Shown one piece after another: positions 1 through 64,000 of a stretch of 64,000 nt of DNA. How positions within the stretch are numbered: position 1 is the first letter of the stretch; each line of letters begins with the position of its first letter. The stretch is from Bryobacteraceae bacterium. GTDB lineage: Bacteria; Acidobacteriota; Terriglobia; Bryobacterales; Bryobacteraceae. The notes under the pieces were generated by a model. It saw only the letters and a list, made by a program, of their open reading frames with translations. It had not been told where the DNA came from and did no database searches. The translations under genes and the position numbers were made by a program. The stretch is from NCBI GenBank assembly GCA_034408745.1, contig JAWXCM010000206.1, positions 6,326-70,325 of the forward strand, written 5' to 3'.

Positions 1-44
1 CCCATGCGGACCGCTGCCCGGCCGATCTCGTCGATCTCAGCCGT

Positions 45-518
45 TTGCGGGCTGGCGATCTCGACGACTTACTGGCTGAGGAGCAACTTACGTGGCGCTC
101 CACGCTGACGTGGGATTTCTCCGCGTCCGCCGAACTGGTCAGGCGCTATCTCGCCATCCGCGGACTCACCGGATGCGCTCTGGTCGACAACGGTCGCGTG
201 CTCGGCTATTGCTACTACGTCGTGGAGGATCGCAAAGGCATCATCGGCGACCTCTTCGTGCGCCGCGACCGCGATTCCGCCTTCAACGAAGACCGCATCC
301 TGACCTCCGTCCTCCATACCCTGATCTCCACGCCGGGCGTTGAGCGCATCGAAGCCCAGTTAATGATGATGCACGGGCCCTTTGAACGTGCTCTCCCCAT
401 GGCGCGATTCGGAGCCTTTTCCCTCCGCCAGCTGATGATCGCCGTATCACCGGGGCGGCGAGCCCGTGCGAGCCTCCGGGAAGCTGCGTGCCGGGGACGT
501 CGCGATCAGTATGGATGA
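45..518 (+). CDS. GNAT-like acetyltransferase domain protein, possibly 5'-truncated by the window edge
   Basis: ORF track gives 157 aa. The start at 45 is TTG, but the frame stays open back to nt 3. The central block GYCYYVVEDRKGIIGDLFV...VERIEAQLM resembles a GNAT core. Family call is from memory only. Confidence 0.4.
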   Translation: MRAGDLDDLLAEEQLTWRSTLTWDFSASAELVRRYLAIRGLTGCALVDNGRVLGYCYYVVEDRKGIIGDLFVRRDRDSAFNEDRILTSVLHTLISTPGVERIEAQLMMMHGPFERALPMARFGAFSLRQLMIAVSPGRRARASLREAACRGRRDQYG

Positions 519-855
519 TCTGCTCGGCAACCTCGGCACTTCTGATTAGCGAACCGGAATGATGGCCGTGGCCAGAATACATGAGGATCGCCGGCCTGCG
601 CGGTTCCCAGGTATACGCACTTCCCGCAGTCGGGCTTCCAGCCCGTTCGTCAAGGCAATACGGGGTGCCGCTTTTCAGTGTCGCTGATCGCTCGCTGCTC
701 GAGCTGTATAGCGACAACGACTGGATATCTGGCGAGCCAGCCCGGGCGCTGTCCTTTGCCGCAACCGCATTTTATTCTGTCTGAAATTGTGTTTTATCGA
801 TTCTGCTTGTCCGGCTGTTGGAAATAGACCGGAAATGACGAAACTCGCGACGGAG

Positions 856-3456
856 TTATGGAATGCGGCTGGCTGAGTTTGGCGGATCGGCCCAGTGGCG
901 GAAGAAGCGGCGCCAGCCTGTCTCGGGTTGCGCGAAACCCTCCACCATGTAAATGTCCGCATTCCCTCTGCTGAACGTCAGGGTTATGCGCTGGCCACCG
1001 GGATGCATTCCGGGCAGGAGCGGAGTGGGAGAATATCGGTCTGGTACAGACAGGCGGATTTCTCCCGTTCTGCTGGCCGTTGCAGGATCGATGCGGACGA
1101 GCCTGGTAGTGGGTGGCGTGCCTTCCGCGATGGCCACCAAAAGTCCCTGGGACTTGTCCCAGACCGGTGATCCACTGGCGCGTTCCACGACTCGGGAAGC
1201 GCCTCCGTGAGCCGCGACGACGCTCACGCCGCCGTCGCTTGAGTAGGCGATTTGCTCTCCGTCGGGCGACCATGCGCAAGTGGTGCGTCCGAAGCCGTTT
1301 CGCGCCTGAGAGGCGACTTTCACGGGAGGGCGGGCGCCGCCGGACTCCACCTTCCAAAGCTCGCCGCCGCTGACAGGGCCTTCGCTGTAAGCCAGCCAGT
1401 TGCCGTCGGGCGACCAGCAAACGCTGCCACCGCGGACTTGCACCCGTGTGGAGGTATCCCGCAACATGGTCTGAGGACCGCCGGCGGCAAGGACGATGAA
1501 GACTCCGCCCTGTCTGCGAAAAGCAAGGCGGCGCCCATCGGGCGAGAACGCCGGCGAAACTGCGACCGGATCGGCGACCACCAGACGCCCGCCCTTTCCA
1601 TCCTGCTCCGCGATCCAGATACCGGACCCCTCCTCAAAGTGAGCGACTGATTTTCCATCCGGAGACCAACTTGTGCCGTGCTCGATGACGGTGGTGGCCC
1701 GCAGGGGTCGAAGAAACCGGCCAGTGATATCGAACTCCAATAAGTCGAAATCTACTTTGCTCTTGTCTATGGCAATTCTCTGCCCATCGGGACTGACAGA
1801 GAGCCCGAACCAGCCGTCGTTTCCTGCAAGCAACAACTGTTTCGCGGAGGACTCAGTGTCGGCGAGCATGAGTCGGGTGCCGCCGTCGCCGGTGGTAAAT
1901 GCGGCGTGCCGGGAATCAGGCATCCACGACGTGTAGTAGGCATCGCGTATCGACGGCACTGCACGAACCTTCCCTCCGGGCCAGGAAACAACAAGAGCTG
2001 CTTCGTTGGCGTGTCCGATCAGAAGCTTTGTTCCATCCGGGGAGAACGCAGGCTTGCCGGCTTCGATTTCCTCCTCGAAAGGCAAATCGGCGATGCGCCT
2101 GGCGTTACCACCTCCGATGGGCCAGGAAAGCAGGCGTACCCTGGCGCCATTCTCTTCACGAACCAGGCTGACGGAGACGATCGATTTCTCGTCAGGCGCC
2201 ATTGTAAAGCGGGCCCGCACAGTCTGGAGATCGCACTTTAGTTCGCGGGGCGAGCCCCCCGAAACGGAAATGGCACGAATGCCCTCGCTCGCATAGTAGA
2301 TAGTCCCGCCGTCTTTTGACCATCCGATGATTTCGGCAGACTTGTTTCCGCTAGTCAGTTGTGTGGAACTGCCCCCGTTCAGGGAGCGAACGAAAACCTG
2401 GCCAATCGCGTTGACGGCGCGGACATAGGCAAGGGACTTACCGTCAGGCGAGAACCGGGGCAAGTATTCCTCCTCCGGCTCGACCGCAATCGGTGAGATC
2501 CGCAGGGAGGTGGCGGGTACCGACTCGTGCGGAACAAGCAGGAATACCGCCGCGGCGCCGGCGAGTGCTGCGGCCGCCACCGCTGACGGCAGGAGCCATG
2601 ATCGAGGCCGGGTAACCGGGCCCAGGTTCGGTATTGGGGCGACGGACGCCTCGCTGAGCCGGTCACGGACATTGCGCAGTTCTCGATAGAGGTCGCGCGT
2701 GGAGTCGTAGCGGTTCTCGGGGTCCTTGGCCAGGCACCTCTCGATGATCCACCGGAGCGGGGCTGGCAGACTTGCCGGCAACGGTTCCGGATCTTCGCGG
2801 ATGATGGCGGTCATTGTCTCCACCGTACTGTCGCGCTGGAAGGCCCGACGGCCAGTGGCGAGTTCGTAGAGGATCAACCCGAACGAGAACTGGTCGCTGC
2901 GCGCATCGAGTTCGTGCGCGCGAGCTTGCTCGGGGCTCATGTACGCGATGGTGCCGACGACGAAGCCCGGCTGGGAGACGGATACCGTGCGGGTCAACTG
3001 GTCTGTCGCCGGCGCGCCCGCGACCTGTTTAGCGAGGCCGAAGTCGAGGATCTTGACTCGCCCGGACTTGCCGACCAGGATGTTGTCGGGTTTCAAGTCC
3101 CGATGAATGAACCCGGCCGAGTGAGCGGCGGCGAGGCCGTCAGCGATTTGCACTGCGATGTCGAGCAGGCGGCGCGTGTCGTCGCCCTGCCGCACTGGCT
3201 CACCTTCGACGTACTCCATGACGAGGTAGTCGTCGCCGATGTCGTGAAGGGTAGCAATATTGGGGTGATTGAGCGCTGCGATCGCGCGGGCTTCGAAGCG
3301 AAAGCGATCTGTGAACTGGTCGTGTGAAAACTTGATCGCGACCGTACGGTCGAGGCGCGTGTCGCGGGCCTTCCAGACCTCACCCATGCCGCCGGCACCA
3401 ATGGCCGCGAGCAGCTCGTACGGGCCGATCCGGGAGCCAGGCGAGCGGGCTACCAC
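856..3456 (-). CDS. Receptor Ser/Thr protein kinase K1: Hanks kinase, single TM helix, TolB/PD40-like beta-propeller
   Basis: 866 aa. Kinase motifs [28 protein letters not shown] and MSPEQ are present. A hydrophobic helix (WLLPSAVAAAALAGAAAVFLLV) follows. The C-terminal half has repeated (F/W)SPDG blades. GTG start at 3456 has GGAG 7 nt upstream and overlaps the K2 stop by 7 nt. Confidence 0.9.
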   Translation of the reverse strand: MVARSPGSRIGPYELLAAIGAGGMGEVWKARDTRLDRTVAIKFSHDQFTDRFRFEARAIAALNHPNIATLHDIGDDYLVMEYVEGEPVRQGDDTRRLLDIAVQIADGLAAAHSAGFIHRDLKPDNILVGKSGRVKILDFGLAKQVAGAPATDQLTRTVSVSQPGFVVGTIAYMSPEQARAHELDARSDQFSFGLILYELATGRRAFQRDSTVETMTAIIREDPEPLPASLPAPLRWIIERCLAKDPENRYDSTRDLYRELRNVRDRLSEASVAPIPNLGPVTRPRSWLLPSAVAAAALAGAAAVFLLVPHESVPATSLRISPIAVEPEEEYLPRFSPDGKSLAYVRAVNAIGQVFVRSLNGGSSTQLTSGNKSAEIIGWSKDGGTIYYASEGIRAISVSGGSPRELKCDLQTVRARFTMAPDEKSIVSVSLVREENGARVRLLSWPIGGGNARRIADLPFEEEIEAGKPAFSPDGTKLLIGHANEAALVVSWPGGKVRAVPSIRDAYYTSWMPDSRHAAFTTGDGGTRLMLADTESSAKQLLLAGNDGWFGLSVSPDGQRIAIDKSKVDFDLLEFDITGRFLRPLRATTVIEHGTSWSPDGKSVAHFEEGSGIWIAEQDGKGGRLVVADPVAVSPAFSPDGRRLAFRRQGGVFIVLAAGGPQTMLRDTSTRVQVRGGSVCWSPDGNWLAYSEGPVSGGELWKVESGGARPPVKVASQARNGFGRTTCAWSPDGEQIAYSSDGGVSVVAAHGGASRVVERASGSPVWDKSQGLLVAIAEGTPPTTRLVRIDPATASRTGEIRLSVPDRYSPTPLLPGMHPGGQRITLTFSRGNADIYMVEGFAQPETGWRRFFRHWADPPNSASRIP

Positions 3457-6017
3457 GACAGCGCTCCGTCGATGGTCCAGATGTCGGATGTTTCTGTTTC
3501 GACGGTGACCAGCAGTCGCTTGCCGTCCGGATGGAGGTTGACGTTGAACAGACGCTTGTCAATGGCAACATCGAGTGTGACCAGCTTCTTCTCGATCCCG
3601 GCTGCCACGTCAATCGACCACAATTCCCATTGCCGTCGTTCTCCGCGGCGCAGCCCGAAAATGCTCCTGCCGCCGGGGCCGAAGGAGAACGTGCGGTATC
3701 CACCCTTCGACAGCACCCGATCCGTTTTGCCGTCCGTCGAGATAACGTGGAGATCACCTCCGCCCTCAGTCAGGAACGCGATGAGGTCTCCGGCGGGGGA
3801 CCAGTTTACAGGAAACCCAGGTGTCGGCTCTTTCGCTGTGTAGATGTCCACCGGCTCGCCTCCGGACGTCGACACCCTGGTGATTCTGGCGCCATCTGCC
3901 GCGTACCGCGTGTAGACGATCCAGGCTCCATCGGGTGAGAATGACGCACCATGGGTGTCCTTGCGGGCCCGGTCCACTTCAATCGGTACACCCCCGGATG
4001 CAGAGACCAGCAGGACTCGGTGTTCCTTGCCGTAACTGTCGAGCGAGAGCTGCTGCCCATCGTGGGAGAAATTGATGCGCTGTATGTTCTCCACTTCAGG
4101 ACCGGAGAGTGACAACGGTCTGGGCACGCCTCCTCCATCAGCCTTAAAGAAGATTGCAGCGCGGCCCGCGACATCGCTGATATATGCGAATTCGCGGCCC
4201 GACGGATGCCAGACGGCTGCCGAGTCCGTGCGGCCGCGCTCCACAAGCGAACGTCCCTTGCCGCTGTCGATCTGGAACTCGTAGACGGCCTGCTGAAGCG
4301 CATGAACGGAAACGGCGATTCGTGTGCCGTCGGGGGAGATGGCAGGATCTCGCTCTCCGGCGGGTCCCGCCGTGAGCGTGCGCTGTGCTCCCGACTTCAC
4401 GTTGATGGCGTACAGATGCGTTTCGTCGGTTTCCGATCTGCGGCTCGCAAGAACAATGTGTTTCCCGTCGGGCATCCACTGAAACAGTCCCTGAGCGATG
4501 GTGTAGCTTCGAAACCGGGCTGGCGACCGGACCGGGTTGTCACCATTCGCGCCAGCAATCCACAACTCTCGCTCATCCTGCTCATCCTGCCGGTTGAGGC
4601 AGAGCAGCGCGAGTTGTTTGCCGTCAGGCGAGAACCTTGGAACAGCGGTTCGGGACTTCTCCGGAAACCCTGGACGGCGGTAGCGTACCGCGTTCGTGCC
4701 GTCACCGTTGGCGAGATAAATTGCGCCTTCCGAGCGCCGGAAGAATGCGAGCCGCCCTCCGTCGGGAGAGAGCGATCCGAATACGGCATCTTTGACGAAC
4801 AGCTGCGGCACACCGCCGGTAGCGCCGACGAAGTAGACATTCCTGCCAAGTTCGAAGTAAACGCGAGTGCCGTCGGGCGACCAGAACGGCCTTGCGGCGG
4901 CGGTTTTCCCCTGGGTCAGTTGCGCCGCTGAAGTAGCGTCGACCGTCCTGGTGAACACCTGATCGATCCCGTCTACGTTGCACGTATACGCGACCGTGCG
5001 GCCATCCGGGGACCAGGCGGGCTGTCGTTCCCGGCAGGCGTCCGTGGCGAACGGCGTGTACTTTACGTCGGGCGCTACGGTTCGCGGCGGGCGCAGCCAG
5101 AAGAAAGCTGCCACCGAGCATACGGCTGCAAGAGCGGCTCCGAGCGCGAATGGCAACACGGGCCAGTGGCGTTGGGGCTGGACGGCTGCGGGCTGTCCTG
5201 CGGACTGCGTCTCGGTGATGCGGGTGCGAGCCGAGCGCAGGTCCGCCAACAGGTCTTTTGTCGAGGCGTAGCGTTCTTCAGGATCCTTGGCGAGGAGCCG
5301 CTCGATGATCCAGCGCAGAAGCGCCGGGACGGTGGGCGGGAGTGGCTCGGCTTCATCGCGGATGATGGCGGCCAGCGTTTCGGGCGCGCTTGGCCGCGCG
5401 AACGCGCGTTTTCCTGCGGCGAGTTCGTACAGCACCAGGCCGAAGGAGAACTGGTCACTGCGCGCGTCGAGCTCCTGTCCACGCGCCTGCTCAGGGCTCG
5501 TGTACGCCGTGGTGCCAACGATGCTGCCGGGGTCTGTGACGGAGGTGCGCGTCGCGTCCTCGGCTGCGGGCCGAACGGCGGCTTTGGCGAGGCCAAAGTC
5601 CAGAATCTTGACGCGATTCGATTTCGTCAGCAGGATGTTGTCCGGCTTCAGGTCGCGATGCACAAAACCGGCCGTGTGGGCGGCTGCGAGGCCGTCGGCG
5701 ATCTGCACGGCGACGTCGAGAAGCTTGCGGGTGTTGTCGGGGGCGCGGAGCGGCTCGCCGTCAACGTACTCCATCACGATGTAGTTCTCGCCGACATCGT
5801 AAAGGGCGGCTACGTTCGGGTGGTTCAGCGCGGCGATGGCCCGAGCCTCGCGTTCGAACCGCTCGCTGAATTGCGCGTGCGAGAACTTGATGGCGACCAC
5901 TCGGTCGAGCCGGGTGTCGCGGGCTTTCCACACCTCACCCATGCCGCCAGCGCCGATGGGGGCGAGCAGTTCGTAGGGTCCGATTCGTCCGCCTGCCTTT
6001 ACTGCTTCCGCGGCCAT
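3450..6017 (-). CDS. Receptor Ser/Thr protein kinase K2 (kinase-TM-TolB-like propeller)
   Basis: ORF track gives 3450..6029. I prefer the ATG at 6017 (MAAEAVKAGGRIGPYELL). This start is conserved in K3, K4 and K5 and is preceded by GGGAGAGG. Full Hanks motif set, a TM helix and SPDG-type repeats are present. Confidence 0.9.
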   Translation of the reverse strand: MAAEAVKAGGRIGPYELLAPIGAGGMGEVWKARDTRLDRVVAIKFSHAQFSERFEREARAIAALNHPNVAALYDVGENYIVMEYVDGEPLRAPDNTRKLLDVAVQIADGLAAAHTAGFVHRDLKPDNILLTKSNRVKILDFGLAKAAVRPAAEDATRTSVTDPGSIVGTTAYTSPEQARGQELDARSDQFSFGLVLYELAAGKRAFARPSAPETLAAIIRDEAEPLPPTVPALLRWIIERLLAKDPEERYASTKDLLADLRSARTRITETQSAGQPAAVQPQRHWPVLPFALGAALAAVCSVAAFFWLRPPRTVAPDVKYTPFATDACRERQPAWSPDGRTVAYTCNVDGIDQVFTRTVDATSAAQLTQGKTAAARPFWSPDGTRVYFELGRNVYFVGATGGVPQLFVKDAVFGSLSPDGGRLAFFRRSEGAIYLANGDGTNAVRYRRPGFPEKSRTAVPRFSPDGKQLALLCLNRQDEQDERELWIAGANGDNPVRSPARFRSYTIAQGLFQWMPDGKHIVLASRRSETDETHLYAINVKSGAQRTLTAGPAGERDPAISPDGTRIAVSVHALQQAVYEFQIDSGKGRSLVERGRTDSAAVWHPSGREFAYISDVAGRAAIFFKADGGGVPRPLSLSGPEVENIQRINFSHDGQQLSLDSYGKEHRVLLVSASGGVPIEVDRARKDTHGASFSPDGAWIVYTRYAADGARITRVSTSGGEPVDIYTAKEPTPGFPVNWSPAGDLIAFLTEGGGDLHVISTDGKTDRVLSKGGYRTFSFGPGGRSIFGLRRGERRQWELWSIDVAAGIEKKLVTLDVAIDKRLFNVNLHPDGKRLLVTVETETSDIWTIDGALSW

Positions 6018-8614
6018 AGCCTCTCCCATAAGTTCGCGGGCGGTGGACGAAAGCCCTCGAGAATCCAGATGTCACCCTCGCTCGCAGCCACGGTTCCGGC
6101 GAGGAACTTGCCGTCAGGCGAGATGCTGAAGCGCCGGCCCGCGCCGGCCCGCGAGTTAAAGCGTAACGCCCCCGGGAGGTTACTCACAGTCTTCACACTG
6201 CCGGATTTCCAGTTCAGTTCGAGTATCTGCTGCGAGGCGGTGCCTCGATACATACCGACCAGCGACCGGCCATAAATTGCGGTCCCGTCGCGATTCCACG
6301 TTGCGGGACGACCGAGCTCAGCAGGAAGGTCCATCACTTTCTTTCCGTCTCCCGACATTAACCAGGGAGGCCGGATTGGCGGATTCACTATGCACAGAAT
6401 TAAATCATCCTTTGGCGACCATTCCGGGCGGCATCGATCTGCCCCGAGGTCGACGGGCTGCTCATGGCTGCCAGGCCGAATCTTCCTTACGCGCCCTGAC
6501 AGCAAGGAATACGCGATCCACTTGCCGTCGGGCGACCAGGAGGGGGTGGCATGGTCTCCGCCGTTCTCGCCTATCGGCGTGGGTGTTCCGCCTGAGACCG
6601 CGACCACCCAGATACCCTGACCGCTTGCCCGGCGCACCGAGAAGGCGACGCGGGTTTCGTCAGGGGAGAAGACTGGGTCGATGAACTCGAACACGCCTGT
6701 CTGGTCGGGAAGGGACTTGCGCGAGACCACAATTCGTTCCGTTCCGGAATCGCGGTCATGGAGCACAATCTCCTCCTGCCGAACATAAAGAAAGCGGTTG
6801 GTTCGCGGTGCCCATGAAGGGTACTGAAGAGTAAGCCGGGACCGCACCATGGGCCGTGGCGGAGAACCGTCAATCGGCATCTCCAGCAGCGAGAAGCGCC
6901 GGGCTCCCTCAACGTAGGCGATACGTGAGCCGTCGCGGCTGACCGACGGCTGGGTGGCGGTAGAACTCGGTAACAGCCAGGACAAGCGGCCTGTGTCTGT
7001 GTCGATGAGGCGTAAGCCCGGGTCATCGCCCGCGGAGAGTACACCATGGCGACCGTCGGAGAGCCATGCGACATCCAGAAAAGAACTGCCCAGGGACTCC
7101 AACAGCCGCCGGGATCCGCCTGCGGCATTGACCAGCCATACCTCCTGACCATGCGCAGTCGGGATTGAGACCAACAGGCGCTTCGAATCGGGAGACCAGG
7201 TTAGGTGGTCGGGAGCGAAGCAGCACTCCGGATCGAATCCTGAGACTGGCTTCGGCTCTGCCTCGGGTGGTGAGGCGATGACGAGTCTGCGCTTTCCGGG
7301 CGCTCCGGGGGAGTCTGTCTCGAGCGCGGCGAGGCTCTTGCCGTCCGGCGAGACTGCGGACGAGTAACTGCGGCGGATCTTCGGGAGACGGAAGGCCTCG
7401 CCCCCGGCTCTCCCAACCGAGAAGACACCGCCGTAGGACGTGTAATAGATGCGCGAGCCATCGCTGGACCAGCTCAGGCTTTCCACCGGCAGCAGTGCAT
7501 TGGCGACAACGACGGGCGGGCTCCCGTCGAGATCTCGCACCACGACTTCAAATCCGTCCCGGGACTGCCGGGTGTAGGCGATGCTGCGGCCGTCGGGCGA
7601 CCATGATGGGCTCTCTTCCGGAGCCTCCTCATTTGCGAAGGGCACGATCTTGTATTGCGAGGTGTCGGGCTGCCACGGGGCTCGCAGTTGCCACGCGACG
7701 AATGCAGTGGTTGCCAGCAGGGCTCCGGCTGCGAACCAGATGAAGATGTTCCCTGCTCTGGTGCGCCTTGCGGGCTCGACGGTGGAGGCGTGTTGCGACG
7801 CGCTGGTGTCTCGCATTCGCTCGCGCAGGGTACGTAGTTCCAGATAGAGGCCGCGGGTGGTGTCGTAGCGTTCGGAGGGGTCTTTGCTAAGGCAGCGTTC
7901 GATGACCCAGCACAGAGGGCCGGGAACGCTGGATGGCAATGGCTCGGCATCATCCCGGATGATGGCCGCCATGGTCTCCGGTACGCTCGGGCGCTGGAAC
8001 GCGCGCTTGCCCGCGACAAGCTCATAGAGCACGAGGCCGAAGGAGAACTGATCGCTCCGCGCATCGAGTTCCTCGCCGCGTGCCTGCTCCGGGCTCATGT
8101 ACGCAGTGGTGCCGACGATGGTGCCCGGGTTTGTGACGGAGGTGCGGGTGGCATCCTCGGAGGCGGGTCGCACGGCAGCTTTGGCGAGGCCGAAGTCGAG
8201 GATCTTGGCGCGCCCCGCCTTCGTGATCAGGATGTTGTCGGGCTTGAGGTCGCGATGCACGAAACCGGCGGCATGCGCGGATGCGAGTCCGTCGGCGATC
8301 TGCACGGCGAGGTCGAGCAATTTGCGGGTGTTGTCGGGGGCACGGACCGGCTCGCCGTCCACGTACTCCATGACGATGTAGTTCTCGCCGACATCGTAGA
8401 TTTGGGCAATGTTCGGGTGGTTCAGTGCGGCGATGGCCCGGGCTTCCCGTTCGAAGCGCTCAGTGAACTGGGCGTGAGAGAACTTGATGGCGACGACGCG
8501 GTCGAGGCGTGTGTCGCGAGCTTTCCACACCTCGCCCATGCCGCCTGCGCCGATGGGCGCGAGCAGTTCGTAGGGTCCGATTCGTCCGCCAGCCTTTACT
8601 GCTTCCGCGGCCAT
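5999..8614 (-). CDS. Receptor Ser/Thr protein kinase K3 (kinase-TM-TolB-like propeller)
   Basis: The ORF track start at 8629 is TTG. The conserved ATG at 8614 is preceded by GGGAGAGG. Same motifs as K2. The C-terminus is ...[25 protein letters not shown]. Confidence 0.9.
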   Translation of the reverse strand: MAAEAVKAGGRIGPYELLAPIGAGGMGEVWKARDTRLDRVVAIKFSHAQFTERFEREARAIAALNHPNIAQIYDVGENYIVMEYVDGEPVRAPDNTRKLLDLAVQIADGLASAHAAGFVHRDLKPDNILITKAGRAKILDFGLAKAAVRPASEDATRTSVTNPGTIVGTTAYMSPEQARGEELDARSDQFSFGLVLYELVAGKRAFQRPSVPETMAAIIRDDAEPLPSSVPGPLCWVIERCLSKDPSERYDTTRGLYLELRTLRERMRDTSASQHASTVEPARRTRAGNIFIWFAAGALLATTAFVAWQLRAPWQPDTSQYKIVPFANEEAPEESPSWSPDGRSIAYTRQSRDGFEVVVRDLDGSPPVVVANALLPVESLSWSSDGSRIYYTSYGGVFSVGRAGGEAFRLPKIRRSYSSAVSPDGKSLAALETDSPGAPGKRRLVIASPPEAEPKPVSGFDPECCFAPDHLTWSPDSKRLLVSIPTAHGQEVWLVNAAGGSRRLLESLGSSFLDVAWLSDGRHGVLSAGDDPGLRLIDTDTGRLSWLLPSSTATQPSVSRDGSRIAYVEGARRFSLLEMPIDGSPPRPMVRSRLTLQYPSWAPRTNRFLYVRQEEIVLHDRDSGTERIVVSRKSLPDQTGVFEFIDPVFSPDETRVAFSVRRASGQGIWVVAVSGGTPTPIGENGGDHATPSWSPDGKWIAYSLLSGRVRKIRPGSHEQPVDLGADRCRPEWSPKDDLILCIVNPPIRPPWLMSGDGKKVMDLPAELGRPATWNRDGTAIYGRSLVGMYRGTASQQILELNWKSGSVKTVSNLPGALRFNSRAGAGRRFSISPDGKFLAGTVAASEGDIWILEGFRPPPANLWERLWPRKQ
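6015..6027 (-). promoter_or_regulatory. Shine-Dalgarno plus ATG of K2, embedded in the K3 C-terminal codons (translational-coupling junction)
   Basis: The minus strand reads tGGGAGAGGctATGgcc. In the K3 frame these bases are tgg gag agg cta tgg = W E R L W. Confidence 0.65.
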
Positions 8615-11244
8615 AGCCTCTCCCACCAACTGCTCGGCGGTTCGAAACCGTCGAGGATCCAGATGTCGCCTTCGTTGCTCCGCACGGTTACTACGACGCT
8701 TTTCTCATCGGGCGAGACGGCGAGGCGCGTGGGACCTCCAAGCGGACCGCGAAACTCCAGGGGCTCGGAGAAAACGTACAGGACCTGGATCTTCCCGGAA
8801 GTGGCGTCAACGCGAATGAAGTCCTGCCTGCCTTCCTTCTGCCGGATGGCATAGATGGTCTTCTCATCTTTTGACAGACCAGCGCTCCAGACGGCCTCAG
8901 ACGTGACCTGCTGCAGTATTTTGCCCTCGTCGAAGGACATGAAGAACATTCCCTTCTGACCAGCGCAAAGGATTCTGCTGGAGCCTGACGAAGACGCATT
9001 GCAGTTACTGGTCGCAAGTTTGACCGGACTCTCGCTGCTGCCTAACCGATATCGGTACATGCCAGTGGGGAGTAGCTGCAGGTCGGGCTTCTGTGAGGCT
9101 CCGAACGATCCAAACATGACGGAACTTCCGTCCGCCGACCAGACGGTGTTCAACGCATTCTTACCCGGAATCACGGGAGATGGTGTTCCGCCGCCGATGG
9201 ACGAGACATAGCCGGTAAGGCCATTGAAGGTAGTAACTCCGTAGGCAATGCGCTGTCCATCCGGAGAAAAAACCGGTCTTTCCAGCCACTGCGACCTGCC
9301 TCCCCCGAAGTCACGGGGCGATACTACGACACGCTCGAGCGTTCCGGCGCGGTTTCTGACCCGGATTTCGTCGCCATGTATATAGGCATATTCATCCCCG
9401 GCCGGCGACCAGGCAAGTTCCGACTGGTTCACTCTGGAGGAGAGGAAACTGCGCGGGGCGGAGCCGTCGACCGGGATCTCGATGAGCCGGAAGCGTGTGA
9501 GTCCCTGGGTGTAGGCAATGCGTTTCCCGTCGGGCGACACGGAAGGGTATGCCACAGGGGCCGACGTCGCGAGGATCGGACGAATCCGGCCTGTTTCAGT
9601 GTCGATGAGCTGAATACCCTGCTCACCCGGGGAGCTGGCTATAACGGCGTGCCTGTTGTCGGGGAGCCATGACAGATGGACCTGCAGTACCGAGTTGAGT
9701 TCCGTGAGAGTGCGCACGCTTCGTCCGGGTTCTACGAGAAGCAACCGGCTGCGCCGCCCGAGCAGGCGTTCGGACACCAGGATTCGTCTGGAGTCGGGCG
9801 ACCACGCAATGGTGGGAGAGGTACCGCAACACTCCAGCGACTGAGAGAGCCTGGTGGGCGCTGAACCGGGGGGAGACTCGACCCAAATACGCCGAATCTG
9901 CTCTTCGCCTTGTTTTGTGTCCCGCACAAATGCGAGCGACTTGCCGTCAGGCGAAGCAGCAATGTCGTGCGTCCGGTTTCCGGCGGGTACGGGCAGCGCT
10001 TCCGGCTGTCCGCCTGCACGCGACACGGACCACGCTACAGAACCAAGCAGGAAGTAGAGGCGGTTGCCGTCCACGGACCAGGCCAGGCGCTCTACGAACG
10101 TCGGACTGACCGCATTCGCAGCGATGCTCAGCTTTGCGATGACGGTGGGAGCGTTGCCGTCCGCGTTCTTCAGCATGATTCTGAAATCACGAGGCGTCTT
10201 CACCACATAAGCAATGCTGCGGCCATCGGGGGACCACGTGGCGCCGTACTCGCCCGATTCTTCTGTCGCGAATGGCGTGAAGCGATAGGCGGAAATCTCG
10301 GGTTGCCATTGCTGACGGGAAGCCAGGCCGATGAAGGCGGCAGCGGTCAGGAGCACGGCGGCGACTGCGGTCACAACGCCGGGCATCCTTCGACGGTACA
10401 TTTGCCGTGGAGGGGCCAAGGCCACGGGCTCCGTTGCTTCGCTGAGGCGCTCTCGGATGGTTCGCAGTTCCAGGAACAGATCGCGAGTGGTGTCGTAACG
10501 GCTGGCTGGGTCTTTCGACAGGAGCCGTTCGATCACCCAGCGCAGAGGCGCGGGTATGGAGCCGGGCAATGGCGGCGTCTCGTCGCGGATGATGGCCGAC
10601 AGCGTTTCAACGGTACTGTCGCGCTGAAACGGCCGCTTGCCAGCGGCGAGCTCATACAGCATGAGGCCGAGGGAAAACTGGTCACTGCGCGCATCGAGTC
10701 CGAGGCCACGGGCCTGCTCGGGGCTCATGTAAGCGGCGGTGCCAATGATGCTGCCCGGGTCCGTGACAGACGTGCGAGTCGCGTCTGTTGCCGCGGGAGC
10801 GGTGCCGGATTTCGCAAGGCCGAAGTCCAGTATCTTGGCCCGACCCGCCTTCGTGATCAGGATGTTGTCGGGCTTGAGGTCACGATGCAGGATTCCCGCT
10901 GCATGTGCGGCAGCGAGGCCATCCGCGATTTGCATCGCCATGTCGAGCAGTGCTCGCGTGTTGTCGGGGGCACGGAGCGGCTCACCGTCCACGTACTCCA
11001 TCACGATGTAGTTCTCGCCGACGTCGTAGATTTGCGCGATGTTGGGGTGGTTGAGGGCGGCGATGGCGCGGGCCTCGCGTTCGAAGCGCGCGGTGAACTG
11101 GGCGTGAGAGAACTTGATGGCGACGACGCGGTCGAGGCGTGTGTCGCGGGCTTTCCACACCTCGCCCATGCCGCCGGCACCGATGGGCGCGAGCAGTTCG
11201 TAGGGTCCGATGCGGGCGCCGGCCTTCATTGTTTGCGCGGCCAT
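8596..11244 (-). CDS. Receptor Ser/Thr protein kinase K4 (kinase-TM-TolB-like propeller)
   Basis: The ORF track extends to 11577. That 111-aa Arg/Pro-rich extension lies inside K5 and has no kinase homology. The ATG at 11244 gives MAAQTMKAGARIGPYELL, which aligns with the K2/K3 N-termini. It lies 2 nt after the K5 stop. Confidence 0.85.
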   Translation of the reverse strand: MAAQTMKAGARIGPYELLAPIGAGGMGEVWKARDTRLDRVVAIKFSHAQFTARFEREARAIAALNHPNIAQIYDVGENYIVMEYVDGEPLRAPDNTRALLDMAMQIADGLAAAHAAGILHRDLKPDNILITKAGRAKILDFGLAKSGTAPAATDATRTSVTDPGSIIGTAAYMSPEQARGLGLDARSDQFSLGLMLYELAAGKRPFQRDSTVETLSAIIRDETPPLPGSIPAPLRWVIERLLSKDPASRYDTTRDLFLELRTIRERLSEATEPVALAPPRQMYRRRMPGVVTAVAAVLLTAAAFIGLASRQQWQPEISAYRFTPFATEESGEYGATWSPDGRSIAYVVKTPRDFRIMLKNADGNAPTVIAKLSIAANAVSPTFVERLAWSVDGNRLYFLLGSVAWSVSRAGGQPEALPVPAGNRTHDIAASPDGKSLAFVRDTKQGEEQIRRIWVESPPGSAPTRLSQSLECCGTSPTIAWSPDSRRILVSERLLGRRSRLLLVEPGRSVRTLTELNSVLQVHLSWLPDNRHAVIASSPGEQGIQLIDTETGRIRPILATSAPVAYPSVSPDGKRIAYTQGLTRFRLIEIPVDGSAPRSFLSSRVNQSELAWSPAGDEYAYIHGDEIRVRNRAGTLERVVVSPRDFGGGRSQWLERPVFSPDGQRIAYGVTTFNGLTGYVSSIGGGTPSPVIPGKNALNTVWSADGSSVMFGSFGASQKPDLQLLPTGMYRYRLGSSESPVKLATSNCNASSSGSSRILCAGQKGMFFMSFDEGKILQQVTSEAVWSAGLSKDEKTIYAIRQKEGRQDFIRVDATSGKIQVLYVFSEPLEFRGPLGGPTRLAVSPDEKSVVVTVRSNEGDIWILDGFEPPSSWWERLWPRKQ
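8612..8624 (-). promoter_or_regulatory. Shine-Dalgarno plus ATG of K3, embedded in the K4 C-terminal codons
   Basis: Same tGGGAGAGGctATGgcc string as at 6015-6027. In the K4 frame it encodes WERLW. Confidence 0.65.
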
Positions 11245-11246
11245 AA

Positions 11247-13751
11247 CTAGATTAGGCCCTTCGCCACAATCAGCTCGGAGGAAAACGCGCGATGGATGTA
11301 TACATATGATTTCCCGTCCGGTGTGACCCTGACCAGACCGGGATCGACTCTGGCTCCGGGCGGGGGTTCCAGATTGTACACCGGCCTGAGGTCGTTCGTT
11401 GCCAGATCGAGGCGGGACAGGCGTGCTCCGATTTTGCCGCCTGTGGCCACCCATGCGACGCGCCCGTCGGGCGTGATGCCTGCGACTTCCTGGTTCGGCT
11501 CCAGGCGGATGACCCGGTGGCCGGCGCCACCGAGTGGGAACAGGATCCATGCGCGTTCCGTCGTGCGCGCAAGGCACAGATTGGCCTGCTCTGCCACGAA
11601 GGCGCCGTACTGATCGAAGGGCATTTCCGGTCCGATTACCTGCAACTCTTGCTTACGAGCCTTCCAGAGATAGAACCGGCGTGTCTTCCCCTGCTCCCGC
11701 CCATTCACGACATACGTTTCATCCGGCAGCCACGCTACGATGCCCGCTGTTTTCGCTGGGAACCGGTCAATGATGAATGGCCTTTCCTGCCCTGGGCCAG
11801 TCGGCGCCAACACCGATCGAACATCGCCGGCGGTCCTGAACAACTGCACCCATTGGCCATCGGGTGAGATCGACACGGGGCCGCCGTCTCCCAGCCTGAC
11901 GGCAGGAGAACCGTCGAGGCGGCGCATGAAGGTAACTTGCTTCCCTTCATTGGTAAGAAAAGCACAAAAGGAACCGTCCTGCGACAAGAGCACGCTCAGG
12001 ATTGTGTCCGTCCAGGGGAGGTCCAGGTCGCTTCCACCTGCCACTCGTCCCCGGATGCCATGCCTTACATCGGTCTGACGCAGCAGCACCCTGCCATCTG
12101 CCGATATGCTTTGTGGCTCACTCAGGCCGGGGAGGGTTGTAACGACGCGCATCTTTCCGTTGAGGTTGACCGCATAGATCTTGCCAGGTTCTCCCACCAA
12201 AGGAGACACGAACCAAAGCTCGCGGCCATCCGGCGTCCAGCAGGCGCTCGAGGCATGGTGTCCCTGCGTGGTGAAGGAGGCGAGGACTGTCTCCTTGCCT
12301 CGCTTGTCAAGAACCGCTACTTTGAAGCCCGATCCGCGAAACACGGCGCCTCCCGATCCCGTATAGGACACGTGTTCCCCAGACGGTGACACACACACCG
12401 AATAAATGGCTGCGACGCCAGTTCGTTCCACCAGGGGGGTTCCGATCGGATACTGAATGCTGGACTTGTCTCCGGTGGTATGCAGAACCGCCAGGGATTC
12501 TCCGTCAGGGGACCAGTCCGCATACACAACGCCAGCCAGCAGTTGCCGGGGCGCGCCTCCGGACAGCGGCATACGAGCGAGCGTGCGACCCCGTCCCAGA
12601 ATGACCGCCAATTCGTTCTTTGTTGAAACAGCGGCAAGGTCAAAGATATCGTCGGTGGATATCTCATGACCGATTTTCTCGTGCGGCTCCAGATATTGAA
12701 GCCTGCGGGGTTCCGGGCCTAAACCCGTGCTAAAGACGACGCCACCGTTGGTGGTGAAGCGGGCATTGCCGATCCCGCCTTCGCGGAACGACAACCTCTG
12801 AAAGGCAGCATACCGCAAGCCCGTTTGCCTGTTCCCCAGCCAGTAACCGCCCGCTCCGACGGCCGCCACACCGGCGAGCGTGGCACCTCGCATGAGCCAT
12901 GTGCGACGCGGTATCGTGGTCACTTCGCGAATCGGCGCGAGGCCTGTCGTGGTTCCGCTGACCCGGAGCGCGAAGGCGAAATCCTGGGCTGACTGGAAGC
13001 GGCGCTGCGGCTGCTTTTCCAGAGCGTGCGCCACCACCTGGCGAAGCGAGGGCGGCGTTTGCTCCGGCAGTTCGGGCGCGTCCTCTTTCAGGATCGCGGT
13101 CATGGTCTCGACTGCCGTTGGCCGTAGAAATGGCTTCGTCCCGGACAGCATTTCATGCAGGATAATGCCGAGGCTGAAAATATCGGAGCGGTGATCCGCG
13201 ACGTCGGCACGGACCTGCTCAGGACTCATGTAAGCCACTGTGCCGAGCACGGTCCCGGGGTCAGTCATGCTGACGGTGCGGGTCCGGTCATCCTCCGCGG
13301 TGGCTGGCGTCACACGTCTTGCGATGCCGAAGTCGAGGATCTTCGGGGTGCCGCTCTGCGTGACGAGGATATTGTCAGGCTTGAGGTCTCGATGCACGAA
13401 CCCGGTCGCGTGAGCTGCCGCGAGGCCGTCGGCCACCTGAGCGATGAGCTCGACAGCCCGCCGGGTACTGTCCGTCGGGCTGAGAGGCGCGCCGTCGACG
13501 TACTCCATGACAATGTAATTTTCGCCGACATCGTAGATCTGGGCGATGTTGGCGTGGTTCAGCGCAGCGATGGCGCGGGCCTCGCGTTCGAAGCGCTCTG
13601 TGAACTGGGCGTGGGAGAACTTGATGGCGACGATGCGGTCGAGCCGCGTGTCGCGAGCTTTCCACACCTCCCCCATGCCGCCCGCGCCAATTGGCGCGAG
13701 CAGTTCGTAAGGTCCGACGCGGCGGCCCGACTGCATTAATTCCGGGGCCAT
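11247..13751 (-). CDS. Receptor Ser/Thr protein kinase K5, the divergent member (kinase-TM-beta-propeller-like ectodomain)
   Basis: Kinase motifs are present but the activation segment is DFGIARRV. The ectodomain differs from the others and lacks the WERLWPR tail. The ATG at 13751 (MAPELMQSG) is preceded by GGGAGAGG. The ORF track start at 13763 is also possible. Confidence 0.85.
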
Positions 13752-16348
13752 AACCTCTCCCAAAGAGTGCGCGGTTGCCGGAAGCCGTTGAGGATCCAGA
13801 TGTCGCCGTCTTGCACCAGGACGGATGCTGCCACGGACTTTCCGTCGGGCGAAAGCGACAGTCGGGCAGTACCAATTGGGCTGGAGGAGGCATAATCGCG
13901 GTCGAACGTGGACAACACTCGATGTGCGCCGGTCTCGACATTCACTTCCGCGAGTTGCGTTCTCTCCTGCGGGGCCATGGTGAGGTACAGGATTCGCTTG
14001 CCATCCCGCGACCAGGCAATGGGGCCAACCCTGTCGCCCAGTTTGCGAGGTGTGCCCCCGTGTGCGGGAATCAGTTCCAGACTGTTCGGGCCGTTACAGG
14101 CAATCCAGTCAGACACCGGGGACCATGCGGGAGTGGCACACGCGGTTGTGTGGACTGGCTGCGGATGGTCCCCGCTGCCGATGCGCAGCTTCGCCAGTAT
14201 CGTGCTCTGCCCCAGCCGGGTATGGTTGAAGGCGATCCACTGAGCGTCGGGCGAGAACGTAGCCGCGTAGCCGCCGTCGGGATTGCCACGCGCAATTCGG
14301 GCCAGCGCTCCGCCGCCTGCGGGAACAGCCCAGATCGACAGCCCGGGCTCGCAGCCACTACATGTGAACAGGATACGGGTCCCATCCGGTGAATAAACTA
14401 TCGAACCGAGCATCGGCCGCGATATGTCGTCCGGGAAGTCCTTCGGCGTCACAAGAACCTTTTCGCTGGAACCCTTGCCGTCCCGAACAATGAGTTCGTC
14501 GAGGGTGGCGAACACGAACTGATCTGCGCGCGGCGACCAGGCCACGGAATGCTGGTCCAGCTTTTCCGATGTCAGGAGCCGGGCAGGCGAGCCGTCCAGC
14601 GGCAGTTCTGCCAGGCCGAAGCCGTGCGTTTGCGTTGTGTACGCAAGTCTTGCGCCGTCCCGCGTGACAGTAAGGCCACTCTGCAAGGTTGCAGCGGGCA
14701 ACAGTGAGGCTTGCGTACCATCGCGCAGGTCGAAGAGACGCAGTCCCTGATCGCCGCCCGATTTCGAAAGCCCGGTTGCCACTCCGTAGCGGTCTCCGGG
14801 CAATGGCCACACCGTCGCATTGAGGCCTTGTGCGTCCAATCGGTATTCCCGGGCTTGCCCGTCGAGGGAGATCCACCAGAGCTGGCGATTTCCACCTTCG
14901 TCCGGCATGTGCACCATGACGTGTTTCCCGTCCGGCGCCCAGGTGATGGCGGGCGGTGTCAGGCAGCAAGGCAGGGCTGGCCCGAACGGCTTCGGCTCGG
15001 CTCCCGGGGGCGAGGAGAGGCCCACCCGGCGAGTCCGTTTTCCATCGACTTCCTCGGTTACAAGCACAGCCAGCGTATCGGCCACGGGGGACATGGCGGG
15101 AGTACCCGCGGCCACTGCCAGCCGCCGCGGCTCGCCGCCTGCGCGAGACACCGACGCGATAAAGCCGGGCGTGTGGGAACGGTCCTGATAGTAGATGCGC
15201 TCCCCGTCCGCGGACCAGCTCAGGTACAGGAAGTTCGAGCCGCGAGCCAGTGTCACCGGTGCGCCGCCACCTACACCCTTGACCACAATCTTCATGCTGT
15301 TGCCGTCCGAGATGGTGTACGCGATGGAGCGGCCATCGGGTGACCAGGCGGGTTGCGATTCATTCTCCGTCGTTACAGCGAACGGGGTGAAGCGATAGTT
15401 GGAGGCGTCGAGGCCTGGGGGCGGCGCCAGCATGGTGCCGATCAGAATGCAGAGTGCGGAAAGCGCTGCTGCCGCTGCTCCGACTTTCCACCACGGCCGT
15501 TTCCGGGCTGCTGTTTGAGGCGCCGCGACTGCGGTTCCAGACGCGCTGCTGAAGCGCTCGCGGGCACTGCGCAGTTCCAGATACAGGCCGCGGGTTGTGT
15601 CGTACCGATTCTCGGGATCTTTCGCAAGGCAGCGCTCGATGATCCAGCGCAGCGGCGCGGGGACCTCCAGTGGCAACGGCTCGGCGTCTTCGCGGATGAT
15701 GGCGGTGAGCACTTCCGCCGTCGAGGCACGCTCGAACGCCCGGTGGCCGGTTGCGAGCTCGTACATGACGAGCCCGAACGAGAACTGGTCGCTGCGCGCG
15801 TCGAGCTGCAGGCCCCGAGCCTGTTCCGGGCTCATGTAAGCCACTGTGCCGACGATTGCTCCAGGCTGCGTGGAGGTTACCGTAGCATCGCCTCCAGCGG
15901 CCGCGAAGGTCTGTTTGGCGAGTCCGAAGTCCAGGATCTTGACCCGGCCTGACTTCGTGATCAGGATGTTGTCTGGCTTGAGATCGCGATGGATGATGCC
16001 TGCGGCGTGTGCGGCGGCGAGGCCGTCGGCGATCTGGATGGCGATGTCGAGCAGCTTGCGCACATCATCGACGCGCCGTATCGCAGCGCCTTCGACGTAC
16101 TCCATGACGATGTAGGTCTCGCCGACATCGTAGATCTGGGCTATGTTGGGGTGGTTCAGTGCGGCGATGGCGCGGGCCTCGCGTTCGAAGCGTTCGGTGA
16201 ACTGGGCCTGGGAGAACTTGATGGCTACGGTGCGGTTCAGGCGGCTGTCGAGGGCTTTCCACACTTCGCCCATACCGCCGGCGCCGACCGGTGTCTGGAG
16301 AAGATAAGGGCCAACGTACGTGCCCTCACGAGCGTCAACGCCTGCCAT
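13736..16348 (-). CDS. Receptor Ser/Thr protein kinase K6, first gene of the array (kinase-TM-TolB-like propeller)
   Basis: 870 aa with [22 protein letters not shown] and DFGLAK, a TM helix and SPDG-type blades. It ends ...[23 protein letters not shown]. About 200 nt of non-coding sequence lies upstream. Confidence 0.9.
13749..13761 (-). promoter_or_regulatory. Shine-Dalgarno plus ATG of K5, embedded in the K6 C-terminal codons
   Basis: The minus strand reads tGGGAGAGGttATGgcc. In the K6 frame these bases are tgg gag agg tta tgg = WERLW. Confidence 0.6.
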
Positions 16349-16501
16349 GGTTTGTTTAGCGAACTCAACAACACTTTAGGGCTGCGCAGGGCGACCGGAA
16401 TGGGATGCTGCGCAAGCGTTTAATTATAGCGAATGCGTTAGTGAATATCGCCGAGACTGGCTCTGAGGAAGCGCGCCGATACCCAGTTCTGAGCATTACG
16501 T

Positions 16502-16539
16502 GAAAAGGGGGGACAGCACCTCCGGGGTGCTGTCCCCCC
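16502..16539 (-). terminator. Rho-independent terminator downstream of the CHRD-repeat gene
   Basis: A perfect 14-bp stem pairs GGGGGGACAGCACC (16507-16520) with GGTGCTGTCCCCCC (16526-16539) around a 5-nt loop. On the minus strand a TTTT run follows (complement of aaaa at 16503-16506). It sits 10 nt after the stop at 16549. Confidence 0.65.
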
Positions 16540-16548
16540 GCATGTGCC

Positions 16549-18591
16549 CTACCGGATCCGTACGTTCACAACGTTGGAGCTCGCTCCACCGATGCTGATC
16601 ATAGCCGGCTGATCTCCGGAACGTGCGTCGGCAGGAATCCGGACCAGAACCTGATACAGTCCGACGTATCCCGGCGACGGCAGGGAATCGAGCACCTCAA
16701 CAGCGCGTGCTCCGATGGTGGCGGTAACTCGGGCCGTGGACGTGCCGTTCCTGTATGCCGGGATTGCGCCGGTCAGGAGCGCTTCTCCGCTCGCCGTCTG
16801 GCCCAGGCCTGTCGCGAAAAACCACACCAGCTCGTTGGGCTGCGCCGGATGCTGTGGGCTGACAAGGGAGTAGTCAAGGTGGATGGCGGTTCCACCCTCC
16901 GATCCGAAATACAACGCCGGAGCAACGGCAGCCACCGTCGCATTCACCGGGTTGCTGGCACCCGCACTCGTAACTACCCTGACGGGCCGCTGACCCGGCG
17001 GAACTTCGAAAGGCACCTGGATCACTGCGAATGTCGGTGAGACCATAAGCATCGGAGCCCGGATGCCACCGACCGATACGCCGACACCGGCAAGCGTCCA
17101 CGGAACGTAGCTGCCCTCCATCGAGCGCAGGTCTTGCGTCAGCCGGGCGAAGTTGATTCCGTAAACTGTCGCGAGACCGCCCGCAGCTACCGTGGTCAAC
17201 CCAGGGTCGCTCACCGCCGAGATCACAGCGGAAATCTGAGGCGCACCCATGTTCGGGATCGCCAGCGGTGAACTGAATGCCGCCGACGCGCCAGCAGCTG
17301 GTGTCAGGGTGAGGGTGTAGAGATCGGGGTTTGAAAGAATAAAGTCAAGATCCCCGGTACCCAGTACGCTGCTTACCGTCACGAATCGGGAGATAACGCC
17401 ACCGCCACTCCGCAAGGTGACCGGGTTCGTCTGGCTGATTCGACTGTCGATGGACGGACGCGTTCGTCCAGGCGCACCGGTTTGGAGCGCGAGGCCGGTG
17501 AACACGGTGGGAGCGGAGACACGCGGCGCCACGCTGATTTCCGCAACGCCAGCCTGTACCGTTCCATCGCCACCGCGTATCGTATAGACGGTCAGCGCGG
17601 CGGGGACTGGCGGAATGCCGGAGACAGTACCGGTGAGCATTGTTTCGATGACCGTCCTGTCGGTATTTCGCAGTGGCGCGCGCACAATACCGCCAGGCAA
17701 CTCCGATGTGTGCAGATTGAGGTAATAGCCGGCCGGACGCGCAAACAGACCTGCCAGAGCGTCTCGCGAGGCAGCGTTCGAGACATTCACCTCAACGCGG
17801 CTGCGAAAGTTGCCGATGCCCGGCGCCGGTACGCTGACCGGGTTTGAGGCGCTGATCGGCGTGCCTATCGTCACCGGTCCGGCAACACCCGCGTCACCGG
17901 TGTGAATGTGAAGACCGGTGAGAGTCGCCGGGCGGTTCAGGTTGTAGTCGACATCAAAGAACACTTCACCTGAACTCAGCGCGCCTGACGCATCGCGCGT
18001 CGCATAAGCGATGATCGTGCCGACAGCGAAAGCGTTCGGCTGATCCTGCTGCGCGGGTACTTCGTTTTCCGGCCGCATCTGACCCAGGAGCACGACCTTT
18101 TGCGCACGCTGAAGTTCTCCCTGCAGCGGAGATCCCGAGGACTGCACGTCCAGGTAGTACCTGCCAGGATTTGCCAGAATTCCGCGAATCGCCTGGAGGC
18201 CGGTATCAGCCCCGGGTTCGCCCGCAACAAACGACGTCTGGTTCTCGACAGTCGACGTACCAGTTCCAGCAGGAACCGCATCGGTGCTGCTCAAACCGGT
18301 CTCGATAACCACGGCGCCGTTCGATCCGACCGCCCCTTCCCGAATGCGCACGCTGGTGATGCCGGCCGCCTGCGCTGTCAGCAGGTTCAGCCTCACTTCA
18401 ACCGTGGCAGACTCAACCTGCCCGGAATTGCCGCGTACGGTATGAATAAGCAACGTTGCTGTGCTCGCAGGCGCGTTGCCGGCTGGCGTTTGACCGCCCG
18501 ACGCCAGTACGCTGCGAAACGGCAAAGTTTCTATGTTTTGCGCCCAAATCGCCGACGCGCACAGTAGTCCCGCAATGATTCTGATCAACAT
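16549..18591 (-). CDS. Secreted protein with about three CHRD-like repeats and a Solibacter-type (TIGR03437-like) C-terminal domain
   Basis: The ATG at 18591 (MLIRIIAGLLCASAIWAQ, a signal peptide) has GGAGG 7 nt upstream. The ORF track start at 18777 was rejected. The canonical CHRD block is MRPENEVP...LTGLHIHTGDAGVAGPV...YYLNLHTSELPGGIVRAPL. The C-terminal 200 aa resemble the Solibacter C-terminal Ig-like domain, from memory. Confidence 0.7.
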   Translation of the reverse strand: MLIRIIAGLLCASAIWAQNIETLPFRSVLASGGQTPAGNAPASTATLLIHTVRGNSGQVESATVEVRLNLLTAQAAGITSVRIREGAVGSNGAVVIETGLSSTDAVPAGTGTSTVENQTSFVAGEPGADTGLQAIRGILANPGRYYLDVQSSGSPLQGELQRAQKVVLLGQMRPENEVPAQQDQPNAFAVGTIIAYATRDASGALSSGEVFFDVDYNLNRPATLTGLHIHTGDAGVAGPVTIGTPISASNPVSVPAPGIGNFRSRVEVNVSNAASRDALAGLFARPAGYYLNLHTSELPGGIVRAPLRNTDRTVIETMLTGTVSGIPPVPAALTVYTIRGGDGTVQAGVAEISVAPRVSAPTVFTGLALQTGAPGRTRPSIDSRISQTNPVTLRSGGGVISRFVTVSSVLGTGDLDFILSNPDLYTLTLTPAAGASAAFSSPLAIPNMGAPQISAVISAVSDPGLTTVAAGGLATVYGINFARLTQDLRSMEGSYVPWTLAGVGVSVGGIRAPMLMVSPTFAVIQVPFEVPPGQRPVRVVTSAGASNPVNATVAAVAPALYFGSEGGTAIHLDYSLVSPQHPAQPNELVWFFATGLGQTASGEALLTGAIPAYRNGTSTARVTATIGARAVEVLDSLPSPGYVGLYQVLVRIPADARSGDQPAMISIGGASSNVVNVRIR

Positions 18592-18938
18592 CAAAATTCC
18601 TCCAATGGCTCGACGGCCGACGGCAAGACGGGGGATGGGTACATCGGGTTGCATGTACACCCTCGTGGTCTGGTCTGTGACTATCCAGAGAGACCGAGCT
18701 TCGTGGCGGGTCTTCACTTCGTGATCGGGCGTACAGCCCAGCCGGTAATTGTCGAAAAAGCAGCAGCCCCATACCACGGCGCGACAGATAGTTCGTCCAG
18801 TTATCCAGCATCGACTAGTTGTGCAGCCGTGTCAACAGAAAGTAAGATGGTCCGAGGACAAAGCGAACGCAACCTCCGTTGAAGCCCATCCCCGAGCATG
18901 CCGCGCGCCTGGATAATCATCATGCCCGCTGACCCAAA

Positions 18939-20387
18939 GTGCTAATGAGTCACGGCACACGGAGAAACTGGATCGCTGGCTTTATCCTGCTGCTCTGTGT
19001 CGCCCTTGGCTTCGGCTGGGGAGTAATCTACAGCCGTTCCGCCAGCCCGAAAGCGCAACGGCGCATTCTCTACTACCACGATCCGATGCACCCGGCCTAC
19101 CGGTCCGATAAGCCTGGTATTGCTCCCGACTGCGGAATGGACCTGGAGCCCGTCTACGCCGACTCCGGTTCGGCGGCCGACTCCAGCGCCGCGACCGGGA
19201 CTGCCGGCAACCGCGTTGGAGCCGACATCGTCCAGGCGGTCGGCATCGTGACAGAAGAAGCGCGGCGTTCGGCGTTCGTACACACGATTCGGACGACTGG
19301 CCGGGTGGTTCAGGATGAAACGCGCGTCTATCGCGTAGTTTCAGGCAGCGAAGGCTGGGTTCGAAGTATCACGCCGAAGGCTACAGGAACCGTTGTAAGT
19401 AAAGGGGACCTGCTGGCGGTCTATTACGGTCGTGATTTTCAGGCGGCTCAGCAGTCCCTGATGTACGCGCTGAAGAACCTGGAAACAGCGAAGGCGGCAG
19501 CCGAAGGCAAGGTTCCGGCTGTGTCGCAAAATCAGGTGGATGCGGCGGTGGAGAACCTTCTCGCCCTGGGCGTGTCGGATATCCAGGTCGAGGCGCTTCG
19601 TAAAACAGGCCAGACGACCAGGAATATCGAACTACGGGCGCCCATCAGCGGCTTCATTCTCGCCAATAACGTGTTCACCGGTATGCGATTTGAACGGGGA
19701 GCGGAACTCGTCCGGCTTGCCGACCTAACCGAAGTCTGGATCACTGCCGATCTCTTCCGCAATGAGTCTTCGTTCGTGCGGCCCGGCAAATCGGCAAAGC
19801 TGACTGTGCCCGGTCAGCCCACGTCGACCATTGCCAAAGTAACGGATGCCTTGCCACTGTTCGATGGAGTTTCGCGAACGATGAAAGTCCGGCTGCAGGC
19901 CAACAACCCGGGCTACGTTTTGCGGCCCGGTATGTTTGTCGATGTCGAGTTTCCCGTTGAGACAGCACCGTCGCTGCATGTTCCAGTCGACGCCGTGGTC
20001 ACGTCGGGCACACAGAAGAGTGTTTTCGTGGAGCGTGAAACCGGCGGATACGACCGGCGCAGCGTCGAGACTGGCTGGCAGTTCGGCGACAGAGTCGAGA
20101 TTGTCTCCGGCATTGCTCCTGGCGACCGGATTGTGCGGTCCGGTGTCTTCCTGCTGGACTCGGAAGCAAGGATGAAGACGACGGTGCCGCAGCGGGCCCC
20201 TCCTGCCGAACCATCCCAAACGTCCCGGCTGTCCGAAGTCACGGACCCTGTCTGCCACATGAAGACAACTTCGACAGAACATACGGTCCTGTATGGAGGG
20301 CGCGAAGTTCGACTCTGTTCGAAAGCCTGCAAAGCGCGCTTTGAGGCGGATCCGCAGAAGTACGTTTCCGGTTCTCGGCCGCTATGA
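18939..20387 (+). CDS. cusB: CusB-like RND periplasmic adaptor with a C-terminal YHS domain
   Basis: N-terminal TM anchor. YYHDPMHPAYRSDKPGIAPDCGMDLEPVY matches the CusB/SilB N-terminal metal-site motif. HlyD-like body. The tail VCHMKTTSTEHTVLYGGREVRLCSKACKARFEADPQKY looks like a YHS/TRASH domain. Start is GTG at 18939 or ATG at 18945. Confidence 0.75.
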   Translation: MLMSHGTRRNWIAGFILLLCVALGFGWGVIYSRSASPKAQRRILYYHDPMHPAYRSDKPGIAPDCGMDLEPVYADSGSAADSSAATGTAGNRVGADIVQAVGIVTEEARRSAFVHTIRTTGRVVQDETRVYRVVSGSEGWVRSITPKATGTVVSKGDLLAVYYGRDFQAAQQSLMYALKNLETAKAAAEGKVPAVSQNQVDAAVENLLALGVSDIQVEALRKTGQTTRNIELRAPISGFILANNVFTGMRFERGAELVRLADLTEVWITADLFRNESSFVRPGKSAKLTVPGQPTSTIAKVTDALPLFDGVSRTMKVRLQANNPGYVLRPGMFVDVEFPVETAPSLHVPVDAVVTSGTQKSVFVERETGGYDRRSVETGWQFGDRVEIVSGIAPGDRIVRSGVFLLDSEARMKTTVPQRAPPAEPSQTSRLSEVTDPVCHMKTTSTEHTVLYGGREVRLCSKACKARFEADPQKYVSGSRPL

Positions 20388-23300
20388 CTGGCCGGATCAT
20401 CGACTTCTCCGTCCGAAACCGGCTTCTGGTTCTTCTGATCGTTGCGGTTGCCACCCTGGGCGGACTGTGGTCCATGCTCCACGTGCCCTTGGATGCGATT
20501 CCCGATCTCAGCGAAACACAGGTCATCATCTACTCTCGCTGGGACCGCAGTCCGGACGTGATGGAGGATCAGGTCACGTATCCGATCGTCACGTCGATGC
20601 TCGGAGCGCCACGTGTGAAGGCGGTTCGTGGATTCTCCGATTTCGGCTATTCGTTCGTATACGTGATCTTCGAAGAGGGTACAGACCTGTACTGGGCGCG
20701 CACCCGTACTCTCGAGTACCTGTCGGGCACCGTGGCGCGCCTTCCCGATGGCGTTAAAACCGAGCTCGGTCCGGACGCAACAGCTCTCGGATGGGTGTAC
20801 CAGTATGTGATCACGGACGATTCGGGAAAGCACACGCTGGCCGATATCAGGTCGTATCAGGACTGGTACCTTCGCTACTATCTGAAATCCGTGCCGGGTG
20901 TCGCCGAAGTTGCCTCGGTGGGCGGATTTCAGCCGCAGTTCCAGGTCAACGTTGACCCCAACCGGCTGCAGGCTTATGGTATCCCGATCCGCAAGGTGAC
21001 CGAGGCCGTGCGCGCAGGCAATACCGAGGCCGGAGGACGCCTGATCGAGTTCGGCGGCAGTGAGTACATGGTGCGCGGCCGGGGCTACGCCCGTTCCCTT
21101 CAGGACATCGAAGAGATTGTGCTGGCCGCGGGCGCCGATGGCACTCCGATTCGCATCAGAGACATAGGACAGGTGGCGCTCGGCCCCGATCTCCGCCGCG
21201 GTTTGGCCGATCTCGACGGAAAGGGCGAGGTCGTATCGGGCATCATTCTGATGCGTCAGGGGCAGAACGCCCTGGACGTCATCAACCGCGTGAAGGGGAA
21301 GCTCAACGAAATTGGGCCCAGCCTGCCGTCGGGCATGAAGATCCTGCCAATTTACGACCGCTCTGAGCTGATCGACAAATCGATCGACAATCTGAAATGG
21401 ACTTTGGTCGAAGTGACAGTGACCGTGTCCCTGATCATTCTCCTGTTCCTGTGGCACATTCCCAGCGCGATCATCCCGGTAGTCACCATTCCAATAGCGG
21501 TCCTGGTTGCCTTCATTCCCTTCCGGGCCGCCGGTATGACTGCGAACATCATGTCGCTTGGCGGCATTGCAATCGCAATCGGCGCACTGGTGGATGCCGC
21601 CATCGTAGTCGTGGAACAAACGCACAAACGCCTTGATGAATGGGAACGGGCGGGCCGGCCATCCGACTACCAGGGCGTTGTGGTTGCCGCGATCAAGGAA
21701 GTGGCCGGTCCCAGCTTCTGGGCGCTGCTCGTGATCGCCGTGGCCTTCCTGCCGGTACTCACACTGGAAGATCAGGAAGGCCGCCTCTTCCGGCCGCTTG
21801 CGTATACCAAGACCCTGTCCATGGTTGTCGCGGCGGTGCTGACCATTACACTCGACCCCGCCCTGCGAGTCCTCTTCACTCACGTGAGGACCTTCCACTT
21901 TCGGCCCGACTGGCTCAGCCGCGCCATGAATGCAACGCTTGCCGGACGGGTCCACCGGGAAGACGAGCACCCTGTCACAAGACGGCTCATTCAGTGGTAT
22001 CAGCCCGTGGTCAGGTGGTCGCTGCGATGGAAATGGGCCGTAATCGGAACGGCTCTTCTGCTCATCGCAGGTACCGTTCCGGTCTACCTCAGGCTCGGCT
22101 CCGAGTTCATGCCGCAGCTGGATGAGGGCGCATTGCTCTATATGCCGTCCACCATGCCTGGCATCTCCGCGACACAGGCCAGGACTCTTTTGCAGGCGAC
22201 AGATGCGGCACTCCGGCGGTTTCCTGAGGTGGAGCATGTACTGGGAAAAGCGGGCCGGGCGGACACACCGACAGACCCGGCTCCACTCTCCATGCTGGAG
22301 ACGGTAATCACGCTGAAGAGTACGGACCTGTGGAGGAGCAAACCTGTTTGGTACTCCACCTGGTCGCCGGAGTGGCTGAAGCCCGCCCTCCGGCACATTA
22401 CGTCCGACCGCCTGTCCCGGGAGGAGTTGATTGCGGAAATGAACGCTGCGCTCCAGGTGCCTGGTCTGAGCAACGCCTGGACGATGCCGGTGAAAGGGCG
22501 CATCGACATGCTTACGACGGGAATCCGCACGCCCGTTGGTTTGAAAGTTTCGGGACCCGACAACGCCGCAATTGCGGACGTCGCTCAGAAGCTGGAGACA
22601 CTGCTGAAGTCGGTCCCGGGTACGCGCAGTGTGTTCGCCGAACGTCCTGGCGAGGGCAACTTCCTCGACATCCAGTGGGACCGTACGTCCCTCGCCCGCT
22701 ATGGACTCAGTATGGAAGAAGCTCAGGCCGTCGTTCAAAGCGCGATCGGCGGGGAGAACGTCACCACGGCGATTCGTGGCAGAGAACGCTACCCGGTCAA
22801 CGTCCGCTACATGCGCGATTTCCGGGCCGGCATCGACGAAATATCGCGGGTACTGGTTCCTGTAAGTGACGGGCAGGCACACGTGCCGCTCAGTGAGCTG
22901 GCGCAGATCCGGACAGTAACCGGTCCCGCCATGCTCCGCAATGAGGATGGTCTGCTGACGGCCTACGTTTACGTGGACATAGCCGGCCGCGACCCCGGCA
23001 GCTACGTGGACGACGCGCGCCGATTCATCGCAGGCAAGATACAACTGCCGGCTGGAACCTCGGTGGCATGGAGCGGGCAGTATGAAGCCATGCAGCGAGT
23101 GCGGGAGAGGCTCTGGACAGTGGTGCCGGTGACGTTCGCTCTCATACTTCTGCTGCTGTACTTCAATACGCAGTCAATCGTGAAAACGTCGATTATCATC
23201 CTTGCCGTTCCGTTCTCCGCAGTCGGTGCCATCTGGCTCCTGTACCTGCTGGGATACAACATGAGCGTCGGCGTGTGGGTCGGCCTCATCGCGCTGCTCG

Positions 23301-23662
23301 GCGTCGATGCCGAGACCGGTGTTTTCATGCTGCTGTACCTTGATTTGTCGTACAACGCGGCTCAGAAGGCGGGTCGGCTTCGGTCGATTGAGGATTTGAG
23401 GGAAGCCATCGTGGAGGGCGCGGCAGGACGGATCCGCCCCAAGTTCATGACGGTGCTGGCCATGTTTGTCGGGCTGATTCCGATTCTGTGGGCGAACGGC
23501 ACCGGTGCCGACGTGATGAAGCGCATCGCAGCTCCCATGGTTGGGGGTCTGTTTACGTCATTCCTGCTGGAGTTGCTGGTGTACCCAGCAATATACGAGG
23601 TCTGGAAGTGGAATTTCCAGACCCCGGCATCGGAGCAACCGAATCTGCCCGTCAGCCTATGA
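20384..23662 (+). CDS. cusA: CusA/CzcA-family heavy-metal efflux RND pump
   Basis: 1092 aa. The N-terminus aligns closely with E. coli CusA as I recall it (DAIPDLSETQVII..., VRGFSDFGYSFVYVIFEEGTDLYWARTRTLEYL, EFMPQLDEGALLYMPSTMPGIS). An ATGA overlap links it to the cusB stop. Confidence 0.9.
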   Translation: MTGRIIDFSVRNRLLVLLIVAVATLGGLWSMLHVPLDAIPDLSETQVIIYSRWDRSPDVMEDQVTYPIVTSMLGAPRVKAVRGFSDFGYSFVYVIFEEGTDLYWARTRTLEYLSGTVARLPDGVKTELGPDATALGWVYQYVITDDSGKHTLADIRSYQDWYLRYYLKSVPGVAEVASVGGFQPQFQVNVDPNRLQAYGIPIRKVTEAVRAGNTEAGGRLIEFGGSEYMVRGRGYARSLQDIEEIVLAAGADGTPIRIRDIGQVALGPDLRRGLADLDGKGEVVSGIILMRQGQNALDVINRVKGKLNEIGPSLPSGMKILPIYDRSELIDKSIDNLKWTLVEVTVTVSLIILLFLWHIPSAIIPVVTIPIAVLVAFIPFRAAGMTANIMSLGGIAIAIGALVDAAIVVVEQTHKRLDEWERAGRPSDYQGVVVAAIKEVAGPSFWALLVIAVAFLPVLTLEDQEGRLFRPLAYTKTLSMVVAAVLTITLDPALRVLFTHVRTFHFRPDWLSRAMNATLAGRVHREDEHPVTRRLIQWYQPVVRWSLRWKWAVIGTALLLIAGTVPVYLRLGSEFMPQLDEGALLYMPSTMPGISATQARTLLQATDAALRRFPEVEHVLGKAGRADTPTDPAPLSMLETVITLKSTDLWRSKPVWYSTWSPEWLKPALRHITSDRLSREELIAEMNAALQVPGLSNAWTMPVKGRIDMLTTGIRTPVGLKVSGPDNAAIADVAQKLETLLKSVPGTRSVFAERPGEGNFLDIQWDRTSLARYGLSMEEAQAVVQSAIGGENVTTAIRGRERYPVNVRYMRDFRAGIDEISRVLVPVSDGQAHVPLSELAQIRTVTGPAMLRNEDGLLTAYVYVDIAGRDPGSYVDDARRFIAGKIQLPAGTSVAWSGQYEAMQRVRERLWTVVPVTFALILLLLYFNTQSIVKTSIIILAVPFSAVGAIWLLYLLGYNMSVGVWVGLIALLGVDAETGVFMLLYLDLSYNAAQKAGRLRSIEDLREAIVEGAAGRIRPKFMTVLAMFVGLIPILWANGTGADVMKRIAAPMVGGLFTSFLLELLVYPAIYEVWKWNFQTPASEQPNLPVSL

Positions 23663-25379
23663 CGTCGAAAGGACGCATCATTTCGTTGTCCTCGTGCTCG
23701 AGGATATGGCAATGATGCACGTACCGGAACCGTTGGTTCGGCGTGACCTGCGCATTTTCCGGCAGATCGAATTTCACCAGAACCCGGACCACCTCGGAGA
23801 AGCCGACGTGTACCGTGTCGAGAGGCGCGTTTAATTCGTTGGGCGCCGGCGGAACCGGAGGACCCAGCGGCACAATGTTGCCAGTTGCCGTCCACGCCGG
23901 CTCGTTGAACGCCTGCCTGTCGATCACCTGCATGTGAGCGAGGTGAACATGCTGCGGGTGCCCGCCGATAACAGCATTGATGAACCGCCAGATCTCGGTG
24001 CTGCCAGCCTTCGGCATCACACCAACCGGTTCGTCGTACATCCTGTTCTCCAGCAGGAGAATCGTGGGCGAGCCAATCGTGTTCGTCCTCTCCACCATCA
24101 CGATATCGCGCGTGAGGGTTGCCTTCGAAGCATCAATAGGCGGCCGCGCCGGCAGTACCTGCGGAATCGCCGTTGTGTCGGCTGAAGAAACGCTGTTAGC
24201 CACCCGGAACTGCATCATTGGCGACGGCGGAGGCGGAATCGGGAACGGCAGGTCGAACGGCAAGCCGTAGGGTGTCTTCGCGTCAGTCGTAATAAGAACG
24301 TTCTTGCCCTGCAGCGCACTGAAATCGACAATGACGTCCGCACGCTGACCCGGCGCGATGAGCAGAGTGTCCAGCGGCACGGGAGCGGGGAGAAATCCCT
24401 GATCTGCGCCAATCTGCACAATTTTGGCCGCCTGCGAAGTGGTACCCTCAACCTCGAGCCGAATGTTGAAGTAGCGCGAGTTGGAACCGTTAGTGATCCG
24501 GAACCGATACTTGCGCGGCTCGACCGCAAGAAACGGACGTACTTTGCCGTTGACCACCGGCGTATCGGTGAAATAGTCAGGCTGCCAGACGGGATGCTCG
24601 GTCGTCAGACCAACGGGCGGGTAGCTGATCGAACCATCCGGCCTGAGCACGCGGTCCTGCAGCACGAGAGGAACTTCGAATCGACCCTTCGGGATGTTGA
24701 GCGCATCCTCGTCGGCATCGCGAATCGTGTACAAACCGGCGAGTCCGGCCAGAACGTTGAGGCGCGTGACGCCGATTGTGTGGTCGTGATACCAGAGGGC
24801 CGTGGCAGGTTGATCGTTTGGATAGTAGTACAGATCGTCGGTAAACGACTTGCCGCGCTGCTTTGTCTGCCGGGTGTACCAGGCCTCGGGGTGACCATCG
24901 CTGTCGGGAAGCACCTTGCCTCCATGCAGGTGAACCACCGTGCGGACCTCAGGCATACCTGGTTGCGCGCCGTGCAGCGTAGGGTCTATTGCGTAGCTCA
25001 GCAGATGTTGTTCGCTGGTCAGCTCATTGGGGAAGCGAACCTGAATTGGTTCGCCGGAACGCACTTCGAAGGACGGGCCAGGAATCATCCCGTTGTATCC
25101 CCAGAGACGCGTTGCAGGCAGGTCCGCGTGAAACTGGTGCGTTGTCTCCCGGATGGGGACTTCATAGGTCCACACGTCGACCGGCGGTCCCCCGTAGCCT
25201 TTGGGCGACATCCGTTCTTTTCCAGTCGGCCTGATTACGCCCGGTAGTGGCAGCGGGTCTTTAAACCATGTGAGGTTCGGCGTGCCGGGCGGCGGGCCCT
25301 GCGCACGAACCAGGTCTGAAAGCGACAAGTATGCGGCGGCAGTCAGGCCAGCCTTGAGAAAGTCTCTTCTATTTTTCAT
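23652..25379 (-). CDS. Tat-exported multicopper oxidase (CotA/bilirubin-oxidase-like)
   Basis: The twin-arginine signal is MKNRRDFLKAGLTAAAYL. Copper-site motifs are HLHG, WYHDH and HCHILEHEDNEMM. The 3' end overlaps the cusA 3' end by 11 nt in convergent orientation. Confidence 0.8.
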   Translation of the reverse strand: MKNRRDFLKAGLTAAAYLSLSDLVRAQGPPPGTPNLTWFKDPLPLPGVIRPTGKERMSPKGYGGPPVDVWTYEVPIRETTHQFHADLPATRLWGYNGMIPGPSFEVRSGEPIQVRFPNELTSEQHLLSYAIDPTLHGAQPGMPEVRTVVHLHGGKVLPDSDGHPEAWYTRQTKQRGKSFTDDLYYYPNDQPATALWYHDHTIGVTRLNVLAGLAGLYTIRDADEDALNIPKGRFEVPLVLQDRVLRPDGSISYPPVGLTTEHPVWQPDYFTDTPVVNGKVRPFLAVEPRKYRFRITNGSNSRYFNIRLEVEGTTSQAAKIVQIGADQGFLPAPVPLDTLLIAPGQRADVIVDFSALQGKNVLITTDAKTPYGLPFDLPFPIPPPPSPMMQFRVANSVSSADTTAIPQVLPARPPIDASKATLTRDIVMVERTNTIGSPTILLLENRMYDEPVGVMPKAGSTEIWRFINAVIGGHPQHVHLAHMQVIDRQAFNEPAWTATGNIVPLGPPVPPAPNELNAPLDTVHVGFSEVVRVLVKFDLPENAQVTPNQRFRYVHHCHILEHEDNEMMRPFDVIG

Positions 25380-25748
25380 CGAGAAAGCGTAATTCCCTTG
25401 CTGATGTAAAGACCGTTCCGATTCGTGTAAGTAGAAGCCAGAGTAGTGACAAGAGGATACTGCACAATTTCACACTTCGCAACAGGTCAACGTCAAATTA
25501 TCGCCAGACATCTGAACTTCGGTGGAGAGAGTGACCCACAATACCCTGGAGAACCAGTCGATGCCATACAGTAGATGCCGGGGTGCCTGCGTCAGGTGGA
25601 AATTTTGGGCCTGATCGGGAGCCCCCCTTTGGAAAAGTGTCCGGCGTTCGAGTCCCTGCACGCCAACCATCCGCCCTCACAGCATCGGATTGCACGCCTG
25701 TGATACATTCTCCGTCCAGGTTAGCTGCTTTTCAATTACGTTTTTCCG

Positions 25749-26762
25749 ATGGGGGTGCTCGTGTTATCGAAACTCATCTTTGCCTTATTCCTGACCGCTC
25801 TGGCGGCGGCCGGTCAGGATTCCCGAGTGGCCGTTGCTGGTGTCGTCACCGACGCCCAGGGCGCCACTGTTGTGGGGGCAAAGGTTGTAATTACCAACCT
25901 ACGTGGCACGAACGGCCGATTTCGCTAAGCAGTCAACCGTCTGGAGTGGCTACTTCCAGGACTGATGGCGCGTGCGCCGGAACCTGACCATCAACCTCGG
26001 AATGCGCTATGAACTCGAGTGGCCGCTCACCGAGCGTTACAACCGCTCCATTCGGGACTTCGATGCGAACGCAGCGCTGCCAATTGAAGCCGCCGCGAAA
26101 GCTGCGTATGCCGCGACCTGAACGTAAGTCGGAAACTCTCTGTTGTCCCGCAGTCCGGTGTTCGATGCGGAACGAGTGAACTAACGGACCGCCAACATTC
26201 CCAATCCATTCCGTATACTTCCGGGCGTGAACGGGACTCTGGGGACAAACAATACCATCACCAGAGAAAACCTGCTGAAAGATTTCCCGCGGTTTTCGGC
26301 CGTAAAGACCACCACATATCAGGGATACTCGTGGTATCACTCGCTGCAGGTTCGTGGACAGCGGCGAGTCAGCACCACATTATCTGTAAATAGTTCGTTC
26401 ACGTGGTCGAAGAACATGACGGCCACCACCTGCGCCTTCTGGCCAAAAATGCTCCCCGGTTCGTCGACGCCATCATTGGCGGCTGGTAATTCGTCTCCAT
26501 TTTCCTGTTCCAGAGCGGACAGCCGCTGGCGTGGGGGGATGTGATCTTCGCCGGAGATCCCGACGCCATCGCCGCCGAGCGGCGCCCCAGAGCGTTCGGT
26601 GTACCAGAAATACATACAGTCCATGGTGAGGCGCTAAACGCCCTCAATCATCCCCAGTTCGGTGCGCCCCAGATGGACCAGTTCAATGCGGCTTTCGGTC
26701 AGATTACGGCGACAGCGAATTACCCCCGGCAAATCCAGGGCGTGGTTCGCTTTACATTCTGA
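25749..26762 (+). pseudogene. Shattered remnant of a CarboxypepD_reg-type TonB-dependent receptor
   Basis: Signal peptide plus domain start MGVLVLSKLIFALFLTALAAAGQDSRVAVAGVVTDAQGATVVGAKVVITN ends at a stop at 25926-25928. Later frame-broken pieces read WR..RNLTINLGMRYELEWPL, GYSWYHSLQV...SSFTWSKNM and ALNHPQFG...FGQITATANYPRQIQGVVRFTF (terminal F). Each piece matches a segment of the intact receptor at 31182-34598. About 1 kb remains of a gene that should be about 3.4 kb. Confidence 0.6.
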
Positions 26763-26784
26763 TCTCCCTCGCCTGAGGAGCGCA

Positions 26785-29421
26785 TTACTCGCCGCTCTGC
26801 TGCATCATCTTTGCCACCAGGCCGGTCCATCCGGTCTGATGGCTGGCTCCCAGCCCAGACCCGCTATCGCCATGGAAGTACTCGCAGAACAGCACCAGGT
26901 CGCGCCAGTTGGGATCGGACGCATAGCGACTGTCAGCCCCGTGAACAGGGCGCCGGCCCTGTTCATCGCGCAGGAAAATGTGCGTGAGGCGTCTCGAAAT
27001 CTCCTGAGAAACTTCCCACAAATTGAGATACTGGCCCGAACCCGTGGGGCACTCCACTTTGAAGTCGTCTCCCAAATAGTGATGGAATTTCTGCAGCGAC
27101 TCGATTAAAAGATAATTGACGGGAAACCAGATGGGACCCCGCCAGTTCGAGTTGCCACCGAACAGCCCAGTCGAGGACTCACCAGGCTCATAGGCGACAG
27201 TGTATTCCGCGCCGTCGGTGTGGAACCGGAAAGGGTGGTTCCTGTGGCAACGGGACAGTGCCCGGATGCCGTAGTCCGAGAAAAACTCGTTGGTGTCGAG
27301 CATTGTCTGAAGAATGCGTCGAAGCTGATCGCCGTCCACGATGGAGAGCAGTCGGCGTTCCCCTTCCCCCTCGGTCTGCATGCAGGCAACATTGCGCGTG
27401 AGATCTTTCCGATTCTCAATAAACCAGTCCAGGCGCCGTTTAAATCCGGGGAGCTTATCGATAATACGTGGCTCCAGCGTCTCAACCGCGAACAGCGGAA
27501 TCAGGCCAACAATGGAACGAACACTCATCGGAACTTGATTCCCCGCCGGCGTATGCAGCACGTCATAGAAGAATCCGTCTTTCTCATCCCACATGCCAAC
27601 GCCGTCCTCGCCGAGGTGATTAATCGCATTCGCGATATACAGGAAATGCTCCCAAAACTTGCTCGCGACGTCTTCGTACGCAGGGTCTTCGCTGGCAAGT
27701 TCGAGGGCGATGGCCAGCAGGTTGAGACTATACATGGCCATCCAGCCTGTGCCGTCCGCCTGTTCGATATAACCGCCGCCCGGAAACGGGGAGCTTCGGT
27801 CGAAGACGCCGATATTATCGAGGCCGAGGAAGCCGCCCTGGAAGACATTCCGCCCGTCCGCATCCTTGCGGTTGACCCACCACGTGAAGTTCAGCAGCAG
27901 CTTGTGAAAGATTCGCTGCAGGAACGTGCGATCCCCGAAGCCGCGCCGTTTCTTCTCAATCTTGTACACGCGCCACGCGGCCCACGCGTGCACGGGAGGG
28001 TTTACATCGCCGAACGCCCATTCATATGCCGGCACCTGACCGTTGGGGTGCATGTACCATTCGCGAACCATGAGCATCAGCTGCTCCTTCGCAAACTCGG
28101 AGTCGACCAGCGCGAGAGGAACACAGTGGAACGCAAGGTCCCAGGCCGCGAACCATGGATATTCCCACTTGTCGGGCATGGAAATGACGTCTGCGGCGTA
28201 GAGGTGCTTCCACTCGCGGTTGCGTCCGAACTTGCGGCCGCGCGGAGGAGGCGGTAAACCAGGGTCGCCTTCCAGCCAGTCGGAAACGACGAAGTGGTAG
28301 AACTGCTTCGACCAGAGCAGGCCCGCAAAGGACTGCCGCGCCACATTCTTTGCGTCGTCGCTCAGGTATTCCGGAATGATTTCGGAATAGAATTCGTCGG
28401 CTTCGGCCTTACGAACGTCAAACAGAGTGTCGAAGTCCGGATCGGAACCACTGGGAACCGGCGCCGAGTTCGTAAGACGAAGTCGAATCGTGGCGCTCCC
28501 TTGCGCCGGTACGTCGAGCATATAAACCACCGCCGCCTTCGTTCCAGCAGCATCGGCGTTGACCGCCTCGTGGTTGCCGTGGACGACGTATTCGTGGAAC
28601 GCGTCCTTCGAGTAACGACCTCCGCCGCCGTAGTCGAACAGCCGGCGGGAGTTGGTTTCATTTTCAGTGAAAAGGAGATCGGGTGCGCCTTCAAAGACCA
28701 TCCACCGCTTGCCGTATTCGGGCTCGGTCAGCTCGACGGTGGCAGGAGCGCTGCCGTAACGTCTCAGTTCCGGCTTCGGCTCACCGCGGCCCCACGACCA
28801 TGTGTTTCGGAACCAAACGGTGGGGAGCACGTGCAGCCGCGCCGGCTCAGCCCCCCGGTTGTGGACCGTTACGCGAACCAGAACGTCTTCCACTCCCGCC
28901 TTCGCGTACTCGATGAAAACATCGAAGTATCGGTCGTCATCGAACACGCCCGTGTCGATTAGTTCGAACTCACCCTCGGCCCGGCTTCGCTGGCGATTCT
29001 CCTCCACCAGTCTGCCGTACGGGAACTCGGCCTGAGGGTACTTGTACAGGAACTTCATGTACGAATGCGTCGGCGTGTTGTCGAGGTAGTAGTAACACTC
29101 CTTCACGTCTTCGCCATGATTTCCTTCGTTGCCTGTGAGACCGAACAGACGTTCCTTCAGGAAGGGATCCCTCCCATTCCAGAGCGCGACGGCGAAACAA
29201 ATTTTCTGATGACGGTCGCAGATTCCGCCAATTCCGTCTTCATTCCACCGATACGCTCGAGACCGCGCGTGGTCATGAGGGAAGTATTCCCACGGCGTGC
29301 CGGCGGGGCTGTAATCTTCCCGGACTGTGCCCCACGCGCGCTCACTCAGGTAGGGTCCCCAGCGCTTCCAGTGTTCTGTTCGGGCATTCGCCGCTTCCAG
29401 GCGTTGTAGTTCCGGTGTCAT
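26785..29421 (-). CDS. GH63-like (MGH1-like) glucosidase
   Basis: The ATG at 29421 ([11 protein letters not shown]) was chosen. The 77-aa extension in the ORF track overlaps the SDR gene. [18 protein letters not shown]...[18 protein letters not shown]...[41 protein letters not shown] is the conserved N-terminus of bacterial GH63-type glucosidases, as I recall it. Confidence 0.65.
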
Positions 29422-29455
29422 GGCTGTTTGCGTCGGTGACACAGGATCCTCATGC

Positions 29456-30253
29456 TTATTCTCCCGAAGCCCACGCCACTCGGAACTCCGGATAAAGCGT
29501 GAGTCCGCCGCAGGCGAAGATGGTCTGGCCTGTGATGTAGGAGGCGTCGTCGGAGGCGAGGAACGCGAAGACCGCGGCAATCTCCGACGCCTCGGCAGCG
29601 CGTCCCATGGGGATGTGCTGTTCCACTTCCGCGCGAGCCTGCGGGTTGTCAACCCACACCTTGTTGATCGGCGTAACCACGGCGCCAGGGCCGACAGCGT
29701 TTACTCGAATGCCGCGGCCAGCGTACTCCAGCGCCATCGATTTCGTCATGTTCTCCATCCCGCCCTTGCTGATCGAGTAGGGCAGGTACGTCGGTTTCGG
29801 GATGATCTCGTGAACGCTGGAGTTGTTCAGAATCACTCCACCTTTACCTCGGCCCAGGAAGTGGCGAACGGCCTCGCGCGAGCACACAAATGCGCCGCGC
29901 AGGTTCACTCCGATGACCCGGTCAAAGTCGCTGAGTTCGACGTCCTCGGTTGGTGATGCTTTCTGAATCCCGGCGTTATTGACCAGAATGTCGATGTGGC
30001 CCAGTTCCGCAATCGCGGTGGCGAACAGCTGTTGAACCTGCTGCTCCTGCGATACGTCGGCCTGCACCACCACGTGGCGGCCGTTGTTCCCGGCAGACCG
30101 TATTGCCGCCAGCGTTGCTTCGGCTTCTTCTTTGCCGGACCGGTAATGGATGACTACATTGGCGCCTTCTTCCGCGAATCGGATGGCGACAGCCCTTCCG
30201 ATCCCGCTGGAAGCACCGGTGACCAGTACATTCTTTCCTTCGAGCTTACCCAT
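29456..30253 (-). CDS. SDR-family oxidoreductase (glucose 1-dehydrogenase-like)
   Basis: [10 protein letters not shown] Rossmann motif, NNAG, a catalytic Y..xK region and 265 aa. A GGAAGAGGG-type purine run lies before the ATG. Confidence 0.8.
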
Positions 30254-30358
30254 GGCGTCCCTCTTCCTTATCCAGCGAATCAGCCCAGTATTCCCGGCTG
30301 TCTTCGGAATGATAGCGAGGTGTGGAATGCCTTCGACGCGGAGCTGACGAACAGACTG

Positions 30359-31159
30359 TCACTTGACCAGTCGGAGGTACGCCGCCGCATACCTCTTGCC
30401 GAACTCGCGATACGCCGCGGCCGTAAAATGCGTCTTGTCGCCCTTGTCCTCCAGACCTTCCGAGGACACGTAAGCCGTCCGCGGCACCCGCTGCGGCAGG
30501 CCCTTGTGAGCGCGGTCGACGGTTTCTTTCCATTCACTCCAGGGTGATCCTGCAAAGCGTCCGATCTGCCCGGCGACGAACGGAACATAGGGAGACTGAA
30601 GCTCTTTGCGGAGCCGGGCAATCAGGTCGTCGAGCTTGCCCCGATACGAAGGAGCAAGCTGCCCGGTCGAATCGGATTCACCCTGATGCCAGAGAATCCC
30701 CTTCAGGACTCCGGCTTCCAGTGCCTTGTGCGCCTTGCGTATCGCATCGTCCCACGGATAGCTTCTGGTCGGCTCGTAAAACACACCCGGTTTCCACGTA
30801 TCGATGGGGGAGCCGCCGACCGCGGCCGGAATCAGACCGATAGTGATGTCCGGATTTGCCTCAGCCAACGAAACGGCGAAAGTCTTCCCGAGCCCTGTAC
30901 CCGCCACTGGTTTGTCGAAATGAAGTGGATCCACGGCTGGAACCCATTCGCCCGCTTTATTCAGCATCAGGACTCGCTTGTGCGGCGTGGCATCCACTGC
31001 CTCCACCAGACCTCGCCCCGCCATGTTGGATTGTCCAGCCAGCAGGAACAGGTGGAACTTGTCCCGGGGCGGCAACGGCACCGGGTCGGCTGCGCCGGCG
31101 CTCACTGCGGTCAGCGTCAGGAGAAAGAGAAATCGGGTCAGTGCTTTCACGGTCTCCAC
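30359..31159 (-). CDS. SASA/DUF303-family carbohydrate esterase (sialate O-acetylesterase-like), secreted
   Basis: Signal peptide followed by FHLFLLAGQSNMAGRG (the SGNH-like GQSNM motif). GTG start. Confidence 0.65.
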   Translation of the reverse strand: METVKALTRFLFLLTLTAVSAGAADPVPLPPRDKFHLFLLAGQSNMAGRGLVEAVDATPHKRVLMLNKAGEWVPAVDPLHFDKPVAGTGLGKTFAVSLAEANPDITIGLIPAAVGGSPIDTWKPGVFYEPTRSYPWDDAIRKAHKALEAGVLKGILWHQGESDSTGQLAPSYRGKLDDLIARLRKELQSPYVPFVAGQIGRFAGSPWSEWKETVDRAHKGLPQRVPRTAYVSSEGLEDKGDKTHFTAAAYREFGKRYAAAYLRLVK

Positions 31160-31181
31160 GTTGAGGCCTGGTCGCTCCCTG

Positions 31182-34100
31182 TCAGAAGTAATACTTCAAA
31201 GCGAACTGGATCTGGCGCAACTGGCTGGTGGAACGGATGCGGCCGAACGCCGCATTGGGAGCCGCACCTTGCGTGCCCCATGCGCCCGACGGCCGGCCCC
31301 ATGCCGGATGATTCGGAGCGTTGAACATCTCCGTGCGGAACTGCAGCGCGTGCCGCTCATTGAAGCGGAAGTCCTTCATTACGGAGGCGTCCACGTTCCA
31401 TGTGGAGGGAGCGCGAAGGCTGTTGCGGCCGCAGTTACCGAACTGACCCGCCGTGACGTTGGTAAACGCCTCGCGCACAAAATAGCGATCCGAAGTCGGA
31501 TTATCGGCAACCGGGTTCGCGCCCGCGACGCAGTTCAGACGGTTCGAGTGCGGGAAGCCCGCTCCCATTCCTGCCGCGTCCCACGAATCGGGGTTGATAG
31601 GACCGCCGCTCTGCACCGTGGTGATCGTGCTCAGCTGCCATCCGCCGACCACCTGATTCAGGACGCCGCCGTAATTCAGGAACCGCTGTCCCTTTCCGAA
31701 CGGCAGTGCCACAATGGCCGACGTCACCATACGGTGCGGAATATCGAAGCCAGCCGGACCGTAGTCACACGCGCGGCAGCGCTGGTTCATCAATGTGAAA
31801 TCGCCGCCCGTACCACGAATCGCGCTGTTTTCGTCGAGCGCCTTCGACCACGTATAACTGAACATCGTCGTGAGCGAACGGCCGAATCGCTGCGTCAGCT
31901 TGGTGCTGAATGCGTTGTAGTTTCCAATGCCGTCGCCGGCCAGAAACTGGATCCCGTGCCATTCCGGATACGGCTCACGCGCGTCGAACGGGGTGATGCC
32001 GGGCAGGGGCGCATTTGCGTTTCTGATATAAGCCACCTTGCGGCTCTGGTTGCCCATATATCCCAGTTCCAGAGTGGAGTTCTTCGCCAGCGTGCGCTGC
32101 ACATTAAACAAATACTGCATGGTGTAGGTAGTAGCCAGGTTCTCATCCACGGCCCACGTAAGTCCGGGAGCGAACCGAACAGGCAGTGACGATGCATCAA
32201 TGAAGTTCTGGAACGTGAGGCTCGGCACGCCCTGTTGATCGATCACGGGATTTGCGCGGCCGCCTGTGGCGCGGTTCAGGTCGAAGATGGAGTTCTTGCT
32301 CTCCTGAGAAAAGAACACGCCGAATCCGGATCGGAAGGACCAGTTCGGCGACGGGCTGTAAGCGATGCCGATACGCGGTGCGAAATTGTTGTAATCCGTC
32401 TTGACCATGCGGTCGCCCAGGCGTCCGTCCCTGGCCACCTGGACGGGACCAGTAAAGCGGAACGCCAGATCATCGTAAAAACCGCCAGTTCCGGTCCGAA
32501 CCAGCACAGGGTGCTTCGCCGGATCGGGCTCATTGGCATAATTCGGCAGCGGCTGCCGCAACTGGAAATTGGGCTGCAGTCCCAGCTTGTCCTTCAACGG
32601 CTGGTACAGTTCCCAGCGAAGTCCAAGGTTCACCGTCAGCCGCGGCGTGATCTTCCACGTGTCGTCGAAATAGAAGCCCAGCTCATGATTGCGAAACGCG
32701 CTTCTGGCAAGCGCCACCGCGCTTTCAATGGTGCTGATATAGCCCAGCAGGAAGTCGGCGCCGTTGTAGCCGCCGGTCAGCGTGTTCGCGTTTCCGGTGA
32801 AACTGCCTGTGGCGGTGAACCGGCCGCGGGCAAATTCGTTGCCCACCTGATTAAACTGATTATTCCGCCATTCCCCGCCGAAACGGAACGAGTGTTTTCC
32901 GGTAATCCAGGAGAAATTGTCGACTACCTGGTAGTATTTGTTATCGATCGTGAACGGGCCGTTCGCGTCATTGCCAAAGCGGCTGAGCGTGCTGCCCGTG
33001 AGGTTCATGTCGGGAATGCCCCATGAGTTCTCGTCCGAGACCTTCACTGAAGTCCCGATCTTCTCATTCGGGTTATCCACGCCGGCCAGTTCCTGCGTGA
33101 TGTTGTTGAACAGGTAGTTGTAGCCGAAGCGGAATTCATTCACTTTCGACGACGACAGAACGCGCGTGTTGGCCAGCACCCACTGGCTCGCCTTGGTGTA
33201 GAGAACCGTGCCGTTCAGTTTCACGCCGGGCGTGGTGGTCAGCTCATCGGTCCAGCTGTAGCGGCCGAACCACTGTGACGACGTGCTCTCATTCCAGTCG
33301 ATGCGGCTGGTGAACTGTTCTTTGTCCACCGGAATCTTCTGCACCCACTGATAATTACGAATCGGCAGACCCGTCGTCTGCGGAATATTGGGCAGCGGGG
33401 CGAAATTCTCCAGCGCATAGACGGATCCGGGGTTGAAGCGGCTGCGCGGAATCTGATTGTTCGGAAAGGCGGACGACGTGATGGTGGTGCCGGTCCGGAC
33501 GCGAGTCAGTGGATCCTGCAGCGGCGACGCGAAGGCGGAAAAATCACCAGCTCGCATCGCCGGAGTCATCGTGGTGAAGAACTGAGGGGTGGTGCGGCGG
33601 GACTTGAACCCCTCGTAATTGGCCATGAAGAACAGCCGGTTCTTGCCGTCAAATACCTTCGGAATCTGGATCGGGCCAGCCAGCGTGAACCCGTACTGGT
33701 TCTGACGATACGGCTGCTTGCTGGGCGCAACCTGAGTCGGGCTCTCCGGGTCCTTAAAGAAGTACGGCCGCGCGTCGAGCCTCTCGTTGCGCAAAAACTC
33801 GAACACGGAACCGTGGTACTGGTTCGTGCCGCCTTTCGTCGAGACGTTGATCTGTCCGGTAGCGCGCCCGAACTCGGCCGGATACACTCCCGTCTGTACC
33901 TTGAATTCCTGCAGCGCTTCCACCGAAGGCAGCACGATATACAGGTTGAAATTGATGTCCGTGTTGGTGATTCCGTCCAGCGTGTAGTTGCTCCACGTGG
34001 CGCGAGATCCGGCAATCGACATCGTGAGGTCGCCGCGGCTGCCGCCCTGCCGGCCGCCAATCTGGCCCGCGGCTGCGAAGCCAAACGTGACGTTCGGACT

Positions 34101-34598
34101 GAGCGCCACCAGGCTTAGAAAATTTCTGCCATTCAGCGGCAGATCTGTAATCCGCTTCTGTTCGATCACGGCGCCGACCGTCGCGTTCTCCGTGGTGAGC
34201 AAAGCGGCCGAGGCGCTGACCTCCACCGTCTCGCTGACCTGGCCGACTTCGAGTCCAAAGTCGATGCGGGCCGTCTGCTGCACCTGAAGCTCGATCCCCG
34301 TTCGAGTGGCGATCTTGAATCCGGGCTTCTCAGCCCTCACATCATAAATTCCTGGGACGAGAGCCGGGATGGTGTACAGCCCTTCTTCATTAGTAGTAGC
34401 GACGCGGATTCCGTTAGTTGCGGTGTTGCGGACAGTTACTCCGGCACCCGCCACAGCGGCTCCACTGGAGTCTTTGACCTCGCCGGTGACGGTACCAAAG
34501 GTCTGGCCGGACAGTGAAGCACTCGCGAACAGAGCGATGAGTGCGATGGTCGAGAAATGGAAGCGGAGACAGGTGCGCATGGACCCCCCTAAAAGCAT
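31182..34598 (-). CDS. TonB-dependent receptor with an N-terminal carboxypeptidase-regulatory-like domain
   Basis: 1138 aa. Signal peptide, then GTVTGEVKDSSGAAVAGAGVTVRNTATN...EGLYTIPALVPGIYDV, a plug/barrel body and a terminal ...KYYF. The start may be the ATG at 34580. Confidence 0.85.
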   Translation of the reverse strand: MLLGGSMRTCLRFHFSTIALIALFASASLSGQTFGTVTGEVKDSSGAAVAGAGVTVRNTATNGIRVATTNEEGLYTIPALVPGIYDVRAEKPGFKIATRTGIELQVQQTARIDFGLEVGQVSETVEVSASAALLTTENATVGAVIEQKRITDLPLNGRNFLSLVALSPNVTFGFAAAGQIGGRQGGSRGDLTMSIAGSRATWSNYTLDGITNTDINFNLYIVLPSVEALQEFKVQTGVYPAEFGRATGQINVSTKGGTNQYHGSVFEFLRNERLDARPYFFKDPESPTQVAPSKQPYRQNQYGFTLAGPIQIPKVFDGKNRLFFMANYEGFKSRRTTPQFFTTMTPAMRAGDFSAFASPLQDPLTRVRTGTTITSSAFPNNQIPRSRFNPGSVYALENFAPLPNIPQTTGLPIRNYQWVQKIPVDKEQFTSRIDWNESTSSQWFGRYSWTDELTTTPGVKLNGTVLYTKASQWVLANTRVLSSSKVNEFRFGYNYLFNNITQELAGVDNPNEKIGTSVKVSDENSWGIPDMNLTGSTLSRFGNDANGPFTIDNKYYQVVDNFSWITGKHSFRFGGEWRNNQFNQVGNEFARGRFTATGSFTGNANTLTGGYNGADFLLGYISTIESAVALARSAFRNHELGFYFDDTWKITPRLTVNLGLRWELYQPLKDKLGLQPNFQLRQPLPNYANEPDPAKHPVLVRTGTGGFYDDLAFRFTGPVQVARDGRLGDRMVKTDYNNFAPRIGIAYSPSPNWSFRSGFGVFFSQESKNSIFDLNRATGGRANPVIDQQGVPSLTFQNFIDASSLPVRFAPGLTWAVDENLATTYTMQYLFNVQRTLAKNSTLELGYMGNQSRKVAYIRNANAPLPGITPFDAREPYPEWHGIQFLAGDGIGNYNAFSTKLTQRFGRSLTTMFSYTWSKALDENSAIRGTGGDFTLMNQRCRACDYGPAGFDIPHRMVTSAIVALPFGKGQRFLNYGGVLNQVVGGWQLSTITTVQSGGPINPDSWDAAGMGAGFPHSNRLNCVAGANPVADNPTSDRYFVREAFTNVTAGQFGNCGRNSLRAPSTWNVDASVMKDFRFNERHALQFRTEMFNAPNHPAWGRPSGAWGTQGAAPNAAFGRIRSTSQLRQIQFALKYYF

Positions 34599-34702
34599 TA
34601 GGCTGTCAATACTATCAAAAAAAAGAACCGTTATTGCACGCCCTTCAAACCGACTTCAGCGGCTCCCGCACGGACCGCGCGGGTGTGCATAATTGGGTGA
34701 GT

Positions 34703-36883
34703 ATGATTCCACGAAGAACGACGGTCGCGGCGATCGGTCTCGCGCTGTGCGCACTACAGGCAGCCGGGCAGGACCGGTTCGTCCCGGCGCCATATAAGGG
34801 TCAGTCGATCGGCGGCGTGCTCGGCGACCGCATGAAGATCAACCTCGAAGGGCGGCTGCTACGCGTTGACGAGCAGGGCATCACCGAGGGATTCCACCAG
34901 CGACCCGGCAAACATGCCTGGATCGGTGAACACGCCGGTAAGTTCCTGCATGCGGCCGCAAATACCTGGGAGTTCAGCGCCGACCCGCGCCTGAAAATCC
35001 TCATGGACCGTGTGGCCCGGTCAGTCATCGCCGGCCAGTTGCCCGACGGCTACCTCGGCACTTACACCGACGACAAGCGCTGGACCAGTTGGGACGTCTG
35101 GGCGCACAAATACAACCTCATCGGCCTGCTCAGCTACTACGAAGCCACAGGCTACGAACCCGCCCTGACCGCCTCACGCAGGATGGGCGACCTGCTCATC
35201 CGCACCTTCGGCGACGGCGATGGCACTCAGAAGCGCGACCTCATCGCCTCCAGCACCCACGTCGGCATGGCCGCGACGAGCGTGCTGGAGCCCATCTGCA
35301 CGCTGTACCGGCTCACCAGGGATCAACGCTATCTCGCGTTCGCCCAGTCCATCGTCAAATCCTGGGATCAGCCCGACGGCCCGAAGATCGTGGCAAGTCT
35401 GCTGGCAGGCAACAGTGTGTTTCGTACTGCCAACGCCAAGGCCTACGAGATGATGTCCTGCCTCGTCGGACTGGTGGAGCTCTACCGGGCCACCGGCGAC
35501 CCTAAATATCTGAACGTCGCCAAAGCCGCATGGGAAGACATCGCGTCGAAGCGCCTCTACATCACCGGCGCCACCAGTGCCCACGAGCATTTCCGCGATG
35601 ACTTCGACCTTCCTGCAACCAACTCGGCAGACGTCGGCGAGGGCTGCGCCACGGTCACCTGGCTCCAGCTCTCCTGGCAGTTGCTGCGCGTCACGGGCGA
35701 GCCGAAGTACGCGTCGGAACTCGAAAAGACCGTCTTCAATCAACTGTTGGCCGCGCAGAACCCCGCCAACGGCGAGATCTGCTACTTCACCCCGATGATC
35801 GGCAGGAAGAACCCGACCCCCGGAATCAACTGTTGCGTGTCCAGCGAGCCCCGCGGCATTTCCATGATTCCTCAGTTGACCTGGGGCTCGCTCCGCGGCG
35901 GCGTTGCCGTGCTCCTGTACGCCCCTGGCAAAGCCACGGTTGACGGGATCGGCATCGAGTCAGCCACCGACTTCCCTTCCACAGGCAAAATCGCCCTCAC
36001 ACTCGGTCCGGCCGCCGAGAAGCGATTCCCGTTGTTCCTGCGCGTTCCCACCTGGACCGCTCACTTCACAGCAAAGGCGGGCGGCAAGACGTACAAGGGC
36101 GAGCCCGGTGAATACCTGGAGATCGACCGCACGTGGAAGCCCGGAGACCGCGTCGAGATCGACATGGACATCATCACCCGGGTCCTCGACGGCGGCCCGT
36201 CCTACCCCGGCCACGTCGCCGTGCAGCGCGGTCCGCAGGTGCTGGCGCTGGAGCTCACGAAGAACCTCGCGTTGCCGTCGATCCACGCCGCCGGCCTTCG
36301 AAGCCTCTCCCCTCGCCTCGGTCAGCCGCCCTATGTGGTGGATGGCGTCGCCGTGGTGGATGGCCGCAAGACGGCGCAGAAACTGACCCTGGTGCCTTTC
36401 ATGGACGCGGTCACTTACAGGATCTGGCTGCCAAAGGAAGCCACGCTGCCAGCCCGTGACGCAGCCGTATCGCTGTTCGGCACCGAATCGTCCTCCCGGC
36501 TGGCGGAGAAGGAGGGCTCGATCTGCGACGGCCGGCCTGAAACCTACCGCAGCACGAATCGCGGCAAGCCCGCCGCCGAGGACTGGTTCGCAGTTCGATT
36601 CGACAGACCTGAGACGATTCGCCGCGTCGTGTTCCGCCACGGCGACATGTCGGCCGAAGGCGGCTGGTTCGCTGACAAACCACGCATCGAAATCCAGCGA
36701 GCTGGCTCTCAGAAATGGGAATCGGTCGGCACGCTGGCCAACTATCCCGCGGAACGAAGCCAGTTCTCAGACCGTCAGGCCTTCACCCTGCAGTTGCCGG
36801 CACCTGTGGAAGCGACAGCCATCCGAGCCGCTGGCAGGCCCGCCGGATACGTCACTTGCGCCGAACTCGAAGCCTGGCGCTGA
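34703..36883 (+). CDS. GH127-like (DUF1680, beta-L-arabinofuranosidase family) glycoside hydrolase, secreted
   Basis: The ATG at 34703 gives the signal peptide MIPRRTTVAAIGLALCALQAAGQ. The region HAWIGEHAGKFLHAAANTWEF..., and the overall size, fit GH127 as I remember it. The C-terminal ~130 aa form an extra beta-sandwich-like domain. Confidence 0.55.
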   Translation: MIPRRTTVAAIGLALCALQAAGQDRFVPAPYKGQSIGGVLGDRMKINLEGRLLRVDEQGITEGFHQRPGKHAWIGEHAGKFLHAAANTWEFSADPRLKILMDRVARSVIAGQLPDGYLGTYTDDKRWTSWDVWAHKYNLIGLLSYYEATGYEPALTASRRMGDLLIRTFGDGDGTQKRDLIASSTHVGMAATSVLEPICTLYRLTRDQRYLAFAQSIVKSWDQPDGPKIVASLLAGNSVFRTANAKAYEMMSCLVGLVELYRATGDPKYLNVAKAAWEDIASKRLYITGATSAHEHFRDDFDLPATNSADVGEGCATVTWLQLSWQLLRVTGEPKYASELEKTVFNQLLAAQNPANGEICYFTPMIGRKNPTPGINCCVSSEPRGISMIPQLTWGSLRGGVAVLLYAPGKATVDGIGIESATDFPSTGKIALTLGPAAEKRFPLFLRVPTWTAHFTAKAGGKTYKGEPGEYLEIDRTWKPGDRVEIDMDIITRVLDGGPSYPGHVAVQRGPQVLALELTKNLALPSIHAAGLRSLSPRLGQPPYVVDGVAVVDGRKTAQKLTLVPFMDAVTYRIWLPKEATLPARDAAVSLFGTESSSRLAEKEGSICDGRPETYRSTNRGKPAAEDWFAVRFDRPETIRRVVFRHGDMSAEGGWFADKPRIEIQRAGSQKWESVGTLANYPAERSQFSDRQAFTLQLPAPVEATAIRAAGRPAGYVTCAELEAWR

Positions 36884-36912
36884 CGCTCGCTTTTGGTCGG
36901 CACACAATTGAG

Positions 36913-36956
36913 AAGGCCGCATCGGAGGTCCTGGGGGGACCCCGCGATGCGGCCTT
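36913..36956 (+). terminator. Long hairpin downstream of the GH127-like gene (putative terminator)
   Basis: AAGGCCGCATCG (36913-36924) pairs perfectly with CGATGCGGCCTT (36945-36956), and further pairing is possible inside the loop. No clear T-tract follows. Confidence 0.5.
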
Positions 36957-37505
36957 GTGCCCTTCCTTAGGGCTCAGATTCCGGCCTCAGCTCGTTCAAT
37001 GTGGCCACAAGACCACCATCACCGGGCAGACCCCGCGTCCAACGGTTCTGGTTCTGCCTGATGTGTTTTGAACGGATACGGATGCCTGTGGAATCTGCGG
37101 CGGGCTCAAAATCGTCCTATTCGCGTCTCACAAATAGGTCTATAAGTTCCTTAAATCCTCACAAAAAAAACAAAATGCCCTCTGGTCCAGTCGACCGGTC
37201 GACGAATGAGCGGCACAAACCTGAATTACCGGCTCCCGCAAGCACACTTGACTTCAGCCCGCTCACTTCTCCGACCACTCACTGCACCAGAGGGGCAGGT
37301 TAAAAGTGGTACTCCATCAATTCAGTTTCTATCTTAGCAATCGGCCCACCATTGGCAATAGCTAAATAAGCACTAGAAAACAAAAGGTTATGCTGGATCA
37401 CAGTGTGTGTCCGCGGGGCAGAATGTCTCAACACGGTGTGTCACAACGACACACACGGACACAAAACCGAGTCGTGGCAACAGACGTGTGACACACTTGG
37501 ACCGG

Positions 37506-38846
37506 ATGCATCCGCGCTTCTTTGCCCTCACAGCGGCTCTGCTGGTTACGACGCTGACGGCCCCCGGACAGTCGGCGGACAGCGATTTTAAGCTTTATAC
37601 GGACCATCCGCGCCTGTTGCTGAACCAGAAGCGACTCCGCCTGCTGCGTCGCGAGCGCGAACGCCAAAGCATGCGGTGGATGCAGTTCGACACCCTTATG
37701 AAGGGCAAAGCGGCGATGCCTGAGCAGGCTTTCGCGTCGGCTCTCTATTCCCAGGTCACCGAGGATGCCGTCCATTGCCGCACCGCTGTCGACGCCGCGG
37801 TCCGGCCCGCCACCGATCTGCGCCAGGTCGCTCTCACATATGACTGGTGCGAGGCCTCGCTCACGGACACGCAACGCACCCAGCTTCGAACACGTCTCGA
37901 GCGCGCGCTTCGGGATCCCGCCGCCAGCAGTTTCGCCGCTGGCCGCGACCGCGCTTTTGCCGCAATGGTGCTCTCCGACGCCGCGGCGCTGAACCAGCTC
38001 ATCAACGTCTGGTGGCGCAAAAATCTCGCGCCGGCGCTGGTCTCAGGGAACCGTCGCATCGATCATGCCGACATCTACCCGTTCCTCGAGTTGGCGCACG
38101 CCATTCGCGACAATCTGCAAATCGATTTACGGGACGACATCCTGCCCGTGTTCCGCGACCTCGCGTTGCGGCGGCTGCTCGGCTACTACCCAGCCTCCTG
38201 GCCCGCCCCGGAGAACGACTACCGCATCCCGTACTTCACCGGCAAGGGCGAGCCCGACCTCCGGCTGGCAGCGCTGACCCGGGCGGCCGAATTCGCCCTC
38301 GTCGCCTACGAAAGCAACGCCCAGGAGATGCAGTTTCTCCAGGGCTGGCTGTCGCTCGACCGGTTCGTTTTGAAAAGTTCCTTCGGCGTGGTGTACGAAT
38401 TCCTCTGGGCGAACCCCTATCAGCCCGGTCTGCCGTTCGAGAAACTGCCGCTGTCGCTGCATGAGCCCCGCACCGGGACCCTGCTGATTCGATCCAGCTG
38501 GGACGAGGACGCCACGTGGCTCGGCTTTATCGACGGGTCCGCGCAGTTGTTTCGCGACGGACAGATTCGCCCCGCCCCGCTGCGAGATCCGCTGGTAATC
38601 GGCACCGCCATGCTGCTGAGCGGCGCGCCCACCGCACGCGAGTTTCGAGTCGCCGGATCCGCACCCGATATCTGGTACCTGATCGGACTGAAGCCGTCGG
38701 CCAACTTCGACGTAGAGGTCGACGACGAGGACATGACCGACCTCACCAGCGACCGCGGCGGCATCGCAAAGATCCAGTTCACCCGTAAGAACGGTCAGGC
38801 TGTTTACCTGCACCCGCCGCGGAAAAGCGCCCCATCCGCGCCTTAA
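37506..38846 (+). CDS. Secreted hypothetical protein
   Basis: The ATG at 37506 gives the signal peptide MHPRFFALTAALLVTTLTAPGQS. The ORF continues through to 38846. I recognise no family with confidence. A weak impression of a heparinase II/III-like N-terminus is not supportable. Confidence 0.55.
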   Translation: MHPRFFALTAALLVTTLTAPGQSADSDFKLYTDHPRLLLNQKRLRLLRRERERQSMRWMQFDTLMKGKAAMPEQAFASALYSQVTEDAVHCRTAVDAAVRPATDLRQVALTYDWCEASLTDTQRTQLRTRLERALRDPAASSFAAGRDRAFAAMVLSDAAALNQLINVWWRKNLAPALVSGNRRIDHADIYPFLELAHAIRDNLQIDLRDDILPVFRDLALRRLLGYYPASWPAPENDYRIPYFTGKGEPDLRLAALTRAAEFALVAYESNAQEMQFLQGWLSLDRFVLKSSFGVVYEFLWANPYQPGLPFEKLPLSLHEPRTGTLLIRSSWDEDATWLGFIDGSAQLFRDGQIRPAPLRDPLVIGTAMLLSGAPTAREFRVAGSAPDIWYLIGLKPSANFDVEVDDEDMTDLTSDRGGIAKIQFTRKNGQAVYLHPPRKSAPSAP

Positions 38847-38848
38847 TC

Positions 38849-39169
38849 TTATTCGGTGATGACAGCGGTGCCGCTGACGCTGACCATCAGCATGCCGTTA
38901 CTCTGCCCCAGCACCTCATAGTCGAGGTCGACGCCAACCACCGCATTGGCGCCCACAGACTGCGCATTCGCAGCCAGTTCAGCCATCGCCACCTCCCGCG
39001 CATTTCGCAGTTCCCGTTCGTAGGCAGCCGAGCGCCCGCCGACGATATCGCGAATCCCGGCGAACAGATCGGCGAAAATGTTCGCGCCCATAATCGCCTC
39101 ACCAGTCACAATCCCACGGTACTCACGGATGCTCTTGCCTTCGATGCTCGGTGTCGTAGTAATGATCAT
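38849..39169 (-). CDS. YbjQ/UPF0145-family protein
   Basis: The ATG at 39169 gives [51 protein letters not shown]..., a characteristic YbjQ sequence of 106 aa. Confidence 0.8.
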
Positions 39170-39274
39170 GCTCTGTATACGCAGGCAGCCACCGCGGTGT
39201 TCCGTGCCAACGCCTCCGGCCGACGTGCTGCAATGAAGACACACAGACCCGCTTCAGGAAGGTAGCTCTCAGAT

Positions 39275-41485
39275 TTGAAGTCATGGACAGCGGTGTGCGC
39301 ATGCCTGATCCTGTCAACGTTCACGGCCACAGCACAGAAGAAGAACTCCGAATATCAACTCCGTATTCACCGTGCGACATCGCCCGTCGTCATCGACGGC
39401 AGTGCGCACGAACCTGCGTGGCAATCCGCCGAGGTGGCCGGCAACTTCTGGATGGTTCTGCCCATGGACACGGAACGCGGCAAGGTCCGCACCGACGTTC
39501 GCATGACGTACGACGATCGCAACCTGTACCTCAGCGCCATCTGTTTCCACGGCGACGTGGCAGGCCCGTACATCGTGGAATCGCTCCGCCGCGACTGGGC
39601 CTTCGGCAGCAACGACAACTTCATCTTCTTCATCGACACGTTCAACGACCTGACCAACGGCTACACCTTCGGCGTGAACGCCGCCGGAGCGCAGTGGGAC
39701 GGCCTGCTCTACGAAGGCGGCAGGGCAAACCTGAGCTGGGATAACAAGTGGACCTCAGCCGTGAAGACGTACGAGGATCGCTACGAACTGGAAATCGCCA
39801 TCCCGTTCACCACCATGCGCTACAAAGCGGGCGTTGCCGAGTGGGGCATCAATTTCAGCCGCCTCGACCTGAAGACCACCGAGAAATCGTCCTGGACGCC
39901 CATCGCGCGGCAGTTCCCCACCGCCTCGCTGGCCTTGACGGGAACGCTGCTGTGGGATGAGCCGCCTCCCACCCACACCCGGAACATGTCGCTCATTCCG
40001 TATGCACTCGGGGGCGTGAGCCGCGATTATGTGAGCAAGTCGCCCACGGACACGCGGAACGACGTCGGCATGGACGCGAAGGTGGCCATCGGTCCGGCGC
40101 TCAACCTCGATCTGACGGTGAATCCCGACTTCTCCCAGGTGGACGTCGACCAGCAGGTGACGAACCTCGACCGCTTCGAGCTCTTCTTCCCGGAGAAACG
40201 GCAGTTCTTTCTCGAAAATGGCGACCAGTTCGCCAACTTCGGCTACGCATCCATCCGCCCGTTCTTCAGCCGGCGCATCGGTCTGGGAGGCGTGCCCATC
40301 CGTTTCGGCGCTCGGCTCAGCGGAAAGTTGAACAAGGACTGGCGCATGGGAGTGATGGACATGCAGACCGGACCGCTCGGCGAGGCCGACCTGCCGTCGC
40401 AGAACTTCTCCGTGTTCGCGCTGCAGCGGCGCGTGTTCTCGCGCTCGAACATCGGCGTGCTGCTGGTGGCGAAGGAGTCCGCGGACTATGCCACACCCGC
40501 ACTGCGGCAACAACAGTCGAAGTACAACCGCAATGCAGGCGTCGAGTACAACCTTGCATCGTCCACCAACGCCTGGACCGGCAAGTTGCTCTACCTGAAG
40601 TCGTTCTCCTCCCGCGCCGTCGACAACAGCGGCGCGGCATACGCGGGCAACCTGCAGTACAGCAGCCGGCGCTGGCTGATCAACGGTCAGATGGAAAATG
40701 TCGACGAGCACTACACCGCCGAAGCGGGTTACGTCCCACGCCGTGGCTTTCGCCGGGCGCTCGCCACCATGGGCTACACGTTTCTGCCGAAAGGCGGCCG
40801 CATCCTGAGCCATGGGCCCACCCTGACCAGCAACAACTTCCTCGACTGGCACGGCAAGCTCGCCGACTACGAGACCACGCTGGGCTACACGGTAACGCTG
40901 CGGAATCAGAACGTACTTGCCGTCTCAGGCGGTGCCGACTACGTCCGGCTGCTGTCGCCTTTCGATCCCACGAACTCGGGTCGCGAAAGGCTCGCAGCCG
41001 GAAGCGTGCATCGCTGGAATTTCTGGAATACCAGGTTCGACTCTAAGCCGCAGAGCGTATTCCGCTATGGGTTTTCATCGCAGTACGGCGGCTACTACGC
41101 CGATGGAACGCGGCTGACGCTGACCGGCACTGCCGGCTACCGATTTCAGCCCTTTGTCAGCCTGTCGGGCGCCGCCACCTGGAACGACCTGCGATTGCCG
41201 CAGCCCTGGGGCCGCGCCAGTTTCTGGCTCGTCGGGCCCAGGTTCGACGTCACGCTCACTAACACGCTCTACTTCACAACCTTCCTGCAGTACAACGAGC
41301 AGCAGAAGAACATGAACGTGAACACGCGCGTCCAGTGGCGCTACAAACCCGCCTCCGACCTCTTCCTGGTCTGGACCGACAACTACATGCCCGAGTACCT
41401 GCAACCCGGGCAAAACGTACCCGGGCTGTTCTCAGTGCGGAATCGGGCGCTGGTCCTGAAGTGCGCCTATTGGTGGAATTTCTGA
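39275..41485 (+). CDS. CBM9-like / DUF5916 domain protein, secreted
   Basis: Signal peptide MKSWTAVCACLILSTFTATAQ. The blocks VVIDGSAHEPAWQSAE...YDDRNLYLSA...FIDTFNDLTNGYTFGVNAAGAQWD...WTSAVK...ELEIAIPF...WGINFSR match the CBM9+DUF5916 family pattern from memory. Confidence 0.65.
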   Translation: MKSWTAVCACLILSTFTATAQKKNSEYQLRIHRATSPVVIDGSAHEPAWQSAEVAGNFWMVLPMDTERGKVRTDVRMTYDDRNLYLSAICFHGDVAGPYIVESLRRDWAFGSNDNFIFFIDTFNDLTNGYTFGVNAAGAQWDGLLYEGGRANLSWDNKWTSAVKTYEDRYELEIAIPFTTMRYKAGVAEWGINFSRLDLKTTEKSSWTPIARQFPTASLALTGTLLWDEPPPTHTRNMSLIPYALGGVSRDYVSKSPTDTRNDVGMDAKVAIGPALNLDLTVNPDFSQVDVDQQVTNLDRFELFFPEKRQFFLENGDQFANFGYASIRPFFSRRIGLGGVPIRFGARLSGKLNKDWRMGVMDMQTGPLGEADLPSQNFSVFALQRRVFSRSNIGVLLVAKESADYATPALRQQQSKYNRNAGVEYNLASSTNAWTGKLLYLKSFSSRAVDNSGAAYAGNLQYSSRRWLINGQMENVDEHYTAEAGYVPRRGFRRALATMGYTFLPKGGRILSHGPTLTSNNFLDWHGKLADYETTLGYTVTLRNQNVLAVSGGADYVRLLSPFDPTNSGRERLAAGSVHRWNFWNTRFDSKPQSVFRYGFSSQYGGYYADGTRLTLTGTAGYRFQPFVSLSGAATWNDLRLPQPWGRASFWLVGPRFDVTLTNTLYFTTFLQYNEQQKNMNVNTRVQWRYKPASDLFLVWTDNYMPEYLQPGQNVPGLFSVRNRALVLKCAYWWNF

Positions 41486-41943
41486 TGTCAGGCACTTGCG
41501 AGTCCAGTTTCACCGCCGTCTACCCCGCGTCTTTCATCCGTGAGAAAAACGGCCAGGGGTTTCACGTTCGCTTTCCCGATCTTCCCGAGGCCCTCACAGG
41601 AGGCGAGGACCTCAGCGACAGGCACGTGCAGGCTGCGGACTGTCTTGCTGAGGCCCTCGCGGGGCGAATCGTGCGCGGCGACGCCATCCCGAGACCCTCA
41701 CCGCTAAAACGGGGGCAGCACGCGATCAGCGTGCCGCTGTACCTCGCCCCGAAGCTGGCTCTTTACCTCGCAATGCGAGACATGGGCTTGCGCAATACGG
41801 AGCTGGCCAGCCGGCTCGGCGTCAGCGAGACAGTAGTTCGACGGATGCTGGACCCGAAGCACCAGAGCAAACCGGAACGAATCCAGGCCGCTCTGGCCGC
41901 ATTGGGCAAACGGATCGTGGTGACGTTCGAAGACGCCGCCTGA
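41485..41943 (+). CDS. hicB: HicB-family antitoxin with a C-terminal HTH, with no adjacent hicA
   Basis: 152 aa. FPDLPEALTGGEDLSDRHVQAADCLAEAL...IPRPSPL...ISVPLYLAPKLALYLAMRDMGLRNTELASRLGVSETVVRRMLDPKH...AALAALGKRIVVTFE aligns along its length with E. coli HicB as I recall it. The ATG shares its A with the TGA of the preceding gene (cTGATGt). Confidence 0.8.
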   Translation: MSGTCESSFTAVYPASFIREKNGQGFHVRFPDLPEALTGGEDLSDRHVQAADCLAEALAGRIVRGDAIPRPSPLKRGQHAISVPLYLAPKLALYLAMRDMGLRNTELASRLGVSETVVRRMLDPKHQSKPERIQAALAALGKRIVVTFEDAA

Positions 41944-41959
41944 AGGCTACACTCCGCAG

Positions 41960-43585
41960 CTAGCGCGAAGCCGCCGCGGACTGCACCTGGTAATCGGCGT
42001 AGCTGCCCTTGTAGTCCTCAACACCGTCTTTGTCGAAGTGCCAGACGCGCGTTGCGACTTCGTCGATCAGGTCATGATCGTGCGTCACCAGCAACACCGT
42101 GCCTTCGTACTTCTGCAGCGCGATGTTCAGCGCGTTGATCGCTTCCAGATCGAGGTGGTTTGTCGGTTCGTCCAGCACCAGCACGTTCGGCTTCTGCAGC
42201 ATCAGACGGCAGAAAATGACACGCGCGGCCTCGCCGCCCGAAAGCGCGTCGGTCAGCTTCATCGCGTCTTCACCGGTGAACAGCATCTGACCCAGCACGC
42301 CCCGCAGCTCTTCCTGCGACGCCTTCGGGTCAAATTCGTGCAGCCAGTGAATGATCGGCACGCCTTTGCGGATCGACTCTTTGTGATCCTGCGAGAAGTA
42401 CCCAACCGCGGTCTCGTGGCCCCACAGTACTTCGCCCGAATCAATGTCGAACTCCTGCTCGACAGGATCCACAAAACCAGGCGCGTTGCGGATCAGCGAA
42501 CGCAACATTGTGGTTTTACCAGCGCCGTTGCGCCCAATCAGCGCGATCTTCTCACCGCGCGGAATGCTCGCAGTGAAATTCCTCAGCACCCTCTGGTCGT
42601 CGTACGACTTGGAGAGACCCTTGATTTCCAGCGGATGCCGGCCCGACGGACGCGCCATCTGGAATCGGATAAACGGACGTTGGATGTTGGACCGAGCCAG
42701 ATCCGAGGTCTGCAGCCGCTCCACTTCCTTCTTACGCGAGGTCACCTGCGAAGAGCGGGTTCCGGCCGAGAACCGGGCGATGAATTCCTTCAGCTGCTCA
42801 ATCTTCTTCTCACGCTGGGCGTTCTCGGATTCGATCCGGCTGCGGATCTGCGTCTTGGCCAGCACCATGTCGTCGTACCCGCCGGTGTACGTGATCACCG
42901 ACTGGTAGTCGATGTCCGCCACATGCGTCGAGACTTCATTGAGGAAGTGCCTGTCGTGCGAGATCACGATCAGACAGCCGTCGTAGCGAATCAGGTAATC
43001 CTGCAGCCAGTGCACCGAGTCCAGATCGAGGTGGTTCGTCGGTTCGTCCAGCAGCAGCACGGCCGGAGTGCCGTACAACGCCTGCGCCAGCAGCACGCGA
43101 ACCTTCTGCCCGCCCTGCAACTCGCGCATGGTGCGCTCATGCAGTTCTTCCGGAATATCCAGCCCGTCCAGCAGCACCGCCGCGTCGCTCTCCGCGGTAT
43201 ACCCGCCCTCGTCGCCGACAATACCCTCCAGCTCGCCGAGCCGCATGCCGTCGTCGTCGGTTAATTCTGTGTGGTCTTTCTCGTACAGCGCATCGCGTTC
43301 CTGAAGCGCGGCCCACAAAGGAACGTTGCCCATAATCACGGTGTCGATGACGCGGTACTGGTCGAATGCAAACTGATCCTGGCTGAGGACGCCGACCTTT
43401 TTCGGGCGAGTCACCGAGCCCTTGCTCGGCTCAATCTCGCCCGTCAAAATCTTCATCAGCGTGGACTTCCCGGCCCCGTTGGGTCCGGAGATTGCGTAGC
43501 GGCGACCTGGCTGGAACGTGACCGTCACGTCCTCAAAAAGGATTCGGGCGCCGTAGCGCATTGAGACATTATTTACTGAGATCAC
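41960..43585 (-). CDS. ABC-F family ATPase (YbiT/EttA-like)
   Basis: 541 aa with two ABC cassettes (GPNGAGKST and GRNGAGKTT Walker A; LSGGQK and LSGGEA signatures) and no TM domain. Confidence 0.85.
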   Translation of the reverse strand: MISVNNVSMRYGARILFEDVTVTFQPGRRYAISGPNGAGKSTLMKILTGEIEPSKGSVTRPKKVGVLSQDQFAFDQYRVIDTVIMGNVPLWAALQERDALYEKDHTELTDDDGMRLGELEGIVGDEGGYTAESDAAVLLDGLDIPEELHERTMRELQGGQKVRVLLAQALYGTPAVLLLDEPTNHLDLDSVHWLQDYLIRYDGCLIVISHDRHFLNEVSTHVADIDYQSVITYTGGYDDMVLAKTQIRSRIESENAQREKKIEQLKEFIARFSAGTRSSQVTSRKKEVERLQTSDLARSNIQRPFIRFQMARPSGRHPLEIKGLSKSYDDQRVLRNFTASIPRGEKIALIGRNGAGKTTMLRSLIRNAPGFVDPVEQEFDIDSGEVLWGHETAVGYFSQDHKESIRKGVPIIHWLHEFDPKASQEELRGVLGQMLFTGEDAMKLTDALSGGEAARVIFCRLMLQKPNVLVLDEPTNHLDLEAINALNIALQKYEGTVLLVTHDHDLIDEVATRVWHFDKDGVEDYKGSYADYQVQSAAASR

Positions 43586-43616
43586 AATAGTAGGGGAACT
43601 ACCATTATAAACGGTC

Positions 43617-44801
43617 CTATCTCAGATTTCCCGTATGCCCCAGCGAGTAGCGTCCCGGCTGCGGCCAGACGCACAGTCCGTGCGGCCCTTTGTGCACCTT
43701 AATGCGCGTAATCAGGTGCCCGTCTGTTGTGTCAATTGCGTAAATTTCCCCGTGATATCGCCCGGAAAGCCAGAAAATCTTCCCGTCGGCCGACACCCCG
43801 CCCATGTCCGGACTGCCGCCGCCAGGGATCGTCCATGTCTTTACAATCTTGTTCGTAGCGAAATCCACCACCGAAACCGTCCCCGCGTCGCGGTTCGAAA
43901 CGTACAGGTACTTCGAATCGCGGCTCGGGTAAAGCCCGTGTGCGCCGAGCCCCGTGGCAATGAACCCCACCCGCGTGAACTTCACCGGATCGATAATGTG
44001 AACGCCATCAGCCATCATGTCGGCCACGTAGAAGAGCTTCCCGTCGGGTGAGGTCTTGACGTCCTGGGGCATGCTCGGCGATTCGATCGGCATCATCCCG
44101 CCGCCATGGTGCATGCGCTTCTTGTTCTTGCCGTGATCGGCCTGATGCGCCTCCACCGGCAGCTTGTACACGCCCAGCACCTTGCGCTGCTCCACATCCA
44201 CCTTCACCAGTTCGCCCGAAAACTCGCAACTGGCAATCAGCTGTTTGCCATCGGCGGTGAAGTCCATGTGGTCGACGCCCTTGCACGGGACCGGCACCTG
44301 CTGCACCAGTTTCATGGTCTGCGCGTCGTAGAAATCGAGCCGTTTCAACCGTTCCGCCACCACGATGGCGTGCTTGCCATTCGGCGTGTAGTACATGTTG
44401 TACGGGTCGGCGACTCTGATAGTCCGGCCCTTCTTGCCAGTCACTGGATCGATTTCCGTGATCGTGTCCTGCAGGTCGGCCAGCACCCACAGCGTCTTCA
44501 TGTCCCACGACGGCGTAACATGCTGCGGCTCGCGGCCAACCGGGAAGGACTCGACAATCTTGAATGTTTTCGGATCGATGACATCCACCACATTGGCCGC
44601 GGCGTTCGGCACGTAGATGCGCTGGACGTGGTTCTTTACGTTCGGGTGGAACATGCCCGGACGCGTTTCGGAATAGATGTCGGACGGGTTGACCACCGGC
44701 GGCATACCCGGGAGGCCCGGAGGCGCGGCGGCCTGGGCGGCAAACACGGCTGCGACGGCGCACAGGGAGAGAGTTCGATAAAGGCTGGACGGCTGATACA
44801 T
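43617..44801 (-). CDS. YVTN-type beta-propeller repeat protein, secreted
   Basis: The ATG at 44801 gives the signal peptide MYQPSSLYRTLSLCAVAAVFAAQAAA with GGAAGG upstream. The ORF track start at 44858 is also possible. Repeated ...YV(P/S/A)N...V.VID... blades are present. Confidence 0.6.
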   Translation of the reverse strand: MYQPSSLYRTLSLCAVAAVFAAQAAAPPGLPGMPPVVNPSDIYSETRPGMFHPNVKNHVQRIYVPNAAANVVDVIDPKTFKIVESFPVGREPQHVTPSWDMKTLWVLADLQDTITEIDPVTGKKGRTIRVADPYNMYYTPNGKHAIVVAERLKRLDFYDAQTMKLVQQVPVPCKGVDHMDFTADGKQLIASCEFSGELVKVDVEQRKVLGVYKLPVEAHQADHGKNKKRMHHGGGMMPIESPSMPQDVKTSPDGKLFYVADMMADGVHIIDPVKFTRVGFIATGLGAHGLYPSRDSKYLYVSNRDAGTVSVVDFATNKIVKTWTIPGGGSPDMGGVSADGKIFWLSGRYHGEIYAIDTTDGHLITRIKVHKGPHGLCVWPQPGRYSLGHTGNLR

Positions 44802-44868
44802 ATACGGCTGCCTTCCAGTGTAGCTTCCGCCCGGTCTGAAGAAACTCTGCATTCTCACTCTTTTTCAG

Positions 44869-45699
44869 TTGCGTATCCAAGGTTGTATGTGGACTATGCT
44901 GCTGGCGGGATTCTTGATGGCCGACGACGCCGCGCTCCAACTCATGCGCCAGGTGGCCGAGCGCTGGGAGGCGTCCGAAACCGGGCGGCTCCGGTTCGTC
45001 TATTCGCAGCGGGTTCGAAGCGGCCTGGTGAAAACAAACGGAAAAGCAGGCTGCAACGAAGATCGCCGTTACACAGTCATTCCTCTCGAAACCCGCACGG
45101 AAAAGAAGATCGATTCCATGACACGGACCTGCGAGGAGGACCGAATGGACCGCGACATCCTCAACAGCGTCACCGACCACTGGGTGAACGACAAGGACAG
45201 TCGCGACGGATTGTCAAAGGACCTCTTCCCCCTCCGCGTGGTGGACCTGCCGAACTACAACTTCCGGCTCGCCGGCGAGGGCAGCGTGGCCGGAAGGCCG
45301 GTGCGCAAGGTCTCCTTCACTCCGCGGGCCAATGCCGACCACCCATGGGCCGACCAACCATGGAAGGGCGAGATCTGGGTCGACGCCGAGGACCTCCAGC
45401 CTGCTCGCATGACTACCGACCTTGCCCACAAGATCCCGCTCGGCGTACGTGTGTTCCTCGGAACCGACGTGAAACAGGCGGGCTTCAGCGCCACTTACAC
45501 CCGCGTCGCACCCGGCATCTGGTTCCCCGCCACCTATGGCACCGAGTTTCAGATCAAGGTCCTGTTCGGCTACCGCCGCAACATCACCCTGTCGATGGAA
45601 AGCAGTGATTTCAGGCGCACCGGAGCGGAATCGGAAATTCAGTACCAGCCTTATAATACGGTGACATGCCCGAGCCCGGAGACCTGCACGAATCCGTAA
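44869..45699 (+). CDS. Hypothetical protein, possibly a LolA-like lipoprotein-sorting fold
   Basis: 276-aa ORF with a hydrophobic N-terminus. The pattern YNFRLAGEGSVAGRPVRKVSFTP...WKGEIWVDAEDLQP...WFPA recalls LolA-like/DUF1571-type proteins. This is a weak call. Confidence 0.35.
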   Translation: MRIQGCMWTMLLAGFLMADDAALQLMRQVAERWEASETGRLRFVYSQRVRSGLVKTNGKAGCNEDRRYTVIPLETRTEKKIDSMTRTCEEDRMDRDILNSVTDHWVNDKDSRDGLSKDLFPLRVVDLPNYNFRLAGEGSVAGRPVRKVSFTPRANADHPWADQPWKGEIWVDAEDLQPARMTTDLAHKIPLGVRVFLGTDVKQAGFSATYTRVAPGIWFPATYGTEFQIKVLFGYRRNITLSMESSDFRRTGAESEIQYQPYNTVTCPSPETCTNP

Positions 45700-46481
45700 G
45701 CCAGTTCGAAAACCTCGGCCTCTGGCTGCACCGCCAGTCAGCGGGAAGCGTCAGCGGCCGTGCTGCCGGCAGCGGTTTCGTCTGGTGTCACACCACGTGG
45801 CCCTTCGGGAATCAGGCCGTGTTGACTGAGCCAGTTACAACCCGCCAGGAACTGGACCAGCAGGCTGAGGCAGTTGTGGGATTCGCCGCAGGCCGCAGTG
45901 AGATGTTCCTCTGGGTCCTCTGCCACCACCTTATTCCTGAAGATCTGGCCGCCGGGCTCCCGGAGACGCTAAGCCGGCATGGGCTGCACCACGCGCTCAC
46001 CACAATGGGGATGGTGGCCCCCGACGGCCTCACGCCTCCGCCTGACGCTGGCCCTGACTGCACCGTCCGACGCGCCGTCACGCAGGAAGACATGCTGGCA
46101 CTGTCCCGCATCAACGCAGCGGCGTATATGGTGCCGATGGAATGGGCGCCGGACCTGGTGACGAAGATCTCACTTGTGGCAGACGACTGCTTCGCGTATC
46201 TGGCCGAGGTCGGCGGGCAGCCTGTGTCCAGCGCCGCGACATTCGTGCTGGATGGCCGGTTGTACGTTGCGTTTGTGGCCACCCTGCCAGGGTATGGGCA
46301 GCAAGGTCTGGCCGAAGCGGTACTGCGCGCCTCCATCGAAGCCGCCACCAAAGCGACAGGCATTCGACGCACCGTCCTGCATGCCACGGAAGCCGGCCAC
46401 TCGCTGTATCGACGCATCGGTTTTCGCGATGTGGCGCCCTGCACGATGTTTGCGGGCAGTCCCAGGCCCGCGGTACCGTAG
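45666..46481 (+). CDS. GNAT-family N-acetyltransferase
   Basis: The C-terminal half CFAYLAEVGGQPVSSAATFVLDGRLYVAFVATLPGYGQQGLAEAVLRASIE...LHATEAGHSLYRRIGFRDV is a typical GNAT acetyl-CoA-binding core. Confidence 0.65.
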   Translation: MPEPGDLHESVSQFENLGLWLHRQSAGSVSGRAAGSGFVWCHTTWPFGNQAVLTEPVTTRQELDQQAEAVVGFAAGRSEMFLWVLCHHLIPEDLAAGLPETLSRHGLHHALTTMGMVAPDGLTPPPDAGPDCTVRRAVTQEDMLALSRINAAAYMVPMEWAPDLVTKISLVADDCFAYLAEVGGQPVSSAATFVLDGRLYVAFVATLPGYGQQGLAEAVLRASIEAATKATGIRRTVLHATEAGHSLYRRIGFRDVAPCTMFAGSPRPAVP

Positions 46482-46626
46482 CACGATCAAGTCTCCCAGG
46501 GTCTCCTTGTAGGGCTCCTCGTTTGCAAGCATCGACAAACGGAGGAAACCCTTGCGCCAACTGCTGCTCTCTCGTTCACTCGTCCTGTCCGCTGCACCCG
46601 CTGCCGAAAGGCCGCCGGTTGTCCAG

Positions 46627-47640
46627 CTACTCTCCGACGTCCGGATTTCGCAGCTGCCCTCCAGCCGCATACTCCAGCCGCTCGAAATCTGGCGTTAGGA
46701 CCGTGTAGCCGGACTGCCGGTCTCGTTGGAAATTCAGCTGCTGTTCTTCCGCGCACGAGGGGTCGGATTTCTTAAAGTCGTAGAGTTGCATCTTGTTGCC
46801 GCGCATTCCCGCGTTGAACACCTTCGCGCCAGATGCCGTGCCGTTGTCGGTCAGGAACAGGACAATCGTATTGTCGCGAATATTATTGCTCTTGAGGAAG
46901 CTCTCGAGCCTGTCGAGGTCCTCATCGAAGTTGGCGATCATGCCGTAGAACTCGGCAGGCACGCCTGCACGCCGGTAAGGAGCCGCGTACTTCTCCGCCA
47001 CCCAGAGCGGGCCATGGGGAGCGTTGGTGGCCAGATAGCACAGGAAAGGCTTCTTCTCAGCTGCCCGGGCCTGTATCCAGTTCCTGGCTCATCGAACCAG
47101 AAATCCGTGCGGTATCCGGAGAACCGCTTCGCCTGGCCGTTGTCCTGATACGTCCCGTCGAAATAGTCGTTGTCCAGTTCCGACACGGAGACCATGCCGC
47201 CGCCCAGATGGTACTTCGCAACGTCAAAGCCACGGTCCATGGGACGGTACCGATAATTGTCTCCGAGGTGCCATTTGCCGAACATCGCGGTCACGTAGCC
47301 CGCGCCGGCGAACACGTTGGCCATAGTGGGGACGTCGGTGCGAAGCAGGGAGCGGCCCGTGTCGGTTGCCCTCGCCCGATTGCGAAGCGCATCCATGCCG
47401 CTCATCAGTTGGCCGCGCGTCGGACTGCACATGGGCGCCACGTGAAAGTCGGTGAAGCGAACGCTTTCACTGTGCAGCCGGTCGATCGCCTGTGTTTTCA
47501 CGACGGGATTGCCGTGGCAGGACATGTCGCCATAGCCCTGATCGTCGGTGAGGACGATGATGACGTTCGGCGGCGCGTTATTTTATCGGCTGCGCCTGCG
47601 GCCACAGCGGATAGGGCAGCCTCGAACGCCCGCGCCTGGA
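46627..47640 (-). pseudogene. Arylsulfatase-family pseudogene with at least two frameshifts and a degenerate 3' part
   Basis: Minus-strand reading gives NAPPNVIIVLTDDQGYGDMSCHGNPV...FHVAPMCSPTRGQLMSG (the C-x-P-x-R sulfatase signature)...GKWHLG...FWFDE. A frame change follows, then ARNWIQARAAEKKPFLCYLATNAPHGPLWV...IVLFLTDNGTASG...NAGMRGNKMQLYD. Sulfatase similarity is lost after that point. A taa sits immediately upstream of NAPPNV in its own frame. Confidence 0.7.
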
Positions 47641-47833
47641 CGTGATTGTGAGGTTCGTTGATGACATGGTCGAAACGGCCAAGGTAGCTGTTGGACGGGT
47701 TGCGGTTGGAGACGTTGCGGCGGAAGTTCGTGGCGCCGGCGCTGTTGGGTTCGGGGATGCGGTTGCCCGGGAATTGTTGACGCGTGGCCTGCCCGTTCGC
47801 CGCAATGACGGTGGTGGCCGGGTCGAAGATATT
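47641..47833 (-). pseudogene. Internal fragment of a TonB-dependent receptor
   Basis: The minus frame after a tag stop reads NIFDPATTVIAANGQATRQQFPGNRIPEPNSAGATNF...NSYLGRFDHVIN. This parallels LQDPLTRVRTGTTITSSAFPNNQIPRSRFNPGS...FTSRIDWNES in the intact receptor at 31182-34598. There is no start codon and no flanking receptor sequence. Confidence 0.35.
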
Positions 47834-48209
47834 CTATGCCGCCCGCCGCTTCCCGACAACTGCCTGAATCGCGGCAGCGCACCACTTTATCGGAGTGGAA
47901 GTCCCTCATGATGATGTCCCCCCACTCGGTTGAAGACGTCCTGAGCGCCCTGGTCAATCAGGTACCTGGCGGCGGTGAGAGTCCGCGGTACTTGGCCGAC
48001 GATCCGAAACCGGGTGCCTCGTACGCCCGCATCGCGGTGGTGCCCAACGTCGGCAGGACCGGCAAAGTTATCCTGATTGGCGGTACGAAGGTGGCAGGCA
48101 CGGAGGCCGCGGGCGAACTGCTTTTGGAGGTCCAGCAGCTGAACAACATGCCGAGACAGGCACGGCTGATTGGCTGGCGCGTCAGCCCTTCCGGCGGAGG
48201 CAAAGTCGG

Positions 48210-48303
48210 TGGCGGAAGCCAGTGGGAGTCGAACCCACCAGTGACGCGAGCGCCACTCACTGGTTTTGAAGACCAGGCCCGGCACCGGCCGAAACGGGCT
48301 TCC
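48210..48303 (-). tRNA. selC: tRNA-Sec (selenocysteine, anticodon UCA), CCA encoded
   Basis: The 94-nt minus-strand sequence is GGAAGCCCGTTTCGGCCGGTGCCGGGCCTGGTCTTCAAAACCAGTGAGTGGCGCTCGCGTCACTGGTGGGTTCGACTCCCACTGGCTTCCGCCA. It shares the GGAAG...CTTCCGCCA ends with E. coli selC. It has a 6-bp D-stem with the 4-nt loop CGGT, the anticodon loop CTTCAAA, a 7-bp variable arm (AGTGGCG/CGTCACT) and the T-arm GTGGG-TTCGACT-CCCAC. Two C-U mismatches sit at the stem bases (positions 8/83 and 27/45). Confidence 0.85.
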
Positions 48304-48533
48304 TCAACCAGTGTAGACGGGGTCGGCGCTCAGGCGCCGGCGGCCATGCTGTGCCCGGCCTTGAAGACCTCGTCGGCGAACTCGAAAACCTCCGCCCTCG
48401 CAAGTCCGCTCCTCTCGGACCCGGAACCAGCGGTCGCAGGCATGACGACCTCGCCCTCGCTCTCGCCCTCGCCTGGTGGCGCGCCAGCCGCGAGGCCGGA
48501 CGGATCGGGTAACCGGGTCCTCGGCTTGCCGCA

Positions 48534-50201
48534 ATGTTCTCGTTATCATCGGAGTTGCAACGTAATTCCTGGGAGTGGTCCGCAATCGCGGTCTTGCTCA
48601 TCCTGTTGTCCGCGGCCGTCGCCTTCGAGGCATGGACCCTCGGTCCAACCGTCGATGAGCCGAGCCATATCCTCTCCTCCTGGCTCTGGTGGCACGGGCG
48701 CGACCGCCTCTACCCCCGGGACGTTCCGCCCCTCATCAAAATCGTGGGCGGGTCGGCCATCGCCACCCTCGCACTGCCCGTGCCCCCCGATCTCGGCAAA
48801 CCCGGCGATACCCGGCAGGAATGGGTCGAGGCAGCAAATCTGTTCGGCAAACTGCCCGCCCGGGAACTGCAGAGCTTCCTCTTCCGGGCCCGCATGCCGT
48901 TCGTCATCTTCCCGCTGCTCGCCACATTCGTCCTCTGGCACTGGGCCCGCGAGCGGTTCGGAGCCTTTACCGCCCTCGGCGTCGCCACCCTCTGGGCCGT
49001 CTGCCCCACCGCCCTGGGCCACTCCGCCCTATTCAAAAACGACATCGCCGCGGCAGCTACCTATCTCCTGTTCTGGTACACGGTCTCGCAGTTCTGGCGC
49101 AAACCCGGACTCCTCACCGCCGGAGCAGTCGGATGCACGGCAAGCCTCGCCATCCTCAGCAAGCTGTCCATGCTGTTCGTCCCGGCAGCCGCGCCCCTGC
49201 TGCTTTGCGCGCGCGCCATTACACTGCGCCGATTCGGCGCTAGTCTCGTCTGGCCCCTCGTTTCGCTCGCTACGGTCTGGGGAATCACCGCCGCCGCCTG
49301 GCAGTTCGATATGCATCGGGCAACCGCCGCCGACATCGCCATGCTGGCAGCCGACCACGACGTCCCTCGATGGTTCTCCACAGCCGTTCAGGCCGTCCGC
49401 GTCGTGCCCGTCCCGGAAGCCGCCTGGACCGGCGTCATCTCGCTCATCAAGGCCGATTCGCATCCCGTCCCGGTCTACATGCTCGGTCAGCTCTACCCGG
49501 AAGGCAACCAGTTCTACTTCCTCATCGCCACCGCGCTGAAAATGTCCGCGCCCGCGCTGCTCCTCTTCGTCATCGGCCTGCTTGCCGGGCCCCGGCGGCT
49601 CCAGCCAGCCGACCTGTTCTGGCTGCTCCCGGGACTCCTCTACTTCTGGCTTGCTTCGCTCTCGTCCCTGCATCTCGGCGTCAGGCTCGTCATGCCGGCT
49701 CTCGCCTTCTTCATCCTCACCGCGGGAGCCGCCATGGAACGCATCGGGCGGCGCTGGACGGCCGTCGCGCTCCTCATCGCCATCGTGCTGTCCGCACGCG
49801 TCTACCCATACGGCATCGCCTACTTCAATCCCTGGGCGGGAAAACCGGAGAACGCCCTCCAGTACCTCGCCGACAGTAATATCGACTGGGGACAGTCCCT
49901 CTCCGAAGTCGGCCGTTACGCACGAAGCCACAACATTGAGAAGCTCCACCTGGCTTACTTTGGCTTCGACAAAGCCGAACGCTACTTCGACCCCGGGCAG
50001 ATTGTGCCGCTCGCCGCGCCCTGGGACGGTAAGTCCGAAGTCGAACGCCTGGTCCCGGAGAAGGGCTGGTACGCCATCAGCGCCACACTCCTCCCCGGCC
50101 ACCTCTTCTTCCCCAGATATCGGGACTATTTCGCGGAATTTCTGCGGCGCAAACCCGAAGCCGTCGCCGGTGGGTCAATCTTCATTTACCGGATTGACTA
50201 G
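48534..50201 (+). CDS. GT39/ArnT-like (PMT_2) membrane glycosyltransferase
   Basis: 555 aa with many TM segments. The first loop carries VDEPSHILSSWLWW and ...PPLIKIVGG, which is typical of phospholipid-carrier-dependent glycosyltransferases. Confidence 0.6.
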   Translation: MFSLSSELQRNSWEWSAIAVLLILLSAAVAFEAWTLGPTVDEPSHILSSWLWWHGRDRLYPRDVPPLIKIVGGSAIATLALPVPPDLGKPGDTRQEWVEAANLFGKLPARELQSFLFRARMPFVIFPLLATFVLWHWARERFGAFTALGVATLWAVCPTALGHSALFKNDIAAAATYLLFWYTVSQFWRKPGLLTAGAVGCTASLAILSKLSMLFVPAAAPLLLCARAITLRRFGASLVWPLVSLATVWGITAAAWQFDMHRATAADIAMLAADHDVPRWFSTAVQAVRVVPVPEAAWTGVISLIKADSHPVPVYMLGQLYPEGNQFYFLIATALKMSAPALLLFVIGLLAGPRRLQPADLFWLLPGLLYFWLASLSSLHLGVRLVMPALAFFILTAGAAMERIGRRWTAVALLIAIVLSARVYPYGIAYFNPWAGKPENALQYLADSNIDWGQSLSEVGRYARSHNIEKLHLAYFGFDKAERYFDPGQIVPLAAPWDGKSEVERLVPEKGWYAISATLLPGHLFFPRYRDYFAEFLRRKPEAVAGGSIFIYRID

Positions 50202-51570
50202 CCGCCTGCTGCTCGTTGTCGTCAATGCCCATCTGCGACAGCCGGTACCGCAGAGCGTTGCGCGTGATCCCCAGCAGCCTCGCCGCCTGGCTCTTGTTGC
50301 CCACGGCCCGCCGCAGCGCTTCCCGGATGATCGACTGTTCGTACTGGTCCAGATTCATCCCCGGCGGAAGAAATCCGGAAACCACCTGCGCCTCCGACTT
50401 CTGCCGGCTCGTGTCGATCCGGATGTCGGCAGCCTCCAGAGACTCGCCGTTGCACAGCACCATGCTCCGCTCAATCACGTTCTGCAACTCGCGGACATTG
50501 CCCGGCCACTCCCACTGCAGCAGCCGGTCAATCCCCGACTGCGACAACGTGCACGGCCGGCCCAGATCGGCCGATATCCTGGCAACAAAGTGCTCGGCCA
50601 GAAACGGAATGTCCTCCTTGCGCTGCCGCAGAGGAGGAATGTTGAGCGGCAGAACGTTGAGCCGGTAGTACAGATCCTCGCGAAAGGTGCCGTTTTCCAG
50701 CGCCTGCCGGAGGTCGACATTCGTGGCGGCAATCACCCGGACATCGATGTGCCGGGTCTTGTTGCTCCCCAGCCGCTCCAGTTCCCGCTCCTGCAGAACC
50801 CGCAGCAGCTTCACCTGGATGGTCGGCGGTACATCGCCGATTTCGTCCAGCATCACCGTCCCCGTGTCGGCCTGCTCAAACTTGCCCGGCTTGTTGACAC
50901 TGGCCCCCGTGAACGCGCCCTTTTCGTATCCGAAAAGCTCGCTCTCCATCAGGTTTTCCGGCAGCGCCGTGCAGTTGATCTTGACGAACGGACGGTCCCG
51001 GCGCGGCGAGTGGTGGTGGATCGCCCTCGCAATCAGATCTTTGCCGACTCCGCTTTCGCCCGCCAGCAGCACCGTGCCCCGAGTCGGAGCCACCCGCGCA
51101 ATGGTCGCGAACACTTCCTGCATCGCCGGACTCCGGCCGACGATGTTGTCGAACTCGTAGCGGATCCCGAGCTCTTCCCGCAGCTTCTGGTTCTCCGCCC
51201 GCAATTTCCGGACTTCCAGCGCCTTCTGGACCACCGTCAGAAGGTGGTCCAGCGAGAATGGTTTGGTCACAAAGTCGGCCGCACCGGCCTTCATCGCTTC
51301 CACCGCCGTTTCAACTGAACCGAACGCCGTCATCACAATCACCGGCGTCGCCGAATTCTGCCGCCGCAGCGCCGTCAGCAGGGACAGCCCGTCCATGCCC
51401 GGCAAACGCAGGTCGGTCACAACCACGTCGGCCCGATCGGCAATCCTGAGCGCCTCTTCGGCCGAGCCCGCCTGGTCCACCTCAAACCCGGAAGACTGCA
51501 GCTGGAGCTGGAGAATCCGCCGAAGCTTGTCTTCGTCCTCCACCACCAAAACCCGCTGTGTCTGCCCCAT
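50182..51570 (-). CDS. Sigma-54-dependent response regulator (NtrC family: receiver, AAA+, Fis HTH)
   Basis: Receiver domain (VLVVEDE...DLRLPGMDG), sigma-54 AAA+ core (GESGVGKDL, GAFTGA, ...VRVIAATN) and a C-terminal HTH (NKSQAARLLGITRNALRYRL). I prefer the ATG at 51570 to the GTG at 51576. Confidence 0.85.
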   Translation of the reverse strand: MGQTQRVLVVEDEDKLRRILQLQLQSSGFEVDQAGSAEEALRIADRADVVVTDLRLPGMDGLSLLTALRRQNSATPVIVMTAFGSVETAVEAMKAGAADFVTKPFSLDHLLTVVQKALEVRKLRAENQKLREELGIRYEFDNIVGRSPAMQEVFATIARVAPTRGTVLLAGESGVGKDLIARAIHHHSPRRDRPFVKINCTALPENLMESELFGYEKGAFTGASVNKPGKFEQADTGTVMLDEIGDVPPTIQVKLLRVLQERELERLGSNKTRHIDVRVIAATNVDLRQALENGTFREDLYYRLNVLPLNIPPLRQRKEDIPFLAEHFVARISADLGRPCTLSQSGIDRLLQWEWPGNVRELQNVIERSMVLCNGESLEAADIRIDTSRQKSEAQVVSGFLPPGMNLDQYEQSIIREALRRAVGNKSQAARLLGITRNALRYRLSQMGIDDNEQQAASQSGK

Positions 51571-51757
51571 GTCCACAAGGTTCCCACAGGGCCAGGACCA
51601 AAGTCCCGCAGTAGTAAGGACAGCAGACCAGCGGCGTAGGGGAAGGTACGGGAGCCTGGACTTAGTTCTGTCCCTGGTACTAAAGGCCGCAATGGGGTAA
51701 AGTAGTGGTACCCCAGTTAATCTGTGTCTGTAAAGTGCCGGAAATACAGTACTTGCT

Positions 51758-52756
51758 GTGTTATGCCACGGCGCGGAGGCATTTGGAGGAATCGGAGATT
51801 GGTGGCATCATCGGTTCGTGAACGCAAACCGAACCGGTCCATTCCTTCTTCTCCTCACCCTTACTTCCGGAGCCGTTTCGGCCACACCTTCACTCGGTGA
51901 GGCCTCCGGGTTCAACGTCTTTGCCCTCGGCAACCTGACGCAACTCGGAGGCGACTCCGAAGGCCCTGTAGCAATCGGAGGGTCGGCGAGCCTGGCCAGC
52001 CTGGCTGTGAACGCCAGAAACGTCGACGCCCCTTACGGACTTGTCGTTGGCGGAAGCCTGCAGGCAACCGACGGAACCCTCAACGGCAACCTGGCTTACG
52101 GCAGGGCAGCGGAGCTCTCCAGCTTCACCGTGAGCGGCAAGGCTTCGCAGTCGTCGCCCATCGACTTCATATCCGCCCGGATCGATCTCGAAGCCAGGTC
52201 CGCTTACTGGGCCAGTTCGCTGTCGAGCGCCTGGCTTGGTAAAGTCACCTACTTCGACTGGGGTGGAGTCACTCTGGCAGGAACCGACCGAACCCTCAAC
52301 GTGTTCAACGTCGATGGTTCAAGGGTGCGCAGCACCCTGCATATCAGCGCCCCCGAAGGCTCCACCGTGCTGGTCAATGTGAGCGGTAAGTCGAATTCCT
52401 GGAGCGGCTTCAAAATGCAGACCTCCGGCGTCGACAAAACCCACCTGCTGTTCAACTTCTTCGAATCGACCTCGGTCGCCATCAGCTCTCTGAGCTTTCA
52501 GGGAACCCTGTTCGCACCAAAAGCCGATCTGACCCTGGAGTCCGGCAACATCGAAGGCAACACCGTGGCCAACAACGTCACCGCCACCTGGTGGAGCGGC
52601 GAGTTTCACAACCAGCCCTTCACCGGCACCATCCCGTTCGAGAGCCTCGAAAGCGGCGGCGCCCCGACCCCCGAACCCGCCACCCTGCTGGTCATCGGCG
52701 CCGGACTGATCGCAATCGCAGCGGCCGTAAAAACAAAAAAGGCGGTACAGCCGTAA
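51758..52756 (+). CDS. PEP-CTERM sorting-domain protein with a choice-of-anchor-A-like N-terminal domain
   Basis: The C-terminus PTPEPATLLVIGAGLIAIAAAVKTKKAVQP has a PEP motif, a TM helix and a basic tail. The N-terminal GFNVFALGNLTQLGGDSEGPVAIGGSASL resembles the choice-of-anchor A family. GTG start, exact position uncertain. Confidence 0.6.
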   Translation: MLCHGAEAFGGIGDWWHHRFVNANRTGPFLLLLTLTSGAVSATPSLGEASGFNVFALGNLTQLGGDSEGPVAIGGSASLASLAVNARNVDAPYGLVVGGSLQATDGTLNGNLAYGRAAELSSFTVSGKASQSSPIDFISARIDLEARSAYWASSLSSAWLGKVTYFDWGGVTLAGTDRTLNVFNVDGSRVRSTLHISAPEGSTVLVNVSGKSNSWSGFKMQTSGVDKTHLLFNFFESTSVAISSLSFQGTLFAPKADLTLESGNIEGNTVANNVTATWWSGEFHNQPFTGTIPFESLESGGAPTPEPATLLVIGAGLIAIAAAVKTKKAVQP

Positions 52757-52768
52757 GACCGTACCGCC
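52729..52768 (-). terminator. Rho-independent terminator for the BON gene, overlapping the 3' end of the convergent PEP-CTERM gene
   Basis: GGCGGTAC (52741-52748) pairs with GTACCGCC (52761-52768) around a 12-nt loop. On the minus strand TTTTTTGTTTTT follows (complement of 52729-52740). It sits 20 nt after the BON stop. Confidence 0.5.
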
Positions 52769-52787
52769 AAAGGGAAGAAGCTTTCAG

Positions 52788-53339
52788 TTAGCTCTTGCTG
52801 TCGACCTTCAAATCGTTCGTGACGCTAAACACGCCCGAGACTCCGTTAGCCCGCAGGTTGGCCATGTTGCGGTCGCCTTCATTGGCGACAAACCCTGTCA
52901 GCGTCACCTCGCCGTTCTTCACGATGATGTGAATCGGCGGGACGGGACCCCAGTTGTACCGGCTCAGCGGACCGAAGCCGTAGACGGTGCGGTACGTCGC
53001 CAGACGGATCTGGTCGTCAAAGGGCGACAGGGGCAGAACCTCAATGTTGTTGACTACTTTGGTGACGCCCTCGATCCGCTTCACAACGTTCTCGGCGTCG
53101 CTCTTCAGCGTCGGCCGGGTCACCTGGCCCATCAGGATCACCTGATCACCGTTCACCTGGAACTCCAGGTTGTCAAACACGCCGAAGTACGGCAGCATGA
53201 CCAGTTCGTGCCGGACGTCCTTCTCCAGCCCGGTGAGTCCCGCTTTGGACTGCGCCGCGCTGACAGCACCCTGAGCAAATGGCGCCAGCACCACAGCGGC
53301 GGCCAGCGTCAGGGCGAAATTCTTAAATACGTTCTTCAT
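52788..53339 (-). CDS. BON-domain protein (two BON domains, OsmY-like), secreted
   Basis: Signal peptide, then two blocks of the type FDNLEFQVNGDQVILMGQVTRPTLKSDAENVVKRIEGVTKVVNNIEV. GGAGGAG precedes the ATG. Confidence 0.8.
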   Translation of the reverse strand: MKNVFKNFALTLAAAVVLAPFAQGAVSAAQSKAGLTGLEKDVRHELVMLPYFGVFDNLEFQVNGDQVILMGQVTRPTLKSDAENVVKRIEGVTKVVNNIEVLPLSPFDDQIRLATYRTVYGFGPLSRYNWGPVPPIHIIVKNGEVTLTGFVANEGDRNMANLRANGVSGVFSVTNDLKVDSKS

Positions 53340-53488
53340 AACTCCTCCGTTTTCTGCCTTCGCACTGCTTCATTGGCAGCCACCTGTTGAGATGTGCCGG
53401 CAAGTCCACAGGGTCCGTAGTTTACAAAGTTTTACAGGTTCCTTACGCTTGTCGGAAATCGCTCATTGTGGTTAACTGAAGCCTGTCC

Positions 53489-54694
53489 GTGAACCACAAC
53501 TCACCTGACCGCTTACGTTACTGGTGGTGGCTCCGCCAGGGTCTCGACAGTTCGCTCACAGGTGTCGCGCCAGCTGGCATTCTCGGCCGCGCCGGATGGG
53601 CGCGTTCGGTTGGCGGTGCCTCACCCTACCTCACGCTGTTCTCCCGTGGCGGCTGGTCCCGGGAAGCTATCGACGCCGCGGTCGCAGCCCTCGAGATTCA
53701 TGAGTTGCCGAGCGCGCGCGGCTGTACCTGCGTCGTCCCTGCCGCCGACTACGCCCTCGCACTGCAGGCCGCCGCTCCGTTCGCCGATTCCGAGATGTCC
53801 GTGGCGCGCAAGCTCGGAGCCACGGAAGACGAAATCGAGCGTCTCTGCGAACGCGTCCTTAACGTCCTCGAAAGCGGCTCGCTCGATCCGGAAGCAATCC
53901 GCTCGGCTGCCGGCGATGCGGTGAAGAACTTCGGACCCGAAGGACAGAAGAAAGGTCTCAGCACGACGATGCCGGTCGCGCTCGGCCGCCTGCAGGTTCG
54001 TGGGCAGATCCGCCGTGTTCCGATCAATGGCCGGCTCGATCAGCAGCGCTGCCGCTACGCGCTCTGGAGCCCCGGGCCGATCGGTGAATCGCGGCTGAGT
54101 ACCGAACAAATCGGGACGGAGCTGGCTCGGCGTTATTTCCGCTGGATCGGCCCAGCGACACTGGCCGAGTTCCAGTGGTTCTCCGGGCTCGGCGTGAAGG
54201 CCGCGAAAGCGTCGCTCGCGTCGCTCGATCTGGTACCGCTGGAAGAAAGCAGCAATCGTCTGCTGTTTGCCGAGGATCGCGAGGCGCTCGCTTCGCTGAA
54301 CGTTCCGACTCAGCCGCGGTACTCTTTGATCGGTTCCCTTGACAGCATCAGTCTGTTGCGCCGGGATTTGCGAGGGCTGCTGGCCGAAGAAGATCTGGAC
54401 CGTCCGGTGATGGAGGACAATAAGGTTCGGCCTCTCGGCGGCCTGGCGGATTTGCCTTCCAACGCGATACTCGATCGTGGCCGTGTGGTCGGCTTGTGGG
54501 AATACGATCCATACGGCGACGGAGCTGTCGCATGGATGTCGTTTCAGAAGCCGGATGCCGCGATGGTGGCCGCAGTCGCGCAGACGGAAGCGTGGATTCG
54601 TGCGCAGTTGGGGGATGTGCGGTCCTTCAGTCTGGACAGTCCGAAATCCCGCGCTCCGCGCATCGCGAAGCTGCGGGAAAGGGCCGCCGGGTGA
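53489..54694 (+). CDS. Winged-helix YcaQ/AlkZ-like (DUF1006) family protein
   Basis: 401 aa. The pattern ...RYFRWIGPATLAEFQWFSGLGVKAAKASLASL... and the overall length fit the YcaQ/AlkZ-like family as I remember it. GTG start. Confidence 0.45.
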   Translation: MNHNSPDRLRYWWWLRQGLDSSLTGVAPAGILGRAGWARSVGGASPYLTLFSRGGWSREAIDAAVAALEIHELPSARGCTCVVPAADYALALQAAAPFADSEMSVARKLGATEDEIERLCERVLNVLESGSLDPEAIRSAAGDAVKNFGPEGQKKGLSTTMPVALGRLQVRGQIRRVPINGRLDQQRCRYALWSPGPIGESRLSTEQIGTELARRYFRWIGPATLAEFQWFSGLGVKAAKASLASLDLVPLEESSNRLLFAEDREALASLNVPTQPRYSLIGSLDSISLLRRDLRGLLAEEDLDRPVMEDNKVRPLGGLADLPSNAILDRGRVVGLWEYDPYGDGAVAWMSFQKPDAAMVAAVAQTEAWIRAQLGDVRSFSLDSPKSRAPRIAKLRERAAG

Positions 54695-54727
54695 GTTCGT
54701 GCGAGGTCCGGGTGCAGCCGGGGGAAA

Positions 54728-55819
54728 ATGAACGGAGTGAGTCCGGACCACGTGACGCTTTCGGAGATGCTCGACGCTTTGGAAAAGTGCGTCGACGTGC
54801 TGCTCCTCACCAATCAACGCCTTGCAGAGCGACTACAGGAATCTGAAGATCTCGACGCTATTGAAACAGAAGAAATGAAGAGGAAGAAGTCATCGGAGGG
54901 CTCGCCATTCGGCCTGTTGTTCCCGGAGCTGGAAGCGGATCGGACGCCGCAGGACTCGCTGTTCACAGCGCCGCAGGAGGAAAACCAGGAAGTGGCAGCG
55001 GATGTGAAGCGGAAGCGTGCCCCGAAACCGAAGAAGGCAGCGGAAGAGGCAGTGGCCTGCACGCCCGAGCCTGCCCCGGCCGCCGAAGTGGTCGCAGGAA
55101 CCGAGTCCGAGGAACTGGTCGCCGGGGAACCTGACGCCCCGAACGCCGCCGAAGCAGCCGCAGAACCCGAGTCCGTGGAACTGGTTGCCGAGGAACATGA
55201 GCCTGTCCTGACAGCCGACGCAGTCGCAGAGGCCGAACCAGAATCAGCGATGCCGGACTGGGTGACCGCAGAAGATGACCTGGAATTAGAACCGGTTTTG
55301 GAAGCAGGGGCCGAAGCAGAGCCGGAGCCGCCGCCACCCGAGATGCCAAAGCCGACGCTCCGTCCGGTTCTCGTGCAGCCGCCGGTGTCCAACGGAACTC
55401 GCCCCCGACACCCATTCGCCGAGTTGGGCAACGTGCCCGTACGCCCGTCAAATGTCGCCAGCGCGTCACCCCGGCCCGCGTCCGATGTACACTGGTCATT
55501 CCCGGTGGAAGAGGAAAGCAACCGGCGGCCCGAAACATTGCGCAGGCATATGGAGAAGGCCGGACTTGCCGGTGACGAACTGGCAGGTGCGCTCGGTGTC
55601 CCGGTGGCGGCCCTCAATGGTTGGCTGAGTGGAAACGTGCCCGTCCCGGCCTGGGTTTTACCCTCTGTCCGCGTGCTCGAACTGGTAACTCCTTCGGCCC
55701 GGCTGGAGGCAAGAGGTACGTTGTCGACCAACGCCGTTCAAGAAGCAGTACCCGCTCGCAAGACCGTGAGCAGCCAGCCCGGCTACCGGCATCCCTTCTC
55801 CCGAATCGAGGAACTGTAA
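54728..55819 (+). CDS. Acidic low-complexity protein with an N-terminal coiled-coil-like segment and a C-terminal HTH-like segment
   Basis: 363 aa. The N-terminus is LSEMLDALEKCVDVLLLTNQRLAERLQE. The centre is rich in E/A/P and contains a 27-nt near-repeat (55103-55129 and 55169-55195, ESEELVAGE / ESVELVAEE). The C-terminus LAGDELAGALGVPVAALNGWLSGNVPVP looks like an HTH. Confidence 0.5.
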   Translation: MNGVSPDHVTLSEMLDALEKCVDVLLLTNQRLAERLQESEDLDAIETEEMKRKKSSEGSPFGLLFPELEADRTPQDSLFTAPQEENQEVAADVKRKRAPKPKKAAEEAVACTPEPAPAAEVVAGTESEELVAGEPDAPNAAEAAAEPESVELVAEEHEPVLTADAVAEAEPESAMPDWVTAEDDLELEPVLEAGAEAEPEPPPPEMPKPTLRPVLVQPPVSNGTRPRHPFAELGNVPVRPSNVASASPRPASDVHWSFPVEEESNRRPETLRRHMEKAGLAGDELAGALGVPVAALNGWLSGNVPVPAWVLPSVRVLELVTPSARLEARGTLSTNAVQEAVPARKTVSSQPGYRHPFSRIEEL

Positions 55820-55827
55820 ACAAGCTA

Positions 55828-56556
55828 ATGAGACCCGCGAACACGAACAATCCAGGCAAACCGCGCCTTGTCATCGCCCACGGCGAAAAGGGCGGCGTCG
55901 GCAAGACGACCGTCGCCCGGGTGATCGCCGAATTTTTACGGGCACGTGAAATCAACTTCCGCGCGTTCGATGCGGAAGGCTCTACCGGGCCGCTGCTCCG
56001 CTTCCATCCCGAAGACACGATGCCGATCGACATCTCGGCGGCAGCCAGCGTCGCACCCGTTCTCGATTACCTGATGGAAGGCACCGGCAAACGGCTCGCT
56101 CTGGTGGATCTCGGCGCACGTTCCGGGGCCGATCTGAAGAGCTGGCTGTATCGGGGCGGCGCGCTGGAAGAAACGGCAGCCGGTCACCTCGGACTGACTC
56201 TGGTGTACGTCGTCGGCGGCGCAGTCGACAGCGTCGGACACCTGAAGGAATGCTACGCCGCGCTCGGGCAGGCTCCCGACTACGTGCTGGTGCGCAACCT
56301 GGGCGTGGCGAACCAGTTCGACGTCTATGACCAGTCGATGGTACGGCAGGAGATTCTGAGCAACAGCGGCCGTGAGATCACGATGCCGCCGCTGGATCAA
56401 CACGTCTATCAGTCCGTGGACCGGTCCAGCCTGCAGTTCAGCGCATTCTCTGAAAATCAGGGCGGCACGTTCAGCTACACGGAGCGCCGCTACACCAAGA
56501 CCTGGCTGCGCGAGTGCTTCGAAGCGCTCGACGAAGTCGCGCCTTTCCTTCGGTAG
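55828..56556 (+). CDS. ParA/MinD-superfamily P-loop ATPase (TraL-like)
   Basis: The ATG at 55828 was chosen because the ORF track extension overlaps the upstream gene. The deviant Walker A is HGEKGGVGKTT. At 242 aa, its block order resembles IncP TraL as I recall it (LVDLGARSG; VYVVGGAVDS; ...ITMPPLDQHVY...). Confidence 0.7.
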   Translation: MRPANTNNPGKPRLVIAHGEKGGVGKTTVARVIAEFLRAREINFRAFDAEGSTGPLLRFHPEDTMPIDISAAASVAPVLDYLMEGTGKRLALVDLGARSGADLKSWLYRGGALEETAAGHLGLTLVYVVGGAVDSVGHLKECYAALGQAPDYVLVRNLGVANQFDVYDQSMVRQEILSNSGREITMPPLDQHVYQSVDRSSLQFSAFSENQGGTFSYTERRYTKTWLRECFEALDEVAPFLR

Positions 56557-56563
56557 ACCTTAC

Positions 56564-56980
56564 TTACTGAAACTGGCCGGCCAGCACACGAGCCTGCAGG
56601 TCGGCCTCCTTCTGCGCCAGTCCGCGGACGCCCAGAACCCAGGCGCCCTTCGCGAAAACGAACAGCGGCTTGCCACCATCCTCGCCAAAGTAGCCGCCGA
56701 ATGACGGAACAAAGACCGGGCTCTTCATGCCTTTTCGAAGGTCGGACAGCGCGATAGCCGCCGCGGTGGGCGACGCCAGTTTCGCGGCGAACATGTCGTA
56801 CGCGACCTTTCCCTTCTTGTAATGCGCCAGCGTTCCGCCGGGCAGAAATGCCTTGCCCAGAATCTGCTTTGGTACTACTTCGGTGTTCACCAGATTCGTT
56901 TTCGGAAACTTGCGCGAGTCGTCGGCGCCACTGGCTGCCATCAGGCACACCAGGAAGGCAACTACAGCTTTGAGAGGCAT
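56564..56980 (-). CDS. Small secreted hypothetical protein, last gene of the radical SAM/ABC operon
   Basis: 138 aa from the ATG at 56980. Signal peptide MPLKAVVAFLVCLMAASGA. It starts 6 nt after the radical SAM stop. No family recognised. Confidence 0.5.
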   Translation of the reverse strand: MPLKAVVAFLVCLMAASGADDSRKFPKTNLVNTEVVPKQILGKAFLPGGTLAHYKKGKVAYDMFAAKLASPTAAAIALSDLRKGMKSPVFVPSFGGYFGEDGGKPLFVFAKGAWVLGVRGLAQKEADLQARVLAGQFQ

Positions 56981-56986
56981 CACCTA

Positions 56987-57994
56987 CTACCTTACGATCT
57001 GGATCGGCGCGCTGAGAACCTCTTCGTGGAACTTGTCGCACCCAACGCACAGGTTCTGGTATTCGCGACCCGACGGCAGAACGGTGCGCGACTTCTCGAG
57101 GAACCGCTCCACGCTCCAGCCGTGCGTCAGCCCCATGCGTTCCGGCTTGCCCGCGTTGATGGCCTCATATATCGGGTTCCCGACGTGCGCATCGAGGATG
57201 TCGTCGAGCCCCGTTGTCAACAGCGATCCTTTCAGCGGCAGACGCGTCTTGATGCAACACGGGAACACGTTGCCCTCCGGGTCGATGGATACTTCCGACC
57301 CCTTGTACCGACGCTCCAGGAAGTTGCGTCCACCTGACCAGGCGTTGCAGAAATTATCGGTGAGAGTGGCCGTCGAGAGCTCATTCGCCTGCGCCCTCCC
57401 GCGCGGCCAGAGTTTGCCGATCCACGAGCCCGGCGTTGCCCCGAAGAAGTGGAAGTATCGCTGTTCGGGCACACGCTCCGGAGCCGACACCCACTCCAGC
57501 AATCCTTCCGCCTGAAACCAGGCCGTGAGCTTCTGCTTGTGGGCTTCGCGAACCGCTTCTTCTTCGTAGCCCTCATGGAATGCGTCAATCCCGGATACCG
57601 AGATCACCTCGACACCGTGTTCGAGCATCTCGCCAATCAGTCGCGGCGTGAGCAGATCTCCGGTGGTCTGCACGATAAGCTCGACGCCACCGTTGTGCTC
57701 GTACTTCGCGCGGATCTGGCGCAGGGCAGGGTAGAGGATCGATTCCCGAATGGCTGGCAGCATCACCTCGCCTCCGGCAAGAATGATGCGTCCACGACGC
57801 TCCGCCATTCCGGCGTCGAGGTCGACGAATGACATTCGCTCCGGCAGGTTCGCGATGATGAGCGGTACGTTGCGCGAAGCCGTTTCCACCTGCCGTTCGA
57901 GATCCGCGCCGTAGTAGGGATGGAACCGCTCGTCGTAGCAGTGAGCGCAGGTTCGGTGGCAGGCCCAGGTCAGTACAAAGTAGATCGATTCCAT
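56987..57994 (-). CDS. Radical SAM enzyme with a Cys-rich (SPASM/twitch-like) C-terminal region
   Basis: The ATG at 57994 gives MESIYFVLTWACHRTCAHCYDE, a CX3CX2C motif. The C-terminal cysteines are FCNAW, VSIDPEGNVFPCCIK and LCVGCDKF. It starts 1 nt after the ATPase stop. The 46-aa extension in the ORF track was rejected. Confidence 0.8.
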   Translation of the reverse strand: MESIYFVLTWACHRTCAHCYDERFHPYYGADLERQVETASRNVPLIIANLPERMSFVDLDAGMAERRGRIILAGGEVMLPAIRESILYPALRQIRAKYEHNGGVELIVQTTGDLLTPRLIGEMLEHGVEVISVSGIDAFHEGYEEEAVREAHKQKLTAWFQAEGLLEWVSAPERVPEQRYFHFFGATPGSWIGKLWPRGRAQANELSTATLTDNFCNAWSGGRNFLERRYKGSEVSIDPEGNVFPCCIKTRLPLKGSLLTTGLDDILDAHVGNPIYEAINAGKPERMGLTHGWSVERFLEKSRTVLPSGREYQNLCVGCDKFHEEVLSAPIQIVR

Positions 57995-57995
57995 A

Positions 57996-58937
57996 TCAAA
58001 ACTCCACTGTATCGGCAGCGTGTACCCGGAGGTGGACCGTCTCACCCGGCACAGCGGTGATGTGGGCGCGCACCAGATGACTGATTCCCACTTCCACCGA
58101 CGCCACCAGGTGTGTCCCAACGTCGCGGACATCCAGAACGCGACCCTCCATGGGAATCCAGCCCTCGGACGGAAAGCCAGTCTCCACTGACTCAGGTCGG
58201 CACCAGACGTCTCCGTTCCAGCGCTGCCAGCCGAACAGGCGCGCGACGGCCGGAGTGGCTGGCCGTGTGTAAAGAACGCGGGCTGACCCTGTCTGAACTA
58301 CGTGGCCGGCGATCATGACCACAATCTCATGAGCCAATTCTGCCGCTTCCTGCTGGTCGTGCGTGACGAACACGGATGTGATGCCGAGAGCGCGCTGCAG
58401 ACTCCGAATCATTTCCCTCATCTCGGCGCGCAGCGATACGTCGAGCGACGAAAGCGGTTCGTCGAGCAACAGCACCCGAGGGCTCACCACCAGAGCGCGA
58501 GCCAGTGCGACTCGCTGTTCCTGTCCGCCGGAGAGCTGATTCACGCGCCGCGGGCCAAAACCGGCGAGGTGCACGCGAGAGAGTGCCTCGGCAACCAGCC
58601 GCGCGCGTTCTTCTGCCCTGATGCCGCGCATCCGCAACCCAAACGCGACATTCTCTGAAACGTTCAGATGCGGGAAAAGCAGGGGCTTTTGGAATACCAT
58701 GGCAGTCCCACGCTTTTCGGCTGGCACAGTATTGACGTCAATGCCGTCGAACTGGATTGTCCCTTCGGCTACCGGGAGCAGACCTGCTATAGTGCGCAGC
58801 AATGTTGTTTTGCCACAGCCTGACGGTCCCAGGACTGCCATCATTTGACCCATCGGCACGTGCATGGTCACGTCGCGGATTATCGGCGAATCCGGACTGT
58901 AGCCAGCACTGACCCCCAGAACTCGGACGGAGGTCAT
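57996..58937 (-). CDS. ABC transporter ATP-binding protein (PotA/FbpC-like, with a C-terminal regulatory beta-domain)
   Basis: Walker A GPSGCGKTT, signature LSGGQEQR and Walker B LLLDEP. 313 aa. Confidence 0.85.
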   Translation of the reverse strand: MTSVRVLGVSAGYSPDSPIIRDVTMHVPMGQMMAVLGPSGCGKTTLLRTIAGLLPVAEGTIQFDGIDVNTVPAEKRGTAMVFQKPLLFPHLNVSENVAFGLRMRGIRAEERARLVAEALSRVHLAGFGPRRVNQLSGGQEQRVALARALVVSPRVLLLDEPLSSLDVSLRAEMREMIRSLQRALGITSVFVTHDQQEAAELAHEIVVMIAGHVVQTGSARVLYTRPATPAVARLFGWQRWNGDVWCRPESVETGFPSEGWIPMEGRVLDVRDVGTHLVASVEVGISHLVRAHITAVPGETVHLRVHAADTVEF

Positions 58938-60094
58938 GCGCGCAGCACCTCAGCCTGCCAGTCGCGTTCGAACTGTATCAGGTAGTCGGCGTGAGGCTCA
59001 GGCAGGGCGTGTGCGGCGAGCCAGCTGTCACTCAAAGTGGCAGCCTCGCGTGGCAGCGCCTCCACCTGCGCTCGGCGTGCCGGGTCGAGTCTTGAGACCT
59101 CGATCGGAAAAGGGGACTGCACCTCTCGTGAGAGCGCAAGCTGAGCGTCGAACGACAGCATATGATCGATTACCGCTTTGGCATCATCTTTGGCGGCAGC
59201 GTTGAACGGAATCGCAAGATAGCTGTAGTTGAACAGCGTGCCCGGCAAGAGCACGAACGTTCGCACGGTGGCAGGGAACTCACCGCGTGCGATTCGGACC
59301 GAGGCGAATGCAGGGTTGTAGTTCATCGAAAGGTCGATCTCATTGTTCGCGAACAGCCGGTCGAGTTCACGCGCCGTGGCGGGGTAAGTCTCGCCTCGCC
59401 GCCACAGGAAAGGCCGGATATCGAGCAGACGTTTCAGCGCGGCCGGCGCGACATCCTCGTAAAATTCCCTGTCGAAGTCAGCAAAGCGGATCCGTTCTCC
59501 GTATGCCAGCAACACATGGCGAATAAAGGCCGATCCGGTGAAGTCGGGTGGCGCCACATAGGTGAAGCGGCCGGGATGCTGCCGCAGCCACGAGAACAGT
59601 CCGTCCAGACCGAGCCCCGCAGGCAACGCGGTCCGCGCCGGATCCCAGGCGAACACAAACTGAGCTTTTTGCCACGGCGCCTCAAAGCCGTCCGTGGGCG
59701 TACCGAAATCGAGCCTGGTGCTGGCGGGGTACAGAGCAATGTTCGACAGCGACTCGGCAAAGGGTCCCCAAAGTATCCCAGCCTGTCTGGCGGAACGAAA
59801 ATTCTCGCCGTTCATCCAGACGATGTCGGCGGAACCGCCCTCGGTGCGTCCGGCATGTTTTTCTGTAATCAGTTTGGTGATGAATTCCGCGGTGTCGGCG
59901 ACGGTAACCAGTCGGAGCCGAATGTTGAAGCGGCGACGAATATCTTCGGCTACCGGCCCACGGAAATGGTGGTTGCGTTCCTCATCGCCGCCCCACATAG
60001 CGAATGCGACCTCGCGCTCGCCGGCTGTCCGGCGCGAGCACGCGGTTGCAACCGCCGCCGCGGGAAGGGTTTGAACGAACGTCCGTCGATTCAT
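58934..60094 (-). CDS. YnjB-like ABC transporter substrate-binding protein
   Basis: The ATG at 60094 gives MNRRTFVQTLPAAAVATACS, a signal or lipobox-like sequence. FAMWGGDEE...VADTAEFITKLITEK...GGSADIVWMNGENFRSARQAG parallels E. coli YnjB as I recall it. ATGA overlaps occur at both ends. The 194-aa Arg-rich extension in the ORF track was rejected. Confidence 0.7.
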   Translation of the reverse strand: MNRRTFVQTLPAAAVATACSRRTAGEREVAFAMWGGDEERNHHFRGPVAEDIRRRFNIRLRLVTVADTAEFITKLITEKHAGRTEGGSADIVWMNGENFRSARQAGILWGPFAESLSNIALYPASTRLDFGTPTDGFEAPWQKAQFVFAWDPARTALPAGLGLDGLFSWLRQHPGRFTYVAPPDFTGSAFIRHVLLAYGERIRFADFDREFYEDVAPAALKRLLDIRPFLWRRGETYPATARELDRLFANNEIDLSMNYNPAFASVRIARGEFPATVRTFVLLPGTLFNYSYLAIPFNAAAKDDAKAVIDHMLSFDAQLALSREVQSPFPIEVSRLDPARRAQVEALPREAATLSDSWLAAHALPEPHADYLIQFERDWQAEVLRA

Positions 60095-60873
60095 GGGTGA
60101 AACGCCCTCGACGCCCATACGGCTGCACCGATTGCGGGAGTGATGAGCACGATTGCCAGGGCGGCCGCGATGCCTTCGTCCCCTCCGCGCTGGAAGGCTG
60201 CGACCTGAAGCGGAACGGTCACCACGCGGCCACCTCCGATCAGCATGGTCGTCAGAAACTGGCTCCACGAGAGCAGGAACGCAAACAGAAAAGCCGCGGC
60301 AAGACCCGGGGCAATTACGGGGAGCGTAACCGACCAGAGTACTCGAGCAGGTGTGGCGCCCAGGGTGCGCGCCTGCAACTCCAGCTCCGGATCGAAGCGC
60401 GCGAAGCTCCCCGTCAGCACCAGAATGGCGTAGGGCAAGGCGGGCACCAGATGCGCCAGCGCGACGCCTGGCACCGTGTCGGCAAGCCCTAACGCAAGCA
60501 TCGTGCGATGCAGTCCCATGGTGGAAGCGAGCGGAGGCGTAAGGAGCGGCAGCATCAGGAACGCAAAGAGGGCGGCGCGGCCCTGGAATCGATGCAAAGC
60601 AATGGCGCGGGCGGCGGGGAAGGCAAGGACCACGGAGACCGCGGCGACCACTAACCCGATGGACGTGCTGTTCCACAGGGCTGGCGCCACTTCGGAATGA
60701 TTCGAAAACACGAAGCTCCAGGCCCGGAGTGTGAAGGCTTCAGGCAGCAGACGCGGCCAGCGCCAGCCCTCGGCAACGGACCATAATCCCAGGAGTAGCA
60801 ACGGGCCAAGGGCGGCGGCGCCTCCCAGCGTGACGGCGATCCACCAGTTCAGGCCGGGCTTAGACTGCCGCAT
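60091..60873 (-). CDS. ABC transporter permease (YnjC-like half)
   Basis: 260 aa with multiple TM helices and a binding-protein-dependent permease layout. It overlaps the upstream permease by 14 nt. Confidence 0.8.
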   Translation of the reverse strand: MRQSKPGLNWWIAVTLGGAAALGPLLLLGLWSVAEGWRWPRLLPEAFTLRAWSFVFSNHSEVAPALWNSTSIGLVVAAVSVVLAFPAARAIALHRFQGRAALFAFLMLPLLTPPLASTMGLHRTMLALGLADTVPGVALAHLVPALPYAILVLTGSFARFDPELELQARTLGATPARVLWSVTLPVIAPGLAAAFLFAFLLSWSQFLTTMLIGGGRVVTVPLQVAAFQRGGDEGIAAALAIVLITPAIGAAVWASRAFHP

Positions 60874-61669
60874 TGCGCCTTCCTGCGAGTGCGGTTCCGG
60901 CCGCCGTCACAACGATGGCTACCAGCGCGCCGAGTACGGCAACGGCGAGGGCCTCCGGGCGGTCCGCCAGCTCGCCTTCCATGAACCGCTTCTGCGCGAC
61001 TACGCCGAGCATCGCCGGGTAAGTGCGCCCCACCAGCCAAGGCACCTCAAAGGCAGAAAAGACAAATGCGAAAACGACCGCGGAACCGGCTCCCAGTGTG
61101 GGAGCGACCAGAGGCAATGTCACGTGCAGGAGGGTTTGCAGCCGTGAGGCTCCCAGCAGGCGCGCCGCTTCTTCCAGACCGCGGTCGAGCCGCAGCAAAA
61201 CGGTAAGGCAGAGCAGGGCGAGGAATGGCGTCTCTTTCACGACATACACCGAGATGATGCCGATCCCCCAGCCGTCGTACAACAACTCCGGGAACGCACC
61301 TTGTGAGGGCAGCAGACCGGCGGCCAGCAGGACTCTCGCGATCAGTCCGCTGGGCGCCAGAAGGTGAATCGCCGCGACGGCGAAGGCGAGGTGAGGCACC
61401 ACAACCACAACCTGCAGCACCATCGCCGAGAGTCGCGGGGCAGTGTGGCGGAAAGCAAGTGCGGCCAGCAGGCCGAGAACGGCTGAGAACAGGGTGGAGA
61501 CCGCGGCGATCCACACGGTCAGCACCAGCGAGGACTGAAATTCCGAACCGCGGAGCACCGATTCGTAGTTAGACAGAGGCAGGCTGCCGGCCAGCGCCAG
61601 AATCAGGCCACCGACAAACAGCAGGGCGATCACAAGTACAGCCGGGGCGGCCAGCCATGCACCTTTCAT
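60860..61669 (-). CDS. ABC transporter permease (YnjC-like half)
   Basis: 269 aa with multiple TM helices. The EAA-like loop is LEEAARLLGASRLQTLLHVTLP. Confidence 0.8.
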   Translation of the reverse strand: MKGAWLAAPAVLVIALLFVGGLILALAGSLPLSNYESVLRGSEFQSSLVLTVWIAAVSTLFSAVLGLLAALAFRHTAPRLSAMVLQVVVVVPHLAFAVAAIHLLAPSGLIARVLLAAGLLPSQGAFPELLYDGWGIGIISVYVVKETPFLALLCLTVLLRLDRGLEEAARLLGASRLQTLLHVTLPLVAPTLGAGSAVVFAFVFSAFEVPWLVGRTYPAMLGVVAQKRFMEGELADRPEALAVAVLGALVAIVVTAAGTALAGRRNAAV

Positions 61670-61689
61670 CGCGAGTCCAGTGTCTCACA

Positions 61690-62192
61690 GAGAAGCGTCG
61701 ATTTCTCCCAGGGAACCCAGCGCGGCTGCCACCGCGGGATCAAAACGCCAGGCGCTCTGACGAAGCACCTCCGCGCGGGCCTGTTCGGGCCGCATTCGGT
61801 CAGCCGGATCGTCGGCGTTCGTGAGCCGGTCAACGTAGCGCGCGGCAGCGGCGATTCTGATCGTTCAGCCGAAACGCGCCGGGCCAGCCGTACCCCCAGT
61901 ATCTGGTCGGCGGCATCGTCTGCGGCCAGGAGATCTACAGTCTGGCGATGCTGCTGGTGGAGGCCGGGCTCGGCGACTGGGTTCTGCGACTGCACGCCAT
62001 TGACTACTCGGACCAGGTGCTGGAATGTGCGCGGGCAGGCCGCTTCCCCGTGAGGACGAAGCAGACGAGGTGGCGCCGACGCTTTCCAAAGGCGGCTGGC
62101 TGCTGCTGGGTGCCGCCGAAACGCTGCTGAACATTCAGTGTCCATTTGAGCGTTGCCAGGCCGCCAGCCAAGTGTTCTACCGGCGCACGTAG
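61690..62192 (+). pseudogene. CheR-type SAM methyltransferase remnant, frameshifted and internally deleted
   Basis: Plus-strand pieces lie in different frames: SVDFSQGTQRGCHRGIK, ...IWSAASS, GQEIYSLAMLLVEAGLGDWVLRLHAIDYSDQVLECARAGRFPV, and the C-terminal LSKGGWLLLGAAETLLN...QVFYRRT followed by a stop. Only about 0.5 kb remains. Confidence 0.55.
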
Positions 62193-63988
62193 CGCCAGTT
62201 TTCGTCGAACAGGCCCGCGGTAGCTGCTTCTATGACGTCGGGCAGTTCGCCGCTGGCCGCGACCCTGAGGATGCCGAAGTCGCCGTAGCGCGGCATGTTG
62301 TAGTCGCCATTGTGCTCGCGATCCGAGAATGTAAAGCCGGTGTTCAGCACCACGTACCGGCCTGGCCCGAGCGGGCTCGGATAGATGAGCGCGGGATAGT
62401 GAGACGCGGCAGGGAACGCCTCGCCGCCGATGGCGACGGTGTCCCTGGTCCACTGCACCGGGAGCTTGCCGAGCAGTTTGGCGATCCACGGATTGCTGCC
62501 TGGGTCGCCGAACAGAACCACGTTGTATTTACGGAAGTCGGCCTCCGTAAGATCGGTATCGTTAACGATCCGCGGATGAGCCCGCATCCACCGTGTGTAG
62601 CGCGTGTCGAAGCGCTCCAGCACCTTGAGCGACTGCTGGTGCACGGCTTCGTTCCACGGCTTTCCGGTGGGTCGAACACAAAGGAACTCGTCGAGGAACG
62701 CGTCCTCAATGGGACCCTGCTGCCCGTGAGTCTTCACCAGTCCGGCCGGGCGTTTCGATGCTGCCACCCTCCAGCCCGCGGACGTGCGCTCGAGGGTCAG
62801 CGCGGGTGATGCCTTCACCGTCAGCTTCTGACCGTCGATTTCCAACTCCCGGGCTTTGGCCGTTTCCGTGAGAGTGAGCCGTGCGATGTTCGTGGTCGCG
62901 ATTCGATAACGGGCTCCAGTCTCAAGACGCTCCGCGTCCACGGTCGAACGCTGGTAGTGATGCTGAAGACCGTCCACCTTCACCCAGTAGTTGCTGTCGT
63001 AACGCGTGGTCCACGTGATGAAGCGAACGCGGTCCGGTGACACGCGCCCTCGGCCGGTCTGCTCCTTCAGCCATGCGTCGAGCCGCTCCCGCACCAGCGG
63101 GCTGGTGCTGTGGCCCGTGTTCTGCGAGATGAGGAACATGGAGCGCGTCCCTTTGGCCTTCAGGTAATCGGGCTCGCCGTCCATGGTGAAGCCCTCCTTC
63201 TCCATCTGGGCTCGCGCGGCCAGAGATGACTCCAGTTGCCCGCGATGCTTGGTTCCCGGAGGCAGCGCCGGCACGCAGCAGGTCTGGGTGTCGGTGTCGC
63301 CGTCGTGTCCGGCAAGCGGGAGATTGAACGCGTTCATAGACCACTCGGGCATGTTCTCGTAGACACGCAGGGTGGCTCGCTGATAGTCGGTCAGGTCCGG
63401 CGTAACGCGCTCCCGCGCGGAGATGGTGCCCGCTCCGATCTCGGCCGCGGCGAACCGGTCGGGGTAATGCAGCGCGATATGCCAGGCGCCCTCGCCGCCC
63501 ATGGAATACCCGCGCAGCACGATTCGGTTCGGGTCGATTTTGTAGCGCTTTGCGACGGCGGCGATGGTCTCGAAGATATCGGCCTCGGCGGCCCAGTGGT
63601 AGCCCGCTCCGTTGCGACGTCCGTAGATGTCCACCTGGATCTGGCCCTGGTCGGCGACGGGCGGCTTCGATACGCCCTTCTTCTCGTAGCCATGCAGGAA
63701 CTCGGCCTCCGTCAGAGTGTTGGCGCGTCCGTGGAGCCACACGTAGAGCGGTACCGGCCTCGCAGGATCGTACCTCTCGGGCAGCGTCAACGTGTACGGC
63801 TGTACGGAACCGTCGATCCGCGAGCGAAAGCCGTGCGCCCGGCGCCGGCCGGCCTGCGCGCTGGTAGCCTGGCTGGCCAGCGAGAGGCCCGATTCCACCA
63901 CCTGAAAAGCACGGTCCATCCCGGCCTGATTGTTGAATTCGTCGGGGAATTCCAGCAGCATTTGCCCGGCTTTCAGGTAAATCTCCAC
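62177..63988 (-). CDS. Alpha/beta-hydrolase (esterase / S9-peptidase-like) with a large extra C-terminal region; 5' end may lie beyond the window
   Basis: The nucleophile elbow is GYSMGGEGAW, preceded by PLYVWLHGR. The frame is still open at nt 64000, and the listed start is GTG. Confidence 0.6.
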   Translation of the reverse strand: MEIYLKAGQMLLEFPDEFNNQAGMDRAFQVVESGLSLASQATSAQAGRRRAHGFRSRIDGSVQPYTLTLPERYDPARPVPLYVWLHGRANTLTEAEFLHGYEKKGVSKPPVADQGQIQVDIYGRRNGAGYHWAAEADIFETIAAVAKRYKIDPNRIVLRGYSMGGEGAWHIALHYPDRFAAAEIGAGTISARERVTPDLTDYQRATLRVYENMPEWSMNAFNLPLAGHDGDTDTQTCCVPALPPGTKHRGQLESSLAARAQMEKEGFTMDGEPDYLKAKGTRSMFLISQNTGHSTSPLVRERLDAWLKEQTGRGRVSPDRVRFITWTTRYDSNYWVKVDGLQHHYQRSTVDAERLETGARYRIATTNIARLTLTETAKARELEIDGQKLTVKASPALTLERTSAGWRVAASKRPAGLVKTHGQQGPIEDAFLDEFLCVRPTGKPWNEAVHQQSLKVLERFDTRYTRWMRAHPRIVNDTDLTEADFRKYNVVLFGDPGSNPWIAKLLGKLPVQWTRDTVAIGGEAFPAASHYPALIYPSPLGPGRYVVLNTGFTFSDREHNGDYNMPRYGDFGILRVAASGELPDVIEAATAGLFDENWRYVRR

Positions 63989-64000
63989 GTCTTCCGAATT

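Follow-up and report, generated by a model that had tools for sequence, protein, structure and literature searches.

We consider it probable that six adjacent genes in a metagenome-assembled genome of the family Bryobacteraceae (Acidobacteriota) form an operon-like array of competent, PknA/PknB-like receptor serine/threonine kinases whose ectodomains are ancient and in which the kinase halves of neighboring genes were replaced by gene conversion or recombination. The locus refines, at the evolutionary level, a pattern that is already known and is not, as it stands, a new system; in contrast to the searchable papers, the two halves of the proteins are here shown to have differing histories.

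Gene limits, junctions and transcription signals

The array spans positions 856-16348 of the window (the whole stretch of 64,000 nucleotides that was analyzed) and consists of six co-directional open reading frames on the minus strand. The first gene is K6 (13736..16348, 870 amino acids), followed by the divergent member K5 (11247..13751, 834 amino acids), K4 (8596..11244, 882 amino acids), K3 (5999..8614, 871 amino acids), K2 (3450..6017, 855 amino acids), and the last gene, K1 (856..3456, 866 amino acids). From K1 to K6, these lengths are those of the NCBI calls MDZ4799725.1-730.1, which are already annotated as "protein kinase"; K1, K3, K4, and K6 are identical to MDZ4799725.1, MDZ4799727.1, MDZ4799728.1, and MDZ4799730.1, respectively. 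The gene limits were set by choosing starts with a Shine-Dalgarno sequence, as in K1, which begins with a GTG preceded by GGAG 9 nt upstream; the ATG of K6 has no obvious one. An alternative K4 start, the GTG at 11577 (a 993-amino acid open reading frame), was rejected; it carries a 330-nt overlap with K5 and a low-complexity extension, and the NCBI protein has 882 amino acids.

The start contexts agreed with the original statement of four overlapping junctions and one 2-nt gap. The overlaps, all on the minus strand, are 7 nt at K2/K1 (3450-3456), 19 nt at K3/K2 (5999..6017), 19 nt at K4/K3 (8596-8614), and 16 nt at K6/K5 (13736-13751), while K4 starts 2 nt past the K5 stop codon. At the K3/K2 junction, the tail codons of one gene also contain two start signals of the next one (MAAEAVK...), its Shine-Dalgarno sequence, GGGAGAGG, and its ATG, and the K4/K3 and K6/K5 junctions have the same design. 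The Shine-Dalgarno sequences of the downstream genes sit within the preceding gene. The first 300 nt together with the junction share 84-90% identity among K2-K5, and the overlapping junction is also kept in the metagenome contig L084 (16 nt) and in relics found in contigs L082 and L085.

A 200-nt spacer is present upstream of K6 only. There, the preceding gene, a CHRD gene, has an intrinsic terminator (16503..16539, minus strand), recognized from sequence and fold as a 14-bp G+C stem with a 5-nt loop and UUUU, that stands between it and the array; the minimum free energy fold of this intergenic region has a z-score of -2.6. The terminator scan overlooked this strong hairpin because it has four U only. 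The sole promoter-like element seen was a TATAAT hexamer at 16423..16428 (minus strand), read from the sequence. It precedes the K6 start by 75 nt, lacks a good -35 partner, was missed by the consensus scan, and might be the promoter. Within the array, a scan with a sigma-70-type consensus found no minus-strand promoter-like site, and terminator-like sites were at chance level (15 versus 11.8 +/- 4 expected). No terminator was found downstream of K1 (fold z = -0.19). Because all but one of the junctions overlap and the remaining one is 2 nt long, a terminator would have no non-coding room, and a promoter could only be located within a gene. The overlaps, the lack of internal terminators, and the terminator upstream of K6 make it plausible that K1-K6 are co-transcribed as one transcript.

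Two other explanations of the arrangement were considered. The six genes could be independently expressed neighbors, each with an internal promoter of a type outside the sigma-70 scan. Acidobacterial promoters are poorly known, the scan was restricted to one consensus type, and relatives in contigs L081 and L041 are single or separated by gaps of 56 nt or longer. We nonetheless regard independent expression as unlikely, since such promoters would need to be intragenic, the terminator-like matches do not exceed chance, and L084 and even decayed relics have kept the overlapping junction. That the array is an assembly artifact joining dispersed paralogues is scarcely credible. The sequence comes from a metagenome-assembled genome, and the genes have similar 5′ ends, but the longest exact DNA word common to any two paralogues is 56 nt and the 5′ identity is at or below 93%. 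In addition, K2-K6 were recorded from a JGI assembly, known from protein-cluster metadata, where K3, K5, and K6 have identical sequences, K4 has a later start, and K2 (P0033) differs at a single residue (AYMSPEQ versus AYTSPEQ). In that assembly K2 and K4 lie on a contig of 55,164 bp, as compared to the 72,670-bp NCBI contig. Moreover, the genes overlap in frame at their junctions, and this design recurs in other contigs.

Architecture of the six proteins

The open reading frames, the Pfam matches, and AlphaFold (AF2) models of K3 and K5 confirmed the expected plan of kinase, transmembrane helix, and propeller. The Pkinase domain (PF00069) was detected in all six proteins with E-values of 1e-40 to 1e-43 (139-149 bits versus a cut-off of 31.7; 3.6e-41 in K1, 2.4e-40 in K2, 1.5e-41 in K4, 2.2e-43 in K5, and 3e-42 in K6). 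PD40 (PF07676) was above threshold in five, with 52-113 bits in K1-K4 and K6 (5.2e-33 in K1, 1.9e-31 in K2, 1.2e-25 in K4, and 5.7e-14 in K6); the K5 match was weak (E 0.0056; 17 bits, below the 20.9 cut-off). Hydrophobic windows at about residues 286-308 of K1-K4 and K6 (289-307 in K6) indicate that one membrane helix connects the kinase to the C-terminal domain. No window of K5 reached the Kyte-Doolittle threshold, its membrane helix being Gly/Ala-rich and weakly hydrophobic. The K5 model (pLDDT 88.7) has a kinase, a helix at residues 284-310, and an all-beta ectodomain at residues 316-831, and the homologues of this ectodomain are P0127 (57%) and then the broad kinase-PD40 family with PD40 and Tricorn_N matches. 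The K3 model (pLDDT 89.2) is similar. It comprises a bilobal kinase fold at residues 1-271 (7802-8614, minus strand), with pLDDT above 90 over most of them, a transmembrane helix at residues 291-311 (7682-7744, minus strand), and a double-propeller ectodomain at residues 322-853 (6056-7651, minus strand) with about 12-13 blades, as counted from the DSSP strand list of the model. The plan of K1-K6 is a cytoplasmic kinase, a disordered juxtamembrane linker, a transmembrane helix, and a predicted periplasmic ectodomain of about 530 residues made of two PD40/TolB-type propellers.

Inspection of the catalytic motifs upheld the original statement that all six proteins keep them. The Gly-rich loop, the VAIK Lys, the alpha-C Glu, HRDLKPxN, DFG, and SPE are conserved in K1-K6 (the K1 alpha-C segment is FRFEARA, with the Glu retained), and each protein has a T-x-T activation loop. 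Judging from these motifs, K1-K6 are most likely catalytically competent RD-type kinases. The closest solved kinase domains are those of Mycobacterium tuberculosis PknA and PknB, which are also RD kinases and have an activation loop rich in Thr; the K3 kinase matched them with Foldseek target TM scores of 0.74-0.83 at 35-41% identity and phmmer E-values of 8e-48 to 5e-44. The TRLDR and YDVGE motifs, which we take to contain the equivalents of PknB L33 and D76, are conserved in the N-lobes of the array. However, the array proteins differ from the PASTA kinases (PknB, Stk1/StkP) in that they have no PASTA repeats and an unrelated ectodomain, and the PASTA-kinase model NF033483 reached 250-270 bits versus a cut-off of 450, matching the kinase domain only. 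No NCBIfam model matched at its cut-off, and Rfam gave no match in or near the array.

The propellers invite comparison with two other systems. The sensor of M. tuberculosis PknD, a receptor serine/threonine kinase, is an extracellular NHL beta-propeller with six blades (Good et al. 2004, cited in PMC2877116; PMC1847690). The array proteins resemble it in having an N-terminal cytoplasmic Hanks kinase of the PknA/PknB/PknD-class fold, one membrane-spanning helix, and a propeller outside the cytoplasm that is presumed to bind a ligand, and differ in that their sensors of about 530 residues have two PD40/TolB-type propellers instead of one NHL propeller and are encoded by six paralogous genes. 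They are not PknD proper, as no NHL match was obtained and the NCBIfam PknD model scored 118-122 bits versus a cut-off of 839. The K3 ectodomain matched TolB propellers (E 4.6e-11) and, structurally, also two-propeller proteins. Like TolB, the array ectodomains consist of periplasmic TolB/PD40 propeller repeats; unlike TolB, they have no TolB N-terminal domain, contain two propellers rather than one, and are tethered to the inner membrane and a kinase. Only the propeller repeats matched the TolB model TIGR02800 (106 bits in K3 and 23 bits in K5 versus a cut-off of 343).

Histories of the kinase halves and the ectodomains

The kinase halves had been described as almost superimposable and the ectodomains as sharing little beyond the blade motif. 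Neither description was accurate. The kinase halves share 54-80% protein identity, with K2, K3, and K4 at 76-80% and the outlier K5 at 54-62%. The ectodomains, which are not as conserved as the kinases, share 27-39% identity; nevertheless, they have one double-propeller fold, and those of K3, K4, and K6 can be aligned clearly (35-39% identity) and have the common tail GDIWIL.GF..P...WERLWPR.

Neighbor-joining trees with 100 bootstraps were built separately for the kinases and the ectodomains; as some ectodomain pairs are very distant, the bootstrap values are approximate. K2, K3, and K4 formed a clade in the kinase tree with moderate support (71/100). In the ectodomain tree these three proteins were together in 0/100 replicates: K3 and K2 instead joined proteins of other assemblies, P0002 (90/100) and P0078 (55% identity; 93/100), respectively, and K4, whose kinase goes with those of K2 and K3, clustered with P0017/19/21/23/25 (63/100). 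The K6 ectodomain clustered with P0016 (59% identity; 87/100). Four-fold sites at identical codon families were used for the synonymous comparisons because the Nei-Gojobori dS of the ectodomains was saturated and alignment-dependent. Between K2 and K3, 57/122 of these sites mismatched in the kinase half versus 59/80 in the ectodomain (Fisher p 1.5e-4). The K3 kinase differed from those of K2 and K4 at a frequency of 0.47 and from the kinase of its ectodomain orthologue P0002 at 0.57, and the corresponding dS values were 0.70-0.74 and 1.46. The K3 ectodomain is 72% identical to that of P0002, with synonymous sites saturated, and 30-39% identical to those of K2 and K4. Synonymous mismatch was lower in the N-lobe (0.31-0.37) than in the C-lobe (0.51-0.67). 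The nucleotide identity of K5 to K3 falls from 86% over codons 1-50 to 45% over columns 200-264, and its four-fold differences were 16/43 in the N-lobe versus 33/49 in the C-lobe (Fisher p 0.006). By these comparisons K5 is a mosaic with a K2-K4-like N-lobe and a divergent C-lobe.

The discordant trees and the synonymous sites support partial homogenization of the kinase halves, which would comprise K2, K3, K4, and the N-lobe of K5. One segment groups by paralogy and the other by orthology, with lower synonymous divergence in the segment thought to be converted, a pattern characteristic of concerted evolution that was repeated in L084. The homogenized output domain originally proposed holds for this part of the array; in K1 and K6 no homogenization was seen. 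The process appears to be old rather than recent, as the N-lobe mismatch is still 0.31-0.37 and long tracts of identity are lacking.

A single scan of a genome collection with K3 found no orthologous locus (the best match was 35% identical), and therefore synteny was taken from the metagenome contigs L081, L082, L084, and L085. The kinase-PD40 family is very large and already annotated; 9,862 protein clusters matched the K3 ectodomain at E <= 1e-10. Ectodomain identities to relatives in other assemblies were 75% for K3, 59% for K6, 57% for K5, 55% for K2, and 46% for K4. The K1 ectodomain reached 44% at most, to the kinase beside a K5-like gene in L085, and the gene after that K5-like gene is also the nearest full-length relative of K1 (51.5%). 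The suggestion that the ectodomains diversified locally was not borne out, since relatives in other assemblies exist for all types but that of K1. These identities support the view that the K2-K6 ectodomains are conserved sensor types, older than this genome and subject to purifying selection. Similar arrays are present in related metagenome contigs and in one Planctomycetota metagenome-assembled genome (L022), where the kinases are 76-86% identical versus 28-36% for the ectodomains. In L084, adjacent K6-type and K4-type genes have kinases that are 92-98% identical and ectodomains that are about 35% identical, and the pair formed a clade in 100/100 bootstraps with the kinases and in 0/100 with the ectodomains. 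A decayed relic of the next kinase follows the K3 orthologue in L082, and in L085 a 94-amino acid open reading frame, a kinase N-terminus fused to a C-terminal tail, precedes the K5-like and K1-like genes.

Part of the kinase similarity is plain constraint, because the kinase domains of the family are 70-80% identical even across assemblies. The genes could be old tandem duplicates that underwent no gene conversion, their kinases being alike through stronger purifying selection and codon bias. The kinase dN/dS is 0.14-0.30, and in other assemblies, kinases joined to unrelated ectodomains (e.g., P0013 and P0014) are 75-81% identical to that of K3. Third positions of the kinase halves are 53% C, a bias stronger than in the ectodomains that could depress apparent synonymous divergence; it cuts the expected mismatch to 0.62, versus 0.70 in the ectodomains, and the kinase halves, at 0.47-0.62, are near saturation. 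However, selection on the protein cannot explain why K3 is closer to K2 and K4 at four-fold sites (0.47, and 0.31-0.34 in the N-lobe) than to P0002, and the ectodomains order the relatives oppositely to the kinase four-fold sites. The K5 mosaic, with its sharp drop in identity past the N-lobe, and the contrast between the two halves of the L084 pair also argue for exchange. Descent without conversion is rather improbable. The conserved kinase domain is also the source of a match to anti-phage defense kinases: the PADLOC PD-T4-6 models hit the array at E-values of 1e-72 to 1e-78. These matches are confined to the generic kinase domain, at residues ~10-280 (e.g., profile positions 16-301 of 510), and the membrane helix and double propeller have no PADLOC match. 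Since the NCBIfam defense-kinase models MAD6 and PglW also scored far below their cut-offs, it is very unlikely that these proteins are PD-T4-6-type defense kinases rather than environmental sensors. Among the largest open reading frames of the rest of the window, no other defense genes were found, and neither was a ligand, substrate, phosphatase, or FHA partner.

Proposed working and significance of the array

Lineage-specific, partly tandem expansions of membrane serine/threonine kinases with periplasmic repeats are reported for Myxobacteria, Planctomycetota, and Solibacter in the searchable parts of the literature (Perez et al. 2008 in PMC11032199; PMC3174227; PMC2877116), where genome-specific kinase-domain clades were attributed to "duplication and/or recombination". 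The present locus resembles them in its large paralogous kinase family, big soil genome, adjacent duplicates, and tethered domains of the PD40/WD40/TPR kind. The difference is that the searchable papers contain no comparison of kinase and sensor histories within an array, no dual-coding overlap junction, and no relics. The original statement that such an array has no described function was correct as to function, as our literature search found no report of any characterized kinase-PD40 family member, but the domain combination and the tandem expansions had already been published (PMC2877116, PMC3174227, PMC11032199). Literature searches on gene conversion among receptor kinases of bacteria and on acidobacterial kinase-TolB proteins found nothing specific.

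In the mechanism that we propose, one promoter upstream of K6 would drive all six genes and the overlapping junctions would couple their translation. Each ectodomain would bind a different periplasmic or envelope ligand, and binding may control dimerization and activation-loop autophosphorylation, by analogy with PknB and PknD, while the similar kinase halves would act on a common set of cytoplasmic substrates. The array probably evolved by birth and death, through duplication, deletion, and recombination at the conserved junction. After the ectodomain types had diverged, the 5′/kinase halves of K2, K3, and K4 and the N-lobe of K5 were probably swapped by gene conversion or unequal recombination. 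The back-to-back dimerization surface of PknB is its N-lobe. A bolder reading, which we hold to be doubtful, is that the genes are receptor cassettes maintained by recombination, in which the junction serves as a crossover point for adding, deleting, and swapping ancient sensor modules and the shared N-lobe keeps the members compatible for heterodimerization and cross-phosphorylation, allowing combinatorial integration of periplasmic signals. If true, the array would be a counterpart in bacteria of the receptor-like-kinase or NLR clusters of plants.

Kinase-PD40 receptor kinases are among the commonest signaling proteins of soil Acidobacteriota. The locus compactly combines six sensor types with related kinases, and gains, losses, and replacement of the kinase are seen among its relatives. 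Should co-expression and cross-talk be demonstrated, the array would be a useful model of how large bacterial kinomes expand while remaining wired to common outputs.

Organization of the array and its neighborhood

The stretch between 856 and 16348 contains six consecutive open reading frames, all on the minus strand, that code for receptor Ser/Thr kinases: K1 (856-3456), K2 (3450-6017), K3 (5999-8614), K4 (8596-11244), K5 (11247-13751) and K6 (13736-16348), the last being the first gene of the array. With the most plausible starts, the junctions agreed exactly with the original description: four overlaps, of 7, 19, 19 and 16 nt, and a single gap of 2 nt. Shine-Dalgarno-like sequences (GGAG or GGGAGAGG) are located 4-9 nt before most of these starts; the one at K4 is weak, and none was found at the K6 start. 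The lengths of the six proteins are those of six consecutive NCBI records from a MAG contig of 72,670 bp, MDZ4799725.1 to MDZ4799730.1, annotated as 'protein kinase [Bryobacteraceae bacterium]'. A longer, 993-aa version of K4 starting at the GTG at 11577 (minus strand) was rejected. The frame is open for 111 codons before the real start (11245-11577), but this version overlaps the end of K5, its Arg/Pro/Gly-rich extension is probably an artefact of high G+C content, and the NCBI record has the 882-aa form.

The junctions are dual-coding: the codons for the C-terminal tail of one protein contain GGGAGAGG and the ATG of the next gene (MAAEAVK...). Since a similar tail is present in single-gene relatives, and an altered form of it in distant relatives, the tail is also a protein feature. 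The 2-nt gap is the only non-coding space in the array. Terminator-like sites within it are at chance level (15 versus 11.8 +/- 4), and no sigma-70-like site was found in a scan of its minus strand. Upstream of K6, a gene coding for a CHRD-domain protein (16549-18777, minus strand) terminates with a G+C hairpin of 14 bp and a UUUU stretch (16503-16539); next comes a 200-nt spacer that includes a TATAAT hexamer at 16423-16428. After K1, no terminator is evident. The natural reading of this arrangement would be one translationally coupled transcript.

The possibility that the array is an assembly artefact was checked and was not borne out. Exact DNA matches between any two of the genes extend to 56 nt at most. 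Among JGI records, K3, K5 and K6 are present with identical sequences, and a 55,164-bp JGI contig carries K4 (its start called further downstream) and K2 (differing in one amino acid). Furthermore, the junction design was found again in unrelated contigs.

Other features of the window were recorded. The 742-aa CHRD-domain protein ends in TIGR03437 (150 bits), the 'Solibacter uncharacterized C-terminal domain', a paralogous domain that is typical of the Solibacter/Bryobacter lineage and fits the taxonomic assignment of the window. A putative copper/heavy-metal module, recognized by eye from the translations, occupies 18939-25379 and consists of a membrane-fusion protein whose C-terminal part has a Cys-rich, metal-binding motif (18939-20387, plus strand), an RND pump resembling CusA/CzcA (20384-23662, plus strand) and a multicopper oxidase (23652-25379, minus strand). 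Genes for glycan use are abundant between 26785 and 41485, where a GH63/MGH1-like hydrolase, a GH127 beta-L-arabinofuranosidase, a CBM9/DUF5916 protein and a 1138-aa CarboxypepD_reg/OMP beta-barrel protein, a TonB-dependent-like transporter, are encoded. A full-length tRNA-Sec gene (48214-48303, minus strand; Rfam, 78 bits) implies selenoprotein synthesis in this genome. Among the large open reading frames scanned in the window, no obvious partner of the kinases, such as an FHA protein or a PP2C phosphatase, was found.

Domain architecture of the six proteins

All six proteins matched the Pfam Pkinase domain (E 1e-40 to 1e-43) and keep the catalytic motifs, including the alpha-C glutamate and SPE, together with a Thr-rich activation loop. 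At the motif level they appear competent, and none is an obvious pseudokinase. PD40 was above threshold in five of the six, K5 being weak (E 0.0056). An AlphaFold2 model of full-length K3, obtained with a 111-sequence alignment (mean pLDDT 89.2), predicted a bilobal kinase (residues 1-271), a disordered linker (272-288), one long helix (291-311), an all-beta ectodomain (322-853) and a short C-terminal helix. By our count from the strand list, the modelled ectodomain has about 12-13 four-stranded blades, which would form two propellers. In Foldseek searches, the K3 kinase was nearest to Mycobacterium tuberculosis PknA/PknB (target TM 0.74-0.83, 33-41% identity) and the ectodomain was placed with proteins that have two propellers, for example LRP6 E3E4; by sequence, the two parts matched PknA (E 8e-48) and TolB propellers (E 4.6e-11), respectively.

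In K5, the membrane segment was below the Kyte-Doolittle hydrophobicity threshold, and PD40 was nearly missed. This segment (12836-12920, residues ~278-305) is rich in Gly and Ala, with a twin arginine before it; it recalls a Tat signal, yet it is located mid-protein, and it was modelled as a long helix. The K5 model (pLDDT 88.7; helix 284-310, all-beta 316-831) has the same plan as that of K3, and a search with its ectodomain retrieved a broad family of kinase-PD40/Tricorn_N proteins. Therefore, the kinase-membrane helix-propeller architecture was confirmed for all six.

Separate histories of the kinase and ectodomain halves

The kinase halves had been described as almost superimposable and the ectodomains as sharing little beyond the blade motif. 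Both statements went too far. The kinase-plus-linker segments are alike, but only 54-80% identical (76-80% among K2, K3 and K4; 54-62% between K5 and the rest), and the ectodomains share 27-39% identity, reaching 35-39% among K3, K4 and K6, which also have the common tail GDIWIL.GF..P...WERLWPR.

Neighbor-joining trees of 50 family members were built separately for each half. In the ectodomain tree, K3 grouped with its orthologue from another assembly, P0002 (90/100), K2 with P0078 (93/100), K6 with P0016 (87/100) and K4 with P0017/19/21/23/25 (63/100). The K3-P0002 and K6-P0016 pairs were recovered in only 1/100 and 34/100 replicates of the kinase tree, where K2, K3 and K4 clustered together (71/100, versus 0/100 in the ectodomain tree). 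Synonymous sites agree with the trees. Counted within identical codon families, four-fold differences between K2 and K3 were 57/122 in the kinase versus 59/80 in the ectodomain (p 1.5e-4), and those between K3 and K4 were 55/118 versus 76/123 (p 0.02). The signal peaks in the first 100 codons, where nucleotide identity among K2-K5 is 83-93% and four-fold mismatch is 0.31-0.37 (K2-K3, K3-K4, K3-K5) versus 0.51-0.67 further on. K5 is a mosaic with a K3-like N-lobe and a highly divergent C-lobe (16/43 versus 33/49, p 0.006).

The K3 ectodomain is 72% identical to that of P0002 and only 30-39% identical to those of K2 and K4, whereas at synonymous sites its kinase is closer to K2/K4 (dS 0.70-0.74, mismatch 0.47) than to the P0002 kinase (dS 1.46, mismatch 0.57). 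Constraint at the protein level cannot give this reversal; replacement of the 5' halves by recombination between neighbors can produce it. Judged from these sequence comparisons, the apparent homogenization is old, because near-identical tracts are lacking, and incomplete, as it does not extend to K1 or K6. The moderate bootstrap value, the simple distance methods and a codon bias that is stronger in the kinase halves than in the ectodomains call for some caution. The original idea of a homogenized output with diverse inputs holds, in essence, for part of the array, but the inputs are old conserved types and not products of local diversification.

Recurrence in other genomes and possible function

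A single kinase was present in 65 of the 80 loci fetched. In the JGI soil contig L084, a K6-type gene and its K4-type neighbor overlap by 16 nt. Between their kinase halves, identity is 92-98% at the protein level and 85-95% at the DNA level (four-fold differences 43/133; kinase clade 100/100); between their ectodomains it is about 35% (ectodomain clade 0/100). In a Planctomycetota MAG (L022, 4467-22100), six kinase genes run in one direction and overlap by 1-4 nt; they include three kinase-PD40 members with 76-86% identity in the kinase versus 28-36% in the ectodomain. Three kinase-PD40 genes are in tandem in an Acidobacteriaceae locus (L041), and an Ignavibacteriaceae MAG (L043, 9974-21700) has six tandem kinase-domain matches, the three genes scanned with Pfam being kinase-TPR. 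Acidobacteriota are therefore not the only group with kinase arrays.

P0002, the closest K3 orthologue, stands alone in its locus (L082). It is followed at 7132-7260 by the decayed start of a further kinase, with the usual 19-nt overlap and ATG kept, which reads MAAEAMKAEERFGLRGLLARIGAGGMNED* and is succeeded by a further fragment. By its sequence, this apparent relic is evidence of array contraction. In L085, a 94-aa open reading frame (2197-2481) that overlaps full kinase genes on both sides joins residues 1-77 of a kinase directly and in frame to the C-terminal tail GFEPPKGFLERLWLWKR; it could have arisen by deletion or be a functional mini-protein. Next come a K5-like gene (60%) and a K1-like gene (51.5%), which adjoin there, while K4, K3 and K2 intervene between K5 and K1 in the window. 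Taken together, these loci indicate that arrays grow and shrink through recombination that keeps the junction intact.

The array would work in a PknD-like manner, but its proteins are not PknD: they have PD40 instead of NHL repeats and two propellers, and score far below the PknD cut-off. It belongs neither to the PASTA kinases nor to TolB. The PADLOC PD-T4-6 matches are generic ones to the kinase domain. PD40 has been listed as one of the commonest tethered domains of bacterial kinases (PMC2877116), and the related Solibacter usitatus shows an expansion of kinase paralogues (PMC3174227). A passage of PMC11032199, citing Perez et al. 2008, ascribes adjacent duplicates and genome-specific kinase clades in Myxobacteria and Planctomycetota to 'duplication and/or recombination'. 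Within the part of the literature covered, we found neither an explicit contrast between ancient sensor halves and kinase halves replaced locally in the same array nor a description of a conserved overlapping junction with relics.

We know of no experimental work on the kinase-PD40 family. For proteins of this architecture, we infer that the periplasmic double propellers bind distinct ligands, and that ligand binding would control dimerization and activation-loop autophosphorylation of an RD kinase, a mode of control established for PknB and PknD. The similar kinase halves would phosphorylate overlapping substrates. Even where synonymous divergence is saturated, the types of ectodomain stay conserved (K3 dN/dS about 0.1), which argues for specific, maintained ligands over rapid diversification. 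That the array constitutes a set of heteromeric, recombination-maintained receptor cassettes seems unlikely to us.

The PD40/Tricorn_N double-propeller module also occurs in other contexts (L081, 2839-4884; P0222, P0146, P0186 and P0204). In one, it is fused to a winged-helix DNA-binding Trans_reg_C domain with no kinase; in another, it forms proteins of ~550-650 aa that, by length and Pfam content, are apparently kinase-less. Therefore, the module, found with a kinase, with Trans_reg_C or alone, would be a periplasmic input module common to outputs of several types. The array is a genuine and well-formed case of a family that is abundant and already annotated, and its arrangement recurs in other genomes. 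What is added here is a modest evolutionary refinement, the main new result being the separate evolutionary histories of the kinase and ectodomain halves.
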